A stretch of DNA of 60,396 nucleotides, the filler included, from Nitrospirae bacterium CG2_30_53_67 (lineage in GTDB: Bacteria > CG2-30-53-67): NCBI GenBank assembly GCA_001873285.1. It is 5 parts of 5 records of this genome, joined end to end, with 100 filler letters (N's around TTAATTAATTAA, not from the genome) between each part and the next. Parts side by side here need not be neighbours in the genome. Positions count along the whole stretch, not along the records: positions 1 to 10,187 come from MNYV01000153.1; 4 more parts are not named here. The stretch is one strand, 5' to 3'. Every line of letters begins with the position of its first letter. Within the stretch, counting starts at the first letter, position 1. This document shows, one piece after another, positions 1 to 60,396 of this stretch. Below the pieces are notes generated by a model. It worked only from the letters and a program-made list of their open reading frames with translations, did no database searches and was not told where the DNA came from. The translations under genes and the position numbers were made by a program.

Positions 1-34
1 CATGATCAGAAGATTTGTCAACCTTCTTCTGAAA

Positions 35-54
35 TATGTGACATGCATCACATA
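35..54. promoter_or_regulatory. CRP/FNR-family (CRP/HcpR-type) binding site
   Basis: TATGTGA-CATGCA-TCACATA contains a perfect TGTGA-N6-TCACA (37-52), ~60 bp upstream of the CBS gene. Confidence 0.7.
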
Positions 55-112
55 CGCCTGCAATCCTTTTGAATAGGATACAATAAAAAAGTGTAAAGGG
101 GTTTCCCGGCAG

Positions 113-721
113 ATGGTAATTCCTGATGAGGAAAAGATGACCGATCCCGAAATTCTGGATGAAGATTTCAGGGCCGCTTTAAAAGAGATGCCCGGCTTTG
201 TGGACATCACCGAGAAAGATCTGGTCGAACTCTACCGGCTGGCGCGCAAGCATGCGGGCAACCGCCGTACAGGTCATCTCTTGGTCGAGCAGGTGATGAC
301 GCGGGATGTGGTATCCGTGAAACTGGGCGCCGACCCTCACGACGCCGAGGCCTTGCTCTTCGAACATCGGATCAGCGGGCTTCCGGTGGTCGATGAAGGG
401 AATCATGTGTTGGGCGTCGTGAGCGAGCAGGATTTCCTTCATTGCATGGAGGACCAGGAATTTTTGTCCTTCACGGACCGGGTCAGACACGTTCTTCACA
501 GAAAGGAGTACACCAAAAAGACTCGATGCGAAAAGGTGGAGGACCTGATGACGACGCCTCCGATCACGGTCCAGAAGGGGATGTCGGTGAACCGGGTGGC
601 CACGATTCTGGTGGAAAAGAAGATCAACCGGGTTCCTGTGGTGGATGAAGAGGGGAGGCTGGCAGGTATTGTTTCCCGTGCTGACCTCATCAAGGTGCTC
701 CACGATTTACATAATAAGTAG
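113..721 (+). CDS. CBS-domain pair protein (HPP-associated type)
   Basis: Two CBS motifs (VMTRDVVSV...ISGLPVVD...GVVSEQD; LMTTPPITV...INRVPVVD...GIVSRADL); alternative start at 137. Confidence 0.9.
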   Translation: MVIPDEEKMTDPEILDEDFRAALKEMPGFVDITEKDLVELYRLARKHAGNRRTGHLLVEQVMTRDVVSVKLGADPHDAEALLFEHRISGLPVVDEGNHVLGVVSEQDFLHCMEDQEFLSFTDRVRHVLHRKEYTKKTRCEKVEDLMTTPPITVQKGMSVNRVATILVEKKINRVPVVDEEGRLAGIVSRADLIKVLHDLHNK

Positions 722-1119
722 AGGATCATCTCTAAAAGAGTGGGTGAAAATATAAGGGGTCAAGGGGTCGAGTGAAATGCTCAAAACATAAGGGGTCAAG
801 GGTCATAGGGATAAAGGGTCCCAGGGGTCCAGTGTTTTTCTCTAGTGTCGTGTCAACCTTGTAGTGTCTTTTGGTGTTACCCCCTCATCCTAACCTTCTC
901 CCCATAGGGGAGAAGGGATGTTTAAACTTCCTCTCCCCTTGGGGAGAGGATTGAGGTGAGGGGGTAAATAGATCTTGCTTGTGTTTCAGTATTCCACTTG
1001 ACCCCTTGAATCCTTGACCCCAAGATACCTAAATGTAGTGGCCGTCGCAGACGGCAAAGATAGAGATAAGCGGGGCACGCGAAGCGTAACCCTTCTTAAA
1101 CTAACTGCGAGAAGAACCT
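722..1119. repeat. MITE-like element with inverted GGGGTCAA arrays (copy A), carrying a nested insert
   Basis: Left end AGGATCATCTCTAAAAGAGTGGGTGAAAA, GGGGTCAA arrays, inverted CACTTGACCCCTTGAATCCTTGACCCC, right end GAGAAGAACCT; homologous to 9994-10187, 10288-10484 and 29985-30106. Confidence 0.75.
846..971. repeat. REP-like double-hairpin insert nested in copy A
   Basis: CCCCTCATCCTAACCTTCTCCCCATAGGGGAGAAGGG and CCTCTCCCCTTGGGGAGAGG...GTGAGGGG; flanked by TAG at 843-845 and 969-971; interrupts the TTTTTCTCT/AGAT core seen intact in other copies. Confidence 0.65.
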
Positions 1120-1175
1120 AAATATAGAGAACAAAGAGCGGCCTGCTGAAAAATCCGGAAAAGAAAAGAGAAGGG

Positions 1176-1712
1176 ATGAAGAATTTCTTTCATAAAATGC
1201 GGGGCGGAGGAGAGTGCCCGAAACGGGTTCGGCTTTCCGAAATAGTCTGGTCGTGGATCGGAAGCTTTGCCGGGATTCTTGCCGTGGCTTATCTGTCCAG
1301 CCGATTCATGGAACCTCGCGACCTGACCCTGGTCATCGGTTCTTTCGGTGCGTCTGCGGTTCTGATTTATGCGGCGAGCCGGAGTCCCTTGGCCCAGCCC
1401 TGGAACCTTCTCGGCGGGCATTTCTTCTCTGCATTGGTGGGAGTCGCCTGCTTTAAGTTGTTTCAACCGCAGTGGCTGGCCGCGGCCATGGGCGTTTCTC
1501 TTGCCATAGTCCTTATGCATACCCTCAAGTGTCTTCATCCGCCGGGAGGGGCGACAGCGTTGATCGCCGTGATCGGCGGGCCCAAGATCCATTCACTCGG
1601 TTACCTCTATGCCATCGTTCCGGCGTGTCTGGGCGCTGCAATGATGCTCGTGATCGCGCTGGTCATCAACAATTTGGCCAAGGAACGCTCCTATCCCGAG
1701 TACTGGTTCTGA
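1176..1712 (+). CDS. HPP family membrane protein
   Basis: SFGASAVL, SPLAQPWN and HPPGGA motifs; hydrophobic helices. Confidence 0.93.
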   Translation: MKNFFHKMRGGGECPKRVRLSEIVWSWIGSFAGILAVAYLSSRFMEPRDLTLVIGSFGASAVLIYAASRSPLAQPWNLLGGHFFSALVGVACFKLFQPQWLAAAMGVSLAIVLMHTLKCLHPPGGATALIAVIGGPKIHSLGYLYAIVPACLGAAMMLVIALVINNLAKERSYPEYWF

Positions 1713-1781
1713 ACGGCGGACCGGCCGGCTTCTCGAAACTCAAACATCGTTTTATTCAGGCAGGATTTTTCAAAAAATCCC

Positions 1782-1811
1782 TTGACATTAGCCTTTTAAA
1801 TCTATTATATT
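1782..1811 (+). promoter_or_regulatory. sigma70-like promoter P1 upstream of dsrT
   Basis: TTGACA (1782-1787) and TATATT (1806-1811) in an AT-rich leader. Confidence 0.55.
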
Positions 1812-1908
1812 AGCAACCCGATATATCCTGTAAAGCTAAATAACACGTCATTTAAAGTGCTATCGCGCGGAATAATGAAATATCGGTTTATTCATACTAA
1901 AAAAATTC

Positions 1909-1937
1909 TTGACAAACCTTTTAGAGGTCTTTATATT
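1909..1937 (+). promoter_or_regulatory. sigma70-like promoter P2 upstream of dsrT
   Basis: TTGACA-N17-TATATT. Confidence 0.65.
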
Positions 1938-2104
1938 AACAAAACATTATATGCTTATATTTTTAAGTTTCGGGTGATCCTGTGGTTTGCCTTCTGATAT
2001 TTACTGGAAACTGAAAGGTTTAGGGTGGGCGGGACCATATAAATGAAAACAGACCCGGTTTTTTATGATACGGATAGTTGAAGACCGGAGGAGCACGCTG
2101 ATCC

Positions 2105-2620
2105 ATGAAGCTTGAGACCTTCTTATCACAAAAAAAGTCCGCCATCCTTGAAAAATGGCTTAACCTGCTGCTTGATTCATATCCTTCTGAAAGTTCAGCG
2201 TTATTCAAGAAAAACAAAGATCCATTTTCCAATCCCATGGGGCACACGTTCTCTCAAGAGATGGCGTCCATCTATGACGCACTCTTGAAAGGGACTGATT
2301 TTAGTCAGGATCCGTCTTCCGCCGAGATGTTGATCAAGATCCGGGCGGTTCAGGATTTTTCAGCATCTGAGGCCGTCTCCTTTGTCTTCTCACTCAAAAA
2401 GGTGATCCGGGAGGAACTGGGAGAGATGATCGGCGAGGATGGGGTGCAGGCGGAGTTGCAGGCCTTGGACTCCCGCATAGACGATCTTGCCCTGGTCTGT
2501 TTCGACCACTATATGAAATCCAGGGAGATGATCTATGAACTCAAGGCAAATGAAATAAAGGAAAGGGCATACACGCTCCTGAAAAGAGCGAACATGATGT
2601 GTGAGACCACCGGCTCGTAA
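2105..2620 (+). CDS. dsrT: DsrT (RsbRD N-terminal domain protein)
   Basis: KDPFSNPMGH and IKIRAVQDFSASEAVSFVFSLK motifs; directly upstream of dsrM. Confidence 0.9.
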   Translation: MKLETFLSQKKSAILEKWLNLLLDSYPSESSALFKKNKDPFSNPMGHTFSQEMASIYDALLKGTDFSQDPSSAEMLIKIRAVQDFSASEAVSFVFSLKKVIREELGEMIGEDGVQAELQALDSRIDDLALVCFDHYMKSREMIYELKANEIKERAYTLLKRANMMCETTGS

Positions 2621-2672
2621 AGAGCCCGGTCCATTCCAATCATTTGTTTAACATAAAGCGAGGTAAAAATTC

Positions 2673-3668
2673 ATGGGAGTTCTATCCGCCCTCATCTCAG
2701 TGATGGTACTCGTTTTATTGGCCTACGTGGGAGTGAACCGGGGAGGCTTGAATTACCTCTTCGGGGTGACCATCCCTTATGCGGCCGTTCTCATATTCTT
2801 TCTCGGGTTCATCTACCGCATGGTCCAGTGGGCGCGCTCCCCGGTTCCTTTCCGGATCCCAACCACGTGCGGCCAGCAGAAAACCCTCCCCTGGATCAAG
2901 CAAGACAAACTCGAAAGCCCGTCCGACACCATCAGCGTGCTCGCAAGGATGTTCCTTGAGGTCTTTTTCTTCCGTTCCCTTTTCAGAAACACTCGGGCTG
3001 AACTAAGAGAAGGTAAAAGGCTTGTCTATGGCTCTTCCAAATGGCTCTGGATGGCCGGGATGGCCTTTCATTGGTGTTTCCTCATCATTTTCATCAGGCA
3101 CTTGAGATTCTTCACCATGCCGATCCCCGCTCCCCTGCACATGATCGAGGGGATGGACGGCCTCCTTCAGATCGGCGTGCCGAGGCTCTATATGACCGAC
3201 CTCATCTTTCTGGCGGCGGTCGCCTTCCTTTTCTTAAGAAGGGTGGTCATCCCGCAGGTGCGTTACATTTCCCTTCCCGCGGACTACTTCCCCCTCTTCC
3301 TGATTCTGGCTATCGGAACGAGCGGGGTCCTGATGAGATACTTCACCAAGGTGGATATTGCGGCCGTCAAGGATCTCACCGTGGGTCTTGCAACCCTGCA
3401 TCCCCATATCCCGGGGGTGCAGATCGGAAGCATCTTCTACATTCATCTCTTTCTTGTGAGCGCGCTCTTCATCTATTTTCCGTTCAGTAAACTCATGCAT
3501 CTGGGGGGCGTTTTCTTGAGTCCCACGAGAAATCTGGCGAACAACAACCGCATGGTCAGGCACGTCAACCCCTGGAATTATCCGGTCAAGGTCCATACCT
3601 ACGAAGAGTATGAAGATGAATTCAGGGCAAAGATGATTAAAGCCCACATTCCCGTAGAGAAGGAATAA
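2673..3668 (+). CDS. dsrM: DsrM, NarI-like cytochrome b subunit
   Basis: Multi-TM; PVPFRIPTTCGQQK, FHW, RHLR, YFPFSKLMH and SPTRN motifs. Confidence 0.95.
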   Translation: MGVLSALISVMVLVLLAYVGVNRGGLNYLFGVTIPYAAVLIFFLGFIYRMVQWARSPVPFRIPTTCGQQKTLPWIKQDKLESPSDTISVLARMFLEVFFFRSLFRNTRAELREGKRLVYGSSKWLWMAGMAFHWCFLIIFIRHLRFFTMPIPAPLHMIEGMDGLLQIGVPRLYMTDLIFLAAVAFLFLRRVVIPQVRYISLPADYFPLFLILAIGTSGVLMRYFTKVDIAAVKDLTVGLATLHPHIPGVQIGSIFYIHLFLVSALFIYFPFSKLMHLGGVFLSPTRNLANNNRMVRHVNPWNYPVKVHTYEEYEDEFRAKMIKAHIPVEKE

Positions 3669-3671
3669 GCG

Positions 3672-5291
3672 ATGGCAGATAAACTTCCGACACCGGCAGA
3701 AATGAAGATAGACCACACGCCTCCAAAGACCGGGTGGATGGACACGCCCTTTGAATTCAGAAAGGGGACTTGGTGTTACAGCGCGAAGCCCAAGAGTATT
3801 GAGTATCTCGGGTTCCCCAATCCCCGGGAATGGTCCCCGCCGGATGAGGACTGGAAACTTCCGGAGAACTGGGAGGAGATCATCCACAAAGGGTTCAAGG
3901 AACGGCTCGGCAAGTTCCGTTCCTTCAAACTCTTCATGGATGTCTGTGTCCGGTGCGGCGCCTGCGCCGACAAGTGCCATTTTTTCCTTGGAAGCGGTGA
4001 TCCCAAGAATATGCCGGTCCTCAGGGCCGAACTGCTCCGGTCGGTGTACCGCAAAGATTTCACCGCGGCCGGAAAGCTGCTCGGGAAAGCGGCCGGGGCG
4101 AGAAAGCTCACCGTGCAGGTGCTGAAAGAGTGGTTCTACTATTTCTACCAGTGCTCAGAGTGCCGCCGCTGTTCGGTCTTCTGCCCCTACGGCATTGATA
4201 CGGCCGAGATTACCATGATGGCAAGGGAACTCATGCATCTCGTGGGTGTGAACATCAACTGGATCCTCGATCCTGCGGCCAGCTGTTTCAGGACGGGGAA
4301 CCATCTCGGTCTGGAGCCTCACTCCTTCAAAGACAGCATCGAATCCCTGCTGGACGACGTGGAGGAGATTACAGGCATCCGGGTAGCCCCGTCCTTCAAC
4401 CGCAAGGGGGCCGAGATCCTCTTCATCACCCCTTCCGCGGACGTCTTCGCCGATCCGGGAATCTATACCTTTATGGGATATCTCCTCCTCTTCCATCATA
4501 TCGGGCTCGACTACACCATCAGCACCTACGCCTCCGAAGGGGGGAACTTCGGCCTGTTCACCTCAAACGAGATGATGAAACGGCTCAACGCCAAGATGTA
4601 CGCGGAAGCCAAGCGGCTGGGTGTGAAGTGGATCCTGGGCGGGGAGTGCGGTCATATGTGGCGGGTCGTCCATCAGTACATGGATACCATGAACGGGCCC
4701 GCGGATTTTCTGGAGGAGCCGGTCTCCCCGATCACCGGGACGAAATTCGAGAATGCGAAATCCACCAAGATGGTGCACATCACCGAGTTCACCGCGGATC
4801 TGATCAAAAACGGCAAACTTAAACTCGATCCGAGCCGCAACGACCACCGGAAGGTGACGTTCCACGATTCCTGCAATCCTGCAAGGGCCATGGGTATCTT
4901 TGAAGAGCCCCGCTACGTCCTGAAGAGCGTGTGCAATCATTTCCATGAGATGCCGGAGAATACCATCCGGGAGCAGACCTTCTGCTGCGGGGCCGGTTCC
5001 GGGCTGAATACCGAGGAGTTCATGGAGATGAGGCTCCGGGGCGGGCTCCCCAGGGCGAATGCCGTGAAGTACGTGGCGGAAAAACACGGCGTGAACCTGC
5101 TTACCTGTATCTGTGCGATCGACCGGGCCGTGCTTCCTCCCCTGATGAGATACTGGGTTCCCGGAGTCGAGGTCAGCGGCGTGCACGAACTGGTGGGGAA
5201 TGCCCTGATCATGGATGGCGAAAAGAAGAGGACGACCGGTTTGCGTGAAGAGCCTCTTGAAGGCGTAGAGGAGGACGAAGCCGATGTATGA
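3672..5291 (+). CDS. dsrK: DsrK, HdrD-like Fe-S subunit
   Basis: CVRCGACADKC, CSECRRCSVFC, GECGH, HDSCN and CCG domain (FCCGAG...CICAID). Confidence 0.96.
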   Translation: MADKLPTPAEMKIDHTPPKTGWMDTPFEFRKGTWCYSAKPKSIEYLGFPNPREWSPPDEDWKLPENWEEIIHKGFKERLGKFRSFKLFMDVCVRCGACADKCHFFLGSGDPKNMPVLRAELLRSVYRKDFTAAGKLLGKAAGARKLTVQVLKEWFYYFYQCSECRRCSVFCPYGIDTAEITMMARELMHLVGVNINWILDPAASCFRTGNHLGLEPHSFKDSIESLLDDVEEITGIRVAPSFNRKGAEILFITPSADVFADPGIYTFMGYLLLFHHIGLDYTISTYASEGGNFGLFTSNEMMKRLNAKMYAEAKRLGVKWILGGECGHMWRVVHQYMDTMNGPADFLEEPVSPITGTKFENAKSTKMVHITEFTADLIKNGKLKLDPSRNDHRKVTFHDSCNPARAMGIFEEPRYVLKSVCNHFHEMPENTIREQTFCCGAGSGLNTEEFMEMRLRGGLPRANAVKYVAEKHGVNLLTCICAIDRAVLPPLMRYWVPGVEVSGVHELVGNALIMDGEKKRTTGLREEPLEGVEEDEADV

Positions 5292-5700
5292 TGCCGGGAA
5301 AATTATCGCCGGGTTGCTGATCTTTATCGGTGTGATGACGTTTCCTCTCTGGTACAACATGGGGAAGGCCTCGCCGGCGCCGGAGCCGGAACTCTCGCAA
5401 AAGGCCAAGCAGGAAAAGGAGTGCGTGGAACCCAAGTCATTCATGAAGACCAAGCATATGCAGTTGCTGAACCAATGGCGTGATTCGGCCGTGCGGGAAG
5501 ACATGCGGGTCTATGTAGGATCCAACGGGAAGTCTCACGATATCAGCCTCCAGAACACCTGTCTTAACTGTCATTCCAACAAAGACAAATTCTGCGACAA
5601 GTGCCACGATTTTGTGGGGGTTACACAACTCTACTGCTGGGATTGCCATCTTGAGCCGAAGGAGAAGGAGTTATGGGCTGCAAAAGACGTGAATTTTTAA
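5284..5700 (+). CDS. dsrJ: DsrJ triheme cytochrome c
   Basis: N-terminal TM; three CxxCH motifs (CLNCH, CDKCH, CWDCH); HMQLLNQWRD. Confidence 0.95.
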   Translation: MYDAGKIIAGLLIFIGVMTFPLWYNMGKASPAPEPELSQKAKQEKECVEPKSFMKTKHMQLLNQWRDSAVREDMRVYVGSNGKSHDISLQNTCLNCHSNKDKFCDKCHDFVGVTQLYCWDCHLEPKEKELWAAKDVNF

Positions 5701-6464
5701 AGATCGCCGGACTCTCTACCCTGGCGGGCCTTGCGGGCAAATCGGCCTATGAACTGCTTGCTCCGGGTCAGCTTGAGGCCTCAGAGTTCATGTCGGGCGG
5801 GCAGGCCCTGAAGGCCGAACGCTGGGCCATGGTGATTAATATGAAAAAGTGTTCCGAACAGGAAGAGTGCCGGGACTGCGTTGACGTCTGCCGGCATGTC
5901 CACAACATCCCGGATTTCAAGAACCCCAAAGATGAGATCAAGTGGATCTGGAAGGCCCCGTTCCAGCATGCCTTTCCCGAGCAGGAGAGTGAGTTTGTCG
6001 AGGAAAAACTCAAGGAACTCCCTTTCATCGTTCTCTGCAACCACTGTAAGAATCCGCCGTGCGTCCGGGTCTGTCCCACACAGGCGACCTTCAAGAGGAA
6101 AAAGGACGGGGTGGTCATGATGGATTACCACCGCTGTATCGGGTGCCGCTTCTGCATGGCGGCCTGCCCCTATGGTTCAAGAAGCTTCAACTGGAGAGAT
6201 CCCCGGCCTTTTGTCAACAAGGATGAAGGAAATCCGGAATACCCCACGAGGACCAAGGGCGTTGTGGAGAAATGCACCTTCTGCGACGAAAGGCTTGCCG
6301 TAGGCAAGATCCCGGCCTGTGTAGAGGCCTGTAAGGAGAAGGCGCTGGTCTTTGGTGATCTGGAAGATCCGAATTCAGAGGTCCGGGAACTTCTCAGGGC
6401 CAACTACAGCATCCGGCGAAAACCGGAGCTGGGCACGGAACCTTCCGTTTTCTATATTGTATGA
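5673..6464 (+). CDS. dsrO: DsrO periplasmic Fe-S protein
   Basis: Tat signal KRREFLK; CNHCKNPPCVRVC, CIGCRFCMAAC, KCTFC. Confidence 0.95.
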   Translation: MGCKRREFLKIAGLSTLAGLAGKSAYELLAPGQLEASEFMSGGQALKAERWAMVINMKKCSEQEECRDCVDVCRHVHNIPDFKNPKDEIKWIWKAPFQHAFPEQESEFVEEKLKELPFIVLCNHCKNPPCVRVCPTQATFKRKKDGVVMMDYHRCIGCRFCMAACPYGSRSFNWRDPRPFVNKDEGNPEYPTRTKGVVEKCTFCDERLAVGKIPACVEACKEKALVFGDLEDPNSEVRELLRANYSIRRKPELGTEPSVFYIV

Positions 6465-6471
6465 GGTGACT

Positions 6472-7629
6472 ATGCTGGAAAAGGCATTGACCGGAAGTCG
6501 AAGATACTGGGCATGGATATTTTTCCTGCTTGCGATCATCGGGGTAGGGTTTATTTTCTACCTGCGGCAGCTAAGTTACGGTTTGGGGATCACCGGTATG
6601 AGCCGGGACGTGACTTGGGGGTTCTACATCGCCCAGTTTACCTATCTGGTGGGGGTGGCGGCCTCGGCGGTGATGCTGGTCATTCCTTATTATCTCCATA
6701 ATTACAAGAAATTCGGGAGGATCACGGTTCTCGGAGAGTTCCTGGCCGTCTCCGCCGTGATCATGTGCATCCTGTTCATCTTCGTCGACCTCGGCCAGCC
6801 CTTCCGGGTCATGAATGTGGTCCTGCATCCCACCCCAAACTCGGTCATGTTCTGGGACATGATCGTCCTCTTGGGGTATTTCATGCTGAATATCGTGATC
6901 GCATGGGCTACCCTGGGCGCTGAGCGCAAGTCCGCGCCTCCGCCTTCATGGATCAAACCGCTGATCTACCTTTCGATTCCATGGGCGGTCAGTATCCATA
7001 CGGTGACCGCGTTCCTGTATGCCGGTCTTCCCGGAAGACATATGTGGCTCTCCGCCATCATGGCGGCCCGGTTCCTGGCCTCGGCATTTGCATCAGGCCC
7101 CGCTCTTCTGATTATCCTTTGCCTGATCGTGAGAAGTCAGACCCGTTTCGACCCGGGCAAGGAGGCCATCCAGACCCTGGCCAAGATCGTGACTTACGCC
7201 ATGATCACCAATGTATTTTTTCTGCTCCTTGAATTCTTCACCGCCTTTTACAGCGGGATACCGGGACATATGAATTCCCTCAAATATCTCTTTTTCGGGC
7301 TGGAAGGGCATGGGGCGCTTGTTCCCTTCATGTGGACATTTGTGGTTTTGGCCGTTATAGGAATCGGTATGCTGGTCCCGCCGCCTCTGCGCTCAAACGA
7401 GAATCTTCTGGCCGTTGCCGCGATATTGATCATCGTTTCGACATGGATCGACAAAGGGTTGGGGCTGGTGGTGGGCGGTTTCATCCCTAACCCGTTTGAA
7501 GAAGTGGTGGAATATGCGCCGACCCTGCCCGAACTCTCGATTGCCCTCGGTGTCTGGGCCATCGGGTTTCTGATATTGACCATTCTGTTTAAAGTGGCGA
7601 CGGCCGTTAAGGAAGAGGCCGCTCAGTGA
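6472..7629 (+). CDS. dsrP: DsrP, NrfD-family membrane subunit
   Basis: Start MLEKAL after GAGGTG RBS; TGMSRDVTWGFYIAQF; about 10 TM segments. Confidence 0.95.
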   Translation: MLEKALTGSRRYWAWIFFLLAIIGVGFIFYLRQLSYGLGITGMSRDVTWGFYIAQFTYLVGVAASAVMLVIPYYLHNYKKFGRITVLGEFLAVSAVIMCILFIFVDLGQPFRVMNVVLHPTPNSVMFWDMIVLLGYFMLNIVIAWATLGAERKSAPPPSWIKPLIYLSIPWAVSIHTVTAFLYAGLPGRHMWLSAIMAARFLASAFASGPALLIILCLIVRSQTRFDPGKEAIQTLAKIVTYAMITNVFFLLLEFFTAFYSGIPGHMNSLKYLFFGLEGHGALVPFMWTFVVLAVIGIGMLVPPPLRSNENLLAVAAILIIVSTWIDKGLGLVVGGFIPNPFEEVVEYAPTLPELSIALGVWAIGFLILTILFKVATAVKEEAAQ

Positions 7630-7727
7630 AGGGGTGATCCGGGCCGCGAAGGCCGGATGGTAAAATATTAAGGTGTTTTCGGGAGGTTTGTAACCTTAAA
7701 TTAATAACAACATTGGAGGAAGACGTA

Positions 7728-8063
7728 ATGAGCAGCATTGAAGTCGGCGGCAAGAAAATTGAATTGGATGAGGATGGCTTTCTTAAAAATATGGATGACT
7801 GGAGCAAGGACGTGGCCTTGGCGCTTGCAAAGACCGAAAGCGTCGATATGACGGAAGCGCATTGGGAGGTGGTGAACTTTCTCAGGGATTATTACCAGGA
7901 ATACAAGATCGCCCCGATGATCCGGATCCTGACCAAGGCCATCGGGAAGGCCCTCGGCAAGGAGAAGGGGAATACCAAGTATCTCTATGAACTTTATCCC
8001 GCCGGGCCGGCCAAACAGGCTTGTAAGATTTCCGGTTTGCCCAAGCCCACGGGCTGCGTATAA
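7728..8063 (+). CDS. dsrC: DsrC sulfur carrier with both C-terminal cysteines
   Basis: C-terminus ACKISGLPKPTGCV (Cys-X10-Cys); GGAGGA RBS. Confidence 0.95.
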   Translation: MSSIEVGGKKIELDEDGFLKNMDDWSKDVALALAKTESVDMTEAHWEVVNFLRDYYQEYKIAPMIRILTKAIGKALGKEKGNTKYLYELYPAGPAKQACKISGLPKPTGCV

Positions 8064-8248
8064 GCGGTCCATTTAAAGGGATGGACAGGGGAGCTTCCCC
8101 TTGAAGCGCTGACTCCGGTTGTAGAATCCCTGCGCTTATGGGGAGAAAGGTCTGGAAGAAAAAAACGATGCGGGTCGTACATCCGGACTGCCTTTCAAGA
8201 GGCGGATAACCCGTGCATGAAGATTCACATTTATGTGATGGAGGTACA

Positions 8249-8605
8249 ATGAAATTCGGAATACTGGTTCAGGAAGGCCCCTATAATCACGAGGCGTCGG
8301 ACAGCGCCTACAATTTCATCCAGGCATCACTGGCCAGGGGACATGAAATCACCGGCGTTTTTTTCTACAACGACGGGGTCATCAATGCAACGAAGCTGAT
8401 GGATATCCCTGCCGATGACCGTCACATCAGCAAAAGATGGTCGGAGTTAGGGTCCAAGGGTGTCCAATTGATCGTTTGTGTCGCGGCGGCCAAGCGGCGC
8501 GGCATCAATCAGAATGTTCTCATCGAAAACGCGAGGATCGACGGGCTCGGGCAGTTGAGCGAACTCTGTATCGAGTCCGACCGGCTGGTGACCTTCGGCG
8601 ATTAA
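8249..8605 (+). CDS. dsrE: DsrE sulfurtransferase subunit
   Basis: EGPYNHEASDSAYNF, FFYNDGV and active-site CVAAAKRRG; GGAGG RBS. Confidence 0.92.
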   Translation: MKFGILVQEGPYNHEASDSAYNFIQASLARGHEITGVFFYNDGVINATKLMDIPADDRHISKRWSELGSKGVQLIVCVAAAKRRGINQNVLIENARIDGLGQLSELCIESDRLVTFGD

Positions 8606-8626
8606 ACGAAAGGAGTTGATGAGCCA

Positions 8627-8998
8627 ATGGAAGAGAGTAAAACGAGAAAGATTATGTTTGTGAACCGGAAGGCGCCTCACGGTTCCATTTACGCCTACGA
8701 GGGGTTGGAAGTGATCCTCATCTTCGGGGCGTACGATCAGGAAATCAGCGCCGTCTTCCTGGACGATGCCGTTCTCTCCCTGAAAAAAGGGCAGGATACC
8801 AGTGAGCTTGGGACCAAGGGGTTTGCCGCGACGTTCAAGGTAATGGAATCCTATGGGGTGGAGAACCGATATGTGGACAGGGAGTCGTTGGAACAGAGGG
8901 GCCTCACCAAGGACGATCTGCTGGTTGACGTCGAGGTCATGGACGGGGCGGCGCTCCGCAAGGTTATGGGAGAGCAGGACGTGCTTTTGCCTTTTTAA
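8627..8998 (+). CDS. dsrF: DsrF
   Basis: FVNRKAPHGSIYAYEGLEV, FLDDAV, YVDRESLEQRGL. Confidence 0.92.
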   Translation: MEESKTRKIMFVNRKAPHGSIYAYEGLEVILIFGAYDQEISAVFLDDAVLSLKKGQDTSELGTKGFAATFKVMESYGVENRYVDRESLEQRGLTKDDLLVDVEVMDGAALRKVMGEQDVLLPF

Positions 8999-9028
8999 TG
9001 GTTCGAGTATTCGCAAGGAGGAGAAACA

Positions 9029-9322
9029 TTGCTTCATATCGTGAACAAATCACCTTTTAAATTCCGGAACCTGGACAGTTGTATCCGGATCGCCAAGGAT
9101 GATGATCCCATCATGCTGATCGAGGACGGTGTCTACGCCGCGCTGACCGGGACCGCCCTTGAGAAAATGATGAAGGGAGCCTTGAAGACCCATCCCGTGT
9201 TCGCCATCCAGGCGGATCTCAAGGCTCGGGGTGTGGACAGGATCATCGAGGGGATACAGGTTTGCGACTATTCCTGTTTCGTAACGCTCGTCGAAAAGCA
9301 CGTACCCTATTCCTGGCTGTAA
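9029..9322 (+). CDS. dsrH: DsrH
   Basis: LHIVNKSPF, LDSC, LIEDGVYAA, DLKARG, C-terminal SWL; TTG start with AGGAGG RBS. Confidence 0.92.
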   Translation: MLHIVNKSPFKFRNLDSCIRIAKDDDPIMLIEDGVYAALTGTALEKMMKGALKTHPVFAIQADLKARGVDRIIEGIQVCDYSCFVTLVEKHVPYSWL

Positions 9323-9328
9323 TGAAAA

Positions 9329-9994
9329 TTGATGGGTGATCCCAAAGAGGCTGTAAAGGAATTCTTAAGAGATAAAAAATACCAGGAGATCCTGAACCTG
9401 GCGGGTGAAAATCGAAAAATGGTCAGGCTCCTTCGGTCCATCCTATACGATGAGGAGCCGATCATCAGGTGGCGGGCGGTGACCCTGTTAGGCAGGCTCG
9501 CCGTGGAAAAACCCGGCTGGATCAAAAACGAGGTCAGCCGGCTGCTCTGGACGCTGAACGACGAATCAGGCTCGATAGGAAGGGCCGCTCCGGAGACTAT
9601 CGGGGAGATCGCAAGGAACAACATCCGCCTTGCAGAAGATGCCGTCAAGGTGGTCATACAATATCTCAAGGATCCGGAGACCTGCCGGTCTCCGAACCGG
9701 AATATAGACATCCTGACCGGGGTGCTCTGGGCCATAGGGAGAGTGGGGAACAGGCGCCCATCTCTGGTCACGAAAGTCATCCCGGTGATTGAATCTTTTC
9801 TCGTAGATCCTGAGCCCTCGGTCAGAGGCCATGCCGCCTGGTGCCTGGGTCAGATCGGCGTGAAAAGCGCCAAGGAGGGGCTTGAGCGGCTGATCCATGA
9901 TGAAGCAAGGTTCCTGCTGTATGAAGATGACGAATTGCAGGAGCAAGCGGTCGGCATGATTTCCGGAAGGGCGCTGCGCCTGATTGGGAATTAA
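9329..9994 (+). CDS. HEAT-repeat protein (DVU0298-like family)
   Basis: RLLWTLNDESGSIG..APETIGEI and DPEPSVRGHAAWCLG HEAT/PBS-lyase-like repeats. Confidence 0.75.
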   Translation: MMGDPKEAVKEFLRDKKYQEILNLAGENRKMVRLLRSILYDEEPIIRWRAVTLLGRLAVEKPGWIKNEVSRLLWTLNDESGSIGRAAPETIGEIARNNIRLAEDAVKVVIQYLKDPETCRSPNRNIDILTGVLWAIGRVGNRRPSLVTKVIPVIESFLVDPEPSVRGHAAWCLGQIGVKSAKEGLERLIHDEARFLLYEDDELQEQAVGMISGRALRLIGN

Positions 9995-10187
9995 GGTTCA
10001 TCTCCAAAAGAGTGGGTGAAAACATCAGGGGTCAAGGGGTCAAGGATTCCAGGGGTCAAGTGAAGTGCTTTTCAAGACTTGAGGGTCCGAGGGGCCAAGG
10101 ATTCAAGGGGTCGAGTGAAGTGCTAAAAACATCAGGGTTCAAGGGTTACTGTGTTTTTCTCTGGAGATTTTGCTTGCATTTAAGTAT
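9994..10187. repeat. MITE-like element with GGGGTCAA arrays (copy B, left part, cut by contig end)
   Basis: AGGTTCATCTCCAAAAGAGTGGGTGAAAACATC followed by GGGGTCAA/GGATTCCA arrays and TGTTTTTCTCTGGAGATTTTGCTTGC core; starts in the TAA stop of the upstream gene. Confidence 0.75.
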
Positions 10188-10287
10188 NNNNNNNNNNNNN
10201 NNNNNNNNNNNNNNNNNNNNNNNNNNNNNNNTTAATTAATTAANNNNNNNNNNNNNNNNNNNNNNNNNNNNNNNNNNNNNNNNNNNN
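10188..10287. other. Artificial contig spacer
   Basis: 100 bp of N with central TTAATTAATTAA (stops in all frames). Confidence 0.97.
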
Positions 10288-10484
10288 GAAAACATCAGGG
10301 GTCAAGGGGTCCAGGATTCCAGGGGTCAAGTGAGGTGCTAAGAACATAAGGGGCCGAGGGTCCTAGGGTTCAAGGATTCCAGTGTTTTTCTCTGGAGATT
10401 TTGCTTGCGTTTAAGTATTTCACTTGACCCCTTGAACCCTGGAATCCTCGAACCCTTTTTACCCACTAAATGGGAGAAGAACCT
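10288..10484. repeat. MITE-like element (copy C, right part)
   Basis: GGGGTCAA arrays, shared core, inverted CACTTGACCCCTTGAACCCTGGAATCC; right end ACCCACTAAATGGGAGAAGAACCT is an imperfect inverse of the copy B left end. Confidence 0.75.
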
Positions 10485-10630
10485 TAAATAAAAATTAAAG
10501 ATAAAGAATCAAAAATCAAAATGCCATAGAATCAAATTGCGCCTGTTTTGCAATATTGTTATAGTACCTGACCAGGTGCGAGCCCTATTAGAGGCATCAA
10601 GGTCTTTTACGGGATAAAGGAGAAACACTC

Positions 10631-11239
10631 TTGAAATGGCATTACCTCATACTCCCGGTGATCGGCGCCGTCATCGGATGGATCACAAACTACATCGCCA
10701 TCAAGATGCTTTTCAGGCCTTACCGGCCCGTGCGCATCCTAGGGTTCACTTTTCAAGGCCTGCTCCCGAAGAGAAGAAAGGAGTTCGCAGCCAGCATCGC
10801 CAGGACCGTAGAGAGGGACCTCCTCACCGTGGAGGACATCACACGCTTCTTCGAGGGGGTCGAATGGGAGGAAGAGGTGGATCTGGCCGTGGCACAGACC
10901 TTCGAGGCCCGGATGAAAAGCAGGACGCTCGGGAGGATCCTGAAAACCCCGATTCTGGGACTGATCGGGAGCGAGATCCTCCGGCAGATTCAGAAGAGCC
11001 TGACCCATAAGATCATCGCAAAGATTGAAGAGCAAAAAGGCCGGCTGGTCGAAAAATTCCAGAATGCCATCGAGCTCAAGGAGGTGGTTTCCAGGAAGGT
11101 GGAGGGATTCAACATGGAGAAGATCGAGTCCCTGCTCATGGACCTGATTTCCCAAGAGCTCACCTATATCGAGTTCGTGGGCGCGGTTCTCGGCTTTATC
11201 ATCGGCTTCGTCCAGATGATCATACTCATTGTCTTATAG
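10631..11239 (+). CDS. DUF445 family membrane protein
   Basis: GAVIGWITNYIAIKMLFRP...QGLLPKRR; C-terminal ELTYIEFVGAVLGFIIG. Confidence 0.88.
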   Translation: MKWHYLILPVIGAVIGWITNYIAIKMLFRPYRPVRILGFTFQGLLPKRRKEFAASIARTVERDLLTVEDITRFFEGVEWEEEVDLAVAQTFEARMKSRTLGRILKTPILGLIGSEILRQIQKSLTHKIIAKIEEQKGRLVEKFQNAIELKEVVSRKVEGFNMEKIESLLMDLISQELTYIEFVGAVLGFIIGFVQMIILIVL

Positions 11240-11257
11240 AAGGCGGCTCATCAGAAC

Positions 11258-12091
11258 ATGGCAAAAGGGAAACTCTACATCGTGGCCACACCCATCGGGA
11301 ATCTGGAGGATATGACCCTGCGGGCGATCCGAACCCTGAAATCCGCGGGGCTGATCGCGGCCGAGGATACCAGGCATTCATTGAAGCTCCTGAAGCGCTA
11401 CGGCATCACGACGCCCATGACCAGCTACCATGACTTCACGAGCGAGGGGAAGCGGAATCAGCTCATCCGGAAGATGCTAAGAGGAACCGACCTCGCGCTG
11501 ATCTCCGATGCCGGGACCCCTGGTATCTCCGACCCGGGTTACCGCCTGATCAGAGAGGCCCTCGAACAGGGAATCGAAGTCTGCACGGCGCCCGGACCTT
11601 CGGTCCTCGCTGCGGCGCTCTCCGTGTCCGGACTCCCCACGGATTCTTTTTTCTTCAAAGGGTATCTCCCGAATCGGGCAGGTCCCCGAAGGGCCTGTCT
11701 GCATGAGCTCAAGTCAAGAACAGAGACCCTCATCCTCTTTGAGACGCCTCACCGGATCCTCTCCGCCCTCCGGGAGATGCTGGATATCCTGGGTGACCGG
11801 CGGATCGCCGTGGTCCGGGAACTCACCAAACTCCATGAAGAGATCTTCCGTGGCGGGATCGAACAGGCCCTTGATCATTTCCGAACCCAGGAGAGGATTC
11901 GGGGTGAGTTCACGCTTGTTGTCGAGGGGTTCGCCTCGGGAGAGGACCCAAAGATTGAAATCGATCTCGCCTCCGAGATCAGGAAGGTGATCCGGGAACA
12001 GAAGGTCTCCCGGAAGGAGGCGGTCCGAATCGTGGCTGAGGCATGCGGCCTTCCCAAAAAAGAGGTCTACCGGGAAAGTCTGAAAGGATAA
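11258..12091 (+). CDS. rsmI: 16S rRNA (cytidine1402-2'-O)-methyltransferase
   Basis: LYIVATPIGNLED, AEDTR, SDAGTPGISDPG, RELTKLHEE. Confidence 0.96.
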   Translation: MAKGKLYIVATPIGNLEDMTLRAIRTLKSAGLIAAEDTRHSLKLLKRYGITTPMTSYHDFTSEGKRNQLIRKMLRGTDLALISDAGTPGISDPGYRLIREALEQGIEVCTAPGPSVLAAALSVSGLPTDSFFFKGYLPNRAGPRRACLHELKSRTETLILFETPHRILSALREMLDILGDRRIAVVRELTKLHEEIFRGGIEQALDHFRTQERIRGEFTLVVEGFASGEDPKIEIDLASEIRKVIREQKVSRKEAVRIVAEACGLPKKEVYRESLKG

Positions 12092-12095
12092 TTCG

Positions 12096-12173
12096 GTTCA
12101 AACCGTTTAAACCGTTCAAGCCGTTCAAAGCGTTCAAGCTGCTTGAACGCTTAAACCTTTGAACCCTTTGAAC
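12096..12173. repeat. Inverted array of 9-mer tandem repeats
   Basis: Five GTTCAAACC-like units, then inverse TTGAAC units; core GCGTTCAAGC-T-GCTTGAACGC. Confidence 0.8.
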
Positions 12174-12195
12174 TGTCTTTTAACATAAGGAGTTC

Positions 12196-13323
12196 ATGAT
12201 GGAACCGAGTCCGGTCTATTTTATCTCGGCAAGGGCGACCAAGTGGTCCTACAAACTCAGTCTGGCAGGACGATTGGAGTCTCTTCTCCATGAGATTTCC
12301 CTATCCAGATACATCAACAAAGATGAAACGGTGGCCATCAAGACGCATTTCGGTTCCGAAGGGGCGCACCGTGTGGTCCGGCCCCTTTTTGTCCGGAAGG
12401 TGGTTCAGGCCGTGCTTGAGAGCGGGGGAAAGCCGTTTGTCACCGATACGGTCCGGATCCAAGGCCTTGACTACCTGCAGGTGGCCGGCGAAAACGGAAT
12501 CAATGCCCTCTCCTGTGGAGCGCCGGTCCTGCTTGCGGACGGGATCTTCGGAAACGACCATGTCCCGGTCCCTTCCGGGGATCTGCAGGGAGAGGTGTTC
12601 GTGGCCTCAGCCGTCTACGATGCACCGGCCATGGTGGTCCTCTCCCATTTCAAGGGCCATTTCAATGCAGGGATCGGAGGGGCCATCAAGAACCTCGCCA
12701 TGGGATGTCTCTCCGGTTCCAGCAGGAACCGGGACTGGAAACACGGGCGGGGAGGAATACACGCCCACATGGAAGGGCTGCTTCAATGGGACCAGGAGAA
12801 GTGCAGCCGGTGCGACCAGTGCGTGGAGGTCTGCCCCCTCTTCGCCTGCAGTTTTGAAAACGAGATCTTTACCTGCGACACGAAAAAATGCTGGCGCTGC
12901 GGAAGGTGCGTACGGGTCTGTCCTGAGCAGGCGCTGGACCTCCCCGCGGATCAAGAACGCTTTCACAAAGGGCTTGCAGAATCCGCCCGTGCGGTCCTAT
13001 CCACGTTCAAGGAGAAGAAAATCCTGTATGCGAATTTTCTTCTCGAGATTCAGCCGGAATGCGACTGCATGCCCGCAGCCGACGTGCCCGTCATCCAGGA
13101 TATCGGCATCCTCATCTCAGACGACTTGGTGGCCGTGGATCAGGCCTCCCTGGACCTGCTCCGGGAAAGCCCGCCTCTTCCCGGATCCGCGGCAGAGGAC
13201 AAGGGGATCAGGCCCGGAGAGGACATTATGCTCAAACTGCATCAAGTTGACGGACAAAAACAGATTGATTATGCCTTTGAACTCGGTTTGGGCAGCAAGG
13301 CATATACCCTCATCAAACGCTAA
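12196..13323 (+). CDS. DUF362 family protein with 2x[4Fe-4S] ferredoxin insert
   Basis: VAIKTHFG, SHFKGH, GGAIKNLAMG, CSRCDQCVEVC, CWRCGRCVRVC, PECDC, DLVAVDQAS. Confidence 0.9.
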   Translation: MMEPSPVYFISARATKWSYKLSLAGRLESLLHEISLSRYINKDETVAIKTHFGSEGAHRVVRPLFVRKVVQAVLESGGKPFVTDTVRIQGLDYLQVAGENGINALSCGAPVLLADGIFGNDHVPVPSGDLQGEVFVASAVYDAPAMVVLSHFKGHFNAGIGGAIKNLAMGCLSGSSRNRDWKHGRGGIHAHMEGLLQWDQEKCSRCDQCVEVCPLFACSFENEIFTCDTKKCWRCGRCVRVCPEQALDLPADQERFHKGLAESARAVLSTFKEKKILYANFLLEIQPECDCMPAADVPVIQDIGILISDDLVAVDQASLDLLRESPPLPGSAAEDKGIRPGEDIMLKLHQVDGQKQIDYAFELGLGSKAYTLIKR

Positions 13324-13434
13324 GTGAAAAAATAGGTAAATGAACAGAAAAACTTGACAAAGACACCAGAAACGTTATATAAATTTTTTTTGAAAGTATT
13401 TTTTATGTCATTTTTACAGTCAGAGGGCGTGATC

Positions 13435-14106
13435 ATGCCTGCAACCATCCTGGTCGTAGATGACTCGGCAGACAATGTCGAAGTCTTGAATACCGTACTC
13501 AAGTACAACCAGTACCAGGTCCTCCCTGCATCCAATGGAGAGGAAGCCATCCGGACCGCCAAGGAGAACCAGCCGGATCTGATCCTGATGGACGTGATCA
13601 TGCCCGGCATGGACGGCATCACCGCCTGCCGCGTCCTTCACCACGACGAAAAGACCAGGGGGATCCCGGTCATCATGATCACGGCCAAGAACGATCCTGA
13701 AGACCTGAAAATCGGACTTGAGGCCGGGGCCGTGGACTACGTGAGAAAACCTTTTGTGATTGTGGAACTGCTTGCGAGGGTCAACGCGGCGCTGCGCCTT
13801 AAACAGGCCCAGGACAAACTGGTGGAACAGGAAAAAAAGCTTGCCATTATGGAACTGGCCGGGGCCGCAGCCCACGAACTGAACCAGCCCTTGACGGTCA
13901 TCAATTGCCAGATTAAACTCCTCGAAGAATCCTTGGAACCGCTAAAAGAAAAACCGAGCCGGGAAATTGAAATTATTCATGAGTCCGTGGCCAGGATGAC
14001 CGAGATTATCCGGAAGATCGGGAACATCACCGAGTACAAAACCAAGGAATATGTGCTGGGTGACAAGATCATCGATCTGGAACAGGCCAGCGAGGATGAG
14101 GAATAA
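13435..14106 (+). CDS. Response regulator (REC) with C-terminal HisKA-like helix and no ATPase domain
   Basis: ILVVDD, DLILMDVIMPGMDG, KPF; AHELNQPL H-box. Confidence 0.85.
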   Translation: MPATILVVDDSADNVEVLNTVLKYNQYQVLPASNGEEAIRTAKENQPDLILMDVIMPGMDGITACRVLHHDEKTRGIPVIMITAKNDPEDLKIGLEAGAVDYVRKPFVIVELLARVNAALRLKQAQDKLVEQEKKLAIMELAGAAAHELNQPLTVINCQIKLLEESLEPLKEKPSREIEIIHESVARMTEIIRKIGNITEYKTKEYVLGDKIIDLEQASEDEE

Positions 14107-14170
14107 CCCCCGTTGCATTCTAAAAAATCCTCTTCCAACCGCTTGACCATTCAGTTTCCTCTCTTTTCTC

Positions 14171-14199
14171 TTGACATAAAAAATTCAAACATTTACTTT
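14171..14199 (+). promoter_or_regulatory. sigma70-like promoter
   Basis: TTGACA-N17-TACTTT upstream of the Rrf2 gene. Confidence 0.55.
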
Positions 14200-14238
14200 A
14201 TTAATTGAATCTGAGTTGTATTTTTTTGATGGGGTGAT

Positions 14239-14667
14239 ATGGAACTGACACGTGCAGCAGACTACGCCCTGAGAGGGGTCTTATACCTCTCTCTCCAACC
14301 CGAGAATAACATCTGCATCATCAGTGAGATTGCCGAACGAATGGATATCCCTGAAGGTTTCTTGGCCCGGATCTTTCAAATCCTCGGAAAAAGCGGAATC
14401 ATACGGTCCCACCGCGGGAAGAAGGGCGGGTTCTCTTTGGCCAAACTCCCTGAACAGATCCATATGAAAGAAGTCATTGAAGCCATGGAAGGCCCCCTTT
14501 ACCTGAACCGGTGCCTGTCGGATTTCGGCGACTGTAGTCGAAAGGAACTCTGTTCACTTCACGAGGTCTGGGTTGATGTGCAAGAAACCGCGATAAAAAC
14601 CTTGGAAGGGACCCACTTCGATCAACTGGCAAAAAGAACCGCTGAGAAGCTCGCCGGCAAGGGATAG
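14239..14667 (+). CDS. Rrf2 family transcriptional regulator, probably Fe-S binding
   Basis: ADYALR, SHRGKKGGFSLAK; three Cys (NRC, GDC, ELC). Confidence 0.92.
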   Translation: MELTRAADYALRGVLYLSLQPENNICIISEIAERMDIPEGFLARIFQILGKSGIIRSHRGKKGGFSLAKLPEQIHMKEVIEAMEGPLYLNRCLSDFGDCSRKELCSLHEVWVDVQETAIKTLEGTHFDQLAKRTAEKLAGKG

Positions 14668-14734
14668 ATGACCCATCTTCTGAAGCCCGTTTCTCTCTTT
14701 GCCTCCAAGAGAAAAAACAAAATGGAGTTGTCTG

Positions 14735-15682
14735 ATGCAGATCATCCGGGACCTTGATCGACTCAATAAAACGTTTCCTTATCCTGTGGTCACCCTCGGG
14801 AACTATGACGGCGTCCATCTCGGCCACCAGCAAATTTTCCGAAAGGTCATCGAAAGCGCCCGCCGTCATAACGGCGCCGCCGTCATCTTCACCTTCGAGC
14901 CCCATCCGCTTCAGGTTCTTTCCCCCTCCACCTGCCCCCCGCTTCTGAATACCTTCCGCCGGAAAATGGAACTCTTTGAGTCTTTCGGCATTGATCTGGT
15001 CATATGCGCCGAGTTTACCCGTGATTTCGCATCCATCTCCCCGGAAGATTTCGTGAAGGAGATCCTTGTGGAGAAGATCGGCGTGAAAGAAATCTTCGTG
15101 GGTTATGATTACGCATTCGGAAGGGGCAAGCAGGGCACCACAGAGGCCCTCATCCGGATGGGCGGGCAATATCATTTCAAGGCCTTGATCGTTGAGGCCT
15201 ATACCCTAAACGGCGAGGTCGTGAGCGCCACACGCATCCGTGAACTGGTCCAGGAAGGAAAGATGGAGGATACGGCAAGGATGCTCGGCCGTCTTTATGC
15301 CACCGAAGGGATCGTCGTGCCGGGCGACCACAGGGGAAAGTCCCTGGGATTCCCGACGGCCAACATTGAACCGCACAACCAGATCTATCCGAAACCGGGG
15401 GTCTATGCCGTCCAGGTGGAACACCGAGGGCGGCGGCTGAACGGCGTGGTGAATATCGGAACCCATCCGACTTTCGGAGAAGGCAAAACCACCATTGAAG
15501 TCCATATCTCTGACTTCCATGAGGAGATCTACGGCCAGTTCGTCAGAATCCTCTATGCAAAGAGAATCCGGGATGAAATCGCCTTTAAAAACAAGGAGGA
15601 ACTGATCCGCCGGATTCAAAAGGACATCGAAGCAGCGGAGAAGATTTTCAAAATAATAAAAACACAAGGCGCTCATCCATGA
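14735..15682 (+). CDS. ribF: Bifunctional riboflavin kinase / FAD synthetase
   Basis: GNYDGVHLGHQ, TFEPHP, VSATRIR, GFPTAN, IEVHI. Confidence 0.96.
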   Translation: MQIIRDLDRLNKTFPYPVVTLGNYDGVHLGHQQIFRKVIESARRHNGAAVIFTFEPHPLQVLSPSTCPPLLNTFRRKMELFESFGIDLVICAEFTRDFASISPEDFVKEILVEKIGVKEIFVGYDYAFGRGKQGTTEALIRMGGQYHFKALIVEAYTLNGEVVSATRIRELVQEGKMEDTARMLGRLYATEGIVVPGDHRGKSLGFPTANIEPHNQIYPKPGVYAVQVEHRGRRLNGVVNIGTHPTFGEGKTTIEVHISDFHEEIYGQFVRILYAKRIRDEIAFKNKEELIRRIQKDIEAAEKIFKIIKTQGAHP

Positions 15683-16692
15683 AAACATCCCGTAAACAAA
15701 TCTGGTTCGGAATCATCCTCAGTCTGGTCCTGGTCATCCTCCTCCTGAACCGCACCGATTTTCATGCGCTTTCCGAGGCCTTCCGGCATGCCGATTATCT
15801 TTACTGCATCCCCATGATTGCGGTATCCCTCATCGGCATCCTCATCAGGGCCTACCGTTGGAAATTCATCATGAACCCCCTCCACCGGGCATCCATGTCG
15901 AACCTTTTCTCCGCCACCATGGTAGGCTTCATGGCCATTGACCTCCTCCCCGCCAGGATCGGAGAGATCATCCGGGCCCACCTGATCGGGGATAAGGAAG
16001 GGATCTCCAAAAGCGCCGCCTTCGGCACGATTGTGGTGGAGAGACTCTTCGACATCTTTACCGTCCTGGTGATCCTATCATGGATCCTGGTCATGGTCTC
16101 CCTTCCCGGAAGCCGGATCCAAGGGATCTACGTCAAGGCCCTCCGCGGAGCGGCCGTTGTCTTCTTCCCGGTATTCATTGCCTTCATCTGTTTTCTCATC
16201 CTGATCATGAAGAAGACCCAGGCGGCCATATCCTGGGCCCGAATAGGCCTCCGGCCGTTACCGGAATCATGGAGGAACAAGATCCTCACGATGTTAAACT
16301 CTTTTGTCTCCGGACTCGGCGCCATCCGCATGGGTGTGCACCTCATCCCCATCATCTTCTATTCTCTATTGATGTGGGGCCTATACGGCATGGGGAACGA
16401 ACTCATCCTTAAGGCCTTCCAGATCGATCTCCCGGTCTATGCCTCTTTCTATCTCCTTGTGGTCCAGGCGGTAGCGGTGGCCGTCCCGGCCTCCCCGGGA
16501 TTTGTAGGCACCTATCATGCGGCCGTGGTCGCGGGGCTGGCCGCTTTTCAGATTCCCAAGGAGGCCGCCCTCAGCTTTGCGATCCTTTCCCATTTTCTCA
16601 TATTCGTCCCTGTCATCCTGTGCGGGCTGCTCCTGGTATGGAAGGACCGCCTCTCTCTCCGGTCCCTGAAGACCGATGCCGGCAATGACTAA
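15679..16692 (+). CDS. Lysylphosphatidylglycerol synthase TM / UPF0104 flippase-like membrane protein
   Basis: RAYRW, LPARIGEIIRA, VERLFD, PASPGFVGTYH. Confidence 0.88.
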   Translation: MKTSRKQIWFGIILSLVLVILLLNRTDFHALSEAFRHADYLYCIPMIAVSLIGILIRAYRWKFIMNPLHRASMSNLFSATMVGFMAIDLLPARIGEIIRAHLIGDKEGISKSAAFGTIVVERLFDIFTVLVILSWILVMVSLPGSRIQGIYVKALRGAAVVFFPVFIAFICFLILIMKKTQAAISWARIGLRPLPESWRNKILTMLNSFVSGLGAIRMGVHLIPIIFYSLLMWGLYGMGNELILKAFQIDLPVYASFYLLVVQAVAVAVPASPGFVGTYHAAVVAGLAAFQIPKEAALSFAILSHFLIFVPVILCGLLLVWKDRLSLRSLKTDAGND

Positions 16693-17855
16693 CTCGTCCT
16701 CAGCGCCTCTACGATATTCATGCGGGAGGCCCGGACCGCGGGGAGGAGACCGCCGGCAAGGCCCATGATCAGCGAAAAACCCAGGGACTTATAGACGATT
16801 TCGAAGGTCAGAGAGAAGCTGAAGGCCAGTTCGGAAAACGTCTGGAAGTTCATGGTGGAGATGGTAAAAAGCTGGAGGAATGAAGCAAGGAAGAGGCCTG
16901 CGCATCCGCCTGTAAAACCGAGCAGGAGCGCTTCCGTGATAAAGGCGCCGAGGATGTCCCTTCGCTGGAACCCGAGGGCGCGCAGGACGCCGATTTCACT
17001 GACGCGGTTGGCCACGGCCGCATACATGGTGATCATGGCGCCGATAATTGCGCCGAGGGAGAATATGATGGTCAATGACATTCCCATGATCCGGAGGAAC
17101 TTGGCCATGACCTCGGACTGATCCGCATAATACGTGGTTTCCCGCTTGACCTCTACGGTCAGGCGGGGGTCGCTCTCCAGATCGGCCTTGAGCTTTTTGA
17201 ATTTTGACGGATCGCTGAGCTTGAAGATCACGGACGAATAGACCGGCCTGCGGAATGCCTGCATGAGCTGGTCCGCGTCCCCCCAAATTTCGGAGCTGAA
17301 ACCGGTGTTCCCTGAATCAAATACCCCGACCACGGTCCAGTCCCTCATGCCGAAGCGGAGGGTCTCCCCCATGCCGCCTCCCTTGAATCGTTTCGATATG
17401 TTCTGGCCGGCGATGATCTCGGATGAACCCGGCCTGGGCATCCGCCCCCGGGCCAGCTTCACCTGCGGCCGCAGAAAGAGCGATGGGTCGGAAATCCCCC
17501 GGATCACGACATTGGAGGGCTTGTCGGTCCCCCGCTTGGGAAGGCTGATCAGGACCACCACCTCTTTGGCCAGAAGCCTCCGCCCGTCCGTACCCATGGC
17601 CGCCTCGGGCCGGGTTTCCACGATGGAGGCCTGAAGCCGATCAATCCCGCTCTGGACTTCAGTCTCAGCCCCCTTCCGGATGACCACCACGTTATCGTAG
17701 GACCCGGTCTCCACGAGGGTCTTCCTGAGTCCTGCAGAGAGCATGAGGATCGATGCGAAAACAAGGACCACCAGGGCCATGCCGGAGGCGGTGAGCACGG
17801 TGGTGAGACGGCGGGTCAGGAGATTACGGTAACTGTATGAGAAGGGTATCTTCAT
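16689..17855 (-). CDS. ABC transporter permease (FtsX/MacB type)
   Basis: RNLLTRRLTTVLT; EIGVLRALGF; GGLLPAVRASRMNIVEALR. Confidence 0.92.
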   Translation of the reverse strand: MKIPFSYSYRNLLTRRLTTVLTASGMALVVLVFASILMLSAGLRKTLVETGSYDNVVVIRKGAETEVQSGIDRLQASIVETRPEAAMGTDGRRLLAKEVVVLISLPKRGTDKPSNVVIRGISDPSLFLRPQVKLARGRMPRPGSSEIIAGQNISKRFKGGGMGETLRFGMRDWTVVGVFDSGNTGFSSEIWGDADQLMQAFRRPVYSSVIFKLSDPSKFKKLKADLESDPRLTVEVKRETTYYADQSEVMAKFLRIMGMSLTIIFSLGAIIGAMITMYAAVANRVSEIGVLRALGFQRRDILGAFITEALLLGFTGGCAGLFLASFLQLFTISTMNFQTFSELAFSFSLTFEIVYKSLGFSLIMGLAGGLLPAVRASRMNIVEALRTS

Positions 17856-19013
17856 CTAACCGATCCTCCTCAGCCCGTCTGCGATACGAATGTTCACGGC
17901 CCGCAGGGCCGGAAACACGGCGGCCGCGAGACCGACCAAGACCGATGCGCCGACGTCCAGATAAATGGTTTTTGCCGACACGTTGAACACGGGGAAGAAG
18001 GTCCCCATGGCATGACTGAATGCCCTGGCCAGCGGAAAGGTCAGGAGAATCCCGGTGATGCCGCCCGCCATGGTCATCATCAGGGACTCCCCTGCGATCA
18101 GCCCGGCGATATAGCCGCCTCCGAACCCCAGGGTCTTGAATACGGCGTACTCCCCGATCCTCTCCCTCGCCGTCATGGACATGGTGTTGGCCACGACCGC
18201 CATGATGATGAGAATCACCACGAACGAGACCAACTGAATGGCGATGACGATAGCTTCGGTCATGGAAACAAAACTCATCTGGAACGCCTTCTCGGTTTCG
18301 GCCAGGGTTTCGGCCAGTGAATTTTTAAACGTCCTGTCAATGGCCAGCGAAACCTCGGCGGCCAGGGACGGGTTGGTCAGGCCGACCATGTAGAAACCGA
18401 CCTGATCGGCACGGCGGGGCACGGTCTTTTTCAGGGTTTCGTTCAGGTAATTCCACTGGAAGAAAAACTGGGTTTCGTCGGTGCTCTTGTCGCGGCCTCG
18501 ATAGATGCCGCACAGGACAAAATCCCAGTCGCCGGGAAAGATGGTCCCCCTCAGGGTGATCTGGTCCCCGATCTTCCAGCCGTATTTGGCCGCGAGCTTC
18601 CGGCCGGCCACACACCCCTTTCTGTCGCGGATGAAGGCCTTCTTCTCTTCAGGAGAGAGGACGAACTCCTTATAGAGTTCAAGATAGTTTTGAGGCTCGA
18701 CGGCGAAGTTGGGGAAAAAATTCTTTTCATTGATATAGATCCCGCCGAACCAGTTGCCGTAAGAGACGAGTTTCACACCGTCGATCTGGCGGATCCTGTC
18801 CTTGTAGGCGATGGGGAGCGAAAAGACCAGGGATATGGCATTCCTGACGACCAGGCGGCTGGCCGAAGAGGCTTCGACCCCGGCATACCATGCGCTGACA
18901 ATCGTACGCAGCAGGCCGAAGGAGAGGATGGCAATGGTGATCCCGAGGATGGTCAGATAGGTGCGGAGCTTGTGCCGGAAGGCGTTTTTAAAGAGAATCT
19001 TCAGGAAGTGCAT
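17856..19013 (-). CDS. ABC transporter permease (FtsX/MacB type)
   Basis: KNAFRHKLRTYLT; RERIGEYAVFKTLGF; IADGLRRIG. Confidence 0.92.
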   Translation of the reverse strand: MHFLKILFKNAFRHKLRTYLTILGITIAILSFGLLRTIVSAWYAGVEASSASRLVVRNAISLVFSLPIAYKDRIRQIDGVKLVSYGNWFGGIYINEKNFFPNFAVEPQNYLELYKEFVLSPEEKKAFIRDRKGCVAGRKLAAKYGWKIGDQITLRGTIFPGDWDFVLCGIYRGRDKSTDETQFFFQWNYLNETLKKTVPRRADQVGFYMVGLTNPSLAAEVSLAIDRTFKNSLAETLAETEKAFQMSFVSMTEAIVIAIQLVSFVVILIIMAVVANTMSMTARERIGEYAVFKTLGFGGGYIAGLIAGESLMMTMAGGITGILLTFPLARAFSHAMGTFFPVFNVSAKTIYLDVGASVLVGLAAAVFPALRAVNIRIADGLRRIG

Positions 19014-19165
19014 TCAGTATCCCCTTTTCCATCAGAAACATATCGATCATTTTTCCGGCCGCCCCCTCATAGTGCCGTTTCAACGCAGGGCAACGGGTGA
19101 AGCAGAGGAAGGGACGCAAACGACCGGCCGCTGCATTCCCTCATCTGCCGTTAGTGGCAGAAAAT

Positions 19166-19246
19166 TTACCATGATTCCGTTCTTAGATTTTCGATAAAAT
19201 GAAAAATGATTATACTTGTATCAAGGAGGAATCTGCTACCATTCAC
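19166..19246 (-). pseudogene. Truncated VapC/PIN toxin remnant
   Basis: GTG start overlapping the antitoxin end gives MNGSRFLLDTSIIIFHFIENLRTESW*; PIN N-terminal LLDT motif, stops after 26 aa. Confidence 0.65.
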
Positions 19247-19457
19247 CGGTGTCAACCTTTTCACAATTTTCTTCTATCGCCTTTAACATTAATTGCAAAT
19301 CATCAGTATGTATAGCCCCTTCAAATTTTAAAAGACTCTTACCCTCGACTCCTTTGGGAATCAAGGCTTTTGCAAAATCAAGAACACGAAGTTGGAGGTC
19401 GTAGGGAAGCTTCTCAATTTGGGCGATAAGATTCTTTTTTATAGATGTGGCTGTCAT
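19236..19457 (-). CDS. Putative type II antitoxin (VapB-like)
   Basis: 73 aa, AGGAGG RBS, IEKLP..LQLRVLDFAKAL, acidic end ..EW overlapping a PIN start. Confidence 0.65.
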   Translation of the reverse strand: MTATSIKKNLIAQIEKLPYDLQLRVLDFAKALIPKGVEGKSLLKFEGAIHTDDLQLMLKAIEENCEKVDTGEW

Positions 19458-19695
19458 TAATCCACCTCCTTCCAGTTGGCTTCTTTACCATGTCTGAACA
19501 TAATGCGGCCAACCAATCTCATACTATCAGACTGCATAACGCACCGCAAGCACATTTCCAGTATCGTGTTCCCCGAAGACGGCTCCGGTAGTCCCGATTT
19601 TACTCCTTCAGAAAAATATTCCATAACTCTGGCATTCTGTTTGCGTCTCTCAGATCCGTCCCGCGATTCCGCAATTCACAATGTTTTAACGTGAA

Positions 19696-20265
19696 TCATC
19701 CTCTTATTAGTCCCGCTTCCTGAAAACTATAGTAGCCTTTCCGCGTCACAATGAGATGGTCCAGAACCCGGATACCGAGAATCTTCGCAGCTTCGGTCAA
19801 CTGGTCATGAACACGCGAGTCGGCTTCGCTTGGTTGAAGTTCACCGGATGGGTGGTTGTGGGCGAAAATGACAGCCGCGGCACGGTCGGCGATTACGTCG
19901 GCAAAGACCTCACGCGGATGAACCGGGCTCTTGTCAAGCAGGCCGATTGTGACGATCCGCTTCTCGATCAGCTCATTTGCACCGTTGAGCGACATGCAGA
20001 CAAAGTACTCCTGCTGCTTGGCTGCGATGTCGGCCACGAGCGGCAGGGCATCCTGGGCAACGGTGATCTTGATCGTATCTTTGAGCAAGTGGCGACGAGC
20101 GAGCTCAAAGGCCGAGAGGATTTGAGCAGCTTTGGCAAGTCCCACGCCGGGCACGCGAAGAAGGTGGTCGAGGCTCAGGGCCTCCTTATGCTCTCGGATG
20201 AGTCCTGCAACCTGTCGGGAAATGGTGCGGACATCCACACCTGTCGTGCCCATTCCAAGAATCGC
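19696..20265 (-). CDS. radC: RadC/JAB domain protein, 5' truncated by contig end
   Basis: HhH VPGVGLAKA; VHPREVF; AHNHPSG..PSEAD; LDHLIV. Confidence 0.92.
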   Translation of the reverse strand, partial: AILGMGTTGVDVRTISRQVAGLIREHKEALSLDHLLRVPGVGLAKAAQILSAFELARRHLLKDTIKITVAQDALPLVADIAAKQQEYFVCMSLNGANELIEKRIVTIGLLDKSPVHPREVFADVIADRAAAVIFAHNHPSGELQPSEADSRVHDQLTEAAKILGIRVLDHLIVTRKGYYSFQEAGLIRG

Positions 20266-20365
20266 NNNNNNNNNNNNNNNNNNNNNNNNNNNNNNNNNNN
20301 NNNNNNNNNTTAATTAATTAANNNNNNNNNNNNNNNNNNNNNNNNNNNNNNNNNNNNNNNNNNNN
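20266..20365. other. Artificial contig spacer
   Basis: N-run with TTAATTAATTAA. Confidence 0.97.
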
Positions 20366-20484
20366 AGGGGAATCCCCCTCTATCATACGGGTCTCTTACT
20401 CAAGATCTGCAAAAAAACAGGTCTGAAGTCCTGCACAAAGAGGTGCGGTCATTTCTATCGCGGAAATTGGGCGGAACAAGCGCC

Positions 20485-20513
20485 TTGACAACACTTTATA
20501 AAAAGAATATAAA
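20485..20513 (+). promoter_or_regulatory. sigma70-like promoter
   Basis: TTGACA-N17-TATAAA. Confidence 0.6.
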
Positions 20514-20562
20514 TAGGTTGATTTTCTGATTTGAAACCCGATTTTAAAACTTAACAGTATCT

Positions 20563-21864
20563 ATGCAGACATCCGGACTCCTCTTCTCGTCGCTGAACCT
20601 TCCCGAATCTGTCATCAAAGGAATCGATGCGGTGGGCTTTACCCATTGCACCCCTATTCAGGAGCAGGTCTTTCCGTTCTCCTTCAGGGGCCGGGATGTC
20701 GCTGGACAGGCACAAACCGGCACCGGCAAGACCGCCGCTTTTCTGATCACCATTTTTACCAGGCTTTTGGAGCATGAGCACAAGAGACAACCAGGGGCGT
20801 CACCGCGTGCCTTTATTATAGCGCCCACCCGGGAACTGACGGTCCAAATCTATGAAGAAGCAAAACTGCTCGGCCGGTTTACCGATTTTTCCATGATGGC
20901 CGTTTATGGCGGCGTTGATTATCAGAAGCAAAGGGAAGAGCTAAGAAAAGGGGTGGACATTCTGGTAGGGACCCCCGGCAGGCTTATTGACTATTTCAAA
21001 CAGCGGGTCTTTAACCTGAAAAACACGGAGATCCTGGTTATAGACGAAGCCGACCGGATGTTCGACATGGGATTCATCAAGGACCTTCGATTCCTGCTTC
21101 GGAGGCTTCCCCCCTATTCAAAACGCCAGTCCATGCTCTTTTCCGCCACGCTTTCTTACCGGGTCATGGAACTCGCGTATGAACACATGAACCTTCCGGT
21201 GAAGCTTTCAGTCTCAAAAGAACGGATCACGGCGGAACATGTAGAGCAGACGCTCTACCATGTGGGAAAGGATGAGAAACTTTCCTTTCTTCTCGGTTTG
21301 CTGCGTCACGAGGGGGCGAAGCGGATTCTTATCTTTATCAATACCAAGGTGGTGGCCGACCGGCTCACTCGGTTGCTGAATGCCAACGGGTACAAGACCG
21401 GCGCCATCACCGGAGATATCCCGCAGCCTAAACGATTGAAGATTCTGAGAGACTTTAAGGAAGGCCGCCTTCCCATCCTTGTGGCGACCGACGTGGCATC
21501 CCGCGGGCTTCATATCGAAGGGGTCACCCATGTGATCAACTACGATCTGCCTCAGGATCCGGAAGATTATGTGCACCGAATCGGCAGGACCGCTCGGGCC
21601 GGCGCTTCAGGCAAGGCGATCAGCCTGGCTTGTGAGGAATATGTCTATTCCTTGGAAGAAATCGAGAATCTGCTCGGACAAAAAATTCCAGCCATGAGGC
21701 CTGACGAGTCCTTCTTTGTCCCTGTCATCAAACCGCCTCCTCAAAAAAGGCGAAGAAACGAACAGCAGCTTCAGAGGCATTCAAAACCTTTCCGATCCGG
21801 AGGAAACCAAAGGACCCGCCGGAATCAAGCTCGATCGGGCGCCTCAAGGCGAAATTCCGGTTGA
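20563..21864 (+). CDS. rhlB: DEAD-box RNA helicase (RhlB-like)
   Basis: Q motif, AQTGTGKT, PTREL, DEAD, SAT, HRIGRTAR; basic C-terminal tail; subfamily call less certain than family. Confidence 0.85.
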   Translation: MQTSGLLFSSLNLPESVIKGIDAVGFTHCTPIQEQVFPFSFRGRDVAGQAQTGTGKTAAFLITIFTRLLEHEHKRQPGASPRAFIIAPTRELTVQIYEEAKLLGRFTDFSMMAVYGGVDYQKQREELRKGVDILVGTPGRLIDYFKQRVFNLKNTEILVIDEADRMFDMGFIKDLRFLLRRLPPYSKRQSMLFSATLSYRVMELAYEHMNLPVKLSVSKERITAEHVEQTLYHVGKDEKLSFLLGLLRHEGAKRILIFINTKVVADRLTRLLNANGYKTGAITGDIPQPKRLKILRDFKEGRLPILVATDVASRGLHIEGVTHVINYDLPQDPEDYVHRIGRTARAGASGKAISLACEEYVYSLEEIENLLGQKIPAMRPDESFFVPVIKPPPQKRRRNEQQLQRHSKPFRSGGNQRTRRNQARSGASRRNSG

Positions 21865-22035
21865 TTTTCTCGGAAATGACTGCGCCTCTTCAGGAAGAGG
21901 GATCAGTATCCCCCCGGCCTTTCACCACGAATTCATCTCCCTTCAAGGGGCATCTTTGCTTTACCGGCCTGCCTGCCGCGGACGCGGCGCAGACCGGCAA
22001 AGGGAATCAACGAACACCCATCAAGTCGTTTCACC

Positions 22036-22064
22036 TTGACAAATTTCCCACGGGCGCATAGTAT
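22036..22064 (+). promoter_or_regulatory. sigma70-like promoter
   Basis: TTGACA-N17-TAGTAT upstream of tatA. Confidence 0.6.
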
Positions 22065-22102
22065 TAAAACGCATATCGGATGGTTTTTAAAAGGAGAAAA
22101 AT

Positions 22103-22432
22103 ATGTTTGGAGTCGGGATGCCGGAGCTCTTGGTCATTCTTGTCGTGGCCCTGATTATCTTCGGTCCCAAGAAACTTCCGGAATTGGCCAGATCCTTGGG
22201 AAAGGGATTTGCGGAGTTCAAAAAAGCCTCCCATGAATTCAAGAATGCCATGGATATGGAGAGCGAGAAGAACGAAAAGGGTGAAGCGGCCGGCAAGTCG
22301 GCCGCCATACCCAAGGAGACGGCTGCCTTAGCGTCGCCGCCGTTACAGACTGAGACACCCTCCGGCGTTGAGCAAAAAGCGGCCGGTCCGGAACAGGAAC
22401 CTGCAAAAACCGGCCCGGAACCCAAAGCCTGA
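22103..22432 (+). CDS. tatA: Twin-arginine translocase TatA/TatB family subunit
   Basis: [31 protein letters not shown]. Confidence 0.88.
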
Positions 22433-22440
22433 TCTTTTTC

Positions 22441-23124
22441 ATGAAGCCTCGATCCATACTGATCTTTGCCAAGGAACCCCGGCCGGGTTTTGTAAAGACA
22501 AGGATGTGCCCTCCCTGGTCTCCCTCGGAGGCAGCGGATCTTTATCTCTGTTTCATTCGGGACACCTTGCTCGCGGCATCCAAGGCGCGGGATGCGGTCC
22601 CTTACCTTTTTTTTGATCCGCCGGAGGCGGTCTTTTTTTTCAGGGAGATTGTACCGGCCGGGTTCATCCTGCTCCCCCAGAAGGGGGCCGACTTCACCGA
22701 ACGCTGCGCTCATTCCGTGAAAGAGGCCTTCAGAAGAGGGCACACCAGAATCGTTCAGATCGGGACGGATACCCCGCAGATCCGGGCAGAGCACATTGAA
22801 GCGGCCTTTGGGCTGCTTGGAGAATACGACATGGGATTCGGCCAGACAAAAGACGGAGGCTATTATCTGTTGTCGCTTTCCCAGCCTGCCGTCGGGATCT
22901 ATCAGGGTGTGGTCATGGGCCGGGATACGGTCGGAGATCAGATGCTCACCCATGCCGGAAGGCTCGGACTCAGGATCAAGATCCTGCCTGCATGGACGGA
23001 TATCGACACCCATGCGGATCTCGTGTCGCTCGAAGCGGATCCTAACGTGATTCTGGGAGAGCATACCCGGGAATTTCTCCGCTTAAGACGTCATTCTCAC
23101 TCCGCTATCTCCCCCGATGGTTGA
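22441..23124 (+). CDS. DUF2064 / TIGR04282-type nucleotidyl- or glycosyltransferase-fold protein
   Basis: IFAKEPRPGFVKTR, QKGAD, IGTDTP, DGGYYL, DIDT..DL. Confidence 0.85.
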   Translation: MKPRSILIFAKEPRPGFVKTRMCPPWSPSEAADLYLCFIRDTLLAASKARDAVPYLFFDPPEAVFFFREIVPAGFILLPQKGADFTERCAHSVKEAFRRGHTRIVQIGTDTPQIRAEHIEAAFGLLGEYDMGFGQTKDGGYYLLSLSQPAVGIYQGVVMGRDTVGDQMLTHAGRLGLRIKILPAWTDIDTHADLVSLEADPNVILGEHTREFLRLRRHSHSAISPDG

Positions 23125-23151
23125 TCCGGGGTCTGACTGAAAAAATGATAG

Positions 23152-23176
23152 GCCCGCTTCGGGGGGCTTTTCTTTT
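23152..23176 (+). terminator. Possible rho-independent terminator before tupB
   Basis: Imperfect GC stem GCCCGC-TTCG-GGGGGC followed by TTTTCTTTT. Confidence 0.35.
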
Positions 23177-23189
23177 AATCGTTGGGTTT

Positions 23190-23879
23190 ATGGTTGTTTT
23201 ATCCAGCGGGATTCAAGACGCGATACGGCTGATCCTCTCTATGGACCGGTCTCTTCTTGAGATCGTTCTCCTTTCCCTCAGGGTTTCCGGCGCCTCTGTG
23301 CTTCTCGGAGCATTCATCGGAATCCCTTTGGGGTCTCTGGTCGGGCTGAGGCGCTTTCCCGCCCGGGACATGATCGTCACGCTCCTCAACACCTTCATGG
23401 GTCTGCCTCCGGTGGCGGTGGGTCTTGCGGTCTACCTGATGCTTTCACGAAGCGGCCCGTTCGGCGTGTTGGGGCTTCTCTTCACCCCGGCGGCCATGAT
23501 CATTGCACAGACGATCCTGGTCACTCCGATCATTGCGGCCCTGACCCACGCGGCCGTGGGGGGCGTGGATCCCCTGATCCGGGATGCGGCCAAATCCCTG
23601 GGGGCGGGCGCCCTGGATCAGGGATTTGCTCTCCTTCGGGAATCGCGGTATGCCATTCTGTCAGGCGTGATCGCCGGTTTCGGCAGGGCCATCGGAGAAG
23701 TGGGCGCCGTCATGATCGTCGGGGGGAACATCACCGGTTCAACCCGGACCATGACCACGGCCATGGTCCTCGAGACCGGCATGGGGAACTTTGAACTGGC
23801 TCTGGCCCTGGGGATGATACTTCTGATGCTTGCCTTCCTGGTGAACATGGGGCTGCATCTCTTGCAGGGGAAGGGTTAG
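23190..23879 (+). CDS. tupB: Tungstate ABC transporter permease
   Basis: NTFMGLPPVAVGL, GFGRAIGEVGAVMIVGGNI, TRTMTTA; start uncertain. Confidence 0.9.
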   Translation: MVVLSSGIQDAIRLILSMDRSLLEIVLLSLRVSGASVLLGAFIGIPLGSLVGLRRFPARDMIVTLLNTFMGLPPVAVGLAVYLMLSRSGPFGVLGLLFTPAAMIIAQTILVTPIIAALTHAAVGGVDPLIRDAAKSLGAGALDQGFALLRESRYAILSGVIAGFGRAIGEVGAVMIVGGNITGSTRTMTTAMVLETGMGNFELALALGMILLMLAFLVNMGLHLLQGKG

Positions 23880-23916
23880 GCGGCTTGCCCCCGGAGCGGA
23901 TCTTTTTATGGATTAA

Positions 23917-24645
23917 ATGATGACCTATGCCTTGCAGATCCAAAACCTCAGGAAAAGTTATCAAGGGAGCGAAGTCCTTTCCGGGTGCACTCTTGATCTC
24001 GAGGCCGGTAAGGTTCATGCCCTGCTGGGTCCCAACGGGGCCGGGAAGACCACCCTGCTCAGGATCCTCGACCTCCTTGAAGAGCCGACGGAGGGATCCG
24101 TCCGTTTCAACGGATTCAAAGAAGAGGCTCGGAACAGGAATATCATTCGAAGAGAGATCACCATGGTCTTTCAGCGGCCTGCCCTGTTTAAGACTACGGT
24201 CTATGGCAATGTCGCCTACGGCCTGAAGCTCCGTCAGGCGCCGGGGGAGGAGATACGGCAGCGTGTAGGAGAGGTCCTGAATCTGGTGGGGATGTCGGAC
24301 TCTGCCGGGCGGGAGGCGCACACCCTTTCTGCCGGGGAAGCCCAGCGTGTGGCCCTGGCACGGGCCCTGGCCGTCCGGCCAAGGATCCTTTTTCTGGATG
24401 AACCCACGGCCAACCTGGACCCTTACAACTCCAGGAAGGTGGAGGAGACCATTCTTGAAATCAAGTCACAGGGCCGGACCACCATCCTTCTGGCCACGCA
24501 CAATCTCTTTCAGGCTCAACGGATCTCCGACCGGGTCGTCTTTCTTTATGCGGGAAAGGTCGTGGAAAACGCGGATACCCGGACTTTTTTTGAACATCCG
24601 AAGGAGGATCTCAGCCGTCAATTCATCAGAGGAGAATGGATATGA
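23917..24645 (+). CDS. tupC: Tungstate ABC transporter ATPase
   Basis: GPNGAGKT, LSAGEAQR, LDEPTANLD; lies between tupB and tupA. Confidence 0.88.
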   Translation: MMTYALQIQNLRKSYQGSEVLSGCTLDLEAGKVHALLGPNGAGKTTLLRILDLLEEPTEGSVRFNGFKEEARNRNIIRREITMVFQRPALFKTTVYGNVAYGLKLRQAPGEEIRQRVGEVLNLVGMSDSAGREAHTLSAGEAQRVALARALAVRPRILFLDEPTANLDPYNSRKVEETILEIKSQGRTTILLATHNLFQAQRISDRVVFLYAGKVVENADTRTFFEHPKEDLSRQFIRGEWI

Positions 24646-25496
24646 AAAGAATCGCATTGTTTTGGATCGGCGCCTTGATCCTTTTTTCTATGCCATGGTC
24701 TCCATTATCCGCCGAGGATGCCGTCCGGATCCGAATGGCATCCACCACCAGCACCCAGAACTCCGGACTGTTGGATGTTTTACTGCCGGCTTTTGAGAAG
24801 GCCGAGGAGGGGAGGATCAAGGTGGATCTGATTGCCGTGGGCACGGGGCAGGCCCTTAAGATCGCGGAGCGTGGGGATGCGGACCTGGTCTTCGTCCATG
24901 CCCCGGAGCTCGAGGAAGAGTTTGTTAAAAAAGGTTTCGGCGTCAACCGGCGTCCGGTCATGCACAACGATTTTGTGGTCCTCGGTCCGTCATCCGATCC
25001 CGCGGGAGTCAAGGATGCGCACACGGCCATGGATGCCTTTCAGAACATTGCAAAACAGAAGGCGTCCTTCATCTCCAGGGGAGACCAGTCCGGGACCCAT
25101 CTCAAGGAACTGGCCATATGGAGCAAGGCAGGGGTGAACCCCGGAGGGGAGGGATGGTATGTGGAAGCAGGCTCAGGCATGGCTTCGACACTCCGGATAG
25201 CCGAAGAAAAACAGGCCTACACCCTCTCGGACCGGGGGACCTACCTGAACTACCGGGAGAGGATCCATCTCCCTATCCTCTTCCAGGGAGATCCGGTATT
25301 GCACAATCCTTACGGGATCATGGCCGTGAACCCCAAGCGCTTTCCCCATGTCCATTACAAAGAGGCCATGCGCTTCATTGACTGGATCCTGTCGCCCGAG
25401 GCGCAGAGTCTGATCGCCTCCTACAAGATCGCCGGGGAATCCCTCTTTTTTCCGGACGCGGTGGAACAAAAGCATTTTGCCCCATCCGGGCCGTGA
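24642..25496 (+). CDS. tupA: Tungstate-binding periplasmic protein
   Basis: Signal peptide; ASTTSTQNSGLL, GTGQAL, VHAP, SRGDQSGTH, SDRGTY. Confidence 0.92.
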   Translation: MKRIALFWIGALILFSMPWSPLSAEDAVRIRMASTTSTQNSGLLDVLLPAFEKAEEGRIKVDLIAVGTGQALKIAERGDADLVFVHAPELEEEFVKKGFGVNRRPVMHNDFVVLGPSSDPAGVKDAHTAMDAFQNIAKQKASFISRGDQSGTHLKELAIWSKAGVNPGGEGWYVEAGSGMASTLRIAEEKQAYTLSDRGTYLNYRERIHLPILFQGDPVLHNPYGIMAVNPKRFPHVHYKEAMRFIDWILSPEAQSLIASYKIAGESLFFPDAVEQKHFAPSGP

Positions 25497-25521
25497 ATGT
25501 TTCCCCTTGCCGAGTTTTCAC

Positions 25522-25550
25522 TTGCCATACCATGGTACTTTGTCTATAAT
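25522..25550 (+). promoter_or_regulatory. sigma70-like promoter of def
   Basis: TTGCCA-N17-TATAAT. Confidence 0.65.
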
Positions 25551-25645
25551 GATAACCATCTTAGAGGCGCCTGAAAAATTAATTTTTATGCGGTTTTATC
25601 CAGGGCCTGAATAGAGGGATCGAGATCAGATAAGGGATTATTTTC

Positions 25646-26164
25646 ATGGGGATTCTTCCCATTCTGCATTATCCGGACGAAATCCTGAGAAAGGTCTCAA
25701 AACCTGTGGAGACGATCACGGATGAGATCCGGGAACTGATCGCCAATATGATACAGACCATGTATGCGGCGCCCGGTGTGGGGCTTGCCGCCAATCAGGT
25801 CGGGGTGCTGAAAAGGATTGCCGTCATAGACGTGAGTTCCGGCAAAAAGGCCGATTCCCTGATGGTGATGATCAATCCTGAGGTGCTGTCACGTGAAGGG
25901 GAAGAAAGCTATGAGGAGGGGTGTCTGAGCGTCCCCAACTTTACCGGAGATGTGGAAAGGGCCCGGTTCGTTCAGGTCTGCTATATGACCAGGGAGGGAA
26001 AAGAAATGACCATCCGTGCTGAAGGCCTCCTTGCCAGGGCCGTTCAGCATGAACTGGACCATTTAAACGGCATGCTTTTTATTGACCGGCTCCCTCCGAT
26101 GAAAAGGGACATGATCAAACGGAAGATCAAGAAGGCGATCCGGCAGGGCGTTTACCAATATTGA
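25646..26164 (+). CDS. def: Peptide deformylase
   Basis: GVGLAANQ, EGCLS, QHELDHL. Confidence 0.97.
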   Translation: MGILPILHYPDEILRKVSKPVETITDEIRELIANMIQTMYAAPGVGLAANQVGVLKRIAVIDVSSGKKADSLMVMINPEVLSREGEESYEEGCLSVPNFTGDVERARFVQVCYMTREGKEMTIRAEGLLARAVQHELDHLNGMLFIDRLPPMKRDMIKRKIKKAIRQGVYQY

Positions 26165-26203
26165 CGGCTTCGTAAAAAGTCCAAAACTTGCCCTCTCCCT
26201 TAA

Positions 26204-27972
26204 GAGACTGTGTCACAATTCAAGGAGGTCAGGGGGACGAGGCAGGCTTCTTGTGGCCACAGCCAGGTTATTTTTTCAAGAGGGAGGTTTCGATTTTTCA
26301 AGACGGCATCGGATCGATTTGGTATAATCTTCTCCTAAGAAAGGAGAGCGCTATGGCCTATCGATACGGAGAAGACGTGCATCAAGCGGTACTTTTCCCC
26401 CAGACCCTGGACGAATATGTTTCTCTCGATCATCCAGTTCGAGCCTACGACGCCTTTGTCGATGCCCTGGATTTTAGCAAGTTGGGGATCACGTTGAACG
26501 ACCATCAAGTGGGGAATTCCGAGTATGACCCCCGGCGCATGTTGAAACTTCTGATCTTTGGATATTCGTATGGGGTGAAGAGTTCCCGGAAGCTGGAGCG
26601 GGAGACGTATAATAACGTGGCCTTTATGTGGCTGATGCGGAGGCTGACGCCGGATCACAAGACCATCTCCGAGTTTCGTCGGGAGCACAAGGATGGGCTC
26701 AAGAAGGCCTTAAGACTTTGTGCGAGACTCTGCATGAGGCTGAATCTGATTGAGGGGAATGTGCTCTTTGTGGATGGGACGAAGATTCGGGCGAATGCGG
26801 GGCGCGGGCAGAACCATACGGAGGCTTGGTACCGCAAGAGACTCAAGCATCTGGACGATCGGATTGATCAGTTGCTTCGGGAATGTGAGGATCTCGATGA
26901 TCAGGAGGGAGATCTGGGGTCCTTGGTGAAGATGGACAAGGATCTCACCCATGCGGAAAGCTTGAAGAAGCGGGTGGAAGGAGTGCTTGAGGAATTTCGG
27001 GAGCATGGCACAAAGACCCGGAATGGAAAGGAACGGACCATCAATTTGACCGATCCGGAGAGCGCCCTGATGAAGAGCGTGCAAGGGTCACACGCCAGTT
27101 ATAATGTACAGAGTGTGGTTGACGACCGACACGGTTTGATCGTTTCGGTGGATGCGGTTCGTGAGGGAAGCGATGTCAACCAATTTTGTAAGCAGATCGT
27201 TCAGGCGGAAGCGGTTTTGGGGAAGACCTGTGATGTGGCTTGTGCGGATGCGGGTTATGCCGACACGGAGGAACTTTCGATTATCGATCAGCGAGGCACG
27301 AAAGTGATCGTGCCCTCCCAACGCCAGGCCTTGCACGAGGAGGAAAACTCATGGAGCAAAAGGGTCTTTACCTATGATCAGGAAGGCAATTGTTACACCT
27401 GTCCGGAGGGGCACAAACTGTCCTATGAAGGAAAAGATGCCCACGGGAAGAAGCTTCTCTATCGTATTGTGGATGCCGCCCTTTGCCTATCCTGTCGGAA
27501 CTTCGGAGTCTGCACGAAAGCCAAGAAGGGCCGAAAGATTGTCCGGTTAGCCAACGAGGAGATCAAGGAGAAACTGGAACGGCAATATGAGCAGCCCGAA
27601 TCCCAGGAGATTTACGCCCGCCGCAAGGCCTGCGCCGAGCATCCCTTTGGCCACGTCAAGCGGAATCTGGGGATCACGGGCTTCCTGCTTCGCGGCCTGA
27701 AAGGAGCGGGCGCTGAGATTTCGATTGCGGCCGTTTGTTTCAATGTCGCCCGGATGATCACAATCCTGGGAGGTGTTCCGGCGATGATCGCCAAACTTGC
27801 CACGGTGGGGGTGTAATCCCCCCGATGTTTTTACCAACCTGCTGACGGGGGGCAAAAGAGGGCGAGAAACAGCCTGGAATCCGGACGAGGATGCGGGCTT
27901 TGGTCCTTCTCTCCATTTTGATGTGACAAGATGCAGTACTACCGCTCCCCGCAGGGATTATGACACAGTCTC
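26204..27972 (+). mobile_element. IS1182-family insertion sequence
   Basis: 16-bp TIRs GAGACTGTGTCACAAT and ATTATGACACAGTCTC (15/16 match); TAA on both sides; intact transposase. Confidence 0.92.
26353..27816 (+). CDS. IS1182-family DDE transposase
   Basis: YDPRRMLKLLIFGY..SSRKLE, PDHKTISEFR, VDGTKIRANA, TDPES, ADAGY, EHPFGHVK. Confidence 0.94.
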   Translation: MAYRYGEDVHQAVLFPQTLDEYVSLDHPVRAYDAFVDALDFSKLGITLNDHQVGNSEYDPRRMLKLLIFGYSYGVKSSRKLERETYNNVAFMWLMRRLTPDHKTISEFRREHKDGLKKALRLCARLCMRLNLIEGNVLFVDGTKIRANAGRGQNHTEAWYRKRLKHLDDRIDQLLRECEDLDDQEGDLGSLVKMDKDLTHAESLKKRVEGVLEEFREHGTKTRNGKERTINLTDPESALMKSVQGSHASYNVQSVVDDRHGLIVSVDAVREGSDVNQFCKQIVQAEAVLGKTCDVACADAGYADTEELSIIDQRGTKVIVPSQRQALHEEENSWSKRVFTYDQEGNCYTCPEGHKLSYEGKDAHGKKLLYRIVDAALCLSCRNFGVCTKAKKGRKIVRLANEEIKEKLERQYEQPESQEIYARRKACAEHPFGHVKRNLGITGFLLRGLKGAGAEISIAAVCFNVARMITILGGVPAMIAKLATVGV

Positions 27973-28175
27973 TAATGGGAGAGGGCAAGGGTGAGGGTGG
28001 AAAATGATGTGAATTCAGCCTGTTATACCCCCTCCCCTTCATCCCCTCCCACCAGGGGAGGGGAAATAAGACTTTTTAGGAGACCATCAGTATTAATCAG
28101 GTCTCATTTTTTTTATGAGGTTCCATTCTTTCTGTACGCTCATTTCCTCAACTCACACAGGGTTTCTCCACAAAG

Positions 28176-29123
28176 ATGAACGAAAAATTTAAAAGACCGT
28201 TACGGATCATCTTTATGGGAACATCCTCCTTTGCTGTCCTGCCGCTGAGTGTTCTTTGTGAAACCGAGGACGTGGTCCTGGCGGTCACCCAGCCGGACAG
28301 AAAGGCCGGGCGCGGATTAATGTTTACGGCATCGCCTGTCAAGGAGGAATCAATCCATTATGGTATCCGCTGCATACAGCCGGAAAAAATCAATGATCCC
28401 GGTCTGGTTCATACCCTCAAAAAGGCGTCATGCGACCTGATTGTGGTTGCCGCTTACGGCCGGATCCTGCCTCCGGAGATTTTGGAAATCCCTCCCCTCG
28501 GGTGCATCAATATCCATGCCTCGCTCCTCCCAAAGTACCGGGGCGCATCTCCCATCACCACGGCCATTGTTCTCGGGGAGAAGGTGACAGGGGTCACCAC
28601 CATGATGATGGATCAGGGCATGGATACCGGAGACGTCCTGATGCAGATGAGCCTTCAGATACAGGATCCGGAAACGGCTGAAGAGCTCTCGGAGAGGCTG
28701 TCGGCCCTGGGTTCCCGGGCCATTCTCAAGACATTGAAGGCCTTGAAAGACGGGAAACTGGAAAGGACCTCTCAGTCCGAAGCCGATGCCACCTATACCC
28801 CCCTCTTAAACAAGAAACACGGAGAGATCAATTGGAATCAGGGGCCGGTCCGGATTAGAAATCATGTGCGGGGCATGAATCCATGGCCCGGCGCTTACAC
28901 CCTTTTTCATGGCAAAAGCCTCAAGATCTGGCGTGTCACGCCTTACGCAGAAAAGGCCGATCCCGGCAGGGTTCTGCACGCAAAAGAGAGACTGATCATT
29001 GCGGCAAAAGACGGTTCCGTGATGATTGATGAGCTTCAGCTTCCTGGAAAGAAGCGAGTCAGCGGCCCGGAGTTTCTTCGAGGCCATCATGAACTCCGGG
29101 AGGGGATGATCCTTGGGAGATAG
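28176..29123 (+). CDS. fmt: Methionyl-tRNA formyltransferase
   Basis: IIFMGT, VTQPDRKAGRG, INIHASLLPKYRGASPI, MDTGD, PWPGA. Confidence 0.96.
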   Translation: MNEKFKRPLRIIFMGTSSFAVLPLSVLCETEDVVLAVTQPDRKAGRGLMFTASPVKEESIHYGIRCIQPEKINDPGLVHTLKKASCDLIVVAAYGRILPPEILEIPPLGCINIHASLLPKYRGASPITTAIVLGEKVTGVTTMMMDQGMDTGDVLMQMSLQIQDPETAEELSERLSALGSRAILKTLKALKDGKLERTSQSEADATYTPLLNKKHGEINWNQGPVRIRNHVRGMNPWPGAYTLFHGKSLKIWRVTPYAEKADPGRVLHAKERLIIAAKDGSVMIDELQLPGKKRVSGPEFLRGHHELREGMILGR

Positions 29124-29952
29124 TTTGGACGTTAAAACAGACCGCCCGAAAAAGAGGGTTTTTATTGCCCTCATGGTTGCTGCAGCGGCAGCGCTCTTCA
29201 TCTTGGGCGGCCTTTTTGCCTGGGTGATCCGGGGGGTGGGGTTGAGCAACGCCATGATGGCCCTGCTCATGTCCTTCATGATCCTGTCCATGGCCCTTCT
29301 CCTGCTCTTTTCCGCAGGCGCTCTTCTCCTGGTGCTGACCCTGTACAAGGGGAGAGAGGCCTTTTTCCTCTGGCGAATGCGCGGACTGATCGTCAAGGTC
29401 ATCTATCCCCTGACCCTTTTTCTCGGATCCCTATTAAGGATCTCCAGGGAAAAAATTCAGGAGTCCTTTGTCGAGGTGAACAATCAGTTGGTCCGCTCGC
29501 GGAAGATCAAAGTCAAACACGATCGCCTGCTCCTGTTGATGCCGCATTGCATCCAGTACAACGAATGCCGAACCAGGGTGACCGGGGATATCCGCAATTG
29601 TGAACGCTGCGGCCGGTGCAAGATCCCCGACCTGATCAAACTCAGCGAGCAGTACGGCCTGGATATCTATGTGGCCACGGGGGGGACCCTCGCCCGGCGG
29701 CTGATTGAGGAGAAGAAACCCCAGGCCGTGGTTGCCGTGGCCTGCAGGAGGGACCTGACCAGCGGGATCGCCGATTCCTACCCCCTGCCGGTGATCGGGA
29801 TCCTGAATGAAAGGCCCTACGGCCCCTGCATCAATACCGTCTTTGATCTCCAGAAGGTCAAGGATGCCATCCGTTTTTTCGTGGTCCCGGACCCAATCGG
29901 TGAAGAACCGATCGCTGCGGCCTCCACATTGAAACACTCCGGAAGGCCTTGA
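29113..29952 (+). CDS. DUF116 family membrane protein
   Basis: LLLMPHCIQ, CERCGRC, ATGGTLAR, AVACRRDL, GPCINT; usual position after fmt. Confidence 0.88.
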   Translation: MGDSLDVKTDRPKKRVFIALMVAAAAALFILGGLFAWVIRGVGLSNAMMALLMSFMILSMALLLLFSAGALLLVLTLYKGREAFFLWRMRGLIVKVIYPLTLFLGSLLRISREKIQESFVEVNNQLVRSRKIKVKHDRLLLLMPHCIQYNECRTRVTGDIRNCERCGRCKIPDLIKLSEQYGLDIYVATGGTLARRLIEEKKPQAVVAVACRRDLTSGIADSYPLPVIGILNERPYGPCINTVFDLQKVKDAIRFFVVPDPIGEEPIAAASTLKHSGRP

Positions 29953-29984
29953 CCTGAGGAAAAGATGGATTATAATGTTTAAAA

Positions 29985-30106
29985 ATCATCTCCAAGAGAA
30001 TTAATTAAGAGATAAGGGGTCAAGGGTCCAAGGGGTCAAGTGTTTTTCTCTGGAGATTTTGCTTGCGTTTAAGTATTTCACTTGAACCCTCAAACCCTTT
30101 TACTCA
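29985..30106. repeat. Short degenerate copy D of the GGGGTCAA-array element
   Basis: ATCATCTCCAAGAG...GGGGTCAAGGGTCCAAGGGGTCAAGTG TTTTTCTCTGGAGATTTTGCTTGCGTTTAAGTATTTCACTTGAACCCT. Confidence 0.75.
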
Positions 30107-30126
30107 ATGCATAAGGAGTCATCATC

Positions 30127-30251
30127 ATGAATGTTTTTCGCACTACATTGCTCATGACGGCCCTGACTGTTCTCCTGGTCCTGGCCGGGAACGCCATGGC
30201 CGGTCCCTCCGGCATGAAGATCGCCTTGATCTTTGCGCTGGTCATGAATTT
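30127..30251 (+). CDS. htpX: Zinc metalloprotease HtpX, N-terminus only (cut by contig end)
   Basis: AGGAG RBS; MNVFRTTLLMTALTVLLVLAGNAMAGPSGMKIALIFALVMN; not in the ORF track. Confidence 0.75.
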
Positions 30252-30351
30252 NNNNNNNNNNNNNNNNNNNNNNNNNNNNNNNNNNNNNNNNNNNNTTAAT
30301 TAATTAANNNNNNNNNNNNNNNNNNNNNNNNNNNNNNNNNNNNNNNNNNNN
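30252..30351. other. Artificial contig spacer
   Basis: N-run with TTAATTAATTAA. Confidence 0.97.
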
Positions 30352-31128
30352 ACCCCCGGGCCATCTCCCACCTCGAAATTCGAGCCGTGCCACGTCATCT
30401 TTGCGCAGGCTTTTAAGAAGAAGCAAGTCAGGGATCACCTCAGGGTCCAAATTGGCATGACAGAAGAGCCCGATAATAAGAACGACCCGGTCCAGAAGGC
30501 GCCGTTCAATGTCCTGCCAGCGGTAAAGGCTATGAATCTGGCATGGCAGTCCCACAACGGCATAACGTCCAGGCGTCCGGATCATCTCAGCATAGACGTG
30601 CGCCACCGGGAAGAGAGAATATTTGGATTGGGAGCAACCCAACACTTCAGATCGGCGCCTCGAGATCCGGGCCAGAGGCTGAAGAGGATCCTCTTGAGAA
30701 TATCCGACCAGGACAGCCCCATCAATTTCCCCACGGTCCAACAGAGAGATGACTATTTGACTCGCGAGGCCCCCGCTGGATCCCGCGGCCCGGACCTTGG
30801 GATCCGTGGAATACGCCGCGGCGGAGTACAGGAGAGGCCCTATCGCATCCTCCGTGAGTGTTTGAGGCGCTCCATACTGCCGCTCAGCATACCGTGGAAA
30901 ATCCACCTCCATTCCCCCGCAGACCGATAGACATAGATGGCAGTGTTTGCACCGATGGGTCGCATGGGGGAAAAAACCATGGTCCCATGTGATGGCCCCT
31001 TGCGGACAGGCGCCATGGCAGGCCCCGCAACGGGTGCACAGATCCGATGCGACCACGTCATCGATGTTGGACGGAGAGTGTGACGGATCTGTTTTCGAGT
31101 TAGCTTGCCTTGGCCGGGACATAACCAC
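30352..31128 (-). CDS. FrhB/FdhB (F420 hydrogenase beta)-family protein with ferredoxin N-terminus, 3' truncated
   Basis: CTRCGACHGAC, CKHCHLCLSVC, GSSGG, QSKY, VGLPCQ, IGLFC, FRGGRWPG. Confidence 0.88.
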
Positions 31129-33259
31129 GCTCCATCAGGAGGCCGACGCCCTTGGCGGCTTCCTCCCTCATCCTCCTGACATTTGACTTTAATACATCTC
31201 GTGCGGATATGGCCGAATCAATGAGGCGCGCCAGACGATCCCCTGCATCGATTCCGACAAAATCATCTCTATCCATCACCAGGTGCGGAAGCTCCAAGGA
31301 ATTCAATAGCGGAGCAATCTTTTCACCGCAGTTGATCCCAATCAAAGGGACGCCTGAAGCGGCGCACATGACCAACTCATGGTACCGTGTGCCGATAAAG
31401 CAGCTCAGTCGGGAGGCAAGGCCCGCAATATCCCGGGCCAAAAATTCCTCATAGTTGACGATCGTGATCTGATCCGCCGTGCCGAGTTCCCGAGCTACAG
31501 CCTTTGTAACGGCTCTGTCCTTGTCGTGGGTGACAAAGAAAACCAGATCCCCAAATTCACCCGAAGAAAGACCTCTGAAAGTCTCCGCGACCCCTTTGAT
31601 ATATTCACTCTTCGAAAGAGCCTTTTCGACCCCGCCGTGTATAGGTTGGAGCAGGTGGTGGGAAAGATTCACCCCCAGCAAGGGACTGCCCGACGAAAAC
31701 CTGTGCCACAAGGACCGATGATTCAAGGTCTTCTCGGTCAGGCCATCCACGGAAACCCGAAAAGCAGAGTCCGCCGTCACGATTGACTTCACCCCAGGTG
31801 CGATTTGATCCAGAAACGCCTTTGATTGTTCATCCCGAAGCGTGATCAGATTCATGCGCTCAGCAAGTCGGCGGATGCACCACCGGCCCAGGGCCGTCTG
31901 AACAGGTCCCACGGCGGAATTATAATAGACCAGAGGTTTGGCATGGCCCCTGGCGTAGGCGGTGATCACCAAAAGGGCCAGCAGGTTGTTCTTGAAAAGA
32001 TTCAACAGCCCGGTGTCGTAGAAGAGGTTGTCCGTCAGGAGGATGCAATGAGTCTTCTTCAGCGCCCTCCATATGGGGAGGCCCAGAAACTTCAGACTCA
32101 TGTGCCAAGGGGCGATTCCGATGACCTCGACGTTTTCCTTGGGGCCCAGGAGTCTCCGAAGGAGACCCGGTTTTATGGAGGGTACCAGGAGCCGGCATGG
32201 ACCGGCAGATTGCAATTCGTCTATCAGAGCCGAAAGGAGCGCATTATGCCCTGCGTTATTGCCGGAATAGTCCCCCAGCAAGAGAATATTCGGCCGTGCT
32301 GCGGGCGACGTAGCCCTTTCTTTATGCAATAGAAAAATCAGGCCCCCAAGAATGCCCGTAAAAAGAATTCTCGCACGCAGCAGAAGGGCAATGGAGAAGG
32401 CTTCCACGCTTGAAAGACCAAAGAGAGTAAGGAAAAAGACATAGCTCCCTTCATTGAGACCGAGTCCGCCGATGGAGATCGGCAAGAGTCCGACGAACAG
32501 GACGAGTGGAACGACCACCAAAACCGTCGCCGCATCCAGGTGGATACCCAAGCTTCTCCCGGCTGTGTACACGGTGCACATCGAGAGCAGGTAGAACCCT
32601 ATGGACATGCAGTAGGCGCCAATAACCGGTCCCTTCTTCTTTTTGTATTCGAAGAGCTTCCTTTGCGCGCTCGAAACCCAAGACAGGAGGTTATCAACCG
32701 TTCTGAGCCGCCGGAAAGGCTTCAAAAGCACGAGATATTTTTCCTGAAAGACGAGAACGAGTGATAAGGCATAGATGACCACCGCCATGGCGACGAGTCG
32801 CGGGATCACCGGGAAAATAGCAGTTACCCGGCCATGCAGCAGGATGAGAGAAACAAAGGTAACCAGGGCCGCCAGGCCTAAAAACCGTTCCGCGAAGGTT
32901 GCCGCGACCACGCCGGAGGTTTCGCTCCTGTTCCGAGACAGTTGAAGAACTCTGACAATGTCACCACCGATCATGGAGGGGAGAAAATTGGAAAAAAAAG
33001 TTCCAATAAAATAGACGGCTACAAGTCGTCCCAGGTCCGCTGAGATATTGAGGGCCTTCAGCAGCCGCTGCCACTTCCAGGCGCTCAGGAGAATATTCAG
33101 ATGCGGAATAATCAGCATCAGACCAAGCCAGTAGAGGTCCACGGACTGGAAGCGCGAAATCAGCCCGGCCCAATCCACCTCGAGAAACAGAAAGCCGATC
33201 AGTCCGAGACTGACGGCAAGTCTGATGACGAGTACAGCCTTTGATTTCGCAGAGCTCAT
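31100..33259 (-). CDS. Fusion of UPF0104 flippase-like TM domain and polysaccharide pyruvyl transferase
   Basis: N-half FFSNFLPSMIGGD..R, ERFLG, PISIGGLG; C-half NNAGH, VGP, ITLRDEQS, TADSAF, GTRYH. Confidence 0.8.
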   Translation of the reverse strand: MSSAKSKAVLVIRLAVSLGLIGFLFLEVDWAGLISRFQSVDLYWLGLMLIIPHLNILLSAWKWQRLLKALNISADLGRLVAVYFIGTFFSNFLPSMIGGDIVRVLQLSRNRSETSGVVAATFAERFLGLAALVTFVSLILLHGRVTAIFPVIPRLVAMAVVIYALSLVLVFQEKYLVLLKPFRRLRTVDNLLSWVSSAQRKLFEYKKKKGPVIGAYCMSIGFYLLSMCTVYTAGRSLGIHLDAATVLVVVPLVLFVGLLPISIGGLGLNEGSYVFFLTLFGLSSVEAFSIALLLRARILFTGILGGLIFLLHKERATSPAARPNILLLGDYSGNNAGHNALLSALIDELQSAGPCRLLVPSIKPGLLRRLLGPKENVEVIGIAPWHMSLKFLGLPIWRALKKTHCILLTDNLFYDTGLLNLFKNNLLALLVITAYARGHAKPLVYYNSAVGPVQTALGRWCIRRLAERMNLITLRDEQSKAFLDQIAPGVKSIVTADSAFRVSVDGLTEKTLNHRSLWHRFSSGSPLLGVNLSHHLLQPIHGGVEKALSKSEYIKGVAETFRGLSSGEFGDLVFFVTHDKDRAVTKAVARELGTADQITIVNYEEFLARDIAGLASRLSCFIGTRYHELVMCAASGVPLIGINCGEKIAPLLNSLELPHLVMDRDDFVGIDAGDRLARLIDSAISARDVLKSNVRRMREEAAKGVGLLMERGYVPAKAS

Positions 33260-33996
33260 GTTTTCAGCAAATTGAATAGAGTGTAGTGGGGCATTCCCAA
33301 ATATTTTTTCACTTGGACCATATCCGTGCATTCAAACGATGTTGGATCAATGAGCCGGAGAACCGCTCGGTAATGGTGTGGATACAGGGGGCCCGGCGAG
33401 CTGAAGGGGAGCGGAATCCATGGATAGAGGCGACTTCGGATCCAGGTCAGAAGGTCCAGCCGCAATGAGGTGAGGACGATATTCCCTCCCGGTTTGATGA
33501 TCCTCGTCATTTCCTCCAGAAAAACCGGAAGCTGCTCTTGTGGATAGAAATTCACCATGCCCACGCAAATCGCGGCATCAAAGACTTTATCCCTGAACGG
33601 TAGGCTCTTTGCGCTTCCATTGACCCATGCCATCTTTTCGTCGGCACGGCTGTGGGCGCCCGTGGGATGCCTGCCAAAGCTCAGCATTTTGAAGGAAAGA
33701 TCGAGACCCACCCAGTCCGCGCCACGGGAGACGATTTCGTTGCTGAACGCTCCGCTGCCGCACCCGATATCAAGAATCTTCATCGAAGGGCGGGGGTTCA
33801 AGAGCTTTAGGCATAGGGCCATTCTATTCCGGGTCCTCTTTGCCGCGTGTTTCTGAAAAATGGCATAGCGTGCCCTGCGTCCTGTGGGCGAGCCCGATCC
33901 ATAGAGACTGTTCCAGCTCTCAACTTCGTGCTCGAAGCCCTTTTTCAAAGATGTATTGGGGTTCAAATCCGTCCAGCCTCCCCGCTGCAGGCGCAC
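33256..33996 (-). CDS. Class I SAM-dependent methyltransferase
   Basis: ILDIGCGSG, GLDLS, LPFRDKVFD, RIIKPGG. Confidence 0.9.
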   Translation of the reverse strand: MRLQRGGWTDLNPNTSLKKGFEHEVESWNSLYGSGSPTGRRARYAIFQKHAAKRTRNRMALCLKLLNPRPSMKILDIGCGSGAFSNEIVSRGADWVGLDLSFKMLSFGRHPTGAHSRADEKMAWVNGSAKSLPFRDKVFDAAICVGMVNFYPQEQLPVFLEEMTRIIKPGGNIVLTSLRLDLLTWIRSRLYPWIPLPFSSPGPLYPHHYRAVLRLIDPTSFECTDMVQVKKYLGMPHYTLFNLLKT

Positions 33997-35180
33997 AGAT
34001 ATTTCCGTAACAGGTCCGCGGCTCCTTCGGCCTTTTTTTTCTCTCTGGCAATAATAGGCGCTAATCCCTGCTTGATCTTATGCCGGTTATACCATGTGGT
34101 TTGAAGCACCTTATGGACGATCTCCTCGGAGAAATGGTCGAACTCAATCATCCGTTCCTCCTGCTCGATGGAACACATGAATCCCCGGTTCTTGGGGGTG
34201 GCGATAATCCCGACTACCGGGGTCAGGACCGAGGAGGCTAAAATCAGAGAGTGCGTACGCATCCCTATGTGCAGATCAACCTTAGAGAGGACCAGCGCCA
34301 AATCCCGATATGAATACTCCGTGTTACTGATGATCTTGACCCGATGACCATCCCTTGCTCTTGCCAACAACTCTTTGTTAATGGGAATATCCATGGGCTG
34401 AGTTACGACCATCAAGGGATTCACTCCGAATTCGCGGCAAGCACTCTCCAGGACACGCGCCATGATTTCCAGGAACTTGTCCCTCCCGAATCCCTTGCCT
34501 TTATAGCCTCTCATGTAAACATCAATGTAGCTGCTGATATTGAAGCTCATCCAGGGACGGGATCCGGTAAGGATCCCTTCCTTAGTCTGGATTTGGACGA
34601 GGCGGTCTTGGTCACCTGGAATCGTGTTCAGTGCGCAATCAGCCGTTTGGAAAACTCTTTCCGACGGGAATGAAGGCTGGAGCTCCTGCAATAGCGTTCT
34701 GGACTCTCTGTCTCTCAGCAGCACGATCTCCGAGCTATTGAGAACACGATTCAGGCAGGATCTTCCGATTTTCGTATAAACGGGGCCCAGACTCACGTTG
34801 TAGAGGACAACGGGGATGCCTCTTTTTTTCGCCAGGGGAAGCGCCAAGGCAAGGGTGGAAAGATAATTATAGAGAGGGTTCATCAGTTTATAATCGAACA
34901 AGATGGCGTCTGTCACCAGGATAAGATCGGCTGACAGCACCGACCGGAGAAGGGGCCAGCCGAAAATCTTGACACTCAGGTTCCATGGCATCAGACCTAC
35001 CGGAGTCACATTGTATGCAGCATAGGTTTGGGCAACGAACCGGGTATTGATCGTGGGAATCAGGAAGGTACAGCCGCTATAGCGCTTGGACAGGTCATGG
35101 AGAAGGCCGCCCAGAATGGCGGCATCTCCCGCATTTCTCCCTGAAAAATTTCCGATGATACAAATGCGATACATAGTCAT
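33963..35180 (-). CDS. Polysaccharide pyruvyl transferase family protein
   Basis: RNAGDAAI, SLGP, LRDRES, TADCA, GMRTHSLI. Confidence 0.88.
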   Translation of the reverse strand: MTMYRICIIGNFSGRNAGDAAILGGLLHDLSKRYSGCTFLIPTINTRFVAQTYAAYNVTPVGLMPWNLSVKIFGWPLLRSVLSADLILVTDAILFDYKLMNPLYNYLSTLALALPLAKKRGIPVVLYNVSLGPVYTKIGRSCLNRVLNSSEIVLLRDRESRTLLQELQPSFPSERVFQTADCALNTIPGDQDRLVQIQTKEGILTGSRPWMSFNISSYIDVYMRGYKGKGFGRDKFLEIMARVLESACREFGVNPLMVVTQPMDIPINKELLARARDGHRVKIISNTEYSYRDLALVLSKVDLHIGMRTHSLILASSVLTPVVGIIATPKNRGFMCSIEQEERMIEFDHFSEEIVHKVLQTTWYNRHKIKQGLAPIIAREKKKAEGAADLLRKYLCACSGEAGRI

Positions 35181-35183
35181 ATC

Positions 35184-36170
35184 TCAGATGATCAGATTTT
35201 TGGCCCTATACCACTCTACCGTTCGAAGGAGCCCATCATTCAGGGAAACCCTGGGCTCATAACCCAGAATCCGGCGCGCCTTTGAAATGTCAAAGGCCCG
35301 GTCCTTGAGAAAAAAATCGAGCCGCCTCCTGAAAAGCGGAGGCTCGATCCGTAGCGCTCTGCAGATGACTTCACAAGCGACGGCCGCGGCCCAGACCGGA
35401 CCGACAGGGATAGACCGAATATTGACGGACCGGCCCAGCGATTTAGCGATGGCTCGGACCAGTTCTCTCACCGTGCAGAAGGCCGGACCTGCCAGAATGA
35501 ATGCCTCGCCCTCAATGCCTTCTTTCTCTCCGCACATCACGATCCCCTCCACGAGGTCGTCTATGTAGGTGAGATGATAAAGATTCTTCCCTTTGCCGAT
35601 CATGTAAAACGTCCCTTTTGATACGGGTTTGAAAAGCTTGAGAAACCGGGTGTCCCCCGGTCCGAAAATACCCGCCGGTCTGAAGACCACAACCCCCAGC
35701 CCCTTTTTGACATAGCTCAGCGCCAGCTTTTCGCCGTCCAGTTTGCTCTGCTGGTAATGATCCCCTGGGCGGAAAGGAGCAGTCTCATCCGCCGGGGGGT
35801 GTTCGATTTCACCATGCACCCCTACGGTGCTGCAGTGAACAAACCGCCTGACATGATATCTTAATGAGGCATCCAAAAGCTTTCTCGTCCCTTCGACGTT
35901 GACATCCCAGAAATACTTTTTGGCAACGCCTTCAACTCGGAATGCAGCAGCAATGTGATAGACGACGTCCACCCCCCTGGCAGCGGCATCAATTCCGGAG
36001 CCGTTCGCAAGGTCGCCAAAAGCAATCTCACATCCGCTTTTTTCCAAATCCTCGTACCGGCTCCCTTTCCTCACCAATGCCCTCACTTCATAACCTTTTT
36101 CGAGGAGCTTTAAAGACAGGTTTCTCCCTGTAAAGCCTGTTCCGCCGGTGACGAGAATCTTTTCAGACAT
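35184..36170 (-). CDS. NAD-dependent epimerase/dehydratase
   Basis: VTGGTGFTG; YQQSK (YxxxK). Confidence 0.92.
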   Translation of the reverse strand: MSEKILVTGGTGFTGRNLSLKLLEKGYEVRALVRKGSRYEDLEKSGCEIAFGDLANGSGIDAAARGVDVVYHIAAAFRVEGVAKKYFWDVNVEGTRKLLDASLRYHVRRFVHCSTVGVHGEIEHPPADETAPFRPGDHYQQSKLDGEKLALSYVKKGLGVVVFRPAGIFGPGDTRFLKLFKPVSKGTFYMIGKGKNLYHLTYIDDLVEGIVMCGEKEGIEGEAFILAGPAFCTVRELVRAIAKSLGRSVNIRSIPVGPVWAAAVACEVICRALRIEPPLFRRRLDFFLKDRAFDISKARRILGYEPRVSLNDGLLRTVEWYRAKNLII

Positions 36171-36207
36171 AGGTGTAATCACAAGGTTTCAGGTCAGGGG
36201 TGCTGCA

Positions 36208-38091
36208 CTATGTCGCAGGCATGAACCGTTCTTTCCAGAGTTGAAACAACATCAAAGACCAGAGCCTGTGGCTGTGGTTTTCCTCGTTCTGAATGTGCTC
36301 TTTCATTAATGTATCCACATAACCTGGATTGAAAATCCCCTGTCGTGCAAGCCTGTCGTGGGAAAGCAGGTCCGTCATCATGGGTCGGAGTGGACCTTTG
36401 AGCCAGTTTTTGATGGGGATACTGAATCCCTGCTTGGGACGATTGACAATATTTCCGGGCAGTAAACGCCGTGCCATTCTCTTCAGGAGGTATTTTGTCT
36501 TAAAATTCCTGATCTTCAACTCCTGTGGAACGGAGAGGGCGAACTCGACCACTCGATGATCCAGGAACGGAACCCTGACCTCCAACGACGCGGCCATACT
36601 CATTCTGTCCACCTTTACCAGGATATCGTCCACCAGGTAGGTTTTTATGTCCAGAAACATGGAGCGGTTGAGTCCGTTCAACCGGTTGCCGTTGAGATAA
36701 TTCTCAATGAAGTCAAAGGTGTCATCTGTGCTGATTCCACGGCTTATTTCGGCACAAAAAACGTCGCCGTTCCGTTCAGGGTTCATGTGAATCATCCAGC
36801 GAAAGTGTTCATACCTTTCCGCATAACAGGCCCCCTCCACGAATCGTTTGACCTTGTTGATGATCCCTTTCTTCCGGCTTGTGGGTGAAAGCATTTTCAC
36901 CAGGGGTACGACAAAACGCTCTCGTGCAGCGGAGGGCATTTTGGAATAATATCCATACACCTTCTGGGCCACATAGGTATCATACCCCCCGAACAGTTCG
37001 TCTCCGCCGTCGCCGGACAAAATCACTTTGACTTTTTCCCGGGCCATTTTTGAGACCAGATAGGTCGGGAAAACAGAGAAATCTCCGATCGGATCGTCGA
37101 GATGATCCACAATTTCCTCAATCAGTTCGATGGCAGAGGGGTTCAAGACACGTTCGGTATGATCGGTGTCAAACCTTTCGGCGACCCGGCGGGCATAGTT
37201 CAGTTCATTGTAGCTCTGGTTTTCAAAACCTATGGAAAAGGTTCTCACCCTGCTGTCAAGAAGCTCGCTCATTAAACCCACGACCGATCCGGAATCAATC
37301 CCTCCGCTCAAGAAAGCGCCAAAAGGCACATCCGATCTGAGCCTTAGTCGAACCGCATCCTTAAGCAACGAATAAAGCTCCTCGGCCGCCTCGTTCTCAG
37401 ATCGTTTTTTCTCCTCAACCTCTTCAGGATGCCAGTAGTGGTGGAGCGTGACACCGCCACTGTTGGCCAGCATAAAGTAACCCGGCGGCATCTTCTTTAT
37501 ATTGTCGAACAACGTACGCGGGAAGGGGATGAACTCGAACGTGATAAATTGCGACAACGCCTGGAGGTCCAGCTTGGCGTGAAGATCCTTTTCTTCCAGG
37601 ATCGCTTTCAATTCGGAGGCGAATATCAATCTTGCCCCGTCGGTAAAATAATAGAAGGGCTTAATACCCAGGCGGTCACGGGCGCAGAAGAGCTCCCGCT
37701 TTTCCTGATCCCAAATTGCAAACGCAAACATTCCGATCAGATGAGCAAGGCATTCTGTGGAATACTCCTCATAGAGATGCAGGATGACCTCTGTATCGGA
37801 GTCGGTCCTGAACTGATGGCCTCTGCTCACCAATTCACTCTTCAACTCCCTGTAGTTGTAAATTTCCCCGTTAAAAACGATCTGCAGACGTCCATCCTCA
37901 TTGGACATGGGCTGTTTTCCTGTTTGGAGGTCGATAATACTCAAGCGCCTCATTCCGATTCCGATATTTTCTCCGATGTAGACGCCCATATCGTCAGGTC
38001 CACGGTGAATAATGGTTCGGCACATCCTGTCGATGATGCTCGAGTCTACAGGTTGTCCATCCAACCGCAGGTATCCCACAATGCCGCACAT
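36208..38091 (-). CDS. asnB: AsnB-like glutamine amidotransferase (glycan-cluster type)
   Basis: MCGI, HRGPDD, RLSIID, FNGEIYN, LSGGIDS, SGDGGDE, KVDRMSM. Confidence 0.93.
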   Translation of the reverse strand: MCGIVGYLRLDGQPVDSSIIDRMCRTIIHRGPDDMGVYIGENIGIGMRRLSIIDLQTGKQPMSNEDGRLQIVFNGEIYNYRELKSELVSRGHQFRTDSDTEVILHLYEEYSTECLAHLIGMFAFAIWDQEKRELFCARDRLGIKPFYYFTDGARLIFASELKAILEEKDLHAKLDLQALSQFITFEFIPFPRTLFDNIKKMPPGYFMLANSGGVTLHHYWHPEEVEEKKRSENEAAEELYSLLKDAVRLRLRSDVPFGAFLSGGIDSGSVVGLMSELLDSRVRTFSIGFENQSYNELNYARRVAERFDTDHTERVLNPSAIELIEEIVDHLDDPIGDFSVFPTYLVSKMAREKVKVILSGDGGDELFGGYDTYVAQKVYGYYSKMPSAARERFVVPLVKMLSPTSRKKGIINKVKRFVEGACYAERYEHFRWMIHMNPERNGDVFCAEISRGISTDDTFDFIENYLNGNRLNGLNRSMFLDIKTYLVDDILVKVDRMSMAASLEVRVPFLDHRVVEFALSVPQELKIRNFKTKYLLKRMARRLLPGNIVNRPKQGFSIPIKNWLKGPLRPMMTDLLSHDRLARQGIFNPGYVDTLMKEHIQNEENHSHRLWSLMLFQLWKERFMPAT

Positions 38092-38142
38092 AATCGCTCT
38101 GTCTTATGGCTTTGCAATAAGGAGAAGGTTCAATGATGCCTC

Positions 38143-39816
38143 TCAGTTTAGAGGAGGGTATAGGGCTTTTGTCTCTTCAATTTCTTTTTGAATTCTTCTG
38201 TCGTCCCATCGCAACTCACCCCCCATGACTTCGGCGGCAGCTCTTAATGCAGCGTCACCGGGGTTGCCGGCGGATCCCAAATCGGTACGCCGCAGAACAA
38301 CATCCGACAGCTTCAGCGCCATCTCCTTTCGGACACCGTTTAGGATTTCAGCCTTGAGCACTTCCGCTGATCCAGGAACCGTTTCGCCAAGGAAGGGATC
38401 TGCTTTGGTATAACTCAGGATATCCTTGTATTTTGAGCCGTAGTTGTAGACGAGGTGACGGGTAATCGGTTCATTGAATGCCGAGGTTCGCAAGGATTCC
38501 TTGAGGAAGTCTTCAAAGCGATCGATGTCCCCACCGTACACCGGTGTATCCTGTGTGCGGCACATGGGGGGGGTCCTGCCGAGCTTCTTTAAGACCAGGG
38601 TAATGATATTGTTTGCGACATCCCGGTGCGTCGTATATTTCACACCGACCACGGTGATCAGGCCATCGGTCTTGTCATCATGGATATGGTCATGGATCCG
38701 GAACCTTTTCTCCAGCTTGACCTCTCCCGTTTTAACGTTCGCTCCGGCCATGGGAAGAAGGCCTTTATGAATAAAACTGACCTCCTCTCGTTTGATGTCG
38801 GCGCTCGGGTAGGCCCGATTGACCGAGTCGAGAAAGCTTTCGACCTGCATATTGTCCGGAAAGAAGTCATCCGGATTGCCATCGTATATCCGGTGATCCG
38901 TTCCAATGATGGTGGTGTCTCGCCAAGGAACAAAGAACAGTATCCGGTTCCCTCTGTAGACGGGTCCTCCTTCTTGTCTGTAAACGTAGGGTCCGGGAAG
39001 GCCGGCTGCGTGTGACCCCAGAAGTTTTCTCCTTACAACAATATTCATTGCCGAGGAGGGCAGGAACCTTCTCCCCGAGTTCTTTTTGGGCGCCTTCCGC
39101 AGGACCTCGTCAACCCATGGGCCGCAGGCATTGATCACGATCTTGGCTCTGATGTCAAAAATCTCTCCCGTAAAGCAGTCCTTGGCCTGAATGCCGGCGA
39201 CTTTTTGTGCATCCCCTAAAAACGCGGTACATTCAACATAATTGGCAGCGTCGGCTCCGGCATCGGCCGCAGACAATAGATAAGACAGTCCTAAGCGTTC
39301 CGTATTGTAACATTGGCAGTCATGCCATACGACTCCTCCGCTGAAATTATGAACATCATATCCAGGAACATATTCCTTCAGTTTTTCTGGGGGGATCAAA
39401 CGGCCTCTCGGCAAATATTGATGAGGGTCGTTCGATTTGTTGCGATCGAACCCGATCAGATCGTTTGCTAATGAAGCCGCCCACATGGCGAATCTGCCCT
39501 TGAGTGCATGGCCGTACGTCGGCATGACAACAGGCAAAGGATGAATCAAATGAGGAGCAATCCTCATCAGTGCCGTACGCTCGTGAATGGATTCCCGCAT
39601 CCTCCTGAAGTCCAAATGCTGCAGGTATCGGAGACCGCCATGAATGACTTTCAGGCTATTTGATGACGTGGCGTTCATAAAATCACCTTTATCAATCAAA
39701 GCAACTTTCAGGCCGCGAAGCACGGCATCCCATGCCGTACTGAGGCCGTAAATGCCCGAACCGAGAATCACAACATCATATTCGGTGCTTGAAAGTTTGT
39801 TCAGGTCTCTTTTCAT
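38143..39816 (-). CDS. FAD-dependent glycerol-3-phosphate dehydrogenase/oxidase family protein
   Basis: GSGIYG, TSSNSLKVIHGGLRYL, NACGPW, GVKYTT, DVVLRRT. Confidence 0.88.
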   Translation of the reverse strand: MKRDLNKLSSTEYDVVILGSGIYGLSTAWDAVLRGLKVALIDKGDFMNATSSNSLKVIHGGLRYLQHLDFRRMRESIHERTALMRIAPHLIHPLPVVMPTYGHALKGRFAMWAASLANDLIGFDRNKSNDPHQYLPRGRLIPPEKLKEYVPGYDVHNFSGGVVWHDCQCYNTERLGLSYLLSAADAGADAANYVECTAFLGDAQKVAGIQAKDCFTGEIFDIRAKIVINACGPWVDEVLRKAPKKNSGRRFLPSSAMNIVVRRKLLGSHAAGLPGPYVYRQEGGPVYRGNRILFFVPWRDTTIIGTDHRIYDGNPDDFFPDNMQVESFLDSVNRAYPSADIKREEVSFIHKGLLPMAGANVKTGEVKLEKRFRIHDHIHDDKTDGLITVVGVKYTTHRDVANNIITLVLKKLGRTPPMCRTQDTPVYGGDIDRFEDFLKESLRTSAFNEPITRHLVYNYGSKYKDILSYTKADPFLGETVPGSAEVLKAEILNGVRKEMALKLSDVVLRRTDLGSAGNPGDAALRAAAEVMGGELRWDDRRIQKEIEETKALYPPLN

Positions 39817-39874
39817 CGGATGCCTTATAAGAAACACCCTCGGTATTCTGTATACCGGTGCATCGGAGAAAGGG

Positions 39875-40726
39875 TCACCGTAAATTTTCGGTTGCCCGGA
39901 GTTTCTGCTGATTTTTTCTTTTCAATATTTGCATGGCCATCTGGTTTTGAAAAAAGCGAAAAGGTCTTTCAAGCTCTCCATATGAGTGTATGGGCGTTGC
40001 TGGATCTAAAAGTAGACGTTTTAATTCTTTTGCCGGCTGTTGCGGGTCAATGGATCCTTGCAGTGAGAAGCCGAAACTGCCTGGCCGAAGGCATTCGGTT
40101 TCAAAAGGCAATGGATCGCTTCCCGGCAAGACTCGTATCCCCTTTTTCTCCGCCAGGATAAAATGAGAGGGATGGCGCCAGAATCTCGGACGCCCGCCAT
40201 TATCCCCCAGGAACAGGCAGGGGTCGCCATTTTCTTCCAGGATCTTTCTCAATATCCGCCCGCGACGTCCGAGCCATTTGCCCGCACCCCATGGAATGAC
40301 CGGGATCGCGCCGGCCTCCTTGACGGTTTGAAGCGTCTCGGCAAGGGGTTCCCCCGATTTCAAGCCGTCTTCGGCGCCCAAGGCCAAAACTTCGAGGTTT
40401 TCGGCTGTCACGATCTGACGCCCCGCTATCAGGAAAATACCTTGTTTGCCGTTATGCCTTCCTAAAATCGAAATGTTTTCTTTTGTCCGATGGAAGGTCC
40501 AGCTCCGAACTGGATCTCTCTTTTGCCTCTGCCCGCCTTCAACCAGACGAGCGATGCGTTGAAAGCCGTTTTCCCTTTTGCCTTCCGTGAAGAACAAAAC
40601 GGCCATGAACTTGCTATGACATCCAAGTTTCTCTGCTGCGGTCTGGAAATTCGAGAGCGCGGAATCAAGAAAGACCGTCAGGTCAAAGCAATCATAGAAA
40701 TGAACGTGGGCATCGACTAATATCAT
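39875..40726 (-). CDS. Hypothetical PHP-like metal-dependent hydrolase
   Basis: N-terminal DAHVH; C-terminal GSD motif. Confidence 0.6.
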   Translation of the reverse strand: MILVDAHVHFYDCFDLTVFLDSALSNFQTAAEKLGCHSKFMAVLFFTEGKRENGFQRIARLVEGGQRQKRDPVRSWTFHRTKENISILGRHNGKQGIFLIAGRQIVTAENLEVLALGAEDGLKSGEPLAETLQTVKEAGAIPVIPWGAGKWLGRRGRILRKILEENGDPCLFLGDNGGRPRFWRHPSHFILAEKKGIRVLPGSDPLPFETECLRPGSFGFSLQGSIDPQQPAKELKRLLLDPATPIHSYGELERPFRFFQNQMAMQILKRKNQQKLRATENLR

Positions 40727-40788
40727 TTAAAAACTGTTTCAACGGGACGCGATCCAGGTTGACATTTCACGCGCCCATGGGAAAGGCT

Positions 40789-41955
40789 TTATGTTTTAAC
40801 CCTTCCGATGACCCTCTCCAGCCTCTGCTTATATATTTCTTCACCATATTTATTACTATAACATTCATAGGCGTTCGTTGCTCGCCTTCTGGCTTCTTCT
40901 TCGTTTTCGAGACATTCAAGAATACCTCCGGCAAAATCATGCGGATTAGGATCTCGCAAGAAGGCACATTCCCCGTCAAGCTCCTGGGTATGGGTCCTGA
41001 GGCTCGTGGCGACAATCGGCACACGGCTCGCCATGTACTCGTAAATTTTAAGCGGGGTGTTCGTTCCCTTCAGCCTGGGAGATACCAGCACGTCAGCCTC
41101 TTTAATAAATTCCCTTACAGGGTTTACGTCAAGTCGGCCCGTAAACAGAACATGGTCAGAGATCCCGAGTTCTTCCGCCTTCCTGCGCATTTCAAGGACC
41201 TGTTCTGAAGTCCCCCCTAAAAAGATAAAGACGAGATCTTTCCTTTCTCTTAATACGATTCCAATGCTTTCCAAATACATCTCCAAACCCTGGTAGGGCT
41301 CGAAGGTACCCGCATATAAAACAACCTTTTTCCCGGCCGTATTGATAAGATTCTTTAGATTTGCATTGTAAGGGCTGTTTTTGAATGCAATCGGGGAGAA
41401 CAATGTGTTTTGAATCAGCTCATTCTTGCCGGCAAACCCAAATTTCTCTACCTGCAGTTCGAGTTCCTTGCAGATCGTAATGATGGCGCTCGCTCTGGCG
41501 ATGGAAAGCCTTTCCAGATATTCAAAAATACTGATGAGCGGTTTAAGTTTCGCAAAATTGAAATTTTCCAACTGTTGCGGAAGGCTTGAATGCATATCAT
41601 AGATGTACCTGGTGCCGAAAATTCGATTTAATAGCAGACAAAAAAAGACGGCCTCTTCGTGTGCATGAACAATTTCATACTTGTTTCTATGAAGCAGAAG
41701 CAGCGCTTTCAAAAAGAGAGGAATATCCAACATTAGTTTCACGATCGACGGGCCGATTCTGATGTCGTAAACAAAAGGAAGCCGTGGACTCCTGATAATG
41801 TTCACCCGCTCTATGTCAACATCCTCACCGATCGGATAAGTCAGCAGATCTATCTCATGACCTAAATCCGAAAGAGCTTTTGCCCGGTAGTATACACTCA
41901 GGGGTGTTCCCCGAGGAGTAAAAAAAGGCTGAGGCACAATCATCAAGATCTTCAT
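40789..41955 (-). CDS. Glycosyltransferase family 4
   Basis: YAGTFEPYQG; TPLKIYEYMAS. Confidence 0.92.
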   Translation of the reverse strand: MKILMIVPQPFFTPRGTPLSVYYRAKALSDLGHEIDLLTYPIGEDVDIERVNIIRSPRLPFVYDIRIGPSIVKLMLDIPLFLKALLLLHRNKYEIVHAHEEAVFFCLLLNRIFGTRYIYDMHSSLPQQLENFNFAKLKPLISIFEYLERLSIARASAIITICKELELQVEKFGFAGKNELIQNTLFSPIAFKNSPYNANLKNLINTAGKKVVLYAGTFEPYQGLEMYLESIGIVLRERKDLVFIFLGGTSEQVLEMRRKAEELGISDHVLFTGRLDVNPVREFIKEADVLVSPRLKGTNTPLKIYEYMASRVPIVATSLRTHTQELDGECAFLRDPNPHDFAGGILECLENEEEARRRATNAYECYSNKYGEEIYKQRLERVIGRVKT

Positions 41956-41957
41956 GT

Positions 41958-42947
41958 TTACTCTATCATCTCTTTCACGTTAAAGTGTTTCCCTTTTTTG
42001 CTGTGGGTATAAATGATAATCTCTCCTATAAAGCCGATCGCAAAGATCTGGATCCCGATGACGATAAGAAGGGAGGCCAGGAAGAGTGAAGGCTTGTCTC
42101 GAAGTGCAAAGCCTTGTGTAAAAAGGCGGTTGTATATGAGAAAGGCATTGATGGCGCCGCCAAAAAGGATGAGAATGGAACCGATGAGCCCGAAGAATCT
42201 CATGGGTCTGTATGTAAAACGTAGAAGGAAGAAAAGAGTGACAATATCAATCAGCCTGTACAGGTATGTAGATATCTTATAGACCCTTAAGCATGTGTCC
42301 TCCTTCCTTTGCTTGACGACTAACTCTTTGACCCGAAGGCCTTGGTGCTCCGCCAGAATCGGGATAAATCGGTGAAGGTCTCCGTACACATCAAAGGCTT
42401 CAGCTACCTCTCGCCTCATCGCCCTTAAGCCGCAGGAGATATCCCCGAATTTTGTTCCCGTAAAAAACCTCAGAATTTTATGGAACAGGAAGGTCTGAAC
42501 CCTGTTAAAGAACGCGTCGTTCTCTCTCGATCTCCGGCATATCACCATGTCACATTCGTTGTTGTTTAATGCATCGTAGAGCCTTTTTGTCTCCTCCGGT
42601 TCAACCTGCAAATAGGAAGAAAGAGTGAAAACATACCGACCTTTGGCATTCTGAAAACCTACGGAAAGCGCATTCGATTCACCGAAGGTTCTGGGGAATA
42701 TTATTAACTGTATGTTTGGGTTCTTACGGGAAAGTTGTCTGATCTCGTCATAGGCATTTTTCATGCGGGCATCAATAATAAATATAAACTCAAAACTTTT
42801 TTTTATCTTTGATAGTTCCTCATAATACAGGAGAAAGAGCCTCTCAAGGTTATCGCTTCTTTCAACGACTGGAACGATCACCGATATTTCAGTATCCTGC
42901 TTCACGATCCCTTCAGATCCCACAGCGATTTTCACTTCTGTATCCAT
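41958..42947 (-). CDS. Glycosyltransferase family 2 (ArnC/GtrB-like, degenerate motifs)
   Basis: ISVIVP, FGESNALSVG, DISCG, HRFIP, two C-terminal TMs; DDGS and DxD motifs replaced. Confidence 0.82.
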   Translation of the reverse strand: MDTEVKIAVGSEGIVKQDTEISVIVPVVERSDNLERLFLLYYEELSKIKKSFEFIFIIDARMKNAYDEIRQLSRKNPNIQLIIFPRTFGESNALSVGFQNAKGRYVFTLSSYLQVEPEETKRLYDALNNNECDMVICRRSRENDAFFNRVQTFLFHKILRFFTGTKFGDISCGLRAMRREVAEAFDVYGDLHRFIPILAEHQGLRVKELVVKQRKEDTCLRVYKISTYLYRLIDIVTLFFLLRFTYRPMRFFGLIGSILILFGGAINAFLIYNRLFTQGFALRDKPSLFLASLLIVIGIQIFAIGFIGEIIIYTHSKKGKHFNVKEMIE

Positions 42948-43876
42948 GATACGTCTCCTAATATCTTGTTCTGCTTATAGTCTCCGGTTTTAATAACCAA
43001 CTCCATGAGGTAACCGAATGACACGAGGCTGAAAGCCAGGAAAATGAAAAGGATGCCGGACCCCAGAGTGACGATGGCGTGATCCGGAACCAGCGATGGA
43101 TTCAAGAAATCATAATAATAAAATCCCAGGAAGGTCGTGCCTAAAAACCAGAAGGGAATGCTGGACAGCCCAAACAAGGTCATCGGCTTGGAGGAAAAAT
43201 CCACAAGTAATTTGATCTTGATAAGATCAAGCAGCACCTTCCATGTCCTTGAGAGTCCGTATTTGCTCTTCCCGGCGACACGGGGCTTGTGTGATACAGG
43301 GACTTCTGTAATACGTGACCCGATGGACGCGGCAACAATGGGAATAAACCTGTGCATCTCAGAGTACAGATGGATATGTTTTATAATATCCCGCCTGTAT
43401 CCCTTCAGCGAGCACCCAAGATCCCGGATCTTCACCTTGGTCACATAAGCGATCAGGGCGTTGGCCAGCGCCGAGGGTATTCTCCGCAGGAAAAGGTTAT
43501 CCTTTCTTATCTGCCGCCAACCGCAGACAACGTGGTACCCGGACCGGACCGCCATGAGGATACGAATGATATCTGCGGGGTCATTTTGCAGATCCCCATC
43601 CATGGTCACGAGAACCTCCCCCCGGGCTGCTTCAAAGCCGGCAGCCATGGCTTCGCTTTGCCCGTAGTTCCTGTTGAAGATGATCACTTTGAGCTCAGGA
43701 GCGGCCTTCTTGATTTCTTTTATGGCTTCCGTGGTGCCGTCGGTTGAGCCGTCATCCACGAAGATGACCTCATAGGTCAGAGAGAGTTTCTGAAGCTCTC
43801 TCTTTATTCTCCGATAAAGTTCGTCCACGTTTTCTTTTTCGTTATATAAAGGAACGATAACGGACAGATCCATCAC
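42932..43876 (-). CDS. Glycosyltransferase family 2 (ArnC/GtrB-like)
   Basis: VDDGSTD, NYGQSEA, MDGDLQNDP, HRFIP, two C-terminal TMs. Confidence 0.92.
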   Translation of the reverse strand: MMDLSVIVPLYNEKENVDELYRRIKRELQKLSLTYEVIFVDDGSTDGTTEAIKEIKKAAPELKVIIFNRNYGQSEAMAAGFEAARGEVLVTMDGDLQNDPADIIRILMAVRSGYHVVCGWRQIRKDNLFLRRIPSALANALIAYVTKVKIRDLGCSLKGYRRDIIKHIHLYSEMHRFIPIVAASIGSRITEVPVSHKPRVAGKSKYGLSRTWKVLLDLIKIKLLVDFSSKPMTLFGLSSIPFWFLGTTFLGFYYYDFLNPSLVPDHAIVTLGSGILFIFLAFSLVSFGYLMELVIKTGDYKQNKILGDVSWIQK

Positions 43877-43951
43877 GGCCGCCTTTCCCAGAAAAATATT
43901 TTGATACGAACACCCTTCACTCTTTAGATCCCCTTTGGCTCTGAATAAGCC

Positions 43952-45649
43952 TTATTTATTCTTCCTGAAAGATTCCCTAAGTATGCTGATCTTATCATCA
44001 GCAGGCGTGTAAAAATTCGGCAAGGTCTTTAAAGGGACCCGTATTTCCGAGCCGATGATGGGCAATCTGATATGAATGTCTTCACGCGTCTCTGGAATAT
44101 CTCCATTCATCCTGTAGATCAAAATCATTTTATTCTTGTTCGCACTGTCTTCATTATATAACTTTATTTTTTTCTCCAGTGTAAAATGATCGGATTCCAA
44201 CGCCTGCCTCAGCATCTTATAGGCATTGATATTAAAGTCCGATTCCTCTTCGATCACAAAATACCTGGTCCCGTACGCCTCTAAGAGTTTATAGGTATCA
44301 TCCATGTTTTTCGCGTACTCGACCAGCAGATACTTTGAAAACACGGAAGACGAAGCAAGGAGCTTGTCCCCGCGGAAGATAATCATTCTTCTTTCCTTGT
44401 CCAATTTCCTGATGTAGAAAACAAAATTGCCGTTTCCTAATCCGCTCCCTTGGAAGAAAACCCTTGGTTCACCCTTGTCCACGATATATCGGGCCGCTTC
44501 TTCATAACCTTGAACCAGGGGGATCCTGGTCTGAATGGCCAAGACGAATTGATAGACGCACAACATCATGAGTAACAAGGGCGCAACAGGTATTTTCTTT
44601 ATCTTCCAGGAAATTTCATTGAGTATGAGCGCTGCAAAAAGGGCGTAGGGAGGGAGCCAGAAATAGATATACCTTGAATCCTTGACTCTAAGATAACTGA
44701 ACGTAAGGTAAAACCCGAAAATCCAGGCAATGAAAAGAACCGCCGCCTTATAGTCTTTTCTTATAAAAATAAGAAAAATTGAAAGAAGGCAAAGCATCAT
44801 CGTGGGGATGGTAAACGCCTCGGACAGGGCCCTCGGGTAAAAAAGCCATGGTTTTAAAAAGAGCAGACGGGACTGAGCGGAGATGCCTCCGATGGATTGG
44901 GCGATATTCATTTGACCGTATCGCAATGTCAGGAATACCAAAGGAGAAATGAGGAGGAACAGACTGAGACTGAGAAGAATCACATCCTTGCTCATCATCC
45001 TTTTATAATTCTTCGTCAAAATGAAATAGAGGAAAAATGTGAGAAGGATGAAAATGGATGTCTGCTTGGTGTAGACGGATGCAGAGACCGAGAGAACCGT
45101 ATAGAAACCATATCTCGGCTTGTCGCGTTCAATAAAGTTATAAAAAAGATAGACGGAAAGGATGATCATCGCGAGAGACGGCATTTCCAGCATGGCGCTT
45201 TTTGCCCACTTCACGATGAAGGGCGTTGTGATAAACAGAATGCTGGAGTAAAGAGCGATTTTTTCATTGAAGATTTGCCTGATGAGCTTGAACCAGAACG
45301 TTACGGCGATCAAAGCGAAGAAGAGGACCGTGAGCCTTGCGCTGACCACAGAGACGCCGAATAAGGCAAAAAATCCCGCCTCCACAAGGGCAAAGAGCGG
45401 CGGGTAGTAACCGATGCTCAATGCCGGGTATTTTGTATAATACTGGGCTATGTAGTCCACAAAATGGAGGATGGGAAAGTCCCTGATGAAATCCAATATG
45501 AAAACACCGTCCATCGCGTGCCGGGGCGCGTCCGAAAACCAGAACTCTCCGCGGTGAATGTCTTTGACCAAAATAATAATTGTCACCGCAATCACGAAAC
45601 TCAGATAATACGGGGATCGGTTTTCCTGGAAATCTTTTCGTAGTTTCAT
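43952..45649 (-). CDS. GT-C (ArnT/PMT-like) membrane glycosyltransferase
   Basis: Multi-TM; SDAPRH, YYPPLF, ARL, MLE, TKQ, RY motifs. Confidence 0.82.
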   Translation of the reverse strand: MKLRKDFQENRSPYYLSFVIAVTIIILVKDIHRGEFWFSDAPRHAMDGVFILDFIRDFPILHFVDYIAQYYTKYPALSIGYYPPLFALVEAGFFALFGVSVVSARLTVLFFALIAVTFWFKLIRQIFNEKIALYSSILFITTPFIVKWAKSAMLEMPSLAMIILSVYLFYNFIERDKPRYGFYTVLSVSASVYTKQTSIFILLTFFLYFILTKNYKRMMSKDVILLSLSLFLLISPLVFLTLRYGQMNIAQSIGGISAQSRLLFLKPWLFYPRALSEAFTIPTMMLCLLSIFLIFIRKDYKAAVLFIAWIFGFYLTFSYLRVKDSRYIYFWLPPYALFAALILNEISWKIKKIPVAPLLLMMLCVYQFVLAIQTRIPLVQGYEEAARYIVDKGEPRVFFQGSGLGNGNFVFYIRKLDKERRMIIFRGDKLLASSSVFSKYLLVEYAKNMDDTYKLLEAYGTRYFVIEEESDFNINAYKMLRQALESDHFTLEKKIKLYNEDSANKNKMILIYRMNGDIPETREDIHIRLPIIGSEIRVPLKTLPNFYTPADDKISILRESFRKNK

Positions 45650-45663
45650 CTTAACGTTCGCAC

Positions 45664-46434
45664 CTATGATCTTGCATTCTTCTCAACAAATTCACGATAA
45701 TCTCTGAAAAGATATGAAAGATGTTTGATGATCTCCAGGACGGAGGCACGGCACTTCAGCGTCAACCAGAACGCCTCCCATACAACCCTTCTGGATATTT
45801 TTGACGTCCCGTATTCCCTTTCCTTGAAGAGAATGGGAATTTCAAGCACAGTAAAGCCATGTTTAAATGTCAAGTAAGTCATTTCGATCTGGAACGCATA
45901 GCCGTCGGACCGGATGCCGTCGAGATTGATCCCCTCAAGGACTTCCCTCCGGTAGCATCGGAACCCGGCCGTGAAATCCCAAACAGGTCTGACCATAATG
46001 TACGAAACATACATGTTGGCCAGTTTGCTCAGCAGAAGTCTTCTGAATTTCCATCCTTCGACACGAACCCCGTTGATGTAGCGGCTCCCGATCACAAGAT
46101 CCGCCTTTTCCGATGCCTCCAGAAAATCCTGAAGGTATCTCGGATCGTGAGAAAAATCCGCATCCATCTCAAAAATCAGATCTGCGCCCTTTGCCAGTGC
46201 CAGCTTGAAGCCCTCAACATACGCCGTGCCGAGACCGGCCTTGCGGGGCCGGTGAATGAGGTGAACGCGAGGGTCTTTGCGGGACAGGGCTTCAACAAGC
46301 GCCCCCGTGCCATCGGGGGAATTGTCATCTACCACGATGATATAAATCTCCGGATGAAGATCGAGAATTTGTGCAATAATGCGCTCGATATTTCCCGCTT
46401 CATTATACGTGGGAATCACGATGCAGGCATTCAC
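45664..46434 (-). CDS. Polyprenol monophosphomannose synthase (DPM1-like GT2)
   Basis: IPTYNE, VDDNSPDGT, GLGTAY, MDADFSHDP, GYAFQIE. Confidence 0.92.
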   Translation of the reverse strand: MNACIVIPTYNEAGNIERIIAQILDLHPEIYIIVVDDNSPDGTGALVEALSRKDPRVHLIHRPRKAGLGTAYVEGFKLALAKGADLIFEMDADFSHDPRYLQDFLEASEKADLVIGSRYINGVRVEGWKFRRLLLSKLANMYVSYIMVRPVWDFTAGFRCYRREVLEGINLDGIRSDGYAFQIEMTYLTFKHGFTVLEIPILFKEREYGTSKISRRVVWEAFWLTLKCRASVLEIIKHLSYLFRDYREFVEKNARS

Positions 46435-47624
46435 CGAACCGCCTCTCTTTCTATTATTGACCTTAATTTATCGGCAAGAGCCTTTCCAACGACCTGATGA
46501 CCCTGGTAATTCCAATGACCCCAATGCAAATGGACTTTTTTCTTTTCATAAGATTCTCTGAAAATTCTTTGCAGGCCGAGATAATCTATGTTGATGGAGG
46601 CCGCGAACTTCTTCAAATCATCCTCAAAGAAATTCGCATTAAATGACGCGTCCATATCTTTATTTTTTGCTTCCATCTCAGGCAGGTAAGCGGGCGTATC
46701 GATGGTGACCAGCATCAATCGGATGTTTCTTTCGTTACAATAATCCGCCATGGCCCGTATTAATCTTTTACTCAACTGATAATTCTCCAGGTAGGTTCTA
46801 TCAGCTTTGTCGGTACATAGACTCAAATAGCGTTCGATCTTTTCTGCCTGGCCTCGTTTTTGATCATGCTCTTTCTCTTTTTTCCTTATCAGACCTTGTG
46901 CCTGTAAAAGATTATACCTTTCTCCAATGAGGGTGATCAGCGCCGAATGATGCGTGAAGAAATTAATCCATTGTTTGATCCTGAATTCCCGCGTATCAAC
47001 AAAACTCGTATCGAGCATCAGTTCCCCATTGGGGGAGAGATGGTAAAAGGGACGCAATAATTCAAAGGTGGTCTCTCTGCTGATCTCTGTAAGATCATTC
47101 TCAGGCAGGAAAAACAGGATGACCCTATTCGGTGAAAATTGAGTGATCTGTTTTTTCAGGACAAGCAGTTCCTCGGTTTGAGTAAATCCGGACCGGCCGA
47201 AATTCATCAGTTCCAACCGGATGTTCTGATCCTTGTTGAATTCCTTTTCCGTCAAAGTGAGAAAGTTCCGATCCGTCTCCACCTGGAAGGATTCCACATA
47301 ACTATCTCCAAGGACGGCTATGCGGTAGACGCCGTCCGGCGGCCTTAAAGACCACTCCCGGTCCCGCCAGCCGAAACGGTTGATCCGTCCTGTTATTGGA
47401 TGATCATTCTCTTTATAAAACCAATAGCTTCGCCCGGGTGTAAACCGCCAGCCCAGTACAGGGTCCGGCTCGGAACAGGAGATCCTCGCATTGAACAGGT
47501 GCGTCATCCTGAATACAACCTCCGAGACTCCCAGAAAGATGAAAAAGGCAACAAGCACGAAAAATAAATTCTTCATCCGTCGCTTCCCCTTCGTGCGTTG
47601 CACAAGCTCGGAGTTATCTTTCAT
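46431..47624 (-). CDS. SGNH-fold (AlgX/AlgJ-like) acyl-esterase or transferase
   Basis: N-terminal TM; LGDSY, NFGRSG, END, GHWNYQGH; start may be 47576. Confidence 0.75.
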   Translation of the reverse strand: MKDNSELVQRTKGKRRMKNLFFVLVAFFIFLGVSEVVFRMTHLFNARISCSEPDPVLGWRFTPGRSYWFYKENDHPITGRINRFGWRDREWSLRPPDGVYRIAVLGDSYVESFQVETDRNFLTLTEKEFNKDQNIRLELMNFGRSGFTQTEELLVLKKQITQFSPNRVILFFLPENDLTEISRETTFELLRPFYHLSPNGELMLDTSFVDTREFRIKQWINFFTHHSALITLIGERYNLLQAQGLIRKKEKEHDQKRGQAEKIERYLSLCTDKADRTYLENYQLSKRLIRAMADYCNERNIRLMLVTIDTPAYLPEMEAKNKDMDASFNANFFEDDLKKFAASINIDYLGLQRIFRESYEKKKVHLHWGHWNYQGHQVVGKALADKLRSIIEREAVR

Positions 47625-47815
47625 ACGCTTTTCGGGTCACCATCCTGAAGAGGTCTCAGATCCGGATCCATGTAAACCGCTCATGCTGTCGAGTCTGAAG
47701 GATTATTTCTCGTAGTGTTTATCAAGAGGATAAAGGCGAAGATAATACTATTCTATCCTTAAATTACCAACAGGCATTAGCCATATTCGAACAAAAATAC
47801 ATGGCTCTGCTTCAG

Positions 47816-48514
47816 CTACCAAGGGTATAATTTCTGCAAACCGGTTACATACTTAGAGCTTCTGCTCAATCGAAAAGGAAAGTGAGCGGCAATCTTTTCG
47901 GCCTGACCATCCATATCGCGATGGTACTTCAGTTCAAGAATAACCTGTTGATCATCGGTCAGTCTATGTAAAAAAAGGTTGTGATGATGATTCACGGCAT
48001 AGAATGTTTGATCCGTATCCATCGTAATTCGGTAATTCCGATCCGCCGATTCAAAATATCTCCGCTTGTAGGAATTGACAAGCGTTGCGCATGAAGAACG
48101 CCATTGCAGCTTTCTGATTTCCGGGAGATCGGATCTCTCTATCACCTCTGCGACGGTCCGAGCGTTGAAAGAATCGTTTAGTTCAAAGGGAGGGAGGGGG
48201 AATGATTCTTTCCGCCCCAGAAAGCCATACTTTATCTTGAACTCCAAAACCGGATTTTTTACGATTCCGAAGAGCGCATCGTACCATCGGATACGAATCT
48301 TTATTCTTCGGCGCTTTCCATCAATATTGTCATGGTAATTGCTCATCTGGTTCGTGTCAAAGTAGATATTGTTGACATATCGCTGACGATATATTTCAGA
48401 GAACATGGCCGGATGGAATCTCACAAAGGACTCCACCTCATGCCTGGTCAGATGGGCAATAACAAACTTACGCTCGTAACGGCACTCCCCATGGTCCCTC
48501 GGCATTGTAGTCAT
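47816..48514 (-). CDS. VTC domain (polyphosphate polymerase-like) protein
   Basis: RYERKF, IYFDT, KIRIRWY, LEFKIK, YKRRYF, RITMD, ILELKY, SKY. Confidence 0.88.
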   Translation of the reverse strand: MTTMPRDHGECRYERKFVIAHLTRHEVESFVRFHPAMFSEIYRQRYVNNIYFDTNQMSNYHDNIDGKRRRIKIRIRWYDALFGIVKNPVLEFKIKYGFLGRKESFPLPPFELNDSFNARTVAEVIERSDLPEIRKLQWRSSCATLVNSYKRRYFESADRNYRITMDTDQTFYAVNHHHNLFLHRLTDDQQVILELKYHRDMDGQAEKIAAHFPFRLSRSSKYVTGLQKLYPW

Positions 48515-49689
48515 CCGGTTTTTCTCATCAGAATAAAGATGGTCAGTCCCAGGGGGATACAGGCCGCGATCACACCCAGCCAGAAGAATTTATTGTGAAA
48601 AACAAACACGATCTTTTTCAAACCAACTCGCATGAGATTCTTTTCCGTATCCATTCTCTGCGGTTTCACGGATTGAATATCAAGAAAGTGGGGTTTGACC
48701 TGAATCCCGTCCTCCCCCGCCACCACATGAAGAAAGGAGACACCGCTTCGACCCGAGCCGTTGACATAATAATGGACATCATCCCGTATCTCATAAAACA
48801 GAAAGTTCCACCGGTCCCCGCCATCGCCGGCGAAAACGTATTTCACCTTTTCCCTGAGATACGGATGAACTTCCTGCATCCAGCCGGAGGCCTCCATGTT
48901 GACATTGCCCGGTTGTATTTGGAGGCCGCCATACCAGAGAGGGTGGTGCAGGAACACAAAGCCGGTCTTTAATAAAGGAGAGCCAATTCCCCCTCTCAAC
49001 CATTGGATCTGCTTTTCATCAAGACCATACGTTTCCTTTTCTGCATCCGAAAGCACGGTATTGAGAAATATGAAATCATAGTCTCCAAATCTTTTGGCGT
49101 GAAACGGCTCCCCGACCCGGTGACTGAATACGTCACGTGTTATTTCCCGATATCCCGGTATATAGCTGCTGATGTCGTGATTGCCCGGCGCTATCCAGAC
49201 AGGAATGTTAAGGCGTTCAAAGACCGAGTATACGTAATCCCACTGGGCATTCAGAGACTCCCGCAGGGCCTCATTGTCTTCAAACATTTCCGGCTTCCAT
49301 TCCCGGACATTCCATGAACCCTTTATAATATCACCCGTCAATATCAGGATGTCGGGAGAACAGTTCCTAATCTCATTCAGCATCCGATCCATGTCCGACG
49401 GGGCTCCGCCGAATAACAAGGGATAGATGTGGGAGAGAACGACAAAGGAGACCCCCCTCCTCAAAGAACTCTGCTCGTTATCAACTGTGTCGCTTTCTTT
49501 CGGAAGATTCAGGCCCTGCCGTGAGATGCGCTTTAAGGCAAACCCATGGTCCGGCGCTTGAACACCTTTCGCAGGTCCAGGCAGCAAAGACAGGAGAAAT
49601 AACAAGACGAGCCAAGCCTTACCTATTCGAAGCACCGTCTTCCTCCCCGTAAAGAATACGCTTAACGTCTTGTTGATTTGTTTCCACAT
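48511..49689 (-). CDS. Membrane-anchored calcineurin-like metallophosphoesterase
   Basis: ILTGD, PGNHD, HHPL; signal-like N-terminus and C-terminal TM; true start probably downstream of 49689. Confidence 0.82.
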   Translation of the reverse strand: MWKQINKTLSVFFTGRKTVLRIGKAWLVLLFLLSLLPGPAKGVQAPDHGFALKRISRQGLNLPKESDTVDNEQSSLRRGVSFVVLSHIYPLLFGGAPSDMDRMLNEIRNCSPDILILTGDIIKGSWNVREWKPEMFEDNEALRESLNAQWDYVYSVFERLNIPVWIAPGNHDISSYIPGYREITRDVFSHRVGEPFHAKRFGDYDFIFLNTVLSDAEKETYGLDEKQIQWLRGGIGSPLLKTGFVFLHHPLWYGGLQIQPGNVNMEASGWMQEVHPYLREKVKYVFAGDGGDRWNFLFYEIRDDVHYYVNGSGRSGVSFLHVVAGEDGIQVKPHFLDIQSVKPQRMDTEKNLMRVGLKKIVFVFHNKFFWLGVIAACIPLGLTIFILMRKTG

Positions 49690-50773
49690 TGCTGCCGTCC
49701 ACGGTCAGACGGGATCCCTCTTCGATCAAATAAGGGGTCTCAACGTTATTCATCTGAAGATGTGACGCTGCAATAGTCGCTTCGCCGAACTCAGGCTTTT
49801 TCCGATAAGCGGCTAATCCGATCTTTGCTTCCTTGATCTCAATCCCTTCGATCGTCAACTCGGACATATCTTTACTGACAACGGCAATCTTTGATTTCGC
49901 TATTCTGATCTGATGAGCCGTCATCTGACTATTCTCACCGACACTCAACCCTTTGTCACCCGTGCCGTTGATGGCAATTTGATTTAACGTCACATTGGTT
50001 CCGGATACATCAACGGCATCATTCCCGCAATGGATAAAAGACGATTCGATAATTTGCCCCTTGCTGAAATCTGAATCAAAGGCATCGGATGTAGTTTCAC
50101 TGAAAAGCGTATGCGAGATATTAAAATCGGAGCGAACGATATTCAAGGCATCCTCTGACCGATTACGCGTGAATTGACAATGGGTTATCTTCACGGGGGA
50201 TTCATAGAATGTGACGGCCCCGGTCAAATTCCATCCTCCCTCTGATGGGTTGGACAAATGATCAAAATAGACATAGTCCAGTACGGACCTTTCTCCGCTC
50301 GCAAGGACAGCCATGCCTTGACCGGATGCATCAGAGGAATAGAAACGGACAGGGTTCTCCTCGGACCCAATGAATGTCACCGGCGAAAAGGTGATAATCT
50401 TAGCAGCCTTCTTCAAATTCACTTGTACCCCGCCTTCTGCCACGAGTCTGTAACCTTTTGGAATGATCAGATCCTGTTCCAGACTCCATTGGCCGGATCT
50501 GAAATAGATTTTCTTGGTCTTTTCATCGACCATCAGCATATCACTCTCATTAACATGGGGAGCACGCCTGAAGACGTCCTTGGCTATAAGGGTATCGTTC
50601 AGATAGGGCCAGGGGAAGACCGTTTCAGTCCTTAATCGATCCGTTCCCAAGAGCCTGTATTGGACGCTCAGACCACGGGCCATTGAATCAGACCAGGGGA
50701 GGCCCACAGGCAGTGGAACATCTAACTTTTGATAATGGACGGGATGGGAATAATTTTTTGGAGGCAAGAGGAC
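49619..50773 (-). CDS. Beta-helix C-terminal part of a probable CotH-family protein, 5' truncated
   Basis: SEDALN, SDAFDSDFS, GNDAVDVSG and GDKGLSVGE repeats; next to a VTC gene; kinase domain not in the window. Confidence 0.6.
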   Translation of the reverse strand, partial: VLLPPKNYSHPVHYQKLDVPLPVGLPWSDSMARGLSVQYRLLGTDRLRTETVFPWPYLNDTLIAKDVFRRAPHVNESDMLMVDEKTKKIYFRSGQWSLEQDLIIPKGYRLVAEGGVQVNLKKAAKIITFSPVTFIGSEENPVRFYSSDASGQGMAVLASGERSVLDYVYFDHLSNPSEGGWNLTGAVTFYESPVKITHCQFTRNRSEDALNIVRSDFNISHTLFSETTSDAFDSDFSKGQIIESSFIHCGNDAVDVSGTNVTLNQIAINGTGDKGLSVGENSQMTAHQIRIAKSKIAVVSKDMSELTIEGIEIKEAKIGLAAYRKKPEFGEATIAASHLQMNNVETPYLIEEGSRLTVDGSNVETNQQDVKRILYGEEDGASNR

Positions 50774-50873
50774 NNNNNNNNNNNNNNNNNNNNNNNNNNN
50801 NNNNNNNNNNNNNNNNNTTAATTAATTAANNNNNNNNNNNNNNNNNNNNNNNNNNNNNNNNNNNNNNNNNNNN
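50774..50873. other. Artificial contig spacer
   Basis: N-run with TTAATTAATTAA. Confidence 0.97.
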
Positions 50874-50874
50874 C

Positions 50875-51015
50875 TCCGAAGTGGACGAAGCCGCCTGGTC
50901 CATGCTCTACTCAACTATCAGCCGGCCCTTCGACCCGCCCGCGACCGGAAAGCTCGCCGTGAAGGTCATCAACCACTATGGGGATGAAGTGCTGAAGGTC
51001 TATGAGGTGAAGTGA
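50875..51015 (+). CDS. C-terminus of a site-specific DNA methyltransferase (type III Mod-like)
   Basis: EVDEAAWSMLYSTISRPFDPPATGKLAVKVINHYGDEVLKVYEVK*; not in the ORF track. Confidence 0.75.
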   Translation, partial: SEVDEAAWSMLYSTISRPFDPPATGKLAVKVINHYGDEVLKVYEVK

Positions 51016-51659
51016 TGTCGGCAAAACGCACTATAAACGATACTGAAGAGCTGGCTGCCCGTATTTTGGACTTTTTTGAAAAGAAGAATATTGACGTGGC
51101 CGTTCGGCGTGACCGTTATGGCGTATCGATCATTGAGCGAACGGGTGGACACCCTGTCGCAAGATTCAAGATATGCGGAAAGGACCGCGTCGAAGTTCTG
51201 TGGTGGAAATCCACGAAATGGGATAAGATCGGCGATTTTGGCGGGATGCGCATGTCCGTCAGCGAAGCGGTCAAGTATGTTCATGAAGACCCCATGCGTT
51301 GCTTCTGGCCTGAGCGACGAGTCAAGGCCGTGGCCGATGCATTGGCAGTCTTGCTGGGGCTGTCACCCCCAGACGATAAGAAGACCGTAATTGCTCCGGA
51401 TACGAAACTACCCGTGCAATTGACGCTCAGAGAGCGGGACCTGATCAGGGATAAGACGTTTTGCGATCCCAATTTTGCGCGACTCGCGCCGGTGAAAAAT
51501 GGGTTGATAACAGTCCCGATGACGCTCGGCGACATCGAGGAAGTGCAGGGATACGTCGCTGCTGAGGCAAATCATACGAAAGATAAAAAGGTTGAGAAGG
51601 AGTTGAACCGATTGTTTTTCAAACTGCAAACCTATCTGGATGAATATGAAGAGGAATGA
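51012..51659 (+). CDS. Hypothetical protein
   Basis: 215-aa ORF overlapping the Mod stop (GTGATG). Confidence 0.7.
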   Translation: MMSAKRTINDTEELAARILDFFEKKNIDVAVRRDRYGVSIIERTGGHPVARFKICGKDRVEVLWWKSTKWDKIGDFGGMRMSVSEAVKYVHEDPMRCFWPERRVKAVADALAVLLGLSPPDDKKTVIAPDTKLPVQLTLRERDLIRDKTFCDPNFARLAPVKNGLITVPMTLGDIEEVQGYVAAEANHTKDKKVEKELNRLFFKLQTYLDEYEEE

Positions 51660-51665
51660 AGCCCC

Positions 51666-51800
51666 ATGACCTTACGCGGACTGTCGCAGGATTTCGACGA
51701 ATGGCCGGAACGATGGATGGGTACGAAGGAAGACCGTGAATACGGGAAGAAGCTGCTCCCTTTCATGGAGGAGTTTCTGAGGGAGACAAAGACGTTATGA
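51666..51800 (+). CDS. Small hypothetical protein (44 aa), possibly a remnant
   Basis: GAGGA RBS; MTLRGLSQDFDEWPERWMGTKEDREYGKKLLPFMEEFLRETKTL; ATGA coupling to the next gene; duplicated at 56304. Confidence 0.55.
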   Translation: MTLRGLSQDFDEWPERWMGTKEDREYGKKLLPFMEEFLRETKTL

Positions 51801-51846
51801 GCATAAATCGCAACGATCTGGTCATTCAAATGCAGAAAGCATCTGC
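51669..51846 (+). repeat. 178-bp direct repeat, left copy
   Basis: Aligns without gaps to 56328-56505; about 10 mismatches by eye. Confidence 0.92.
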
Positions 51847-52171
51847 GATATTGTTGGAGGAGAAGGGCTATGCCAGCTTCGTGGATGTCCTCATGCGCAT
51901 GGGGCGATTGACGAAGGAAGATCACGACGCCTGGAGGTTCGGCAGAACGTCTTGTCTTGAGCGCGTTACTACGGTGAATTTGGCGAAGATCAATCATTTG
52001 CTTAGGGCATTTCAGCAGCGCGCTCGAGCCAGCGGTCTGCGCCCGAGTAAAACAGTGTACCTTTCGTGGGGCAAGGGGCAGAAAAGGCAACTCCGGTTTT
52101 CAAAGTCGGGAACGCCGAATATCGAGGAGGCCTATGCCACGCACTTCCTGAAGCCGGAAGAGGGTGAGTGA
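51797..52171 (+). CDS. Hypothetical basic protein
   Basis: 124-aa ORF in an operon; LRFSKSG.PNIEEAYATHF. Confidence 0.75.
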   Translation: MSINRNDLVIQMQKASAILLEEKGYASFVDVLMRMGRLTKEDHDAWRFGRTSCLERVTTVNLAKINHLLRAFQQRARASGLRPSKTVYLSWGKGQKRQLRFSKSGTPNIEEAYATHFLKPEEGE

Positions 52172-52572
52172 TGGGTTTGGTGAAGAGCAAACGGCCGGCG
52201 AAAAAGGGAAAAAAGAAAGAACCGGCACGCGAACAGCGCATCTCCATGGAGATCGTCGTTGACGCCTATGATGCCTGGGAGCAGGCTATGGGCTGGTACT
52301 ACTATTTAGAGGACAACTTGAAATTCCCTTTCCCGGCAACGTGCGTCAAGAAGAGAGATATTTCTCCACTCAAGCTCAAGGAAAATGTGGAGATCGTGGG
52401 TATGCCGCCTATAGATGAGTGCGAACGGGAGATGTTCGTTTCCATAACGTGGGAAGGCCGTCGATTCGCCGTTCCCTTGGATCAACTGCAGTGTGAGTGC
52501 CGCGACAAAAAAACCAAACAGGCCATCGAAGACCGGCATTACTGGGTAAAGCAGGGCTATCAGTTTGGATGA
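52168..52572 (+). CDS. CcbP-like (calcium-binding protein family) protein
   Basis: REQRISMEIVVDAY..EQAMGWYYYLEDNLKFPF...YWVKQGYQF resembles cyanobacterial CcbP. Confidence 0.8.
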   Translation: MMGLVKSKRPAKKGKKKEPAREQRISMEIVVDAYDAWEQAMGWYYYLEDNLKFPFPATCVKKRDISPLKLKENVEIVGMPPIDECEREMFVSITWEGRRFAVPLDQLQCECRDKKTKQAIEDRHYWVKQGYQFG

Positions 52573-52611
52573 GTCCGGACATGATCTCACGATTGAGGCG
52601 ACGGTATATTC

Positions 52612-53031
52612 ATGGCGGACATAAAAGCGGCACGAATACGCATCGCAAAGGTCTTCGGGACAGAGGAAGCGCCTGAAGTAAACAGGAAGAGCCTGCTGAT
52701 ATATCGCGCCTATTTGCTACAACGCCTGGATCAAACAGCGGTCATAACCGGGCGTGAGGACTTTCTGTGGGAAGAGTTTTATGTATTCGGTCCCGGCGAG
52801 AAAGACAAATATGAGAAGCTGAAAAAGAAACGGGCTTCGTATACTGATGAATTCGAACTGATCGACATCCTGGGAAAGATCGTGGAAGAACGCGATTTGA
52901 TCGCGAGGGTGAAACGCTTATCAGACGGAAAAACATTCGATATCGGCCTGTCGTGGTTGACGGCGAAGGAGAAAAAGACGGGTACCTATCAGTTGTTTGA
53001 CGATTTTGCGACATGGGTGGTCAACTGGTAA
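52612..53031 (+). CDS. Hypothetical protein, possibly distantly CcbP-related
   Basis: TGREDFLWEEFYVFGPG; C-terminal DDFATWVVNW. Confidence 0.65.
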   Translation: MADIKAARIRIAKVFGTEEAPEVNRKSLLIYRAYLLQRLDQTAVITGREDFLWEEFYVFGPGEKDKYEKLKKKRASYTDEFELIDILGKIVEERDLIARVKRLSDGKTFDIGLSWLTAKEKKTGTYQLFDDFATWVVNW

Positions 53032-53043
53032 AGAGGGAACAAT

Positions 53044-53562
53044 ATGATAAGTGATGACTATGGTGAACGCAGAAAGAAATTGAAGGTTAACATCCCGGAA
53101 CTTGCCTCAGAAATGGATCTCGGAAATAATCCTGAGCTTACCGCTTATCTCGACACCGAGACCGGCGAGATCATCAGCATGCCCGATAACGTGATGCGGG
53201 CTGCCGAGGAAGGCGGCGATGCGGTCGCTGACCTCGCCGACTGGGAGCAGGAACTCCTCCAAGCAGCGGAAAGCATCTTCGGCGACGACAAGAACCGGTT
53301 TCTTGAGATACCACGCCGGGAGTCATATGAGGGGTACAATCTCATGGTTGCCTTCGCCGAAACCGTCCGCAGCAAAGGGCTCAGGGAAAAGCTCGACATC
53401 GCCCTTGATGGGAAAGGCGCGTTCCAAAGGTTCAGAAACGTATTGAATGATCATCCGGATGAACTGGCCCGTTGGTATGCGTACAAAGAGGAATGCATGC
53501 GGGAAGAGGCAGTCCAGTGGCTTATCGTGAACGGAATTGAGCCGGTACAGCGGAAACAATAA
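53044..53562 (+). CDS. UPF0158 family protein
   Basis: YLDTETGEI, YNLMVAF, ALDGKGAFQRFRNVL, RWYAYK. Confidence 0.85.
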   Translation: MISDDYGERRKKLKVNIPELASEMDLGNNPELTAYLDTETGEIISMPDNVMRAAEEGGDAVADLADWEQELLQAAESIFGDDKNRFLEIPRRESYEGYNLMVAFAETVRSKGLREKLDIALDGKGAFQRFRNVLNDHPDELARWYAYKEECMREEAVQWLIVNGIEPVQRKQ

Positions 53563-53713
53563 GGACGGTGAGTGTAAGGCAAGTGTGCCCGGCGCCCATT
53601 AGAGTCGCCGTCTCTAACGGGGCAGGCCTTGAATTTTTCAAGAATTTATTGAAGAAGAGGCTCCTTAATGGTATGTTGCCTTCAATGGTCATCAAGTAAT
53701 CATAGAAGGGAGG

Positions 53714-56245
53714 ATGGTTAGGATGGAGCCCATATTAGATCCGGAACCAGGCGGCAAGAAGAGAAGCGTGAGAAGTTCAAAAAATCGAAAAAGCAGGCCG
53801 ATCAAATTGAAGATATCGAAGACGCAAAAACCGGATGATCTTGGTCTTGAGGAATGGCAGAGGGCGCTGAGAAAACAATATGGTGAGCAGCAGAAGTTTA
53901 CGCTCGAAAACCGAGGAGATCATCCCTTGTTCTCGGAATTTCAACTGACCAATCCCGAATCGGGGAAGACCTATAAGATCGCCATTCGAGGAGATGCTCC
54001 GGGCATCAATTTCTGCTCCTGCCCCGATTACAAGGTGAATAATCTTGGGACGTGCAAGCATATCGAGTTCACCCTGTCCAAACTCACGAAAAAAAGAGGG
54101 GCAAAGAAGGCGTTCAAAGAGGTCTATACGCCCCCCTACTCCGAGGTCTATTTGAGCTATGGGCTCAAGAGGGAGGTCCGGTTCAAGGCAGGGAGCAATG
54201 CGCCGGCGGAGCTGCTTTCTCTGGCGGAGACTTTTTTTGATTCCGAGGGAACTCTCAAAGAGGAACAGATCCTTGATTTTCACCGGTTTCTCAATGGGAC
54301 CCCGAAAAACAACGGGCATGAAGTCCGATGCTATGATGATGTCATGGCCTATGTCGCTGAACACCAGGATGCCGAACACCGGAGAAGAGTGATTAAGGCG
54401 CAACTAAAAGAAGGGATCCGGAGCCCGATTCTCAAAAATATTCTGAAGACCGAACTGTACTCGTACCAGCGGGAAGGGGCATTGTTCGCAGTCCAGGCCG
54501 GGCGGTGCCTGATCGGTGATGACATGGGATTGGGAAAGACCATTCAGGCCCTGGCGGCCGCCGAGTTGATGGCTGAATTATTTCATATCCAGAAGGTTTT
54601 GATTATTTCTCCGACCTCTCTGAAGCACCAGTGGAAAATGGAGATAGGAAAATTCAGCGGCCGGAAGGTTGAGGTGATTGAGGGGATGAACCACCAAAGG
54701 AAACAGGTCTACCTCAATGACTCTTTCTACAAGATCCTCAATTATGAACTGGTTTATCGCGATATGGAGAAGATCAGGGAGTGGGCCCCGGACCTGATCA
54801 TCCTCGACGAGGCGCAGCGGATCAAGAATTGGAAGACCCGGACCGCGAAGTGCGTCAAACAGTTGGACTCCACCTTCGCCATGGTGTTGACCGGAACACC
54901 CATAGAAAACAGGATCGAAGAACTGCACTCGATCATGGAATTTATCGACCGTTGGCGCCTTGGCCCATTATACCGTTTTATACATGCCCACAGAATCACG
55001 GACCCGGGCGGGAAGGTGATCGGATACCGGGACCTGCAATCGGTCAGGGAGTCCTTGAAGAACGTCATGGTCCGGAGAAAAAAACAAGAAGTGCTTAAAG
55101 AGCTTCCTGAGCGGATCCAAAAGAATTTCTTTGTGAAGATGACAAAAGAACAAAGTGTGATCCATGATGATCATTACGAGATTGTGGTAAAACTGGTCGC
55201 CAAATGGAGGCGCTACAAGTTTCTGTGCGAGGCGGATCATAGGCGTCTGCTGATCGCTTTGAACACGATGCGAATGGCTGCAGACAATACCTATCTGGTC
55301 GACAAAAAAACGATCCATGGCCCCAAGATCGAGGAGCTGGAACTCCTCCTCAAAGAGATTGTCATCGAAGGCGGAGAAAAGGTCGTGATCTTCAGCCAGT
55401 GGCTTCGGATGACGGAATTAGTGGAACGGGTTCTTGAAAGGAACGGGATCGCGTATGCGCATCTGAACGGGAGCATCCCTTCAAAACAGAGAGCGGGCTT
55501 AATCTCGAGATTCAGGGAAGATCCCGGGTGCAAGGTCTTTTTGTCCACAGATGCGGGCGGGGTCGGATTGAACCTGCAAAGCGGATCGGTTGTGATGAAC
55601 ATGGATATCCCCTGGAACCCGGCGATTCTTGAACAGCGGATCGGACGTGTGCATCGGCTTGGACAGCACAAGACCGTTCGGATCATCAACTTTGTCACGG
55701 CCTCTTCTATCGAGGAGAGAATCCTGGATCTCCTTAAATTCAAGACATCATTGTTTGCGGGCGCGCTCGATCACGACGGGGAAGATGTGGTCATGGCCGG
55801 CGAGTCCCGTCTCAAAGAATTCATGAAGTCCATGGAAACCATAACCGAGGGCTTGGAAAAATCGGATCCGGAACAAGAAAGGGAGGAGCAGAGAGAAGCC
55901 GAAGAGGATCACAAGGCAGCCACGATCCAGGAACAAGCCGCCGGCAACGGAGAGGGCGCCATCCGAAAAGGGGGAGGGAGCGGAAAAGAACAAGACCCCC
56001 TGAACACTCTTCTTGTGAGCGGGGCTCAATTTCTCATGCACTTAAGCAAAACAATCTCGCCGCCGAGTCAAGGTGAGGCGCAGCCCATGGAGAAACGCCT
56101 ATATTCCATGATCGGCAGAGATGCCGAAACAGGCGATGCCTATTTAAAGATACCACTCCCGGAACCGGAGGTATTAGGAAATATTTTTTCCGCTCTTGGC
56201 AAGCTTGTCTCCAATACCATGGCTGCTCAAAAAGGAGGTTCATAG
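53714..56245 (+). CDS. SWIM zinc finger plus SNF2-family helicase
   Basis: CSCPD..TCKH; DDMGLGKT, DEAQRIKN, LTGTPIEN, STDAGGVGLNLQ, QRIGRVHRLGQ. Confidence 0.93.
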   Translation: MVRMEPILDPEPGGKKRSVRSSKNRKSRPIKLKISKTQKPDDLGLEEWQRALRKQYGEQQKFTLENRGDHPLFSEFQLTNPESGKTYKIAIRGDAPGINFCSCPDYKVNNLGTCKHIEFTLSKLTKKRGAKKAFKEVYTPPYSEVYLSYGLKREVRFKAGSNAPAELLSLAETFFDSEGTLKEEQILDFHRFLNGTPKNNGHEVRCYDDVMAYVAEHQDAEHRRRVIKAQLKEGIRSPILKNILKTELYSYQREGALFAVQAGRCLIGDDMGLGKTIQALAAAELMAELFHIQKVLIISPTSLKHQWKMEIGKFSGRKVEVIEGMNHQRKQVYLNDSFYKILNYELVYRDMEKIREWAPDLIILDEAQRIKNWKTRTAKCVKQLDSTFAMVLTGTPIENRIEELHSIMEFIDRWRLGPLYRFIHAHRITDPGGKVIGYRDLQSVRESLKNVMVRRKKQEVLKELPERIQKNFFVKMTKEQSVIHDDHYEIVVKLVAKWRRYKFLCEADHRRLLIALNTMRMAADNTYLVDKKTIHGPKIEELELLLKEIVIEGGEKVVIFSQWLRMTELVERVLERNGIAYAHLNGSIPSKQRAGLISRFREDPGCKVFLSTDAGGVGLNLQSGSVVMNMDIPWNPAILEQRIGRVHRLGQHKTVRIINFVTASSIEERILDLLKFKTSLFAGALDHDGEDVVMAGESRLKEFMKSMETITEGLEKSDPEQEREEQREAEEDHKAATIQEQAAGNGEGAIRKGGGSGKEQDPLNTLLVSGAQFLMHLSKTISPPSQGEAQPMEKRLYSMIGRDAETGDAYLKIPLPEPEVLGNIFSALGKLVSNTMAAQKGGS

Positions 56246-56303
56246 CGATGATCCCTTTTGCGCAGGAATATTGCGGTGATGCTGCGCCGGGAGAGCATAA
56301 GAC

Positions 56304-56459
56304 ATGAAGGGAAATGTAGGTATACTCACCTTACGCGAACTGTCGCCGGACTTCGACGAATGGCCGGGACGATGGATGGGTACGAAGGAAGACCGTGAAT
56401 ACGGGAAGAAGCTGCTTCCTTTCATGGAGAAGTTTCTGCGGGAGACAAAGACGTCATGA
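56304..56459 (+). CDS. Small hypothetical protein, second copy of the 51666 ORF
   Basis: MKGNVGILTLRELSPDFDEWPGRWMGTKEDREYGKKLLPF...; followed by a truncated MSINRNDLVIQMRKASA. Confidence 0.45.
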   Translation: MKGNVGILTLRELSPDFDEWPGRWMGTKEDREYGKKLLPFMEKFLRETKTS

Positions 56460-56505
56460 GCATAAATCGCAACGATCTGGTCATTCAAATGCGGAAAGCC
56501 TCTGC
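56328..56505 (+). repeat. 178-bp direct repeat, right copy
   Basis: Matches 51669-51846; ends 2 bp before the stop of the convergent gene. Confidence 0.92.
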
Positions 56506-56507
56506 TA

Positions 56508-58601
56508 TCAATCCACCAGTTTGTTCCTGACCCGTTCAACCGAAATGACGACCGGTTTTTGTGCCTTGAGGTAAGGGGAGAGTTTTTGCAGGGAGGCTTC
56601 AGCTTCGGACCGGTCCTTGTAAATTCCGCAAAGAACTTTATAGGCTGGCTTGTCGTTGAACAGGGCATTCAGAATAAAGACCTTTTCCTCCTTCGACGCC
56701 TCCTCTATATCCTTGGAAGCAAAATTCAGATAGGAGGTGATCTCGATCTGTATGGTGAAGGATGGATCCGGAGCGGAGCGGACCAGGTCCGCCCAGTCTT
56801 TCATGGCGCTTTTGAGATTCCCGTTCTTGAAATTAACCAATCCCTTTGCATAGAGATCATTCCATGAAGGCAAAGTTGCTGCCGGCGCCGACGGTTTGGT
56901 CTCGGCCTGAACCTTTGATGACGGCTCAACAATTTTTTCATGCGCCGCCTGTTCGGTTTGAGCCGGAGGCTCCTTGACATCGGGTCCGGCCTTTGCCTCT
57001 TTCGAAGGCTCAGAGGCTTTTTCTTCTTCTGCCGGTTTGACCTCTCCCTGCGTCTCCCTGATCTCCGCGGTATCCTGCTTTTCAGGGGGTGTTTCCTGCA
57101 CGGCAGGCGCTTCGGCTGTTTTCATTTCCTGACCGGGGACCGGGCTTTCGCCGGCTGTTTGGGCCTGCCCTTTTTCCATAAGCTTCTGTACGATCTCTTT
57201 ATCTCTCCTGGCCTTAAAATCTCTGGTGGTCACCTGTGCTCTGATGCGTTCGGCAAAATCGTTGATTTTGGACCCCTTGTCCAGGGAGAAATAGAAGAAG
57301 GCCGCTCCGCCCATAAGGACGATGACTCCCAGAAAGAGCAAAACCTGAGTTAGGGTGGATCGCCTTTTTTCTTGAATCATCACCTCTTTCAGGATGGCCT
57401 CTTCTTCTTGTCCCTCAGCCGGACCGGATGCTTCGGTCTCCTTTTCCCAGGCATTAAGCGGGCGGTCCTCGGTCTTGAATGGAATCTCATCGGCCTTGGA
57501 TGCAGTCTGCTCATCCTCCATGGGAATCGGCTCAGACTCTTCAGCGGGAGGCGGAGCCTGCCCCTGGGATTCGCTTTCGTACTCCGAAGTCACGGGTTGA
57601 ACCTGCGGAGGAATTTCCTGGATCTCTTCTACGGGCGCCCCGCCGATCTGTTCCGGAAGGTTTTCGTCTTCTTCTTCGACTTCATCAGCCACGATCTTTG
57701 AGTAATCAACAGATCCTTGCTCTTCTTGCTCAAAGACAGGGATCTCTTCAGCCTGTTCTTCAGGCAGAATCTCATCCATGAATGTGGAGAGCGAGGATTC
57801 GTTCATGCTCGGGATTTCTTCCTGGCCCTCCATAGACCCGGTGATGTCCGCCTTATTTTCCAAGGCCGCGGCAGGGGCCTGTATCTCCACGACCCCCAGA
57901 CAGGAGAGCGTATAGAGGATCTTTTTTGTCATTGAAGAATCGAGGTCGGCGGCGTCTATGATCTCCTGAATGGCCTTCTCTCCGTCGATTTGGTCGAGGA
58001 TTGTTTTGTCTTCTCCTCTGAAGCTGAGTTCCCCGGATGGGATGGTTACGGACGTCGCCCGTACCACCTGGTTCGTATCCCCCAGTACACGGTCGATGAA
58101 ACTGTTATCCTTAATGAGCCGTATCCCCTCGGAAACAAGCTTGGAAAAAGCCACATGGAACTTCGGAAGGTCCTTGGGGATCAGCGTGGAAGCCTCCTGT
58201 TCGTTGAAGGCATAGGAGGCGTTCTCCCAGGAGAAAAGGCTGAAGAGGATGGAGACGAATTGGTACTTGCATTCGGCATAGAGATCTTTTGGGGTGAGGA
58301 ATCCCTTCTTGATCAGGATCTGTCCGAAATTGTTCCCGGTTTTTTTCTGGTCTTCGAGCACGGCCTCTTTAAGCTGGTCCCTGGTGATTTTGCCGCGTGC
58401 GCAAAGAATTTCGCCGAGAAGATCCCTTTTCAGGTTGGAACGAAAGGCAATGGGCTCACCATCCTGGAAAAAGATCCGTTTTTCAACGGTCTCCTTTTTG
58501 GCCAGGAGGATACCTGTCTTGCCGGCCTTTTTTATCTCTATCAAAAGTGCAGGAAAAGGTTTTACATCGATCCCATCCCCCCATGCCGGATCTTCTGCCA
58601 T
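56508..58601 (-). CDS. DUF4388 domain, acidic linker, TM and SPOR-like C-terminal domain protein
   Basis: KTGILL..KRIFFQDG, LGEIL..GKIT, FSWENASYAF; TM VLLFLGVIVLMGGAAFFYF; FTIQ...YKVLCGIYKDRSEAEASL. Confidence 0.78.
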   Translation of the reverse strand: MAEDPAWGDGIDVKPFPALLIEIKKAGKTGILLAKKETVEKRIFFQDGEPIAFRSNLKRDLLGEILCARGKITRDQLKEAVLEDQKKTGNNFGQILIKKGFLTPKDLYAECKYQFVSILFSLFSWENASYAFNEQEASTLIPKDLPKFHVAFSKLVSEGIRLIKDNSFIDRVLGDTNQVVRATSVTIPSGELSFRGEDKTILDQIDGEKAIQEIIDAADLDSSMTKKILYTLSCLGVVEIQAPAAALENKADITGSMEGQEEIPSMNESSLSTFMDEILPEEQAEEIPVFEQEEQGSVDYSKIVADEVEEEDENLPEQIGGAPVEEIQEIPPQVQPVTSEYESESQGQAPPPAEESEPIPMEDEQTASKADEIPFKTEDRPLNAWEKETEASGPAEGQEEEAILKEVMIQEKRRSTLTQVLLFLGVIVLMGGAAFFYFSLDKGSKINDFAERIRAQVTTRDFKARRDKEIVQKLMEKGQAQTAGESPVPGQEMKTAEAPAVQETPPEKQDTAEIRETQGEVKPAEEEKASEPSKEAKAGPDVKEPPAQTEQAAHEKIVEPSSKVQAETKPSAPAATLPSWNDLYAKGLVNFKNGNLKSAMKDWADLVRSAPDPSFTIQIEITSYLNFASKDIEEASKEEKVFILNALFNDKPAYKVLCGIYKDRSEAEASLQKLSPYLKAQKPVVISVERVRNKLVD

Positions 58602-58693
58602 GGCCGCTCCTGTGTGATATTTTGTTTTGTTTATAAAAGGTTGGATTCACTATATCGTATGGGAAAACAAAAATCAAGAAGGAATCGCAAACC

Positions 58694-58789
58694 GGGTGTG
58701 CGACAAAAATGCCTGTCCTTCGATCCCCCGATCGAGTCGGAGAATGACGCTCTCAGAGAAATGGTTGCCTATAAATTTGTCGCACACCC
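58694..58789. repeat. 96-bp element with perfect 14-bp terminal inverted repeats
   Basis: GGGTGTGCGACAAA (58694-58707) and TTTGTCGCACACCC (58776-58789). Confidence 0.65.
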
Positions 58790-58931
58790 TCGCAAGCCGT
58801 TTCCGGACAAACCCGGAGTCCATGGTAGAAGCACGAGATCCATCAGCGTCATGACAGACCAAACCGCCTTTGCAGTCAGGAAAAAGCTGACGCCTCGGCT
58901 GCACAGGCTATGGGGCCGCTTGTGCTGAAGG

Positions 58932-59564
58932 TTAGAACTCCCCGGCCATTTTTACGGCCTGAGCCACGGCCTCTTTTCTCTTTCCGGCCGCAGTCTCAGG
59001 GCCGCCCGCGAGGGTGGGCTCGATTACAATAGACCGGATGTCAGTGAATCCCATGAAACCGAGAACGGTTTCGAGGTATGGTTTCTGCAGGTCGTAGGAT
59101 GCATATTCGGTACCGGCAGGATACTCACCGCCTCTGGAATAGGCCGCAAACACGGGCTTTCCCGTAACCAGCCCCTTATAACCCTCTTCCGGGGAAAAGG
59201 AGAAGGTGTAACCCGGCTGGACGATGATGTCGATATACTGCTTGAGCCGGTAAGGGATGCCGAAGTTCCACATGGGAACGGCAAACACATACTTGTCCGC
59301 GGCCTTGAATTCCTCAATGACCGCCTCCACGCCCTTCCACACGGCAAGCTCTTCCCTGGAGTGCTTCTCCCCGTGGAGGATCGTGTACTTTGCAGTAACG
59401 GCCAGGCCGTCAAAGGCCGGAAGATCTTTCTTAAAGAGATCAAGAGTCAGGATCTCATCCTTGGGATGTCTCTTGCTGTAGGCATCCACGAACGCATCGG
59501 CCACAGCGATGGAATAGGAGCGGACGTGCCTGGGCGATGCCTGTATATATAGAAGCTTGCTCAT
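58932..59564 (-). CDS. azoR: FMN-dependent NADH-azoreductase
   Basis: LLYIQASPR..SYS, PMWNFGIPYRLKQYID, SRGGEY, LGFMGFTD. Confidence 0.93.
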   Translation of the reverse strand: MSKLLYIQASPRHVRSYSIAVADAFVDAYSKRHPKDEILTLDLFKKDLPAFDGLAVTAKYTILHGEKHSREELAVWKGVEAVIEEFKAADKYVFAVPMWNFGIPYRLKQYIDIIVQPGYTFSFSPEEGYKGLVTGKPVFAAYSRGGEYPAGTEYASYDLQKPYLETVLGFMGFTDIRSIVIEPTLAGGPETAAGKRKEAVAQAVKMAGEF

Positions 59565-59685
59565 GATGTGCCTCCATGATGTTGTATCGGTTATGCTTAC
59601 GAATTTCCTTCTTTAAGAAGGAACGGGGGATATCCCCTTTTCAATTAATTTAATACTACCCCGATCCCGGCGGATGTCAATCGGC

Positions 59686-60396
59686 TTACTTGACGTTCAC
59701 ATAATGGTTTCCGGACGGGCGCCAGGCCGGAGAGATCACCCCGGGTTCCCGGGAACGGTCTCTTAATGTCCCCCAGGTGAGGGTGAACATGCCGTATCGG
59801 TCGTTGACGCGGTCCATGGCCTCTGAGAGGCTCTCCTTCCTGCGTTCCGTCTCAAACAGGGGGAGCTGGAGGATGTCTCTGGTAAGGTCCGAGAGGGTCA
59901 CCCCCAGGAGGCGGACGCGCTGCCGGAGCTGGAGGGTTCCTATGATCTCCCGGGCGGCAAGATAGATCTCGGGCCCGTGATGGACAAAGCGGGCGAGCCG
60001 GATCCTTCTGGAGAAGGTCTGGAAATCCGCGTAGCGGAGCGTCAGGATGACGACCCGTCCGGCGAGATGATTGCGCCGAGCCCTTCTCGCCACCATCTCC
60101 GAGAGCTGAAGGAGGGCCCGGTTAAGGATCAGCGGATCCGAGACGTTCATGGGGAGGGTGGTGCTGTGTCCTATGGACTTGGCCTCCGGCTCTTGCTCCA
60201 TGGGGACCACGGGAGAGGGGTCTTCCCCGCGGCCCATGGCCGAGAGGGTCTCCCCCAGGATGCCGAAGCGCCTCCGGAGGGTCGAAACCGAGGCACGGCC
60301 CAGATCCCCGCAGGTCCGGATCCCCAATGCCCCGAGATGGCCTTCGATATGTTTGCCGATGCCGCAGAGCTCGGCCGCCGGCAGGGTCTCCATCAG
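59686..60396 (-). CDS. dinB: DNA polymerase IV, C-terminal part (cut by window end)
   Basis: GIGKH..LGIRTCGDL, KSIGHSTT, LRYADF, VRLLGV, AMDRVNDRYG. Confidence 0.9.
   Translation of the reverse strand: MMETLPAAELCGIGKHIEGHLGALGIRTCGDLGRASVSTLRRRFGILGETLSAMGRGEDPSPVVPMEQEPEAKSIGHSTTLPMNVSDPLILNRALLQLSEMVARRARRNHLAGRVVILTLRYADFQTFSRRIRLARFVHHGPEIYLAAREIIGTLQLRQRVRLLGVTLSDLTRDILQLPLFETERRKESLSEAMDRVNDRYGMFTLTWGTLRDRSREPGVISPAWRPSGNHYVNVK

Follow-up and report, generated by a model that had tools for sequence, protein, structure and literature searches.

A mosaic dsr gene set has been described before for the small candidate phylum to which the bacterium considered here most likely belongs. The sections of Löffler et al. 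2020 (PMC7596348) on which we draw list dsrTMKJOPCEFH, dsrABDL-2 and rdsrABL-2 for 'Nitrospirae bacterium CG2_30_53_67' and propose direction switching, with one set oxidising and one reducing, and the corresponding part of Diao et al. 2023 (PMC10591310) gives the same reading for the single MAG of the phylum. Because Löffler et al. 2020 reported the same gene set for phylum CG2-30-53-67, the mosaic cluster is already known, and the idea that Dsr may be used in both directions is a published hypothesis for the lineage and not a new one. The increment over the literature is the physical linkage of type I dsrEFH to reductive-type dsrAB. Tan et al. 2019 is reportedly the source that Löffler et al. 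2020 cites for the gene set.

The window, the whole 60,396-nt stretch of DNA that was analysed, consists of five contigs with N spacers between them, and the dsr cluster lies entirely on the first, C150 (10,187 nt; window positions 1-10187), of a MAG in 183 contigs. The organism was at first described as deltaproteobacteria-like; its genome instead belongs to a small, separate groundwater phylum of 14 species genomes, most likely CG2-30-53-67 as judged from gene content and habitat. ORF calls and profile searches place the ten genes dsrT-M-K-J-O-P-C-E-F-H on the plus strand at 2105-9322 (Table 1), contiguous and co-oriented as the preliminary description had them, and the DsrE motif quoted there is present in the DsrE translation. 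With profile-search E-values of 1e-20 to 1e-228 across ten adjoining same-strand genes, chance is ruled out.

Table 1. Features of the dsr cluster and of the adjoining end of contig C150, in window coordinates.
Feature	Position	Strand	Description
dsrT	2105..2620	+	171 aa; Pfam RsbRD_N PF14361, 72.8 bits (cut-off 24.3)
dsrM	2673..3668	+	331 aa, long reducer/Chlorobi-type membrane cytochrome b; NF038037 550.9 bits (cut-off 300)
dsrK	3672..5291	+	539 aa, Fe-S/CCG catalytic subunit; NF045796 756.4 bits (cut-off 400); Pfam CCG and Fer4
dsrJ	5284..5700	+	138 aa; NF038038 181.2 bits (cut-off 100); three CxxCH: CLNCH, CDKCH, CWDCH
dsrO	5673..6464	+	263 aa, periplasmic Fe-S protein; RREFLK twin-arginine start; NF045797 314.7 bits (cut-off 200)
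dsrP	6469..7629	+	NrfD-type membrane subunit; NF045798 499.1 bits (cut-off 350)
dsrC	7728..8063	+	PF04358 158.6 bits; NCBIfam DsrC/TusE family 165.2 bits (cut-off 53.5)
dsrE	8249..8605	+	type I; NCBIfam TusD/DsrE 121.3 bits (cut-off 89.25)
dsrF	8627..8998	+	TIGR03010 (TusC/DsrF) 124.6 bits (cut-off 94.15); PF02635 89.3 bits
dsrH	9029..9322	+	NCBIfam TusB/DsrH 89.7 bits (cut-off 49.2)
HEAT-repeat gene, DVU0298 family	9329..9994	+	NF045662 147.8 bits (cut-off 75); between dsrH and dsrA
Overlap with contig C174	9889..10187	.	299 nt: end of HEAT gene and dispersed repeat

The likely true starts of dsrP (ATG 6469), dsrC (ATG 7728) and dsrE (ATG 8249) lie later than those of the longest ORFs; for dsrP the longest ORF opens at TTG 6352 and the NF045798 match begins at its residue 41, which points to the later ATG. 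RsbRD_N is the sole Pfam match of dsrT, and zero models matched it in an NCBIfam profile search. The name rests on its place directly 5' of dsrM and on 30-32% identity to the gene in the same place in 6 of 80 public loci, these being Chlorobi-type loci; identity to dsrT of relatives is 43-78%.

By its sequence affinities, the DsrMKJOP of the cluster is of the reducer type. DsrK shares 76-78% identity with its counterparts in Moorella, Desulforhabdus and Dissulfurirhabdus and 43-47% with those of proteobacterial oxidisers, and in a tree it falls, remote from the latter, in a 100%-supported clade with Moorella, Thermanaeromonas, Desulforhabdus and Dissulfurirhabdus (cultured reducers and disproportionators) together with Chlorobi. 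On the reducer-trained NCBIfam models the Thiobacillus reference proteins both score under the cut-off (DsrM, 244 aa, 173.9 bits; DsrJ, 67.3 bits), and DsrM of Prosthecochloris reaches 466.2 bits on NF038037, against 550.9 for DsrM here.

DsrC and DsrEFH, to judge from alignment scores, are Allochromatium-like, with DsrEFH of type I and the catalytic cysteines all kept. DsrC gives 166.7 bits to A. vinosum DsrC versus 91.7-120.9 to DsrC of reducers, DsrE 125.9 bits to A. vinosum DsrE (2hy5_A) versus 78.6 to E. coli YheN/TusD, and DsrH 75.7 bits to A. vinosum DsrH versus 40.2 to E. coli YheL/TusB. The active-site cysteine of DsrE aligns to A. vinosum Cys78 and that of DsrH to Cys20, and the C-terminal end of DsrC, CKISGLPKPTGCV, holds both conserved cysteines; functional roles of these cysteines in DsrE, DsrH and DsrC are given in the pertinent part of PMC3397948. 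DsrE is thus oxidiser-like and not an enteric TusD, as had been proposed. We also considered DsrEFH as Tus-like tRNA-thiolation proteins and rejected this, since the A. vinosum proteins are far closer matches to DsrE and DsrH than E. coli TusD and TusB are. The DsrEFH sequences of the phylum are monophyletic (95% support), those of Chlorobi form a separate clade, and DsrE was found in all 14 species genomes. The cluster is therefore a mosaic, as the preliminary description claimed, with DsrK in a reducer clade, DsrM and DsrJ above reducer-trained cut-offs, and DsrE, DsrH and DsrC nearest to A. vinosum; the genes do not all group in one oxidiser or Chlorobi clade.

The 299-nt suffix of C150 is an exact match to the prefix of contig C174; the initial ~100 nt of this overlap are unique and the remainder belongs to a repeat with 160 occurrences in the genome. 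The gene order on C174 is dsrA-dsrB-(83-aa ORF)-dsrL, and from the exact overlap the locus therefore runs on through the HEAT-repeat gene into a reductive-type dsrAB, a dsrD-like gene and dsrL-2. It had been stated that dsrAB, dsrD and dsrL are outside the window, which is true, but they follow directly downstream. The dsrD-like ORF, between dsrB1 and dsrL1, is a conserved small winged-helix gene for which a Pfam DsrD match is absent even at E 10 in nine of nine orthologues. The order T-M-K-J-O-P-C-E-F-H-HEAT-A-B-L is seen on single contigs in four relatives (G001, G002, G005, G007) and T-M-K-C-E-F-H-HEAT-A-B-L in two more (G004, G006); E-F-H-HEAT-A-B are adjacent in all eight family relatives, with the HEAT-repeat gene at the same place (51-72% identity), as it is in one Nitrospinota locus (37%).

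A third contig carries another dsrAB-dsrL-2 set, divergent from the first, and two such sets are kept in 8 of 9 family genomes. Both DsrA proteins (A1, beside dsrEFH, and A2) score above the TIGR02064 cut-off and share 52% identity, and their PDB matches to DsrA of reducers reach 507-544 bits for A1 and 350-385 bits for A2. In a DsrA tree without the DsrA of any cultured sulfate reducer, A1 groups at 100% support with DsrA from MAGs of Zixibacteria, GN15, Omnitrophica, Ignavibacteriaceae, Polyangia, Tectomicrobia and Anaerolineae, and the A2 clade and the canonical oxidative clade stand in an open trichotomy, not resolved as sisters, so that the 'oxidative-type' label for A2 rests on the literature. 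By similarity A1B1 is a reductive-type dsrAB; A2B2 is rDsr-like, its oxidative type being taken from Löffler 2020 and Diao 2023 and not from our own tree. Both DsrL proteins carry the YRR motif of DsrL-2, a criterion drawn from the DsrL portion of Löffler et al. 2020 (PMC7596348).

Searches of the rest of the bin for dsrAB, dsrD and dsrL, proposed in the preliminary description, recovered two dsrAB-dsrL-2 sets, the first with the dsrD-like gene, and those for aprAB, sat, qmo and sox recovered sat-aprBA-qmoABC (aprA, qmoC and sat above cut-offs on one contig; aprBA-qmoABC-sat layout by ORF sizes), with SoxB above cut-off not found in a profile search of the genome. Six TusA genes above cut-off and a heme-copper oxidase subunit are present. 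A single DsrC, DsrE, DsrM and DsrK were found (tblastn; genome 95% complete), the one DsrC/TusE-family gene encoding a two-cysteine DsrC rather than a TusE. With one DsrC, DsrMK and DsrEFH found, both sulfite reductases must share them; at 95% completeness, the assembly could have missed a further DsrC or DsrMK. In four aquifer metatranscriptome libraries, short contigs of at least 99% identity touch dsrT/M, K, O, P, C-E, E/F and H/HEAT, possibly as carried-over DNA.

We favour, at a probability of about 0.6 for the whole long-locus model, a use of Dsr in both directions, by switching or sulfur disproportionation, rather than a pure reducer or pure oxidiser. Positions 2105-9322 would make up the accessory half of a single long dsr locus, supplying DsrMKJOP as membrane complex, DsrC as substrate carrier, DsrEFH as sulfurtransferase and DsrT in a possibly regulatory role, and by analogy with A. 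vinosum and sulfate-reducer models a single DsrC pool would be the hub. Oxidatively, TusA-type carriers would load the DsrE cysteine, DsrEFH would pass sulfane sulfur to the penultimate cysteine of DsrC, a DsrAB would convert the DsrC-bound sulfur to sulfite with electrons going via DsrL-2 to NAD(P)+, and AprBA, QmoABC and Sat would carry sulfite to sulfate. Reductively, DsrAB, aided by the DsrD-like protein and fed NAD(P)H electrons by DsrL-2, would reduce sulfite and leave its sulfur on DsrC, and the DsrC trisulfide would be reduced by DsrK of DsrMKJOP with quinol electrons.

It is rather unlikely, at perhaps one chance in five, that the organism is an obligate sulfur oxidiser in which both DsrAB sets are oxidative, including the reductive-type set beside dsrEFH. 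Such a physiology has a precedent in the oxidatively running reductive-type DsrAB of Desulfurivibrio and cable bacteria; oxygen would be the acceptor for a reverse pathway to sulfate made up of DsrEFH, DsrL-2 and Apr/Qmo/Sat, and a reducer-like gene set is compatible with oxidation according to the passages of Löffler et al. 2020 (PMC7596348) used here. It would fit the monophyletic type I DsrEFH with intact cysteines in 14 of 14 phylum genomes, the two dsrL genes, the heme-copper oxidase, the lack of a Pfam-recognisable DsrD and the position of A1 directly 3' of dsrEFH, with the HEAT-repeat gene between. However, the conserved winged-helix gene between dsrB1 and dsrL1, the grouping of A1 with lineages read as reducers and the failure to find SoxB above cut-off argue against it, and the retention of two such different DsrAB-DsrL sets is hard to square with one direction.

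Less probable still is an ordinary sulfate/sulfite reducer, in which DsrEFH and the second dsrAB-dsrL would be 'transitionary' leftovers or serve another sulfur relay such as TusBCD-like tRNA 2-thiolation. Klier et al. read such genomes as transition remnants, the reducer-type DsrTMKJOP, the reductive-type A1 with its dsrD-like gene and the complete sat-aprBA-qmoABC set agree with this, and the NCBIfam TusD, TusC and TusB models likewise score above their cut-offs. Against it, DsrE and DsrH resemble their A. vinosum counterparts much more closely than E. coli Tus and keep both functional cysteines, dsrEFH sits between dsrC and dsrA and is kept throughout the phylum, and the sole DsrC/TusE-family gene has both cysteines. 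A chimeric contig fusing reducer and oxidiser genes of different organisms, an artefact that the fragmented MAG, the shortness of C150 (10.2 kb) and its end in a dispersed repeat might suggest, is already contradicted by the same order (dsrT-MK(JOP)-C-EFH, four with JOP) on single 24-51 kb contigs of six relatives from four genera, by DsrE in every genome of the phylum, by even composition along C150, and by the 98-99% of the stretch's sampled words held by 19 DNA runs.

The cluster can be set beside several known systems. E. coli TusBCD/TusE shares a homologous fold, the DsrE/TusD active cysteine and matches above the Tus model cut-offs, but similarity is lower, and here the partner is a two-cysteine DsrC and the genes lie within dsr genes. 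The type II DsrEFH of cable bacteria and sulfate reducers, less than 30% identical to type I and found beside tusA and yeeE (Plum-Jensen et al. 2026, PMC13293266), is likewise a DsrEFH-like sulfurtransferase co-occurring with reductive-type dsrAB, whereas the DsrEFH here lies inside the dsr locus and belongs to type I, its DsrE giving 126 bits against that of A. vinosum. Proteobacterial loci of the A. vinosum type (dsrABEFHCMKLJOP) share the DsrEFH-DsrC sulfur relay and its catalytic cysteines (DsrE 58-73% and DsrC 59-73% identical), but have a short DsrM (244 aa, 30-37% identical), a distant DsrK (43-47%), no dsrT, solely oxidative dsrAB and another gene order. Chlorobi have a mosaic as well, in which type I DsrEFH and DsrL accompany DsrMKJOP and DsrT that are reducer-like (DsrK 70-75%, DsrM 53-59% identical), although with one, oxidative dsrAB and, as had been noted, in a different order, C-A-B-L-E-F-H-(T)-M-K-J-O-P. 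Gaiellales SURF_19, Myxococcota SURF_8 and Desulfocapsaceae also hold reductive and oxidative dsrAB in one genome with DsrL-2; in the accounts of them in PMC7596348 and PMC10591310 that we used, DsrEFH is reported beside the oxidative set or absent, whereas its neighbour here is of reductive type. The published CG2_30_53_67 set, in the portion of the report referred to above, is alike in its dsrTMKJOPCEFH order, in having dsrD and dsrL-2 after a reductive-type dsrAB, in the second rdsrAB-dsrL-2 and in its groundwater origin; to this is added that dsrEFH is joined to the reductive-type dsrAB-D-L2 through the HEAT-repeat gene, by the 299-nt overlap and by synteny in eight of eight family relatives.

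The genome comprises 2.37 Mb in 183 contigs, at 95% completeness and 0.96% contamination. Because the window consists of five separate contigs joined by N spacers, neighbourhood across the spacer borders is meaningless; the whole of its dsr cluster (2105–9322) is confined to the first contig, C150, and among the 45 ORFs scanned none on the other four (C151, C152, C153 and C158) is dsr-related. ORF calls and family matches place all ten genes, dsrT-M-K-J-O-P-C-E-F-H, on one strand and where the preliminary description had put them. Intergenic spacing, measured on the longest ORFs, ranges from -113 nt to +149 nt, and the family matches suggest that the start codons probably lie later than those ORFs imply, at 6469 for dsrP, 7728 for dsrC and 8249 for dsrE. 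Both the domain and the place of the dsrT candidate fit DsrT; it matched no NCBIfam family. Promoter-like sites on C150 number 7 against 6.9 in shuffles and terminator-like sites 12 against 10.9, and since these counts are at shuffle level the operon borders are not set by them. Two sigma-70-like sites fall within the 390-nt stretch that precedes dsrT.

Features of the window and of the two contigs carrying dsrAB (cut-offs in parentheses; A1, B1 and dsrL1 denote the set on C174, A2, B2 and dsrL2 that on C88)
Feature	Sequence	Position	Strand	Basis or content
Contig C150	window	1–10187		
N spacer	window	10188–10287		
Contig C151	window	10288–20265		
N spacer	window	20266–20365		
Contig C152	window	20366–30251		
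N spacer	window	30252–30351		
Contig C153	window	30352–50773		mostly polysaccharide biosynthesis: glycosyltransferases, pyruvyl transferases, asparagine synthase, epimerase
N spacer	window	50774–50873		
Contig C158	window	50874–60396		
Dispersed repeat copy	window	722–830		
Sigma-70-like site	window	1782–1811		11 of 12
Sigma-70-like site	window	1909–1937		11 of 12
dsrT candidate	window		+	RsbRD_N domain match, directly 5' of dsrM
DsrM	window		+	NCBIfam equivalog 550.9 bits (300)
DsrK	window		+	NCBIfam equivalog 756.4 bits (400); CCG domain PF02754 24.2 bits (20.6)
DsrJ	window		+	NCBIfam equivalog 181.2 bits (100); three CxxCH motifs (triheme)
DsrO	window		+	NCBIfam equivalog 314.7 bits (200)
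DsrP	window		+	NCBIfam equivalog 499.1 bits (350)
DsrC/TusE family	window		+	NCBIfam 165.2 bits (53.5); PF04358 158.6 bits
TusD/DsrE	window		+	NCBIfam 121.3 bits (89.25)
TusC/DsrF	window		+	NCBIfam 124.6 bits (94.15)
TusB/DsrH	window		+	NCBIfam 89.7 bits (49.2)
HEAT-repeat protein, DVU0298 family	window	9329–9994		147.8 bits (75)
Dispersed repeat copy	window	9995–10187		
DDE transposase	window (C152)	26188–27816		DUF772, DDE_Tnp_1_6
dsrA1	C174			TIGR02064 576 bits
dsrB1	C174			526 bits
83-aa ORF	C174	2908–3159		between dsrB1 and dsrL1, outside the window
dsrL1	C174			DsrL-like flavoprotein, PRK12771 626 bits
Ferritin/rubrerythrin-like gene, NfnAB-like pair, second ferritin-like gene	C174	5063–8508		3' of dsrL1; NfnAB-like pair PRK06222 404 bits and gltA-type 613 bits
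dsrA2	C88			488 bits
dsrB2	C88			472 bits
dsrL2	C88			618 bits
Group II intron reverse transcriptase/maturase, truncated	C88	174–908	-	201 bits (300); downstream of dsrL2 at contig end
Formate dehydrogenase-N alpha, split	C88	9951–15298		186-aa and 823-aa ORFs, 5 kb from dsrA2

The preliminary description had read the cluster as a mosaic of reducer-type dsrT-MKJOP and oxidiser-type dsrC and dsrEFH, and both halves hold. With all five subunits over their cut-offs, a triheme DsrJ and the CCG domain of DsrK, the membrane complex belongs to the reducer/Chlorobi type. DsrK is 76–78% identical to the DsrK of Moorella/Neomoorella, Thermanaeromonas toyohensis, Desulforhabdus amnigena and Dissulfurirhabdus thermomarina. 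For a wider comparison 80 public loci were gathered with a DsrE profile, 58 with DsrK and 22 lacking it. Identity to the 58 falls at 70–76% in 12 loci (eight Chlorobi, two 'Pseudomonadota' MAGs of the same Chlorobi-type gene order, one Nitrospinae locus and one further Chlorobiaceae fragment) and at 43–47% in the other 46, which are proteobacterial-type oxidisers. A DsrK tree of 38 rows (quick search, midpoint root) resolves two clades, each with 100% SH-aLRT support. The cluster's family shares the 22-row clade with four cultured reducers or disproportionators, two MAG rows, the Chlorobi and the Nitrospinae locus; the 16-row clade holds the proteobacterial oxidisers, the sister family f2 of the same phylum and one Nitrospinota locus. 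By tree and identities alike, DsrMKJOP thus groups with the complexes of cultured sulfate/sulfite reducers, not with those of proteobacterial oxidisers. The DsrM (244 aa; 173.9 bits) and DsrJ (67.3 bits) of Thiobacillus fall under the reducer-trained NCBIfam cut-offs; those of the cluster and of Prosthecochloris lie above them. A sequence search of solved structures gave no match to DsrK.

The genes from dsrC to dsrH have the opposite affinity. Three neighbouring genes of the DsrE, DsrF and DsrH families match PF02635 (twice) and PF04077, and pass the cut-offs of TIGR03012, TIGR03010 and TIGR03011. NCBIfam Tus models by themselves do not tell Tus from Dsr. In comparison with the sulfur oxidiser Allochromatium vinosum and with the tRNA-thiolation proteins of E. 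coli, DsrE scores 125.9 bits against A. vinosum DsrE and 78.6 against TusD, and DsrH 75.7 bits against A. vinosum DsrH and 40.2 against TusB, which puts them nearer to type I oxidiser DsrEFH than to TusBCD. DsrC scores 166.7 bits against its A. vinosum counterpart and 91.7–120.9 against DsrC of Archaeoglobus, Desulfovibrio and Desulfomicrobium. In phmmer alignments to 2hy5 chains A and C, the cysteines matching A. vinosum DsrE Cys78 and DsrH Cys20 are kept, and the DsrC C-terminus, CKISGLPKPTGCV, has a penultimate Cys and a second Cys 10 residues upstream, as in dissimilatory DsrC. The roles of all these cysteines are described by Stockdreher et al. 2012 (PMC3397948), and DsrEFH would here act as the donor of sulfane sulfur to DsrC.

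As the preliminary description stated, dsrAB, dsrD and dsrL are absent from the window; two dsrAB-dsrL sets lie elsewhere in the genome, on contigs C174 and C88. The first is the continuation of the cluster. C150 ends in 299 nt that recur without any change at the start of C174; the first ~100 nt of this overlap are unique, being the end of the HEAT-repeat gene, and the remainder is a dispersed repeat. The copies of the repeat in the window are built on GGGGTCAAGG-like units, and a BLAST search with the 193-nt copy gave 160 merged places spread over 101 of the 183 contigs; at 49 of these places a contig end is less than 400 nt away. Evidently this repeat breaks the assembly, also between the HEAT gene and dsrA. 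The truncated intron reverse transcriptase/maturase gene on C88 is probably why assembly also stopped between the second dsrAB-dsrL set and the contig carrying CBS, HPP and dsrT.

Among the eight family relatives (G001–G008), four (G001, G002, G005 and G007) have T-M-K-J-O-P-C-E-F-H-HEAT-A-B-L on single contigs and two (G004 and G006) have T-M-K-C-E-F-H-HEAT-A-B-L; in G003 and G008 the contigs are shorter, start within the cluster and are consistent in order, so that the adjacency E-F-H-HEAT-A-B extends to all eight. The CBS and HPP genes upstream of dsrT in the window are likewise found in G004 and G005. Across the 80 public loci the order M-K-J-O-P-C-E-F-H does not occur. We note that the HEAT-repeat gene between dsrH and dsrA is present in all eight relatives and in one Nitrospinota locus (L021, near 11000); a full-text literature search on DVU0298 found nothing relevant.

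Between dsrB1 and dsrL1 lies an 83-aa ORF that is kept in seven of the eight relatives (68–90% identity) and in a Nitrospinota locus (44%). The Pfam DsrD model PF08679 matched neither this ORF (E up to 1) nor any of its nine orthologues (E up to 10), and was silent genome-wide in a search whose control genomes were also silent; a PDB sequence search with the ORF gave no match either. An AlphaFold2 model predicts a winged helix (pLDDT 83.6) of three helices and a beta-hairpin, for which Foldseek returned no match at E <= 0.001 and a VIA comparison gave generic winged-helix domains at Z of about 10, with DsrD not among the 50 matches listed. The nearest ESM Atlas clusters (0.97–0.98) are auto-named DsrD and come from Acidobacteriota and Ignavibacteriota, and in a cluster at 0.95 PF08679 is present on 25% of members. 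We read the ORF as a candidate divergent DsrD, in agreement with the published 'dsrABDL-2'.

The two sets are 52% (dsrA), 53% (dsrB) and 51% (dsrL) identical. Both dsrAB copies are present in eight of nine family genomes, the exception being G002 (89% complete) with one, and in G004 and G005 the two copies flank the accessory genes on one contig and one strand. Against the DsrA of reducers in the PDB, A1 scores 507–544 bits and A2 350–385. The nearest named relatives of A1, at 69–74% identity, are MAGs of Anaerolineae, GN15, Zixibacteria, Omnitrophica, Tectomicrobia, Ignavibacteriaceae and Polyangia. A DsrA profile search of 50%-identity representatives yielded mostly fragments, with very few DsrA clusters; the eight full-length rows used fall on long branches or inside known clades. 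In the DsrB-rooted tree of 59 rows, A1 sits in an 18-row clade (100% support) with seven MAG lineages read as reducers. This clade and the higher PDB scores mark A1B1 as reductive-type, in a tree without any cultured sulfate reducer's DsrA. A2 groups at 100% with a Nitrospinae locus (L007) of order EFH-MKJOP-C-A-B, and a third clade, supported at 90%, unites the canonical oxidiser DsrA (Chlorobi with family f2, and Proteobacteria), so that the three clades make a trichotomy. Löffler et al. 2020 (PMC7596348) and Diao et al. 2023 (PMC10591310) call the A2 copy oxidative. Both DsrL proteins carry LYRRT, with the YRR motif of the NAD(P)-binding domain by which Löffler et al. 2020 (PMC7596348) define DsrL-2, and with their PRK12771 scores are of that type. 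The NfnAB-like neighbours on C174 might connect DsrL-2 with NADPH and ferredoxin; six relatives have a GltD-like gene ~3.5 kb after dsrL1, seen as a 40–41% DsrL cross-hit. A tblastn search of the genome found one DsrC, one DsrE, one DsrM and one DsrK, so that, at 95% completeness, both DsrAB sets must use the same DsrC, DsrMKJOP and DsrEFH.

Genome-wide, dsrAB, dsrL and apr/sat/qmo were recovered, with dsrD present only as the PF08679-negative candidate; neither SoxB nor NarG exceeded its cut-off, an absence that is provisional in a genome of 95% completeness. Contig C109 has aprA (763 bits), qmoC (439 bits) and sat (404 bits), in a layout that ORF sizes give as aprB-aprA-...-qmoA-qmoB-qmoC-sat. 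Sat occurs a second time as a fusion with APS kinase, a form suggestive of assimilation. One PhsA-like molybdoenzyme is slightly under its cut-off (646 against 694), and a heme-copper oxidase subunit and six TusA genes are present. The split in the formate dehydrogenase-N alpha gene on C88 is likely a putative in-frame TGA (selenocysteine); the adjoining genes encode HybA/HmcB-like and HmcC-like subunits.

What the sequence establishes is gene content, the conserved catalytic residues, contiguity and conservation; a DsrC cycle, the parts that DsrEFH, DsrMKJOP, DsrL-2 and DsrD play, and the flux direction are inferences. We favour a bidirectional or disproportionating metabolism, with a probability of roughly 0.6. 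An obligate sulfur oxidiser would suit the type I DsrEFH with its intact cysteines; against it, A1 groups with lineages read as reducers, and it is rather unlikely. That the organism is a plain reducer, with DsrEFH as a relic or Tus-like, would suit A1B1 and DsrMKJOP and is improbable; a TusBCD identity was rejected, in that a single gene of the DsrC/TusE family was found, 149 nt ahead of dsrE and with both cysteines in place of the one C-terminal cysteine of TusE. An assembly or binning artefact joining unrelated genes is scarcely credible, as the gene order on relatives' single contigs contradicts a chimeric contig.

Within the bidirectional or disproportionating reading, a more specific proposal, quite unlikely as it stands, is that DsrEFH is co-transcribed with the reductive-type DsrAB-DsrD-DsrL-2 instead of the rDsr-like set, and that the shared pool of DsrC, DsrMKJOP and DsrEFH constitutes a built-in disproportionation circuit. 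One DsrAB would oxidise sulfane sulfur on DsrC, the other would reduce the resulting sulfite, and the two DsrL-2 enzymes would balance NAD(P)H. If true, this would be a genetic solution to sulfur disproportionation not demonstrated before, and would contradict the rule that DsrEFH accompanies the oxidative enzyme in genomes with one reductive-type and one oxidative-type dsrAB.

The phylum is represented by 14 genomes in two families in the species-genome collection, and DsrE is present in all 14. DsrEFH of the two families form one clade (95%); family f2 has proteobacterial-type DsrMK and a DsrA that is sister to Chlorobi. DsrEFH therefore looks inherited, and the other modules exchanged. The near-complete relatives G004 (L102) and G006 (L103) have dsrT-M-K-C-E-F-H without dsrJOP, and no orthologous DsrP was found elsewhere in either genome, the best match (43–46%) being at the level of a paralogue also present in G005. 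In the DsrK tree G006 is placed with G004 instead of with the congeneric G007, a pattern suggestive of dsrTMK module exchange within the family. In three f2 loci (L108, L109 and L111) DsrMK are 34% and 44–45% identical, and the f2 genome G010 has two Chlorobi-sister DsrA genes on one contig.

Between 98 and 99% of the stretch's sampled words are present in 19 aquifer/groundwater DNA runs, and parts of it are present in four metatranscriptome libraries. From these libraries 38 short contigs aligned to C150, 34 at >=99% identity, with depths of 2–6. They overlap dsrT/M, K, O, P, E/F and H/HEAT, the spacer from dsrC to dsrE, and the CBS and HPP genes next to the cluster, and several bins of the cluster lack such cover, which is uninformative. 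This is a weak hint of in situ transcription, as the contigs may derive from DNA in the libraries and show neither strand nor level.

A mosaic dsr cluster is already in print for CG2-30-53-67, the candidate phylum to which the present genome very probably belongs, judging by its gene set, its small phylum and its habitat. Löffler et al. 2020 (PMC7596348), the only work found in the full-text literature to name CG2_30_53_67, report two dsrL and two dsrAB, as reductive-type dsrABDL-2 and oxidative-type rdsrABL-2, and Diao et al. 2023 (PMC10591310) report the same for a deep-groundwater MAG, the single one of GTDB phylum CG2-30-53-67. Klier et al. 2024 (PMC11406059) list the phylum as a 'transitionary' phylum with dsrD, dsrEFH, dsrL and dsrT, and Plum-Jensen et al. 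2026 (PMC13293266) give reductive-type dsrAB in only 2.4% of type I dsrEFH genomes and mention mixed clusters. What is added here is that, across the whole family, a conserved HEAT gene joins dsrTMKJOPCEFH to the reductive-type dsrAB-D-L2, which the available text of PMC7596348 and PMC10591310 does not report; that a single set of DsrC, DsrMK and DsrEFH was found for two sulfite reductases; that every genome of the phylum has DsrEFH, as one monophyletic group, and its two families differ in their DsrMK and DsrAB modules; and that dsrJOP is absent from two relatives. Genomes with mixed reductive and oxidative dsr genes bear on the origin of sulfur oxidation from sulfite reduction, and on how far the direction of sulfur metabolism can be predicted from gene content, and the cluster illustrates such mixing cleanly. 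The additions made here refine the published hypothesis and single out particular junctions for testing, leaving the overall picture unchanged. In comparison with the closest known systems, membership of the cluster in Chlorobi was rejected; the published description of CG2-30-53-67 matches in its gene set, its small phylum and its groundwater habitat.
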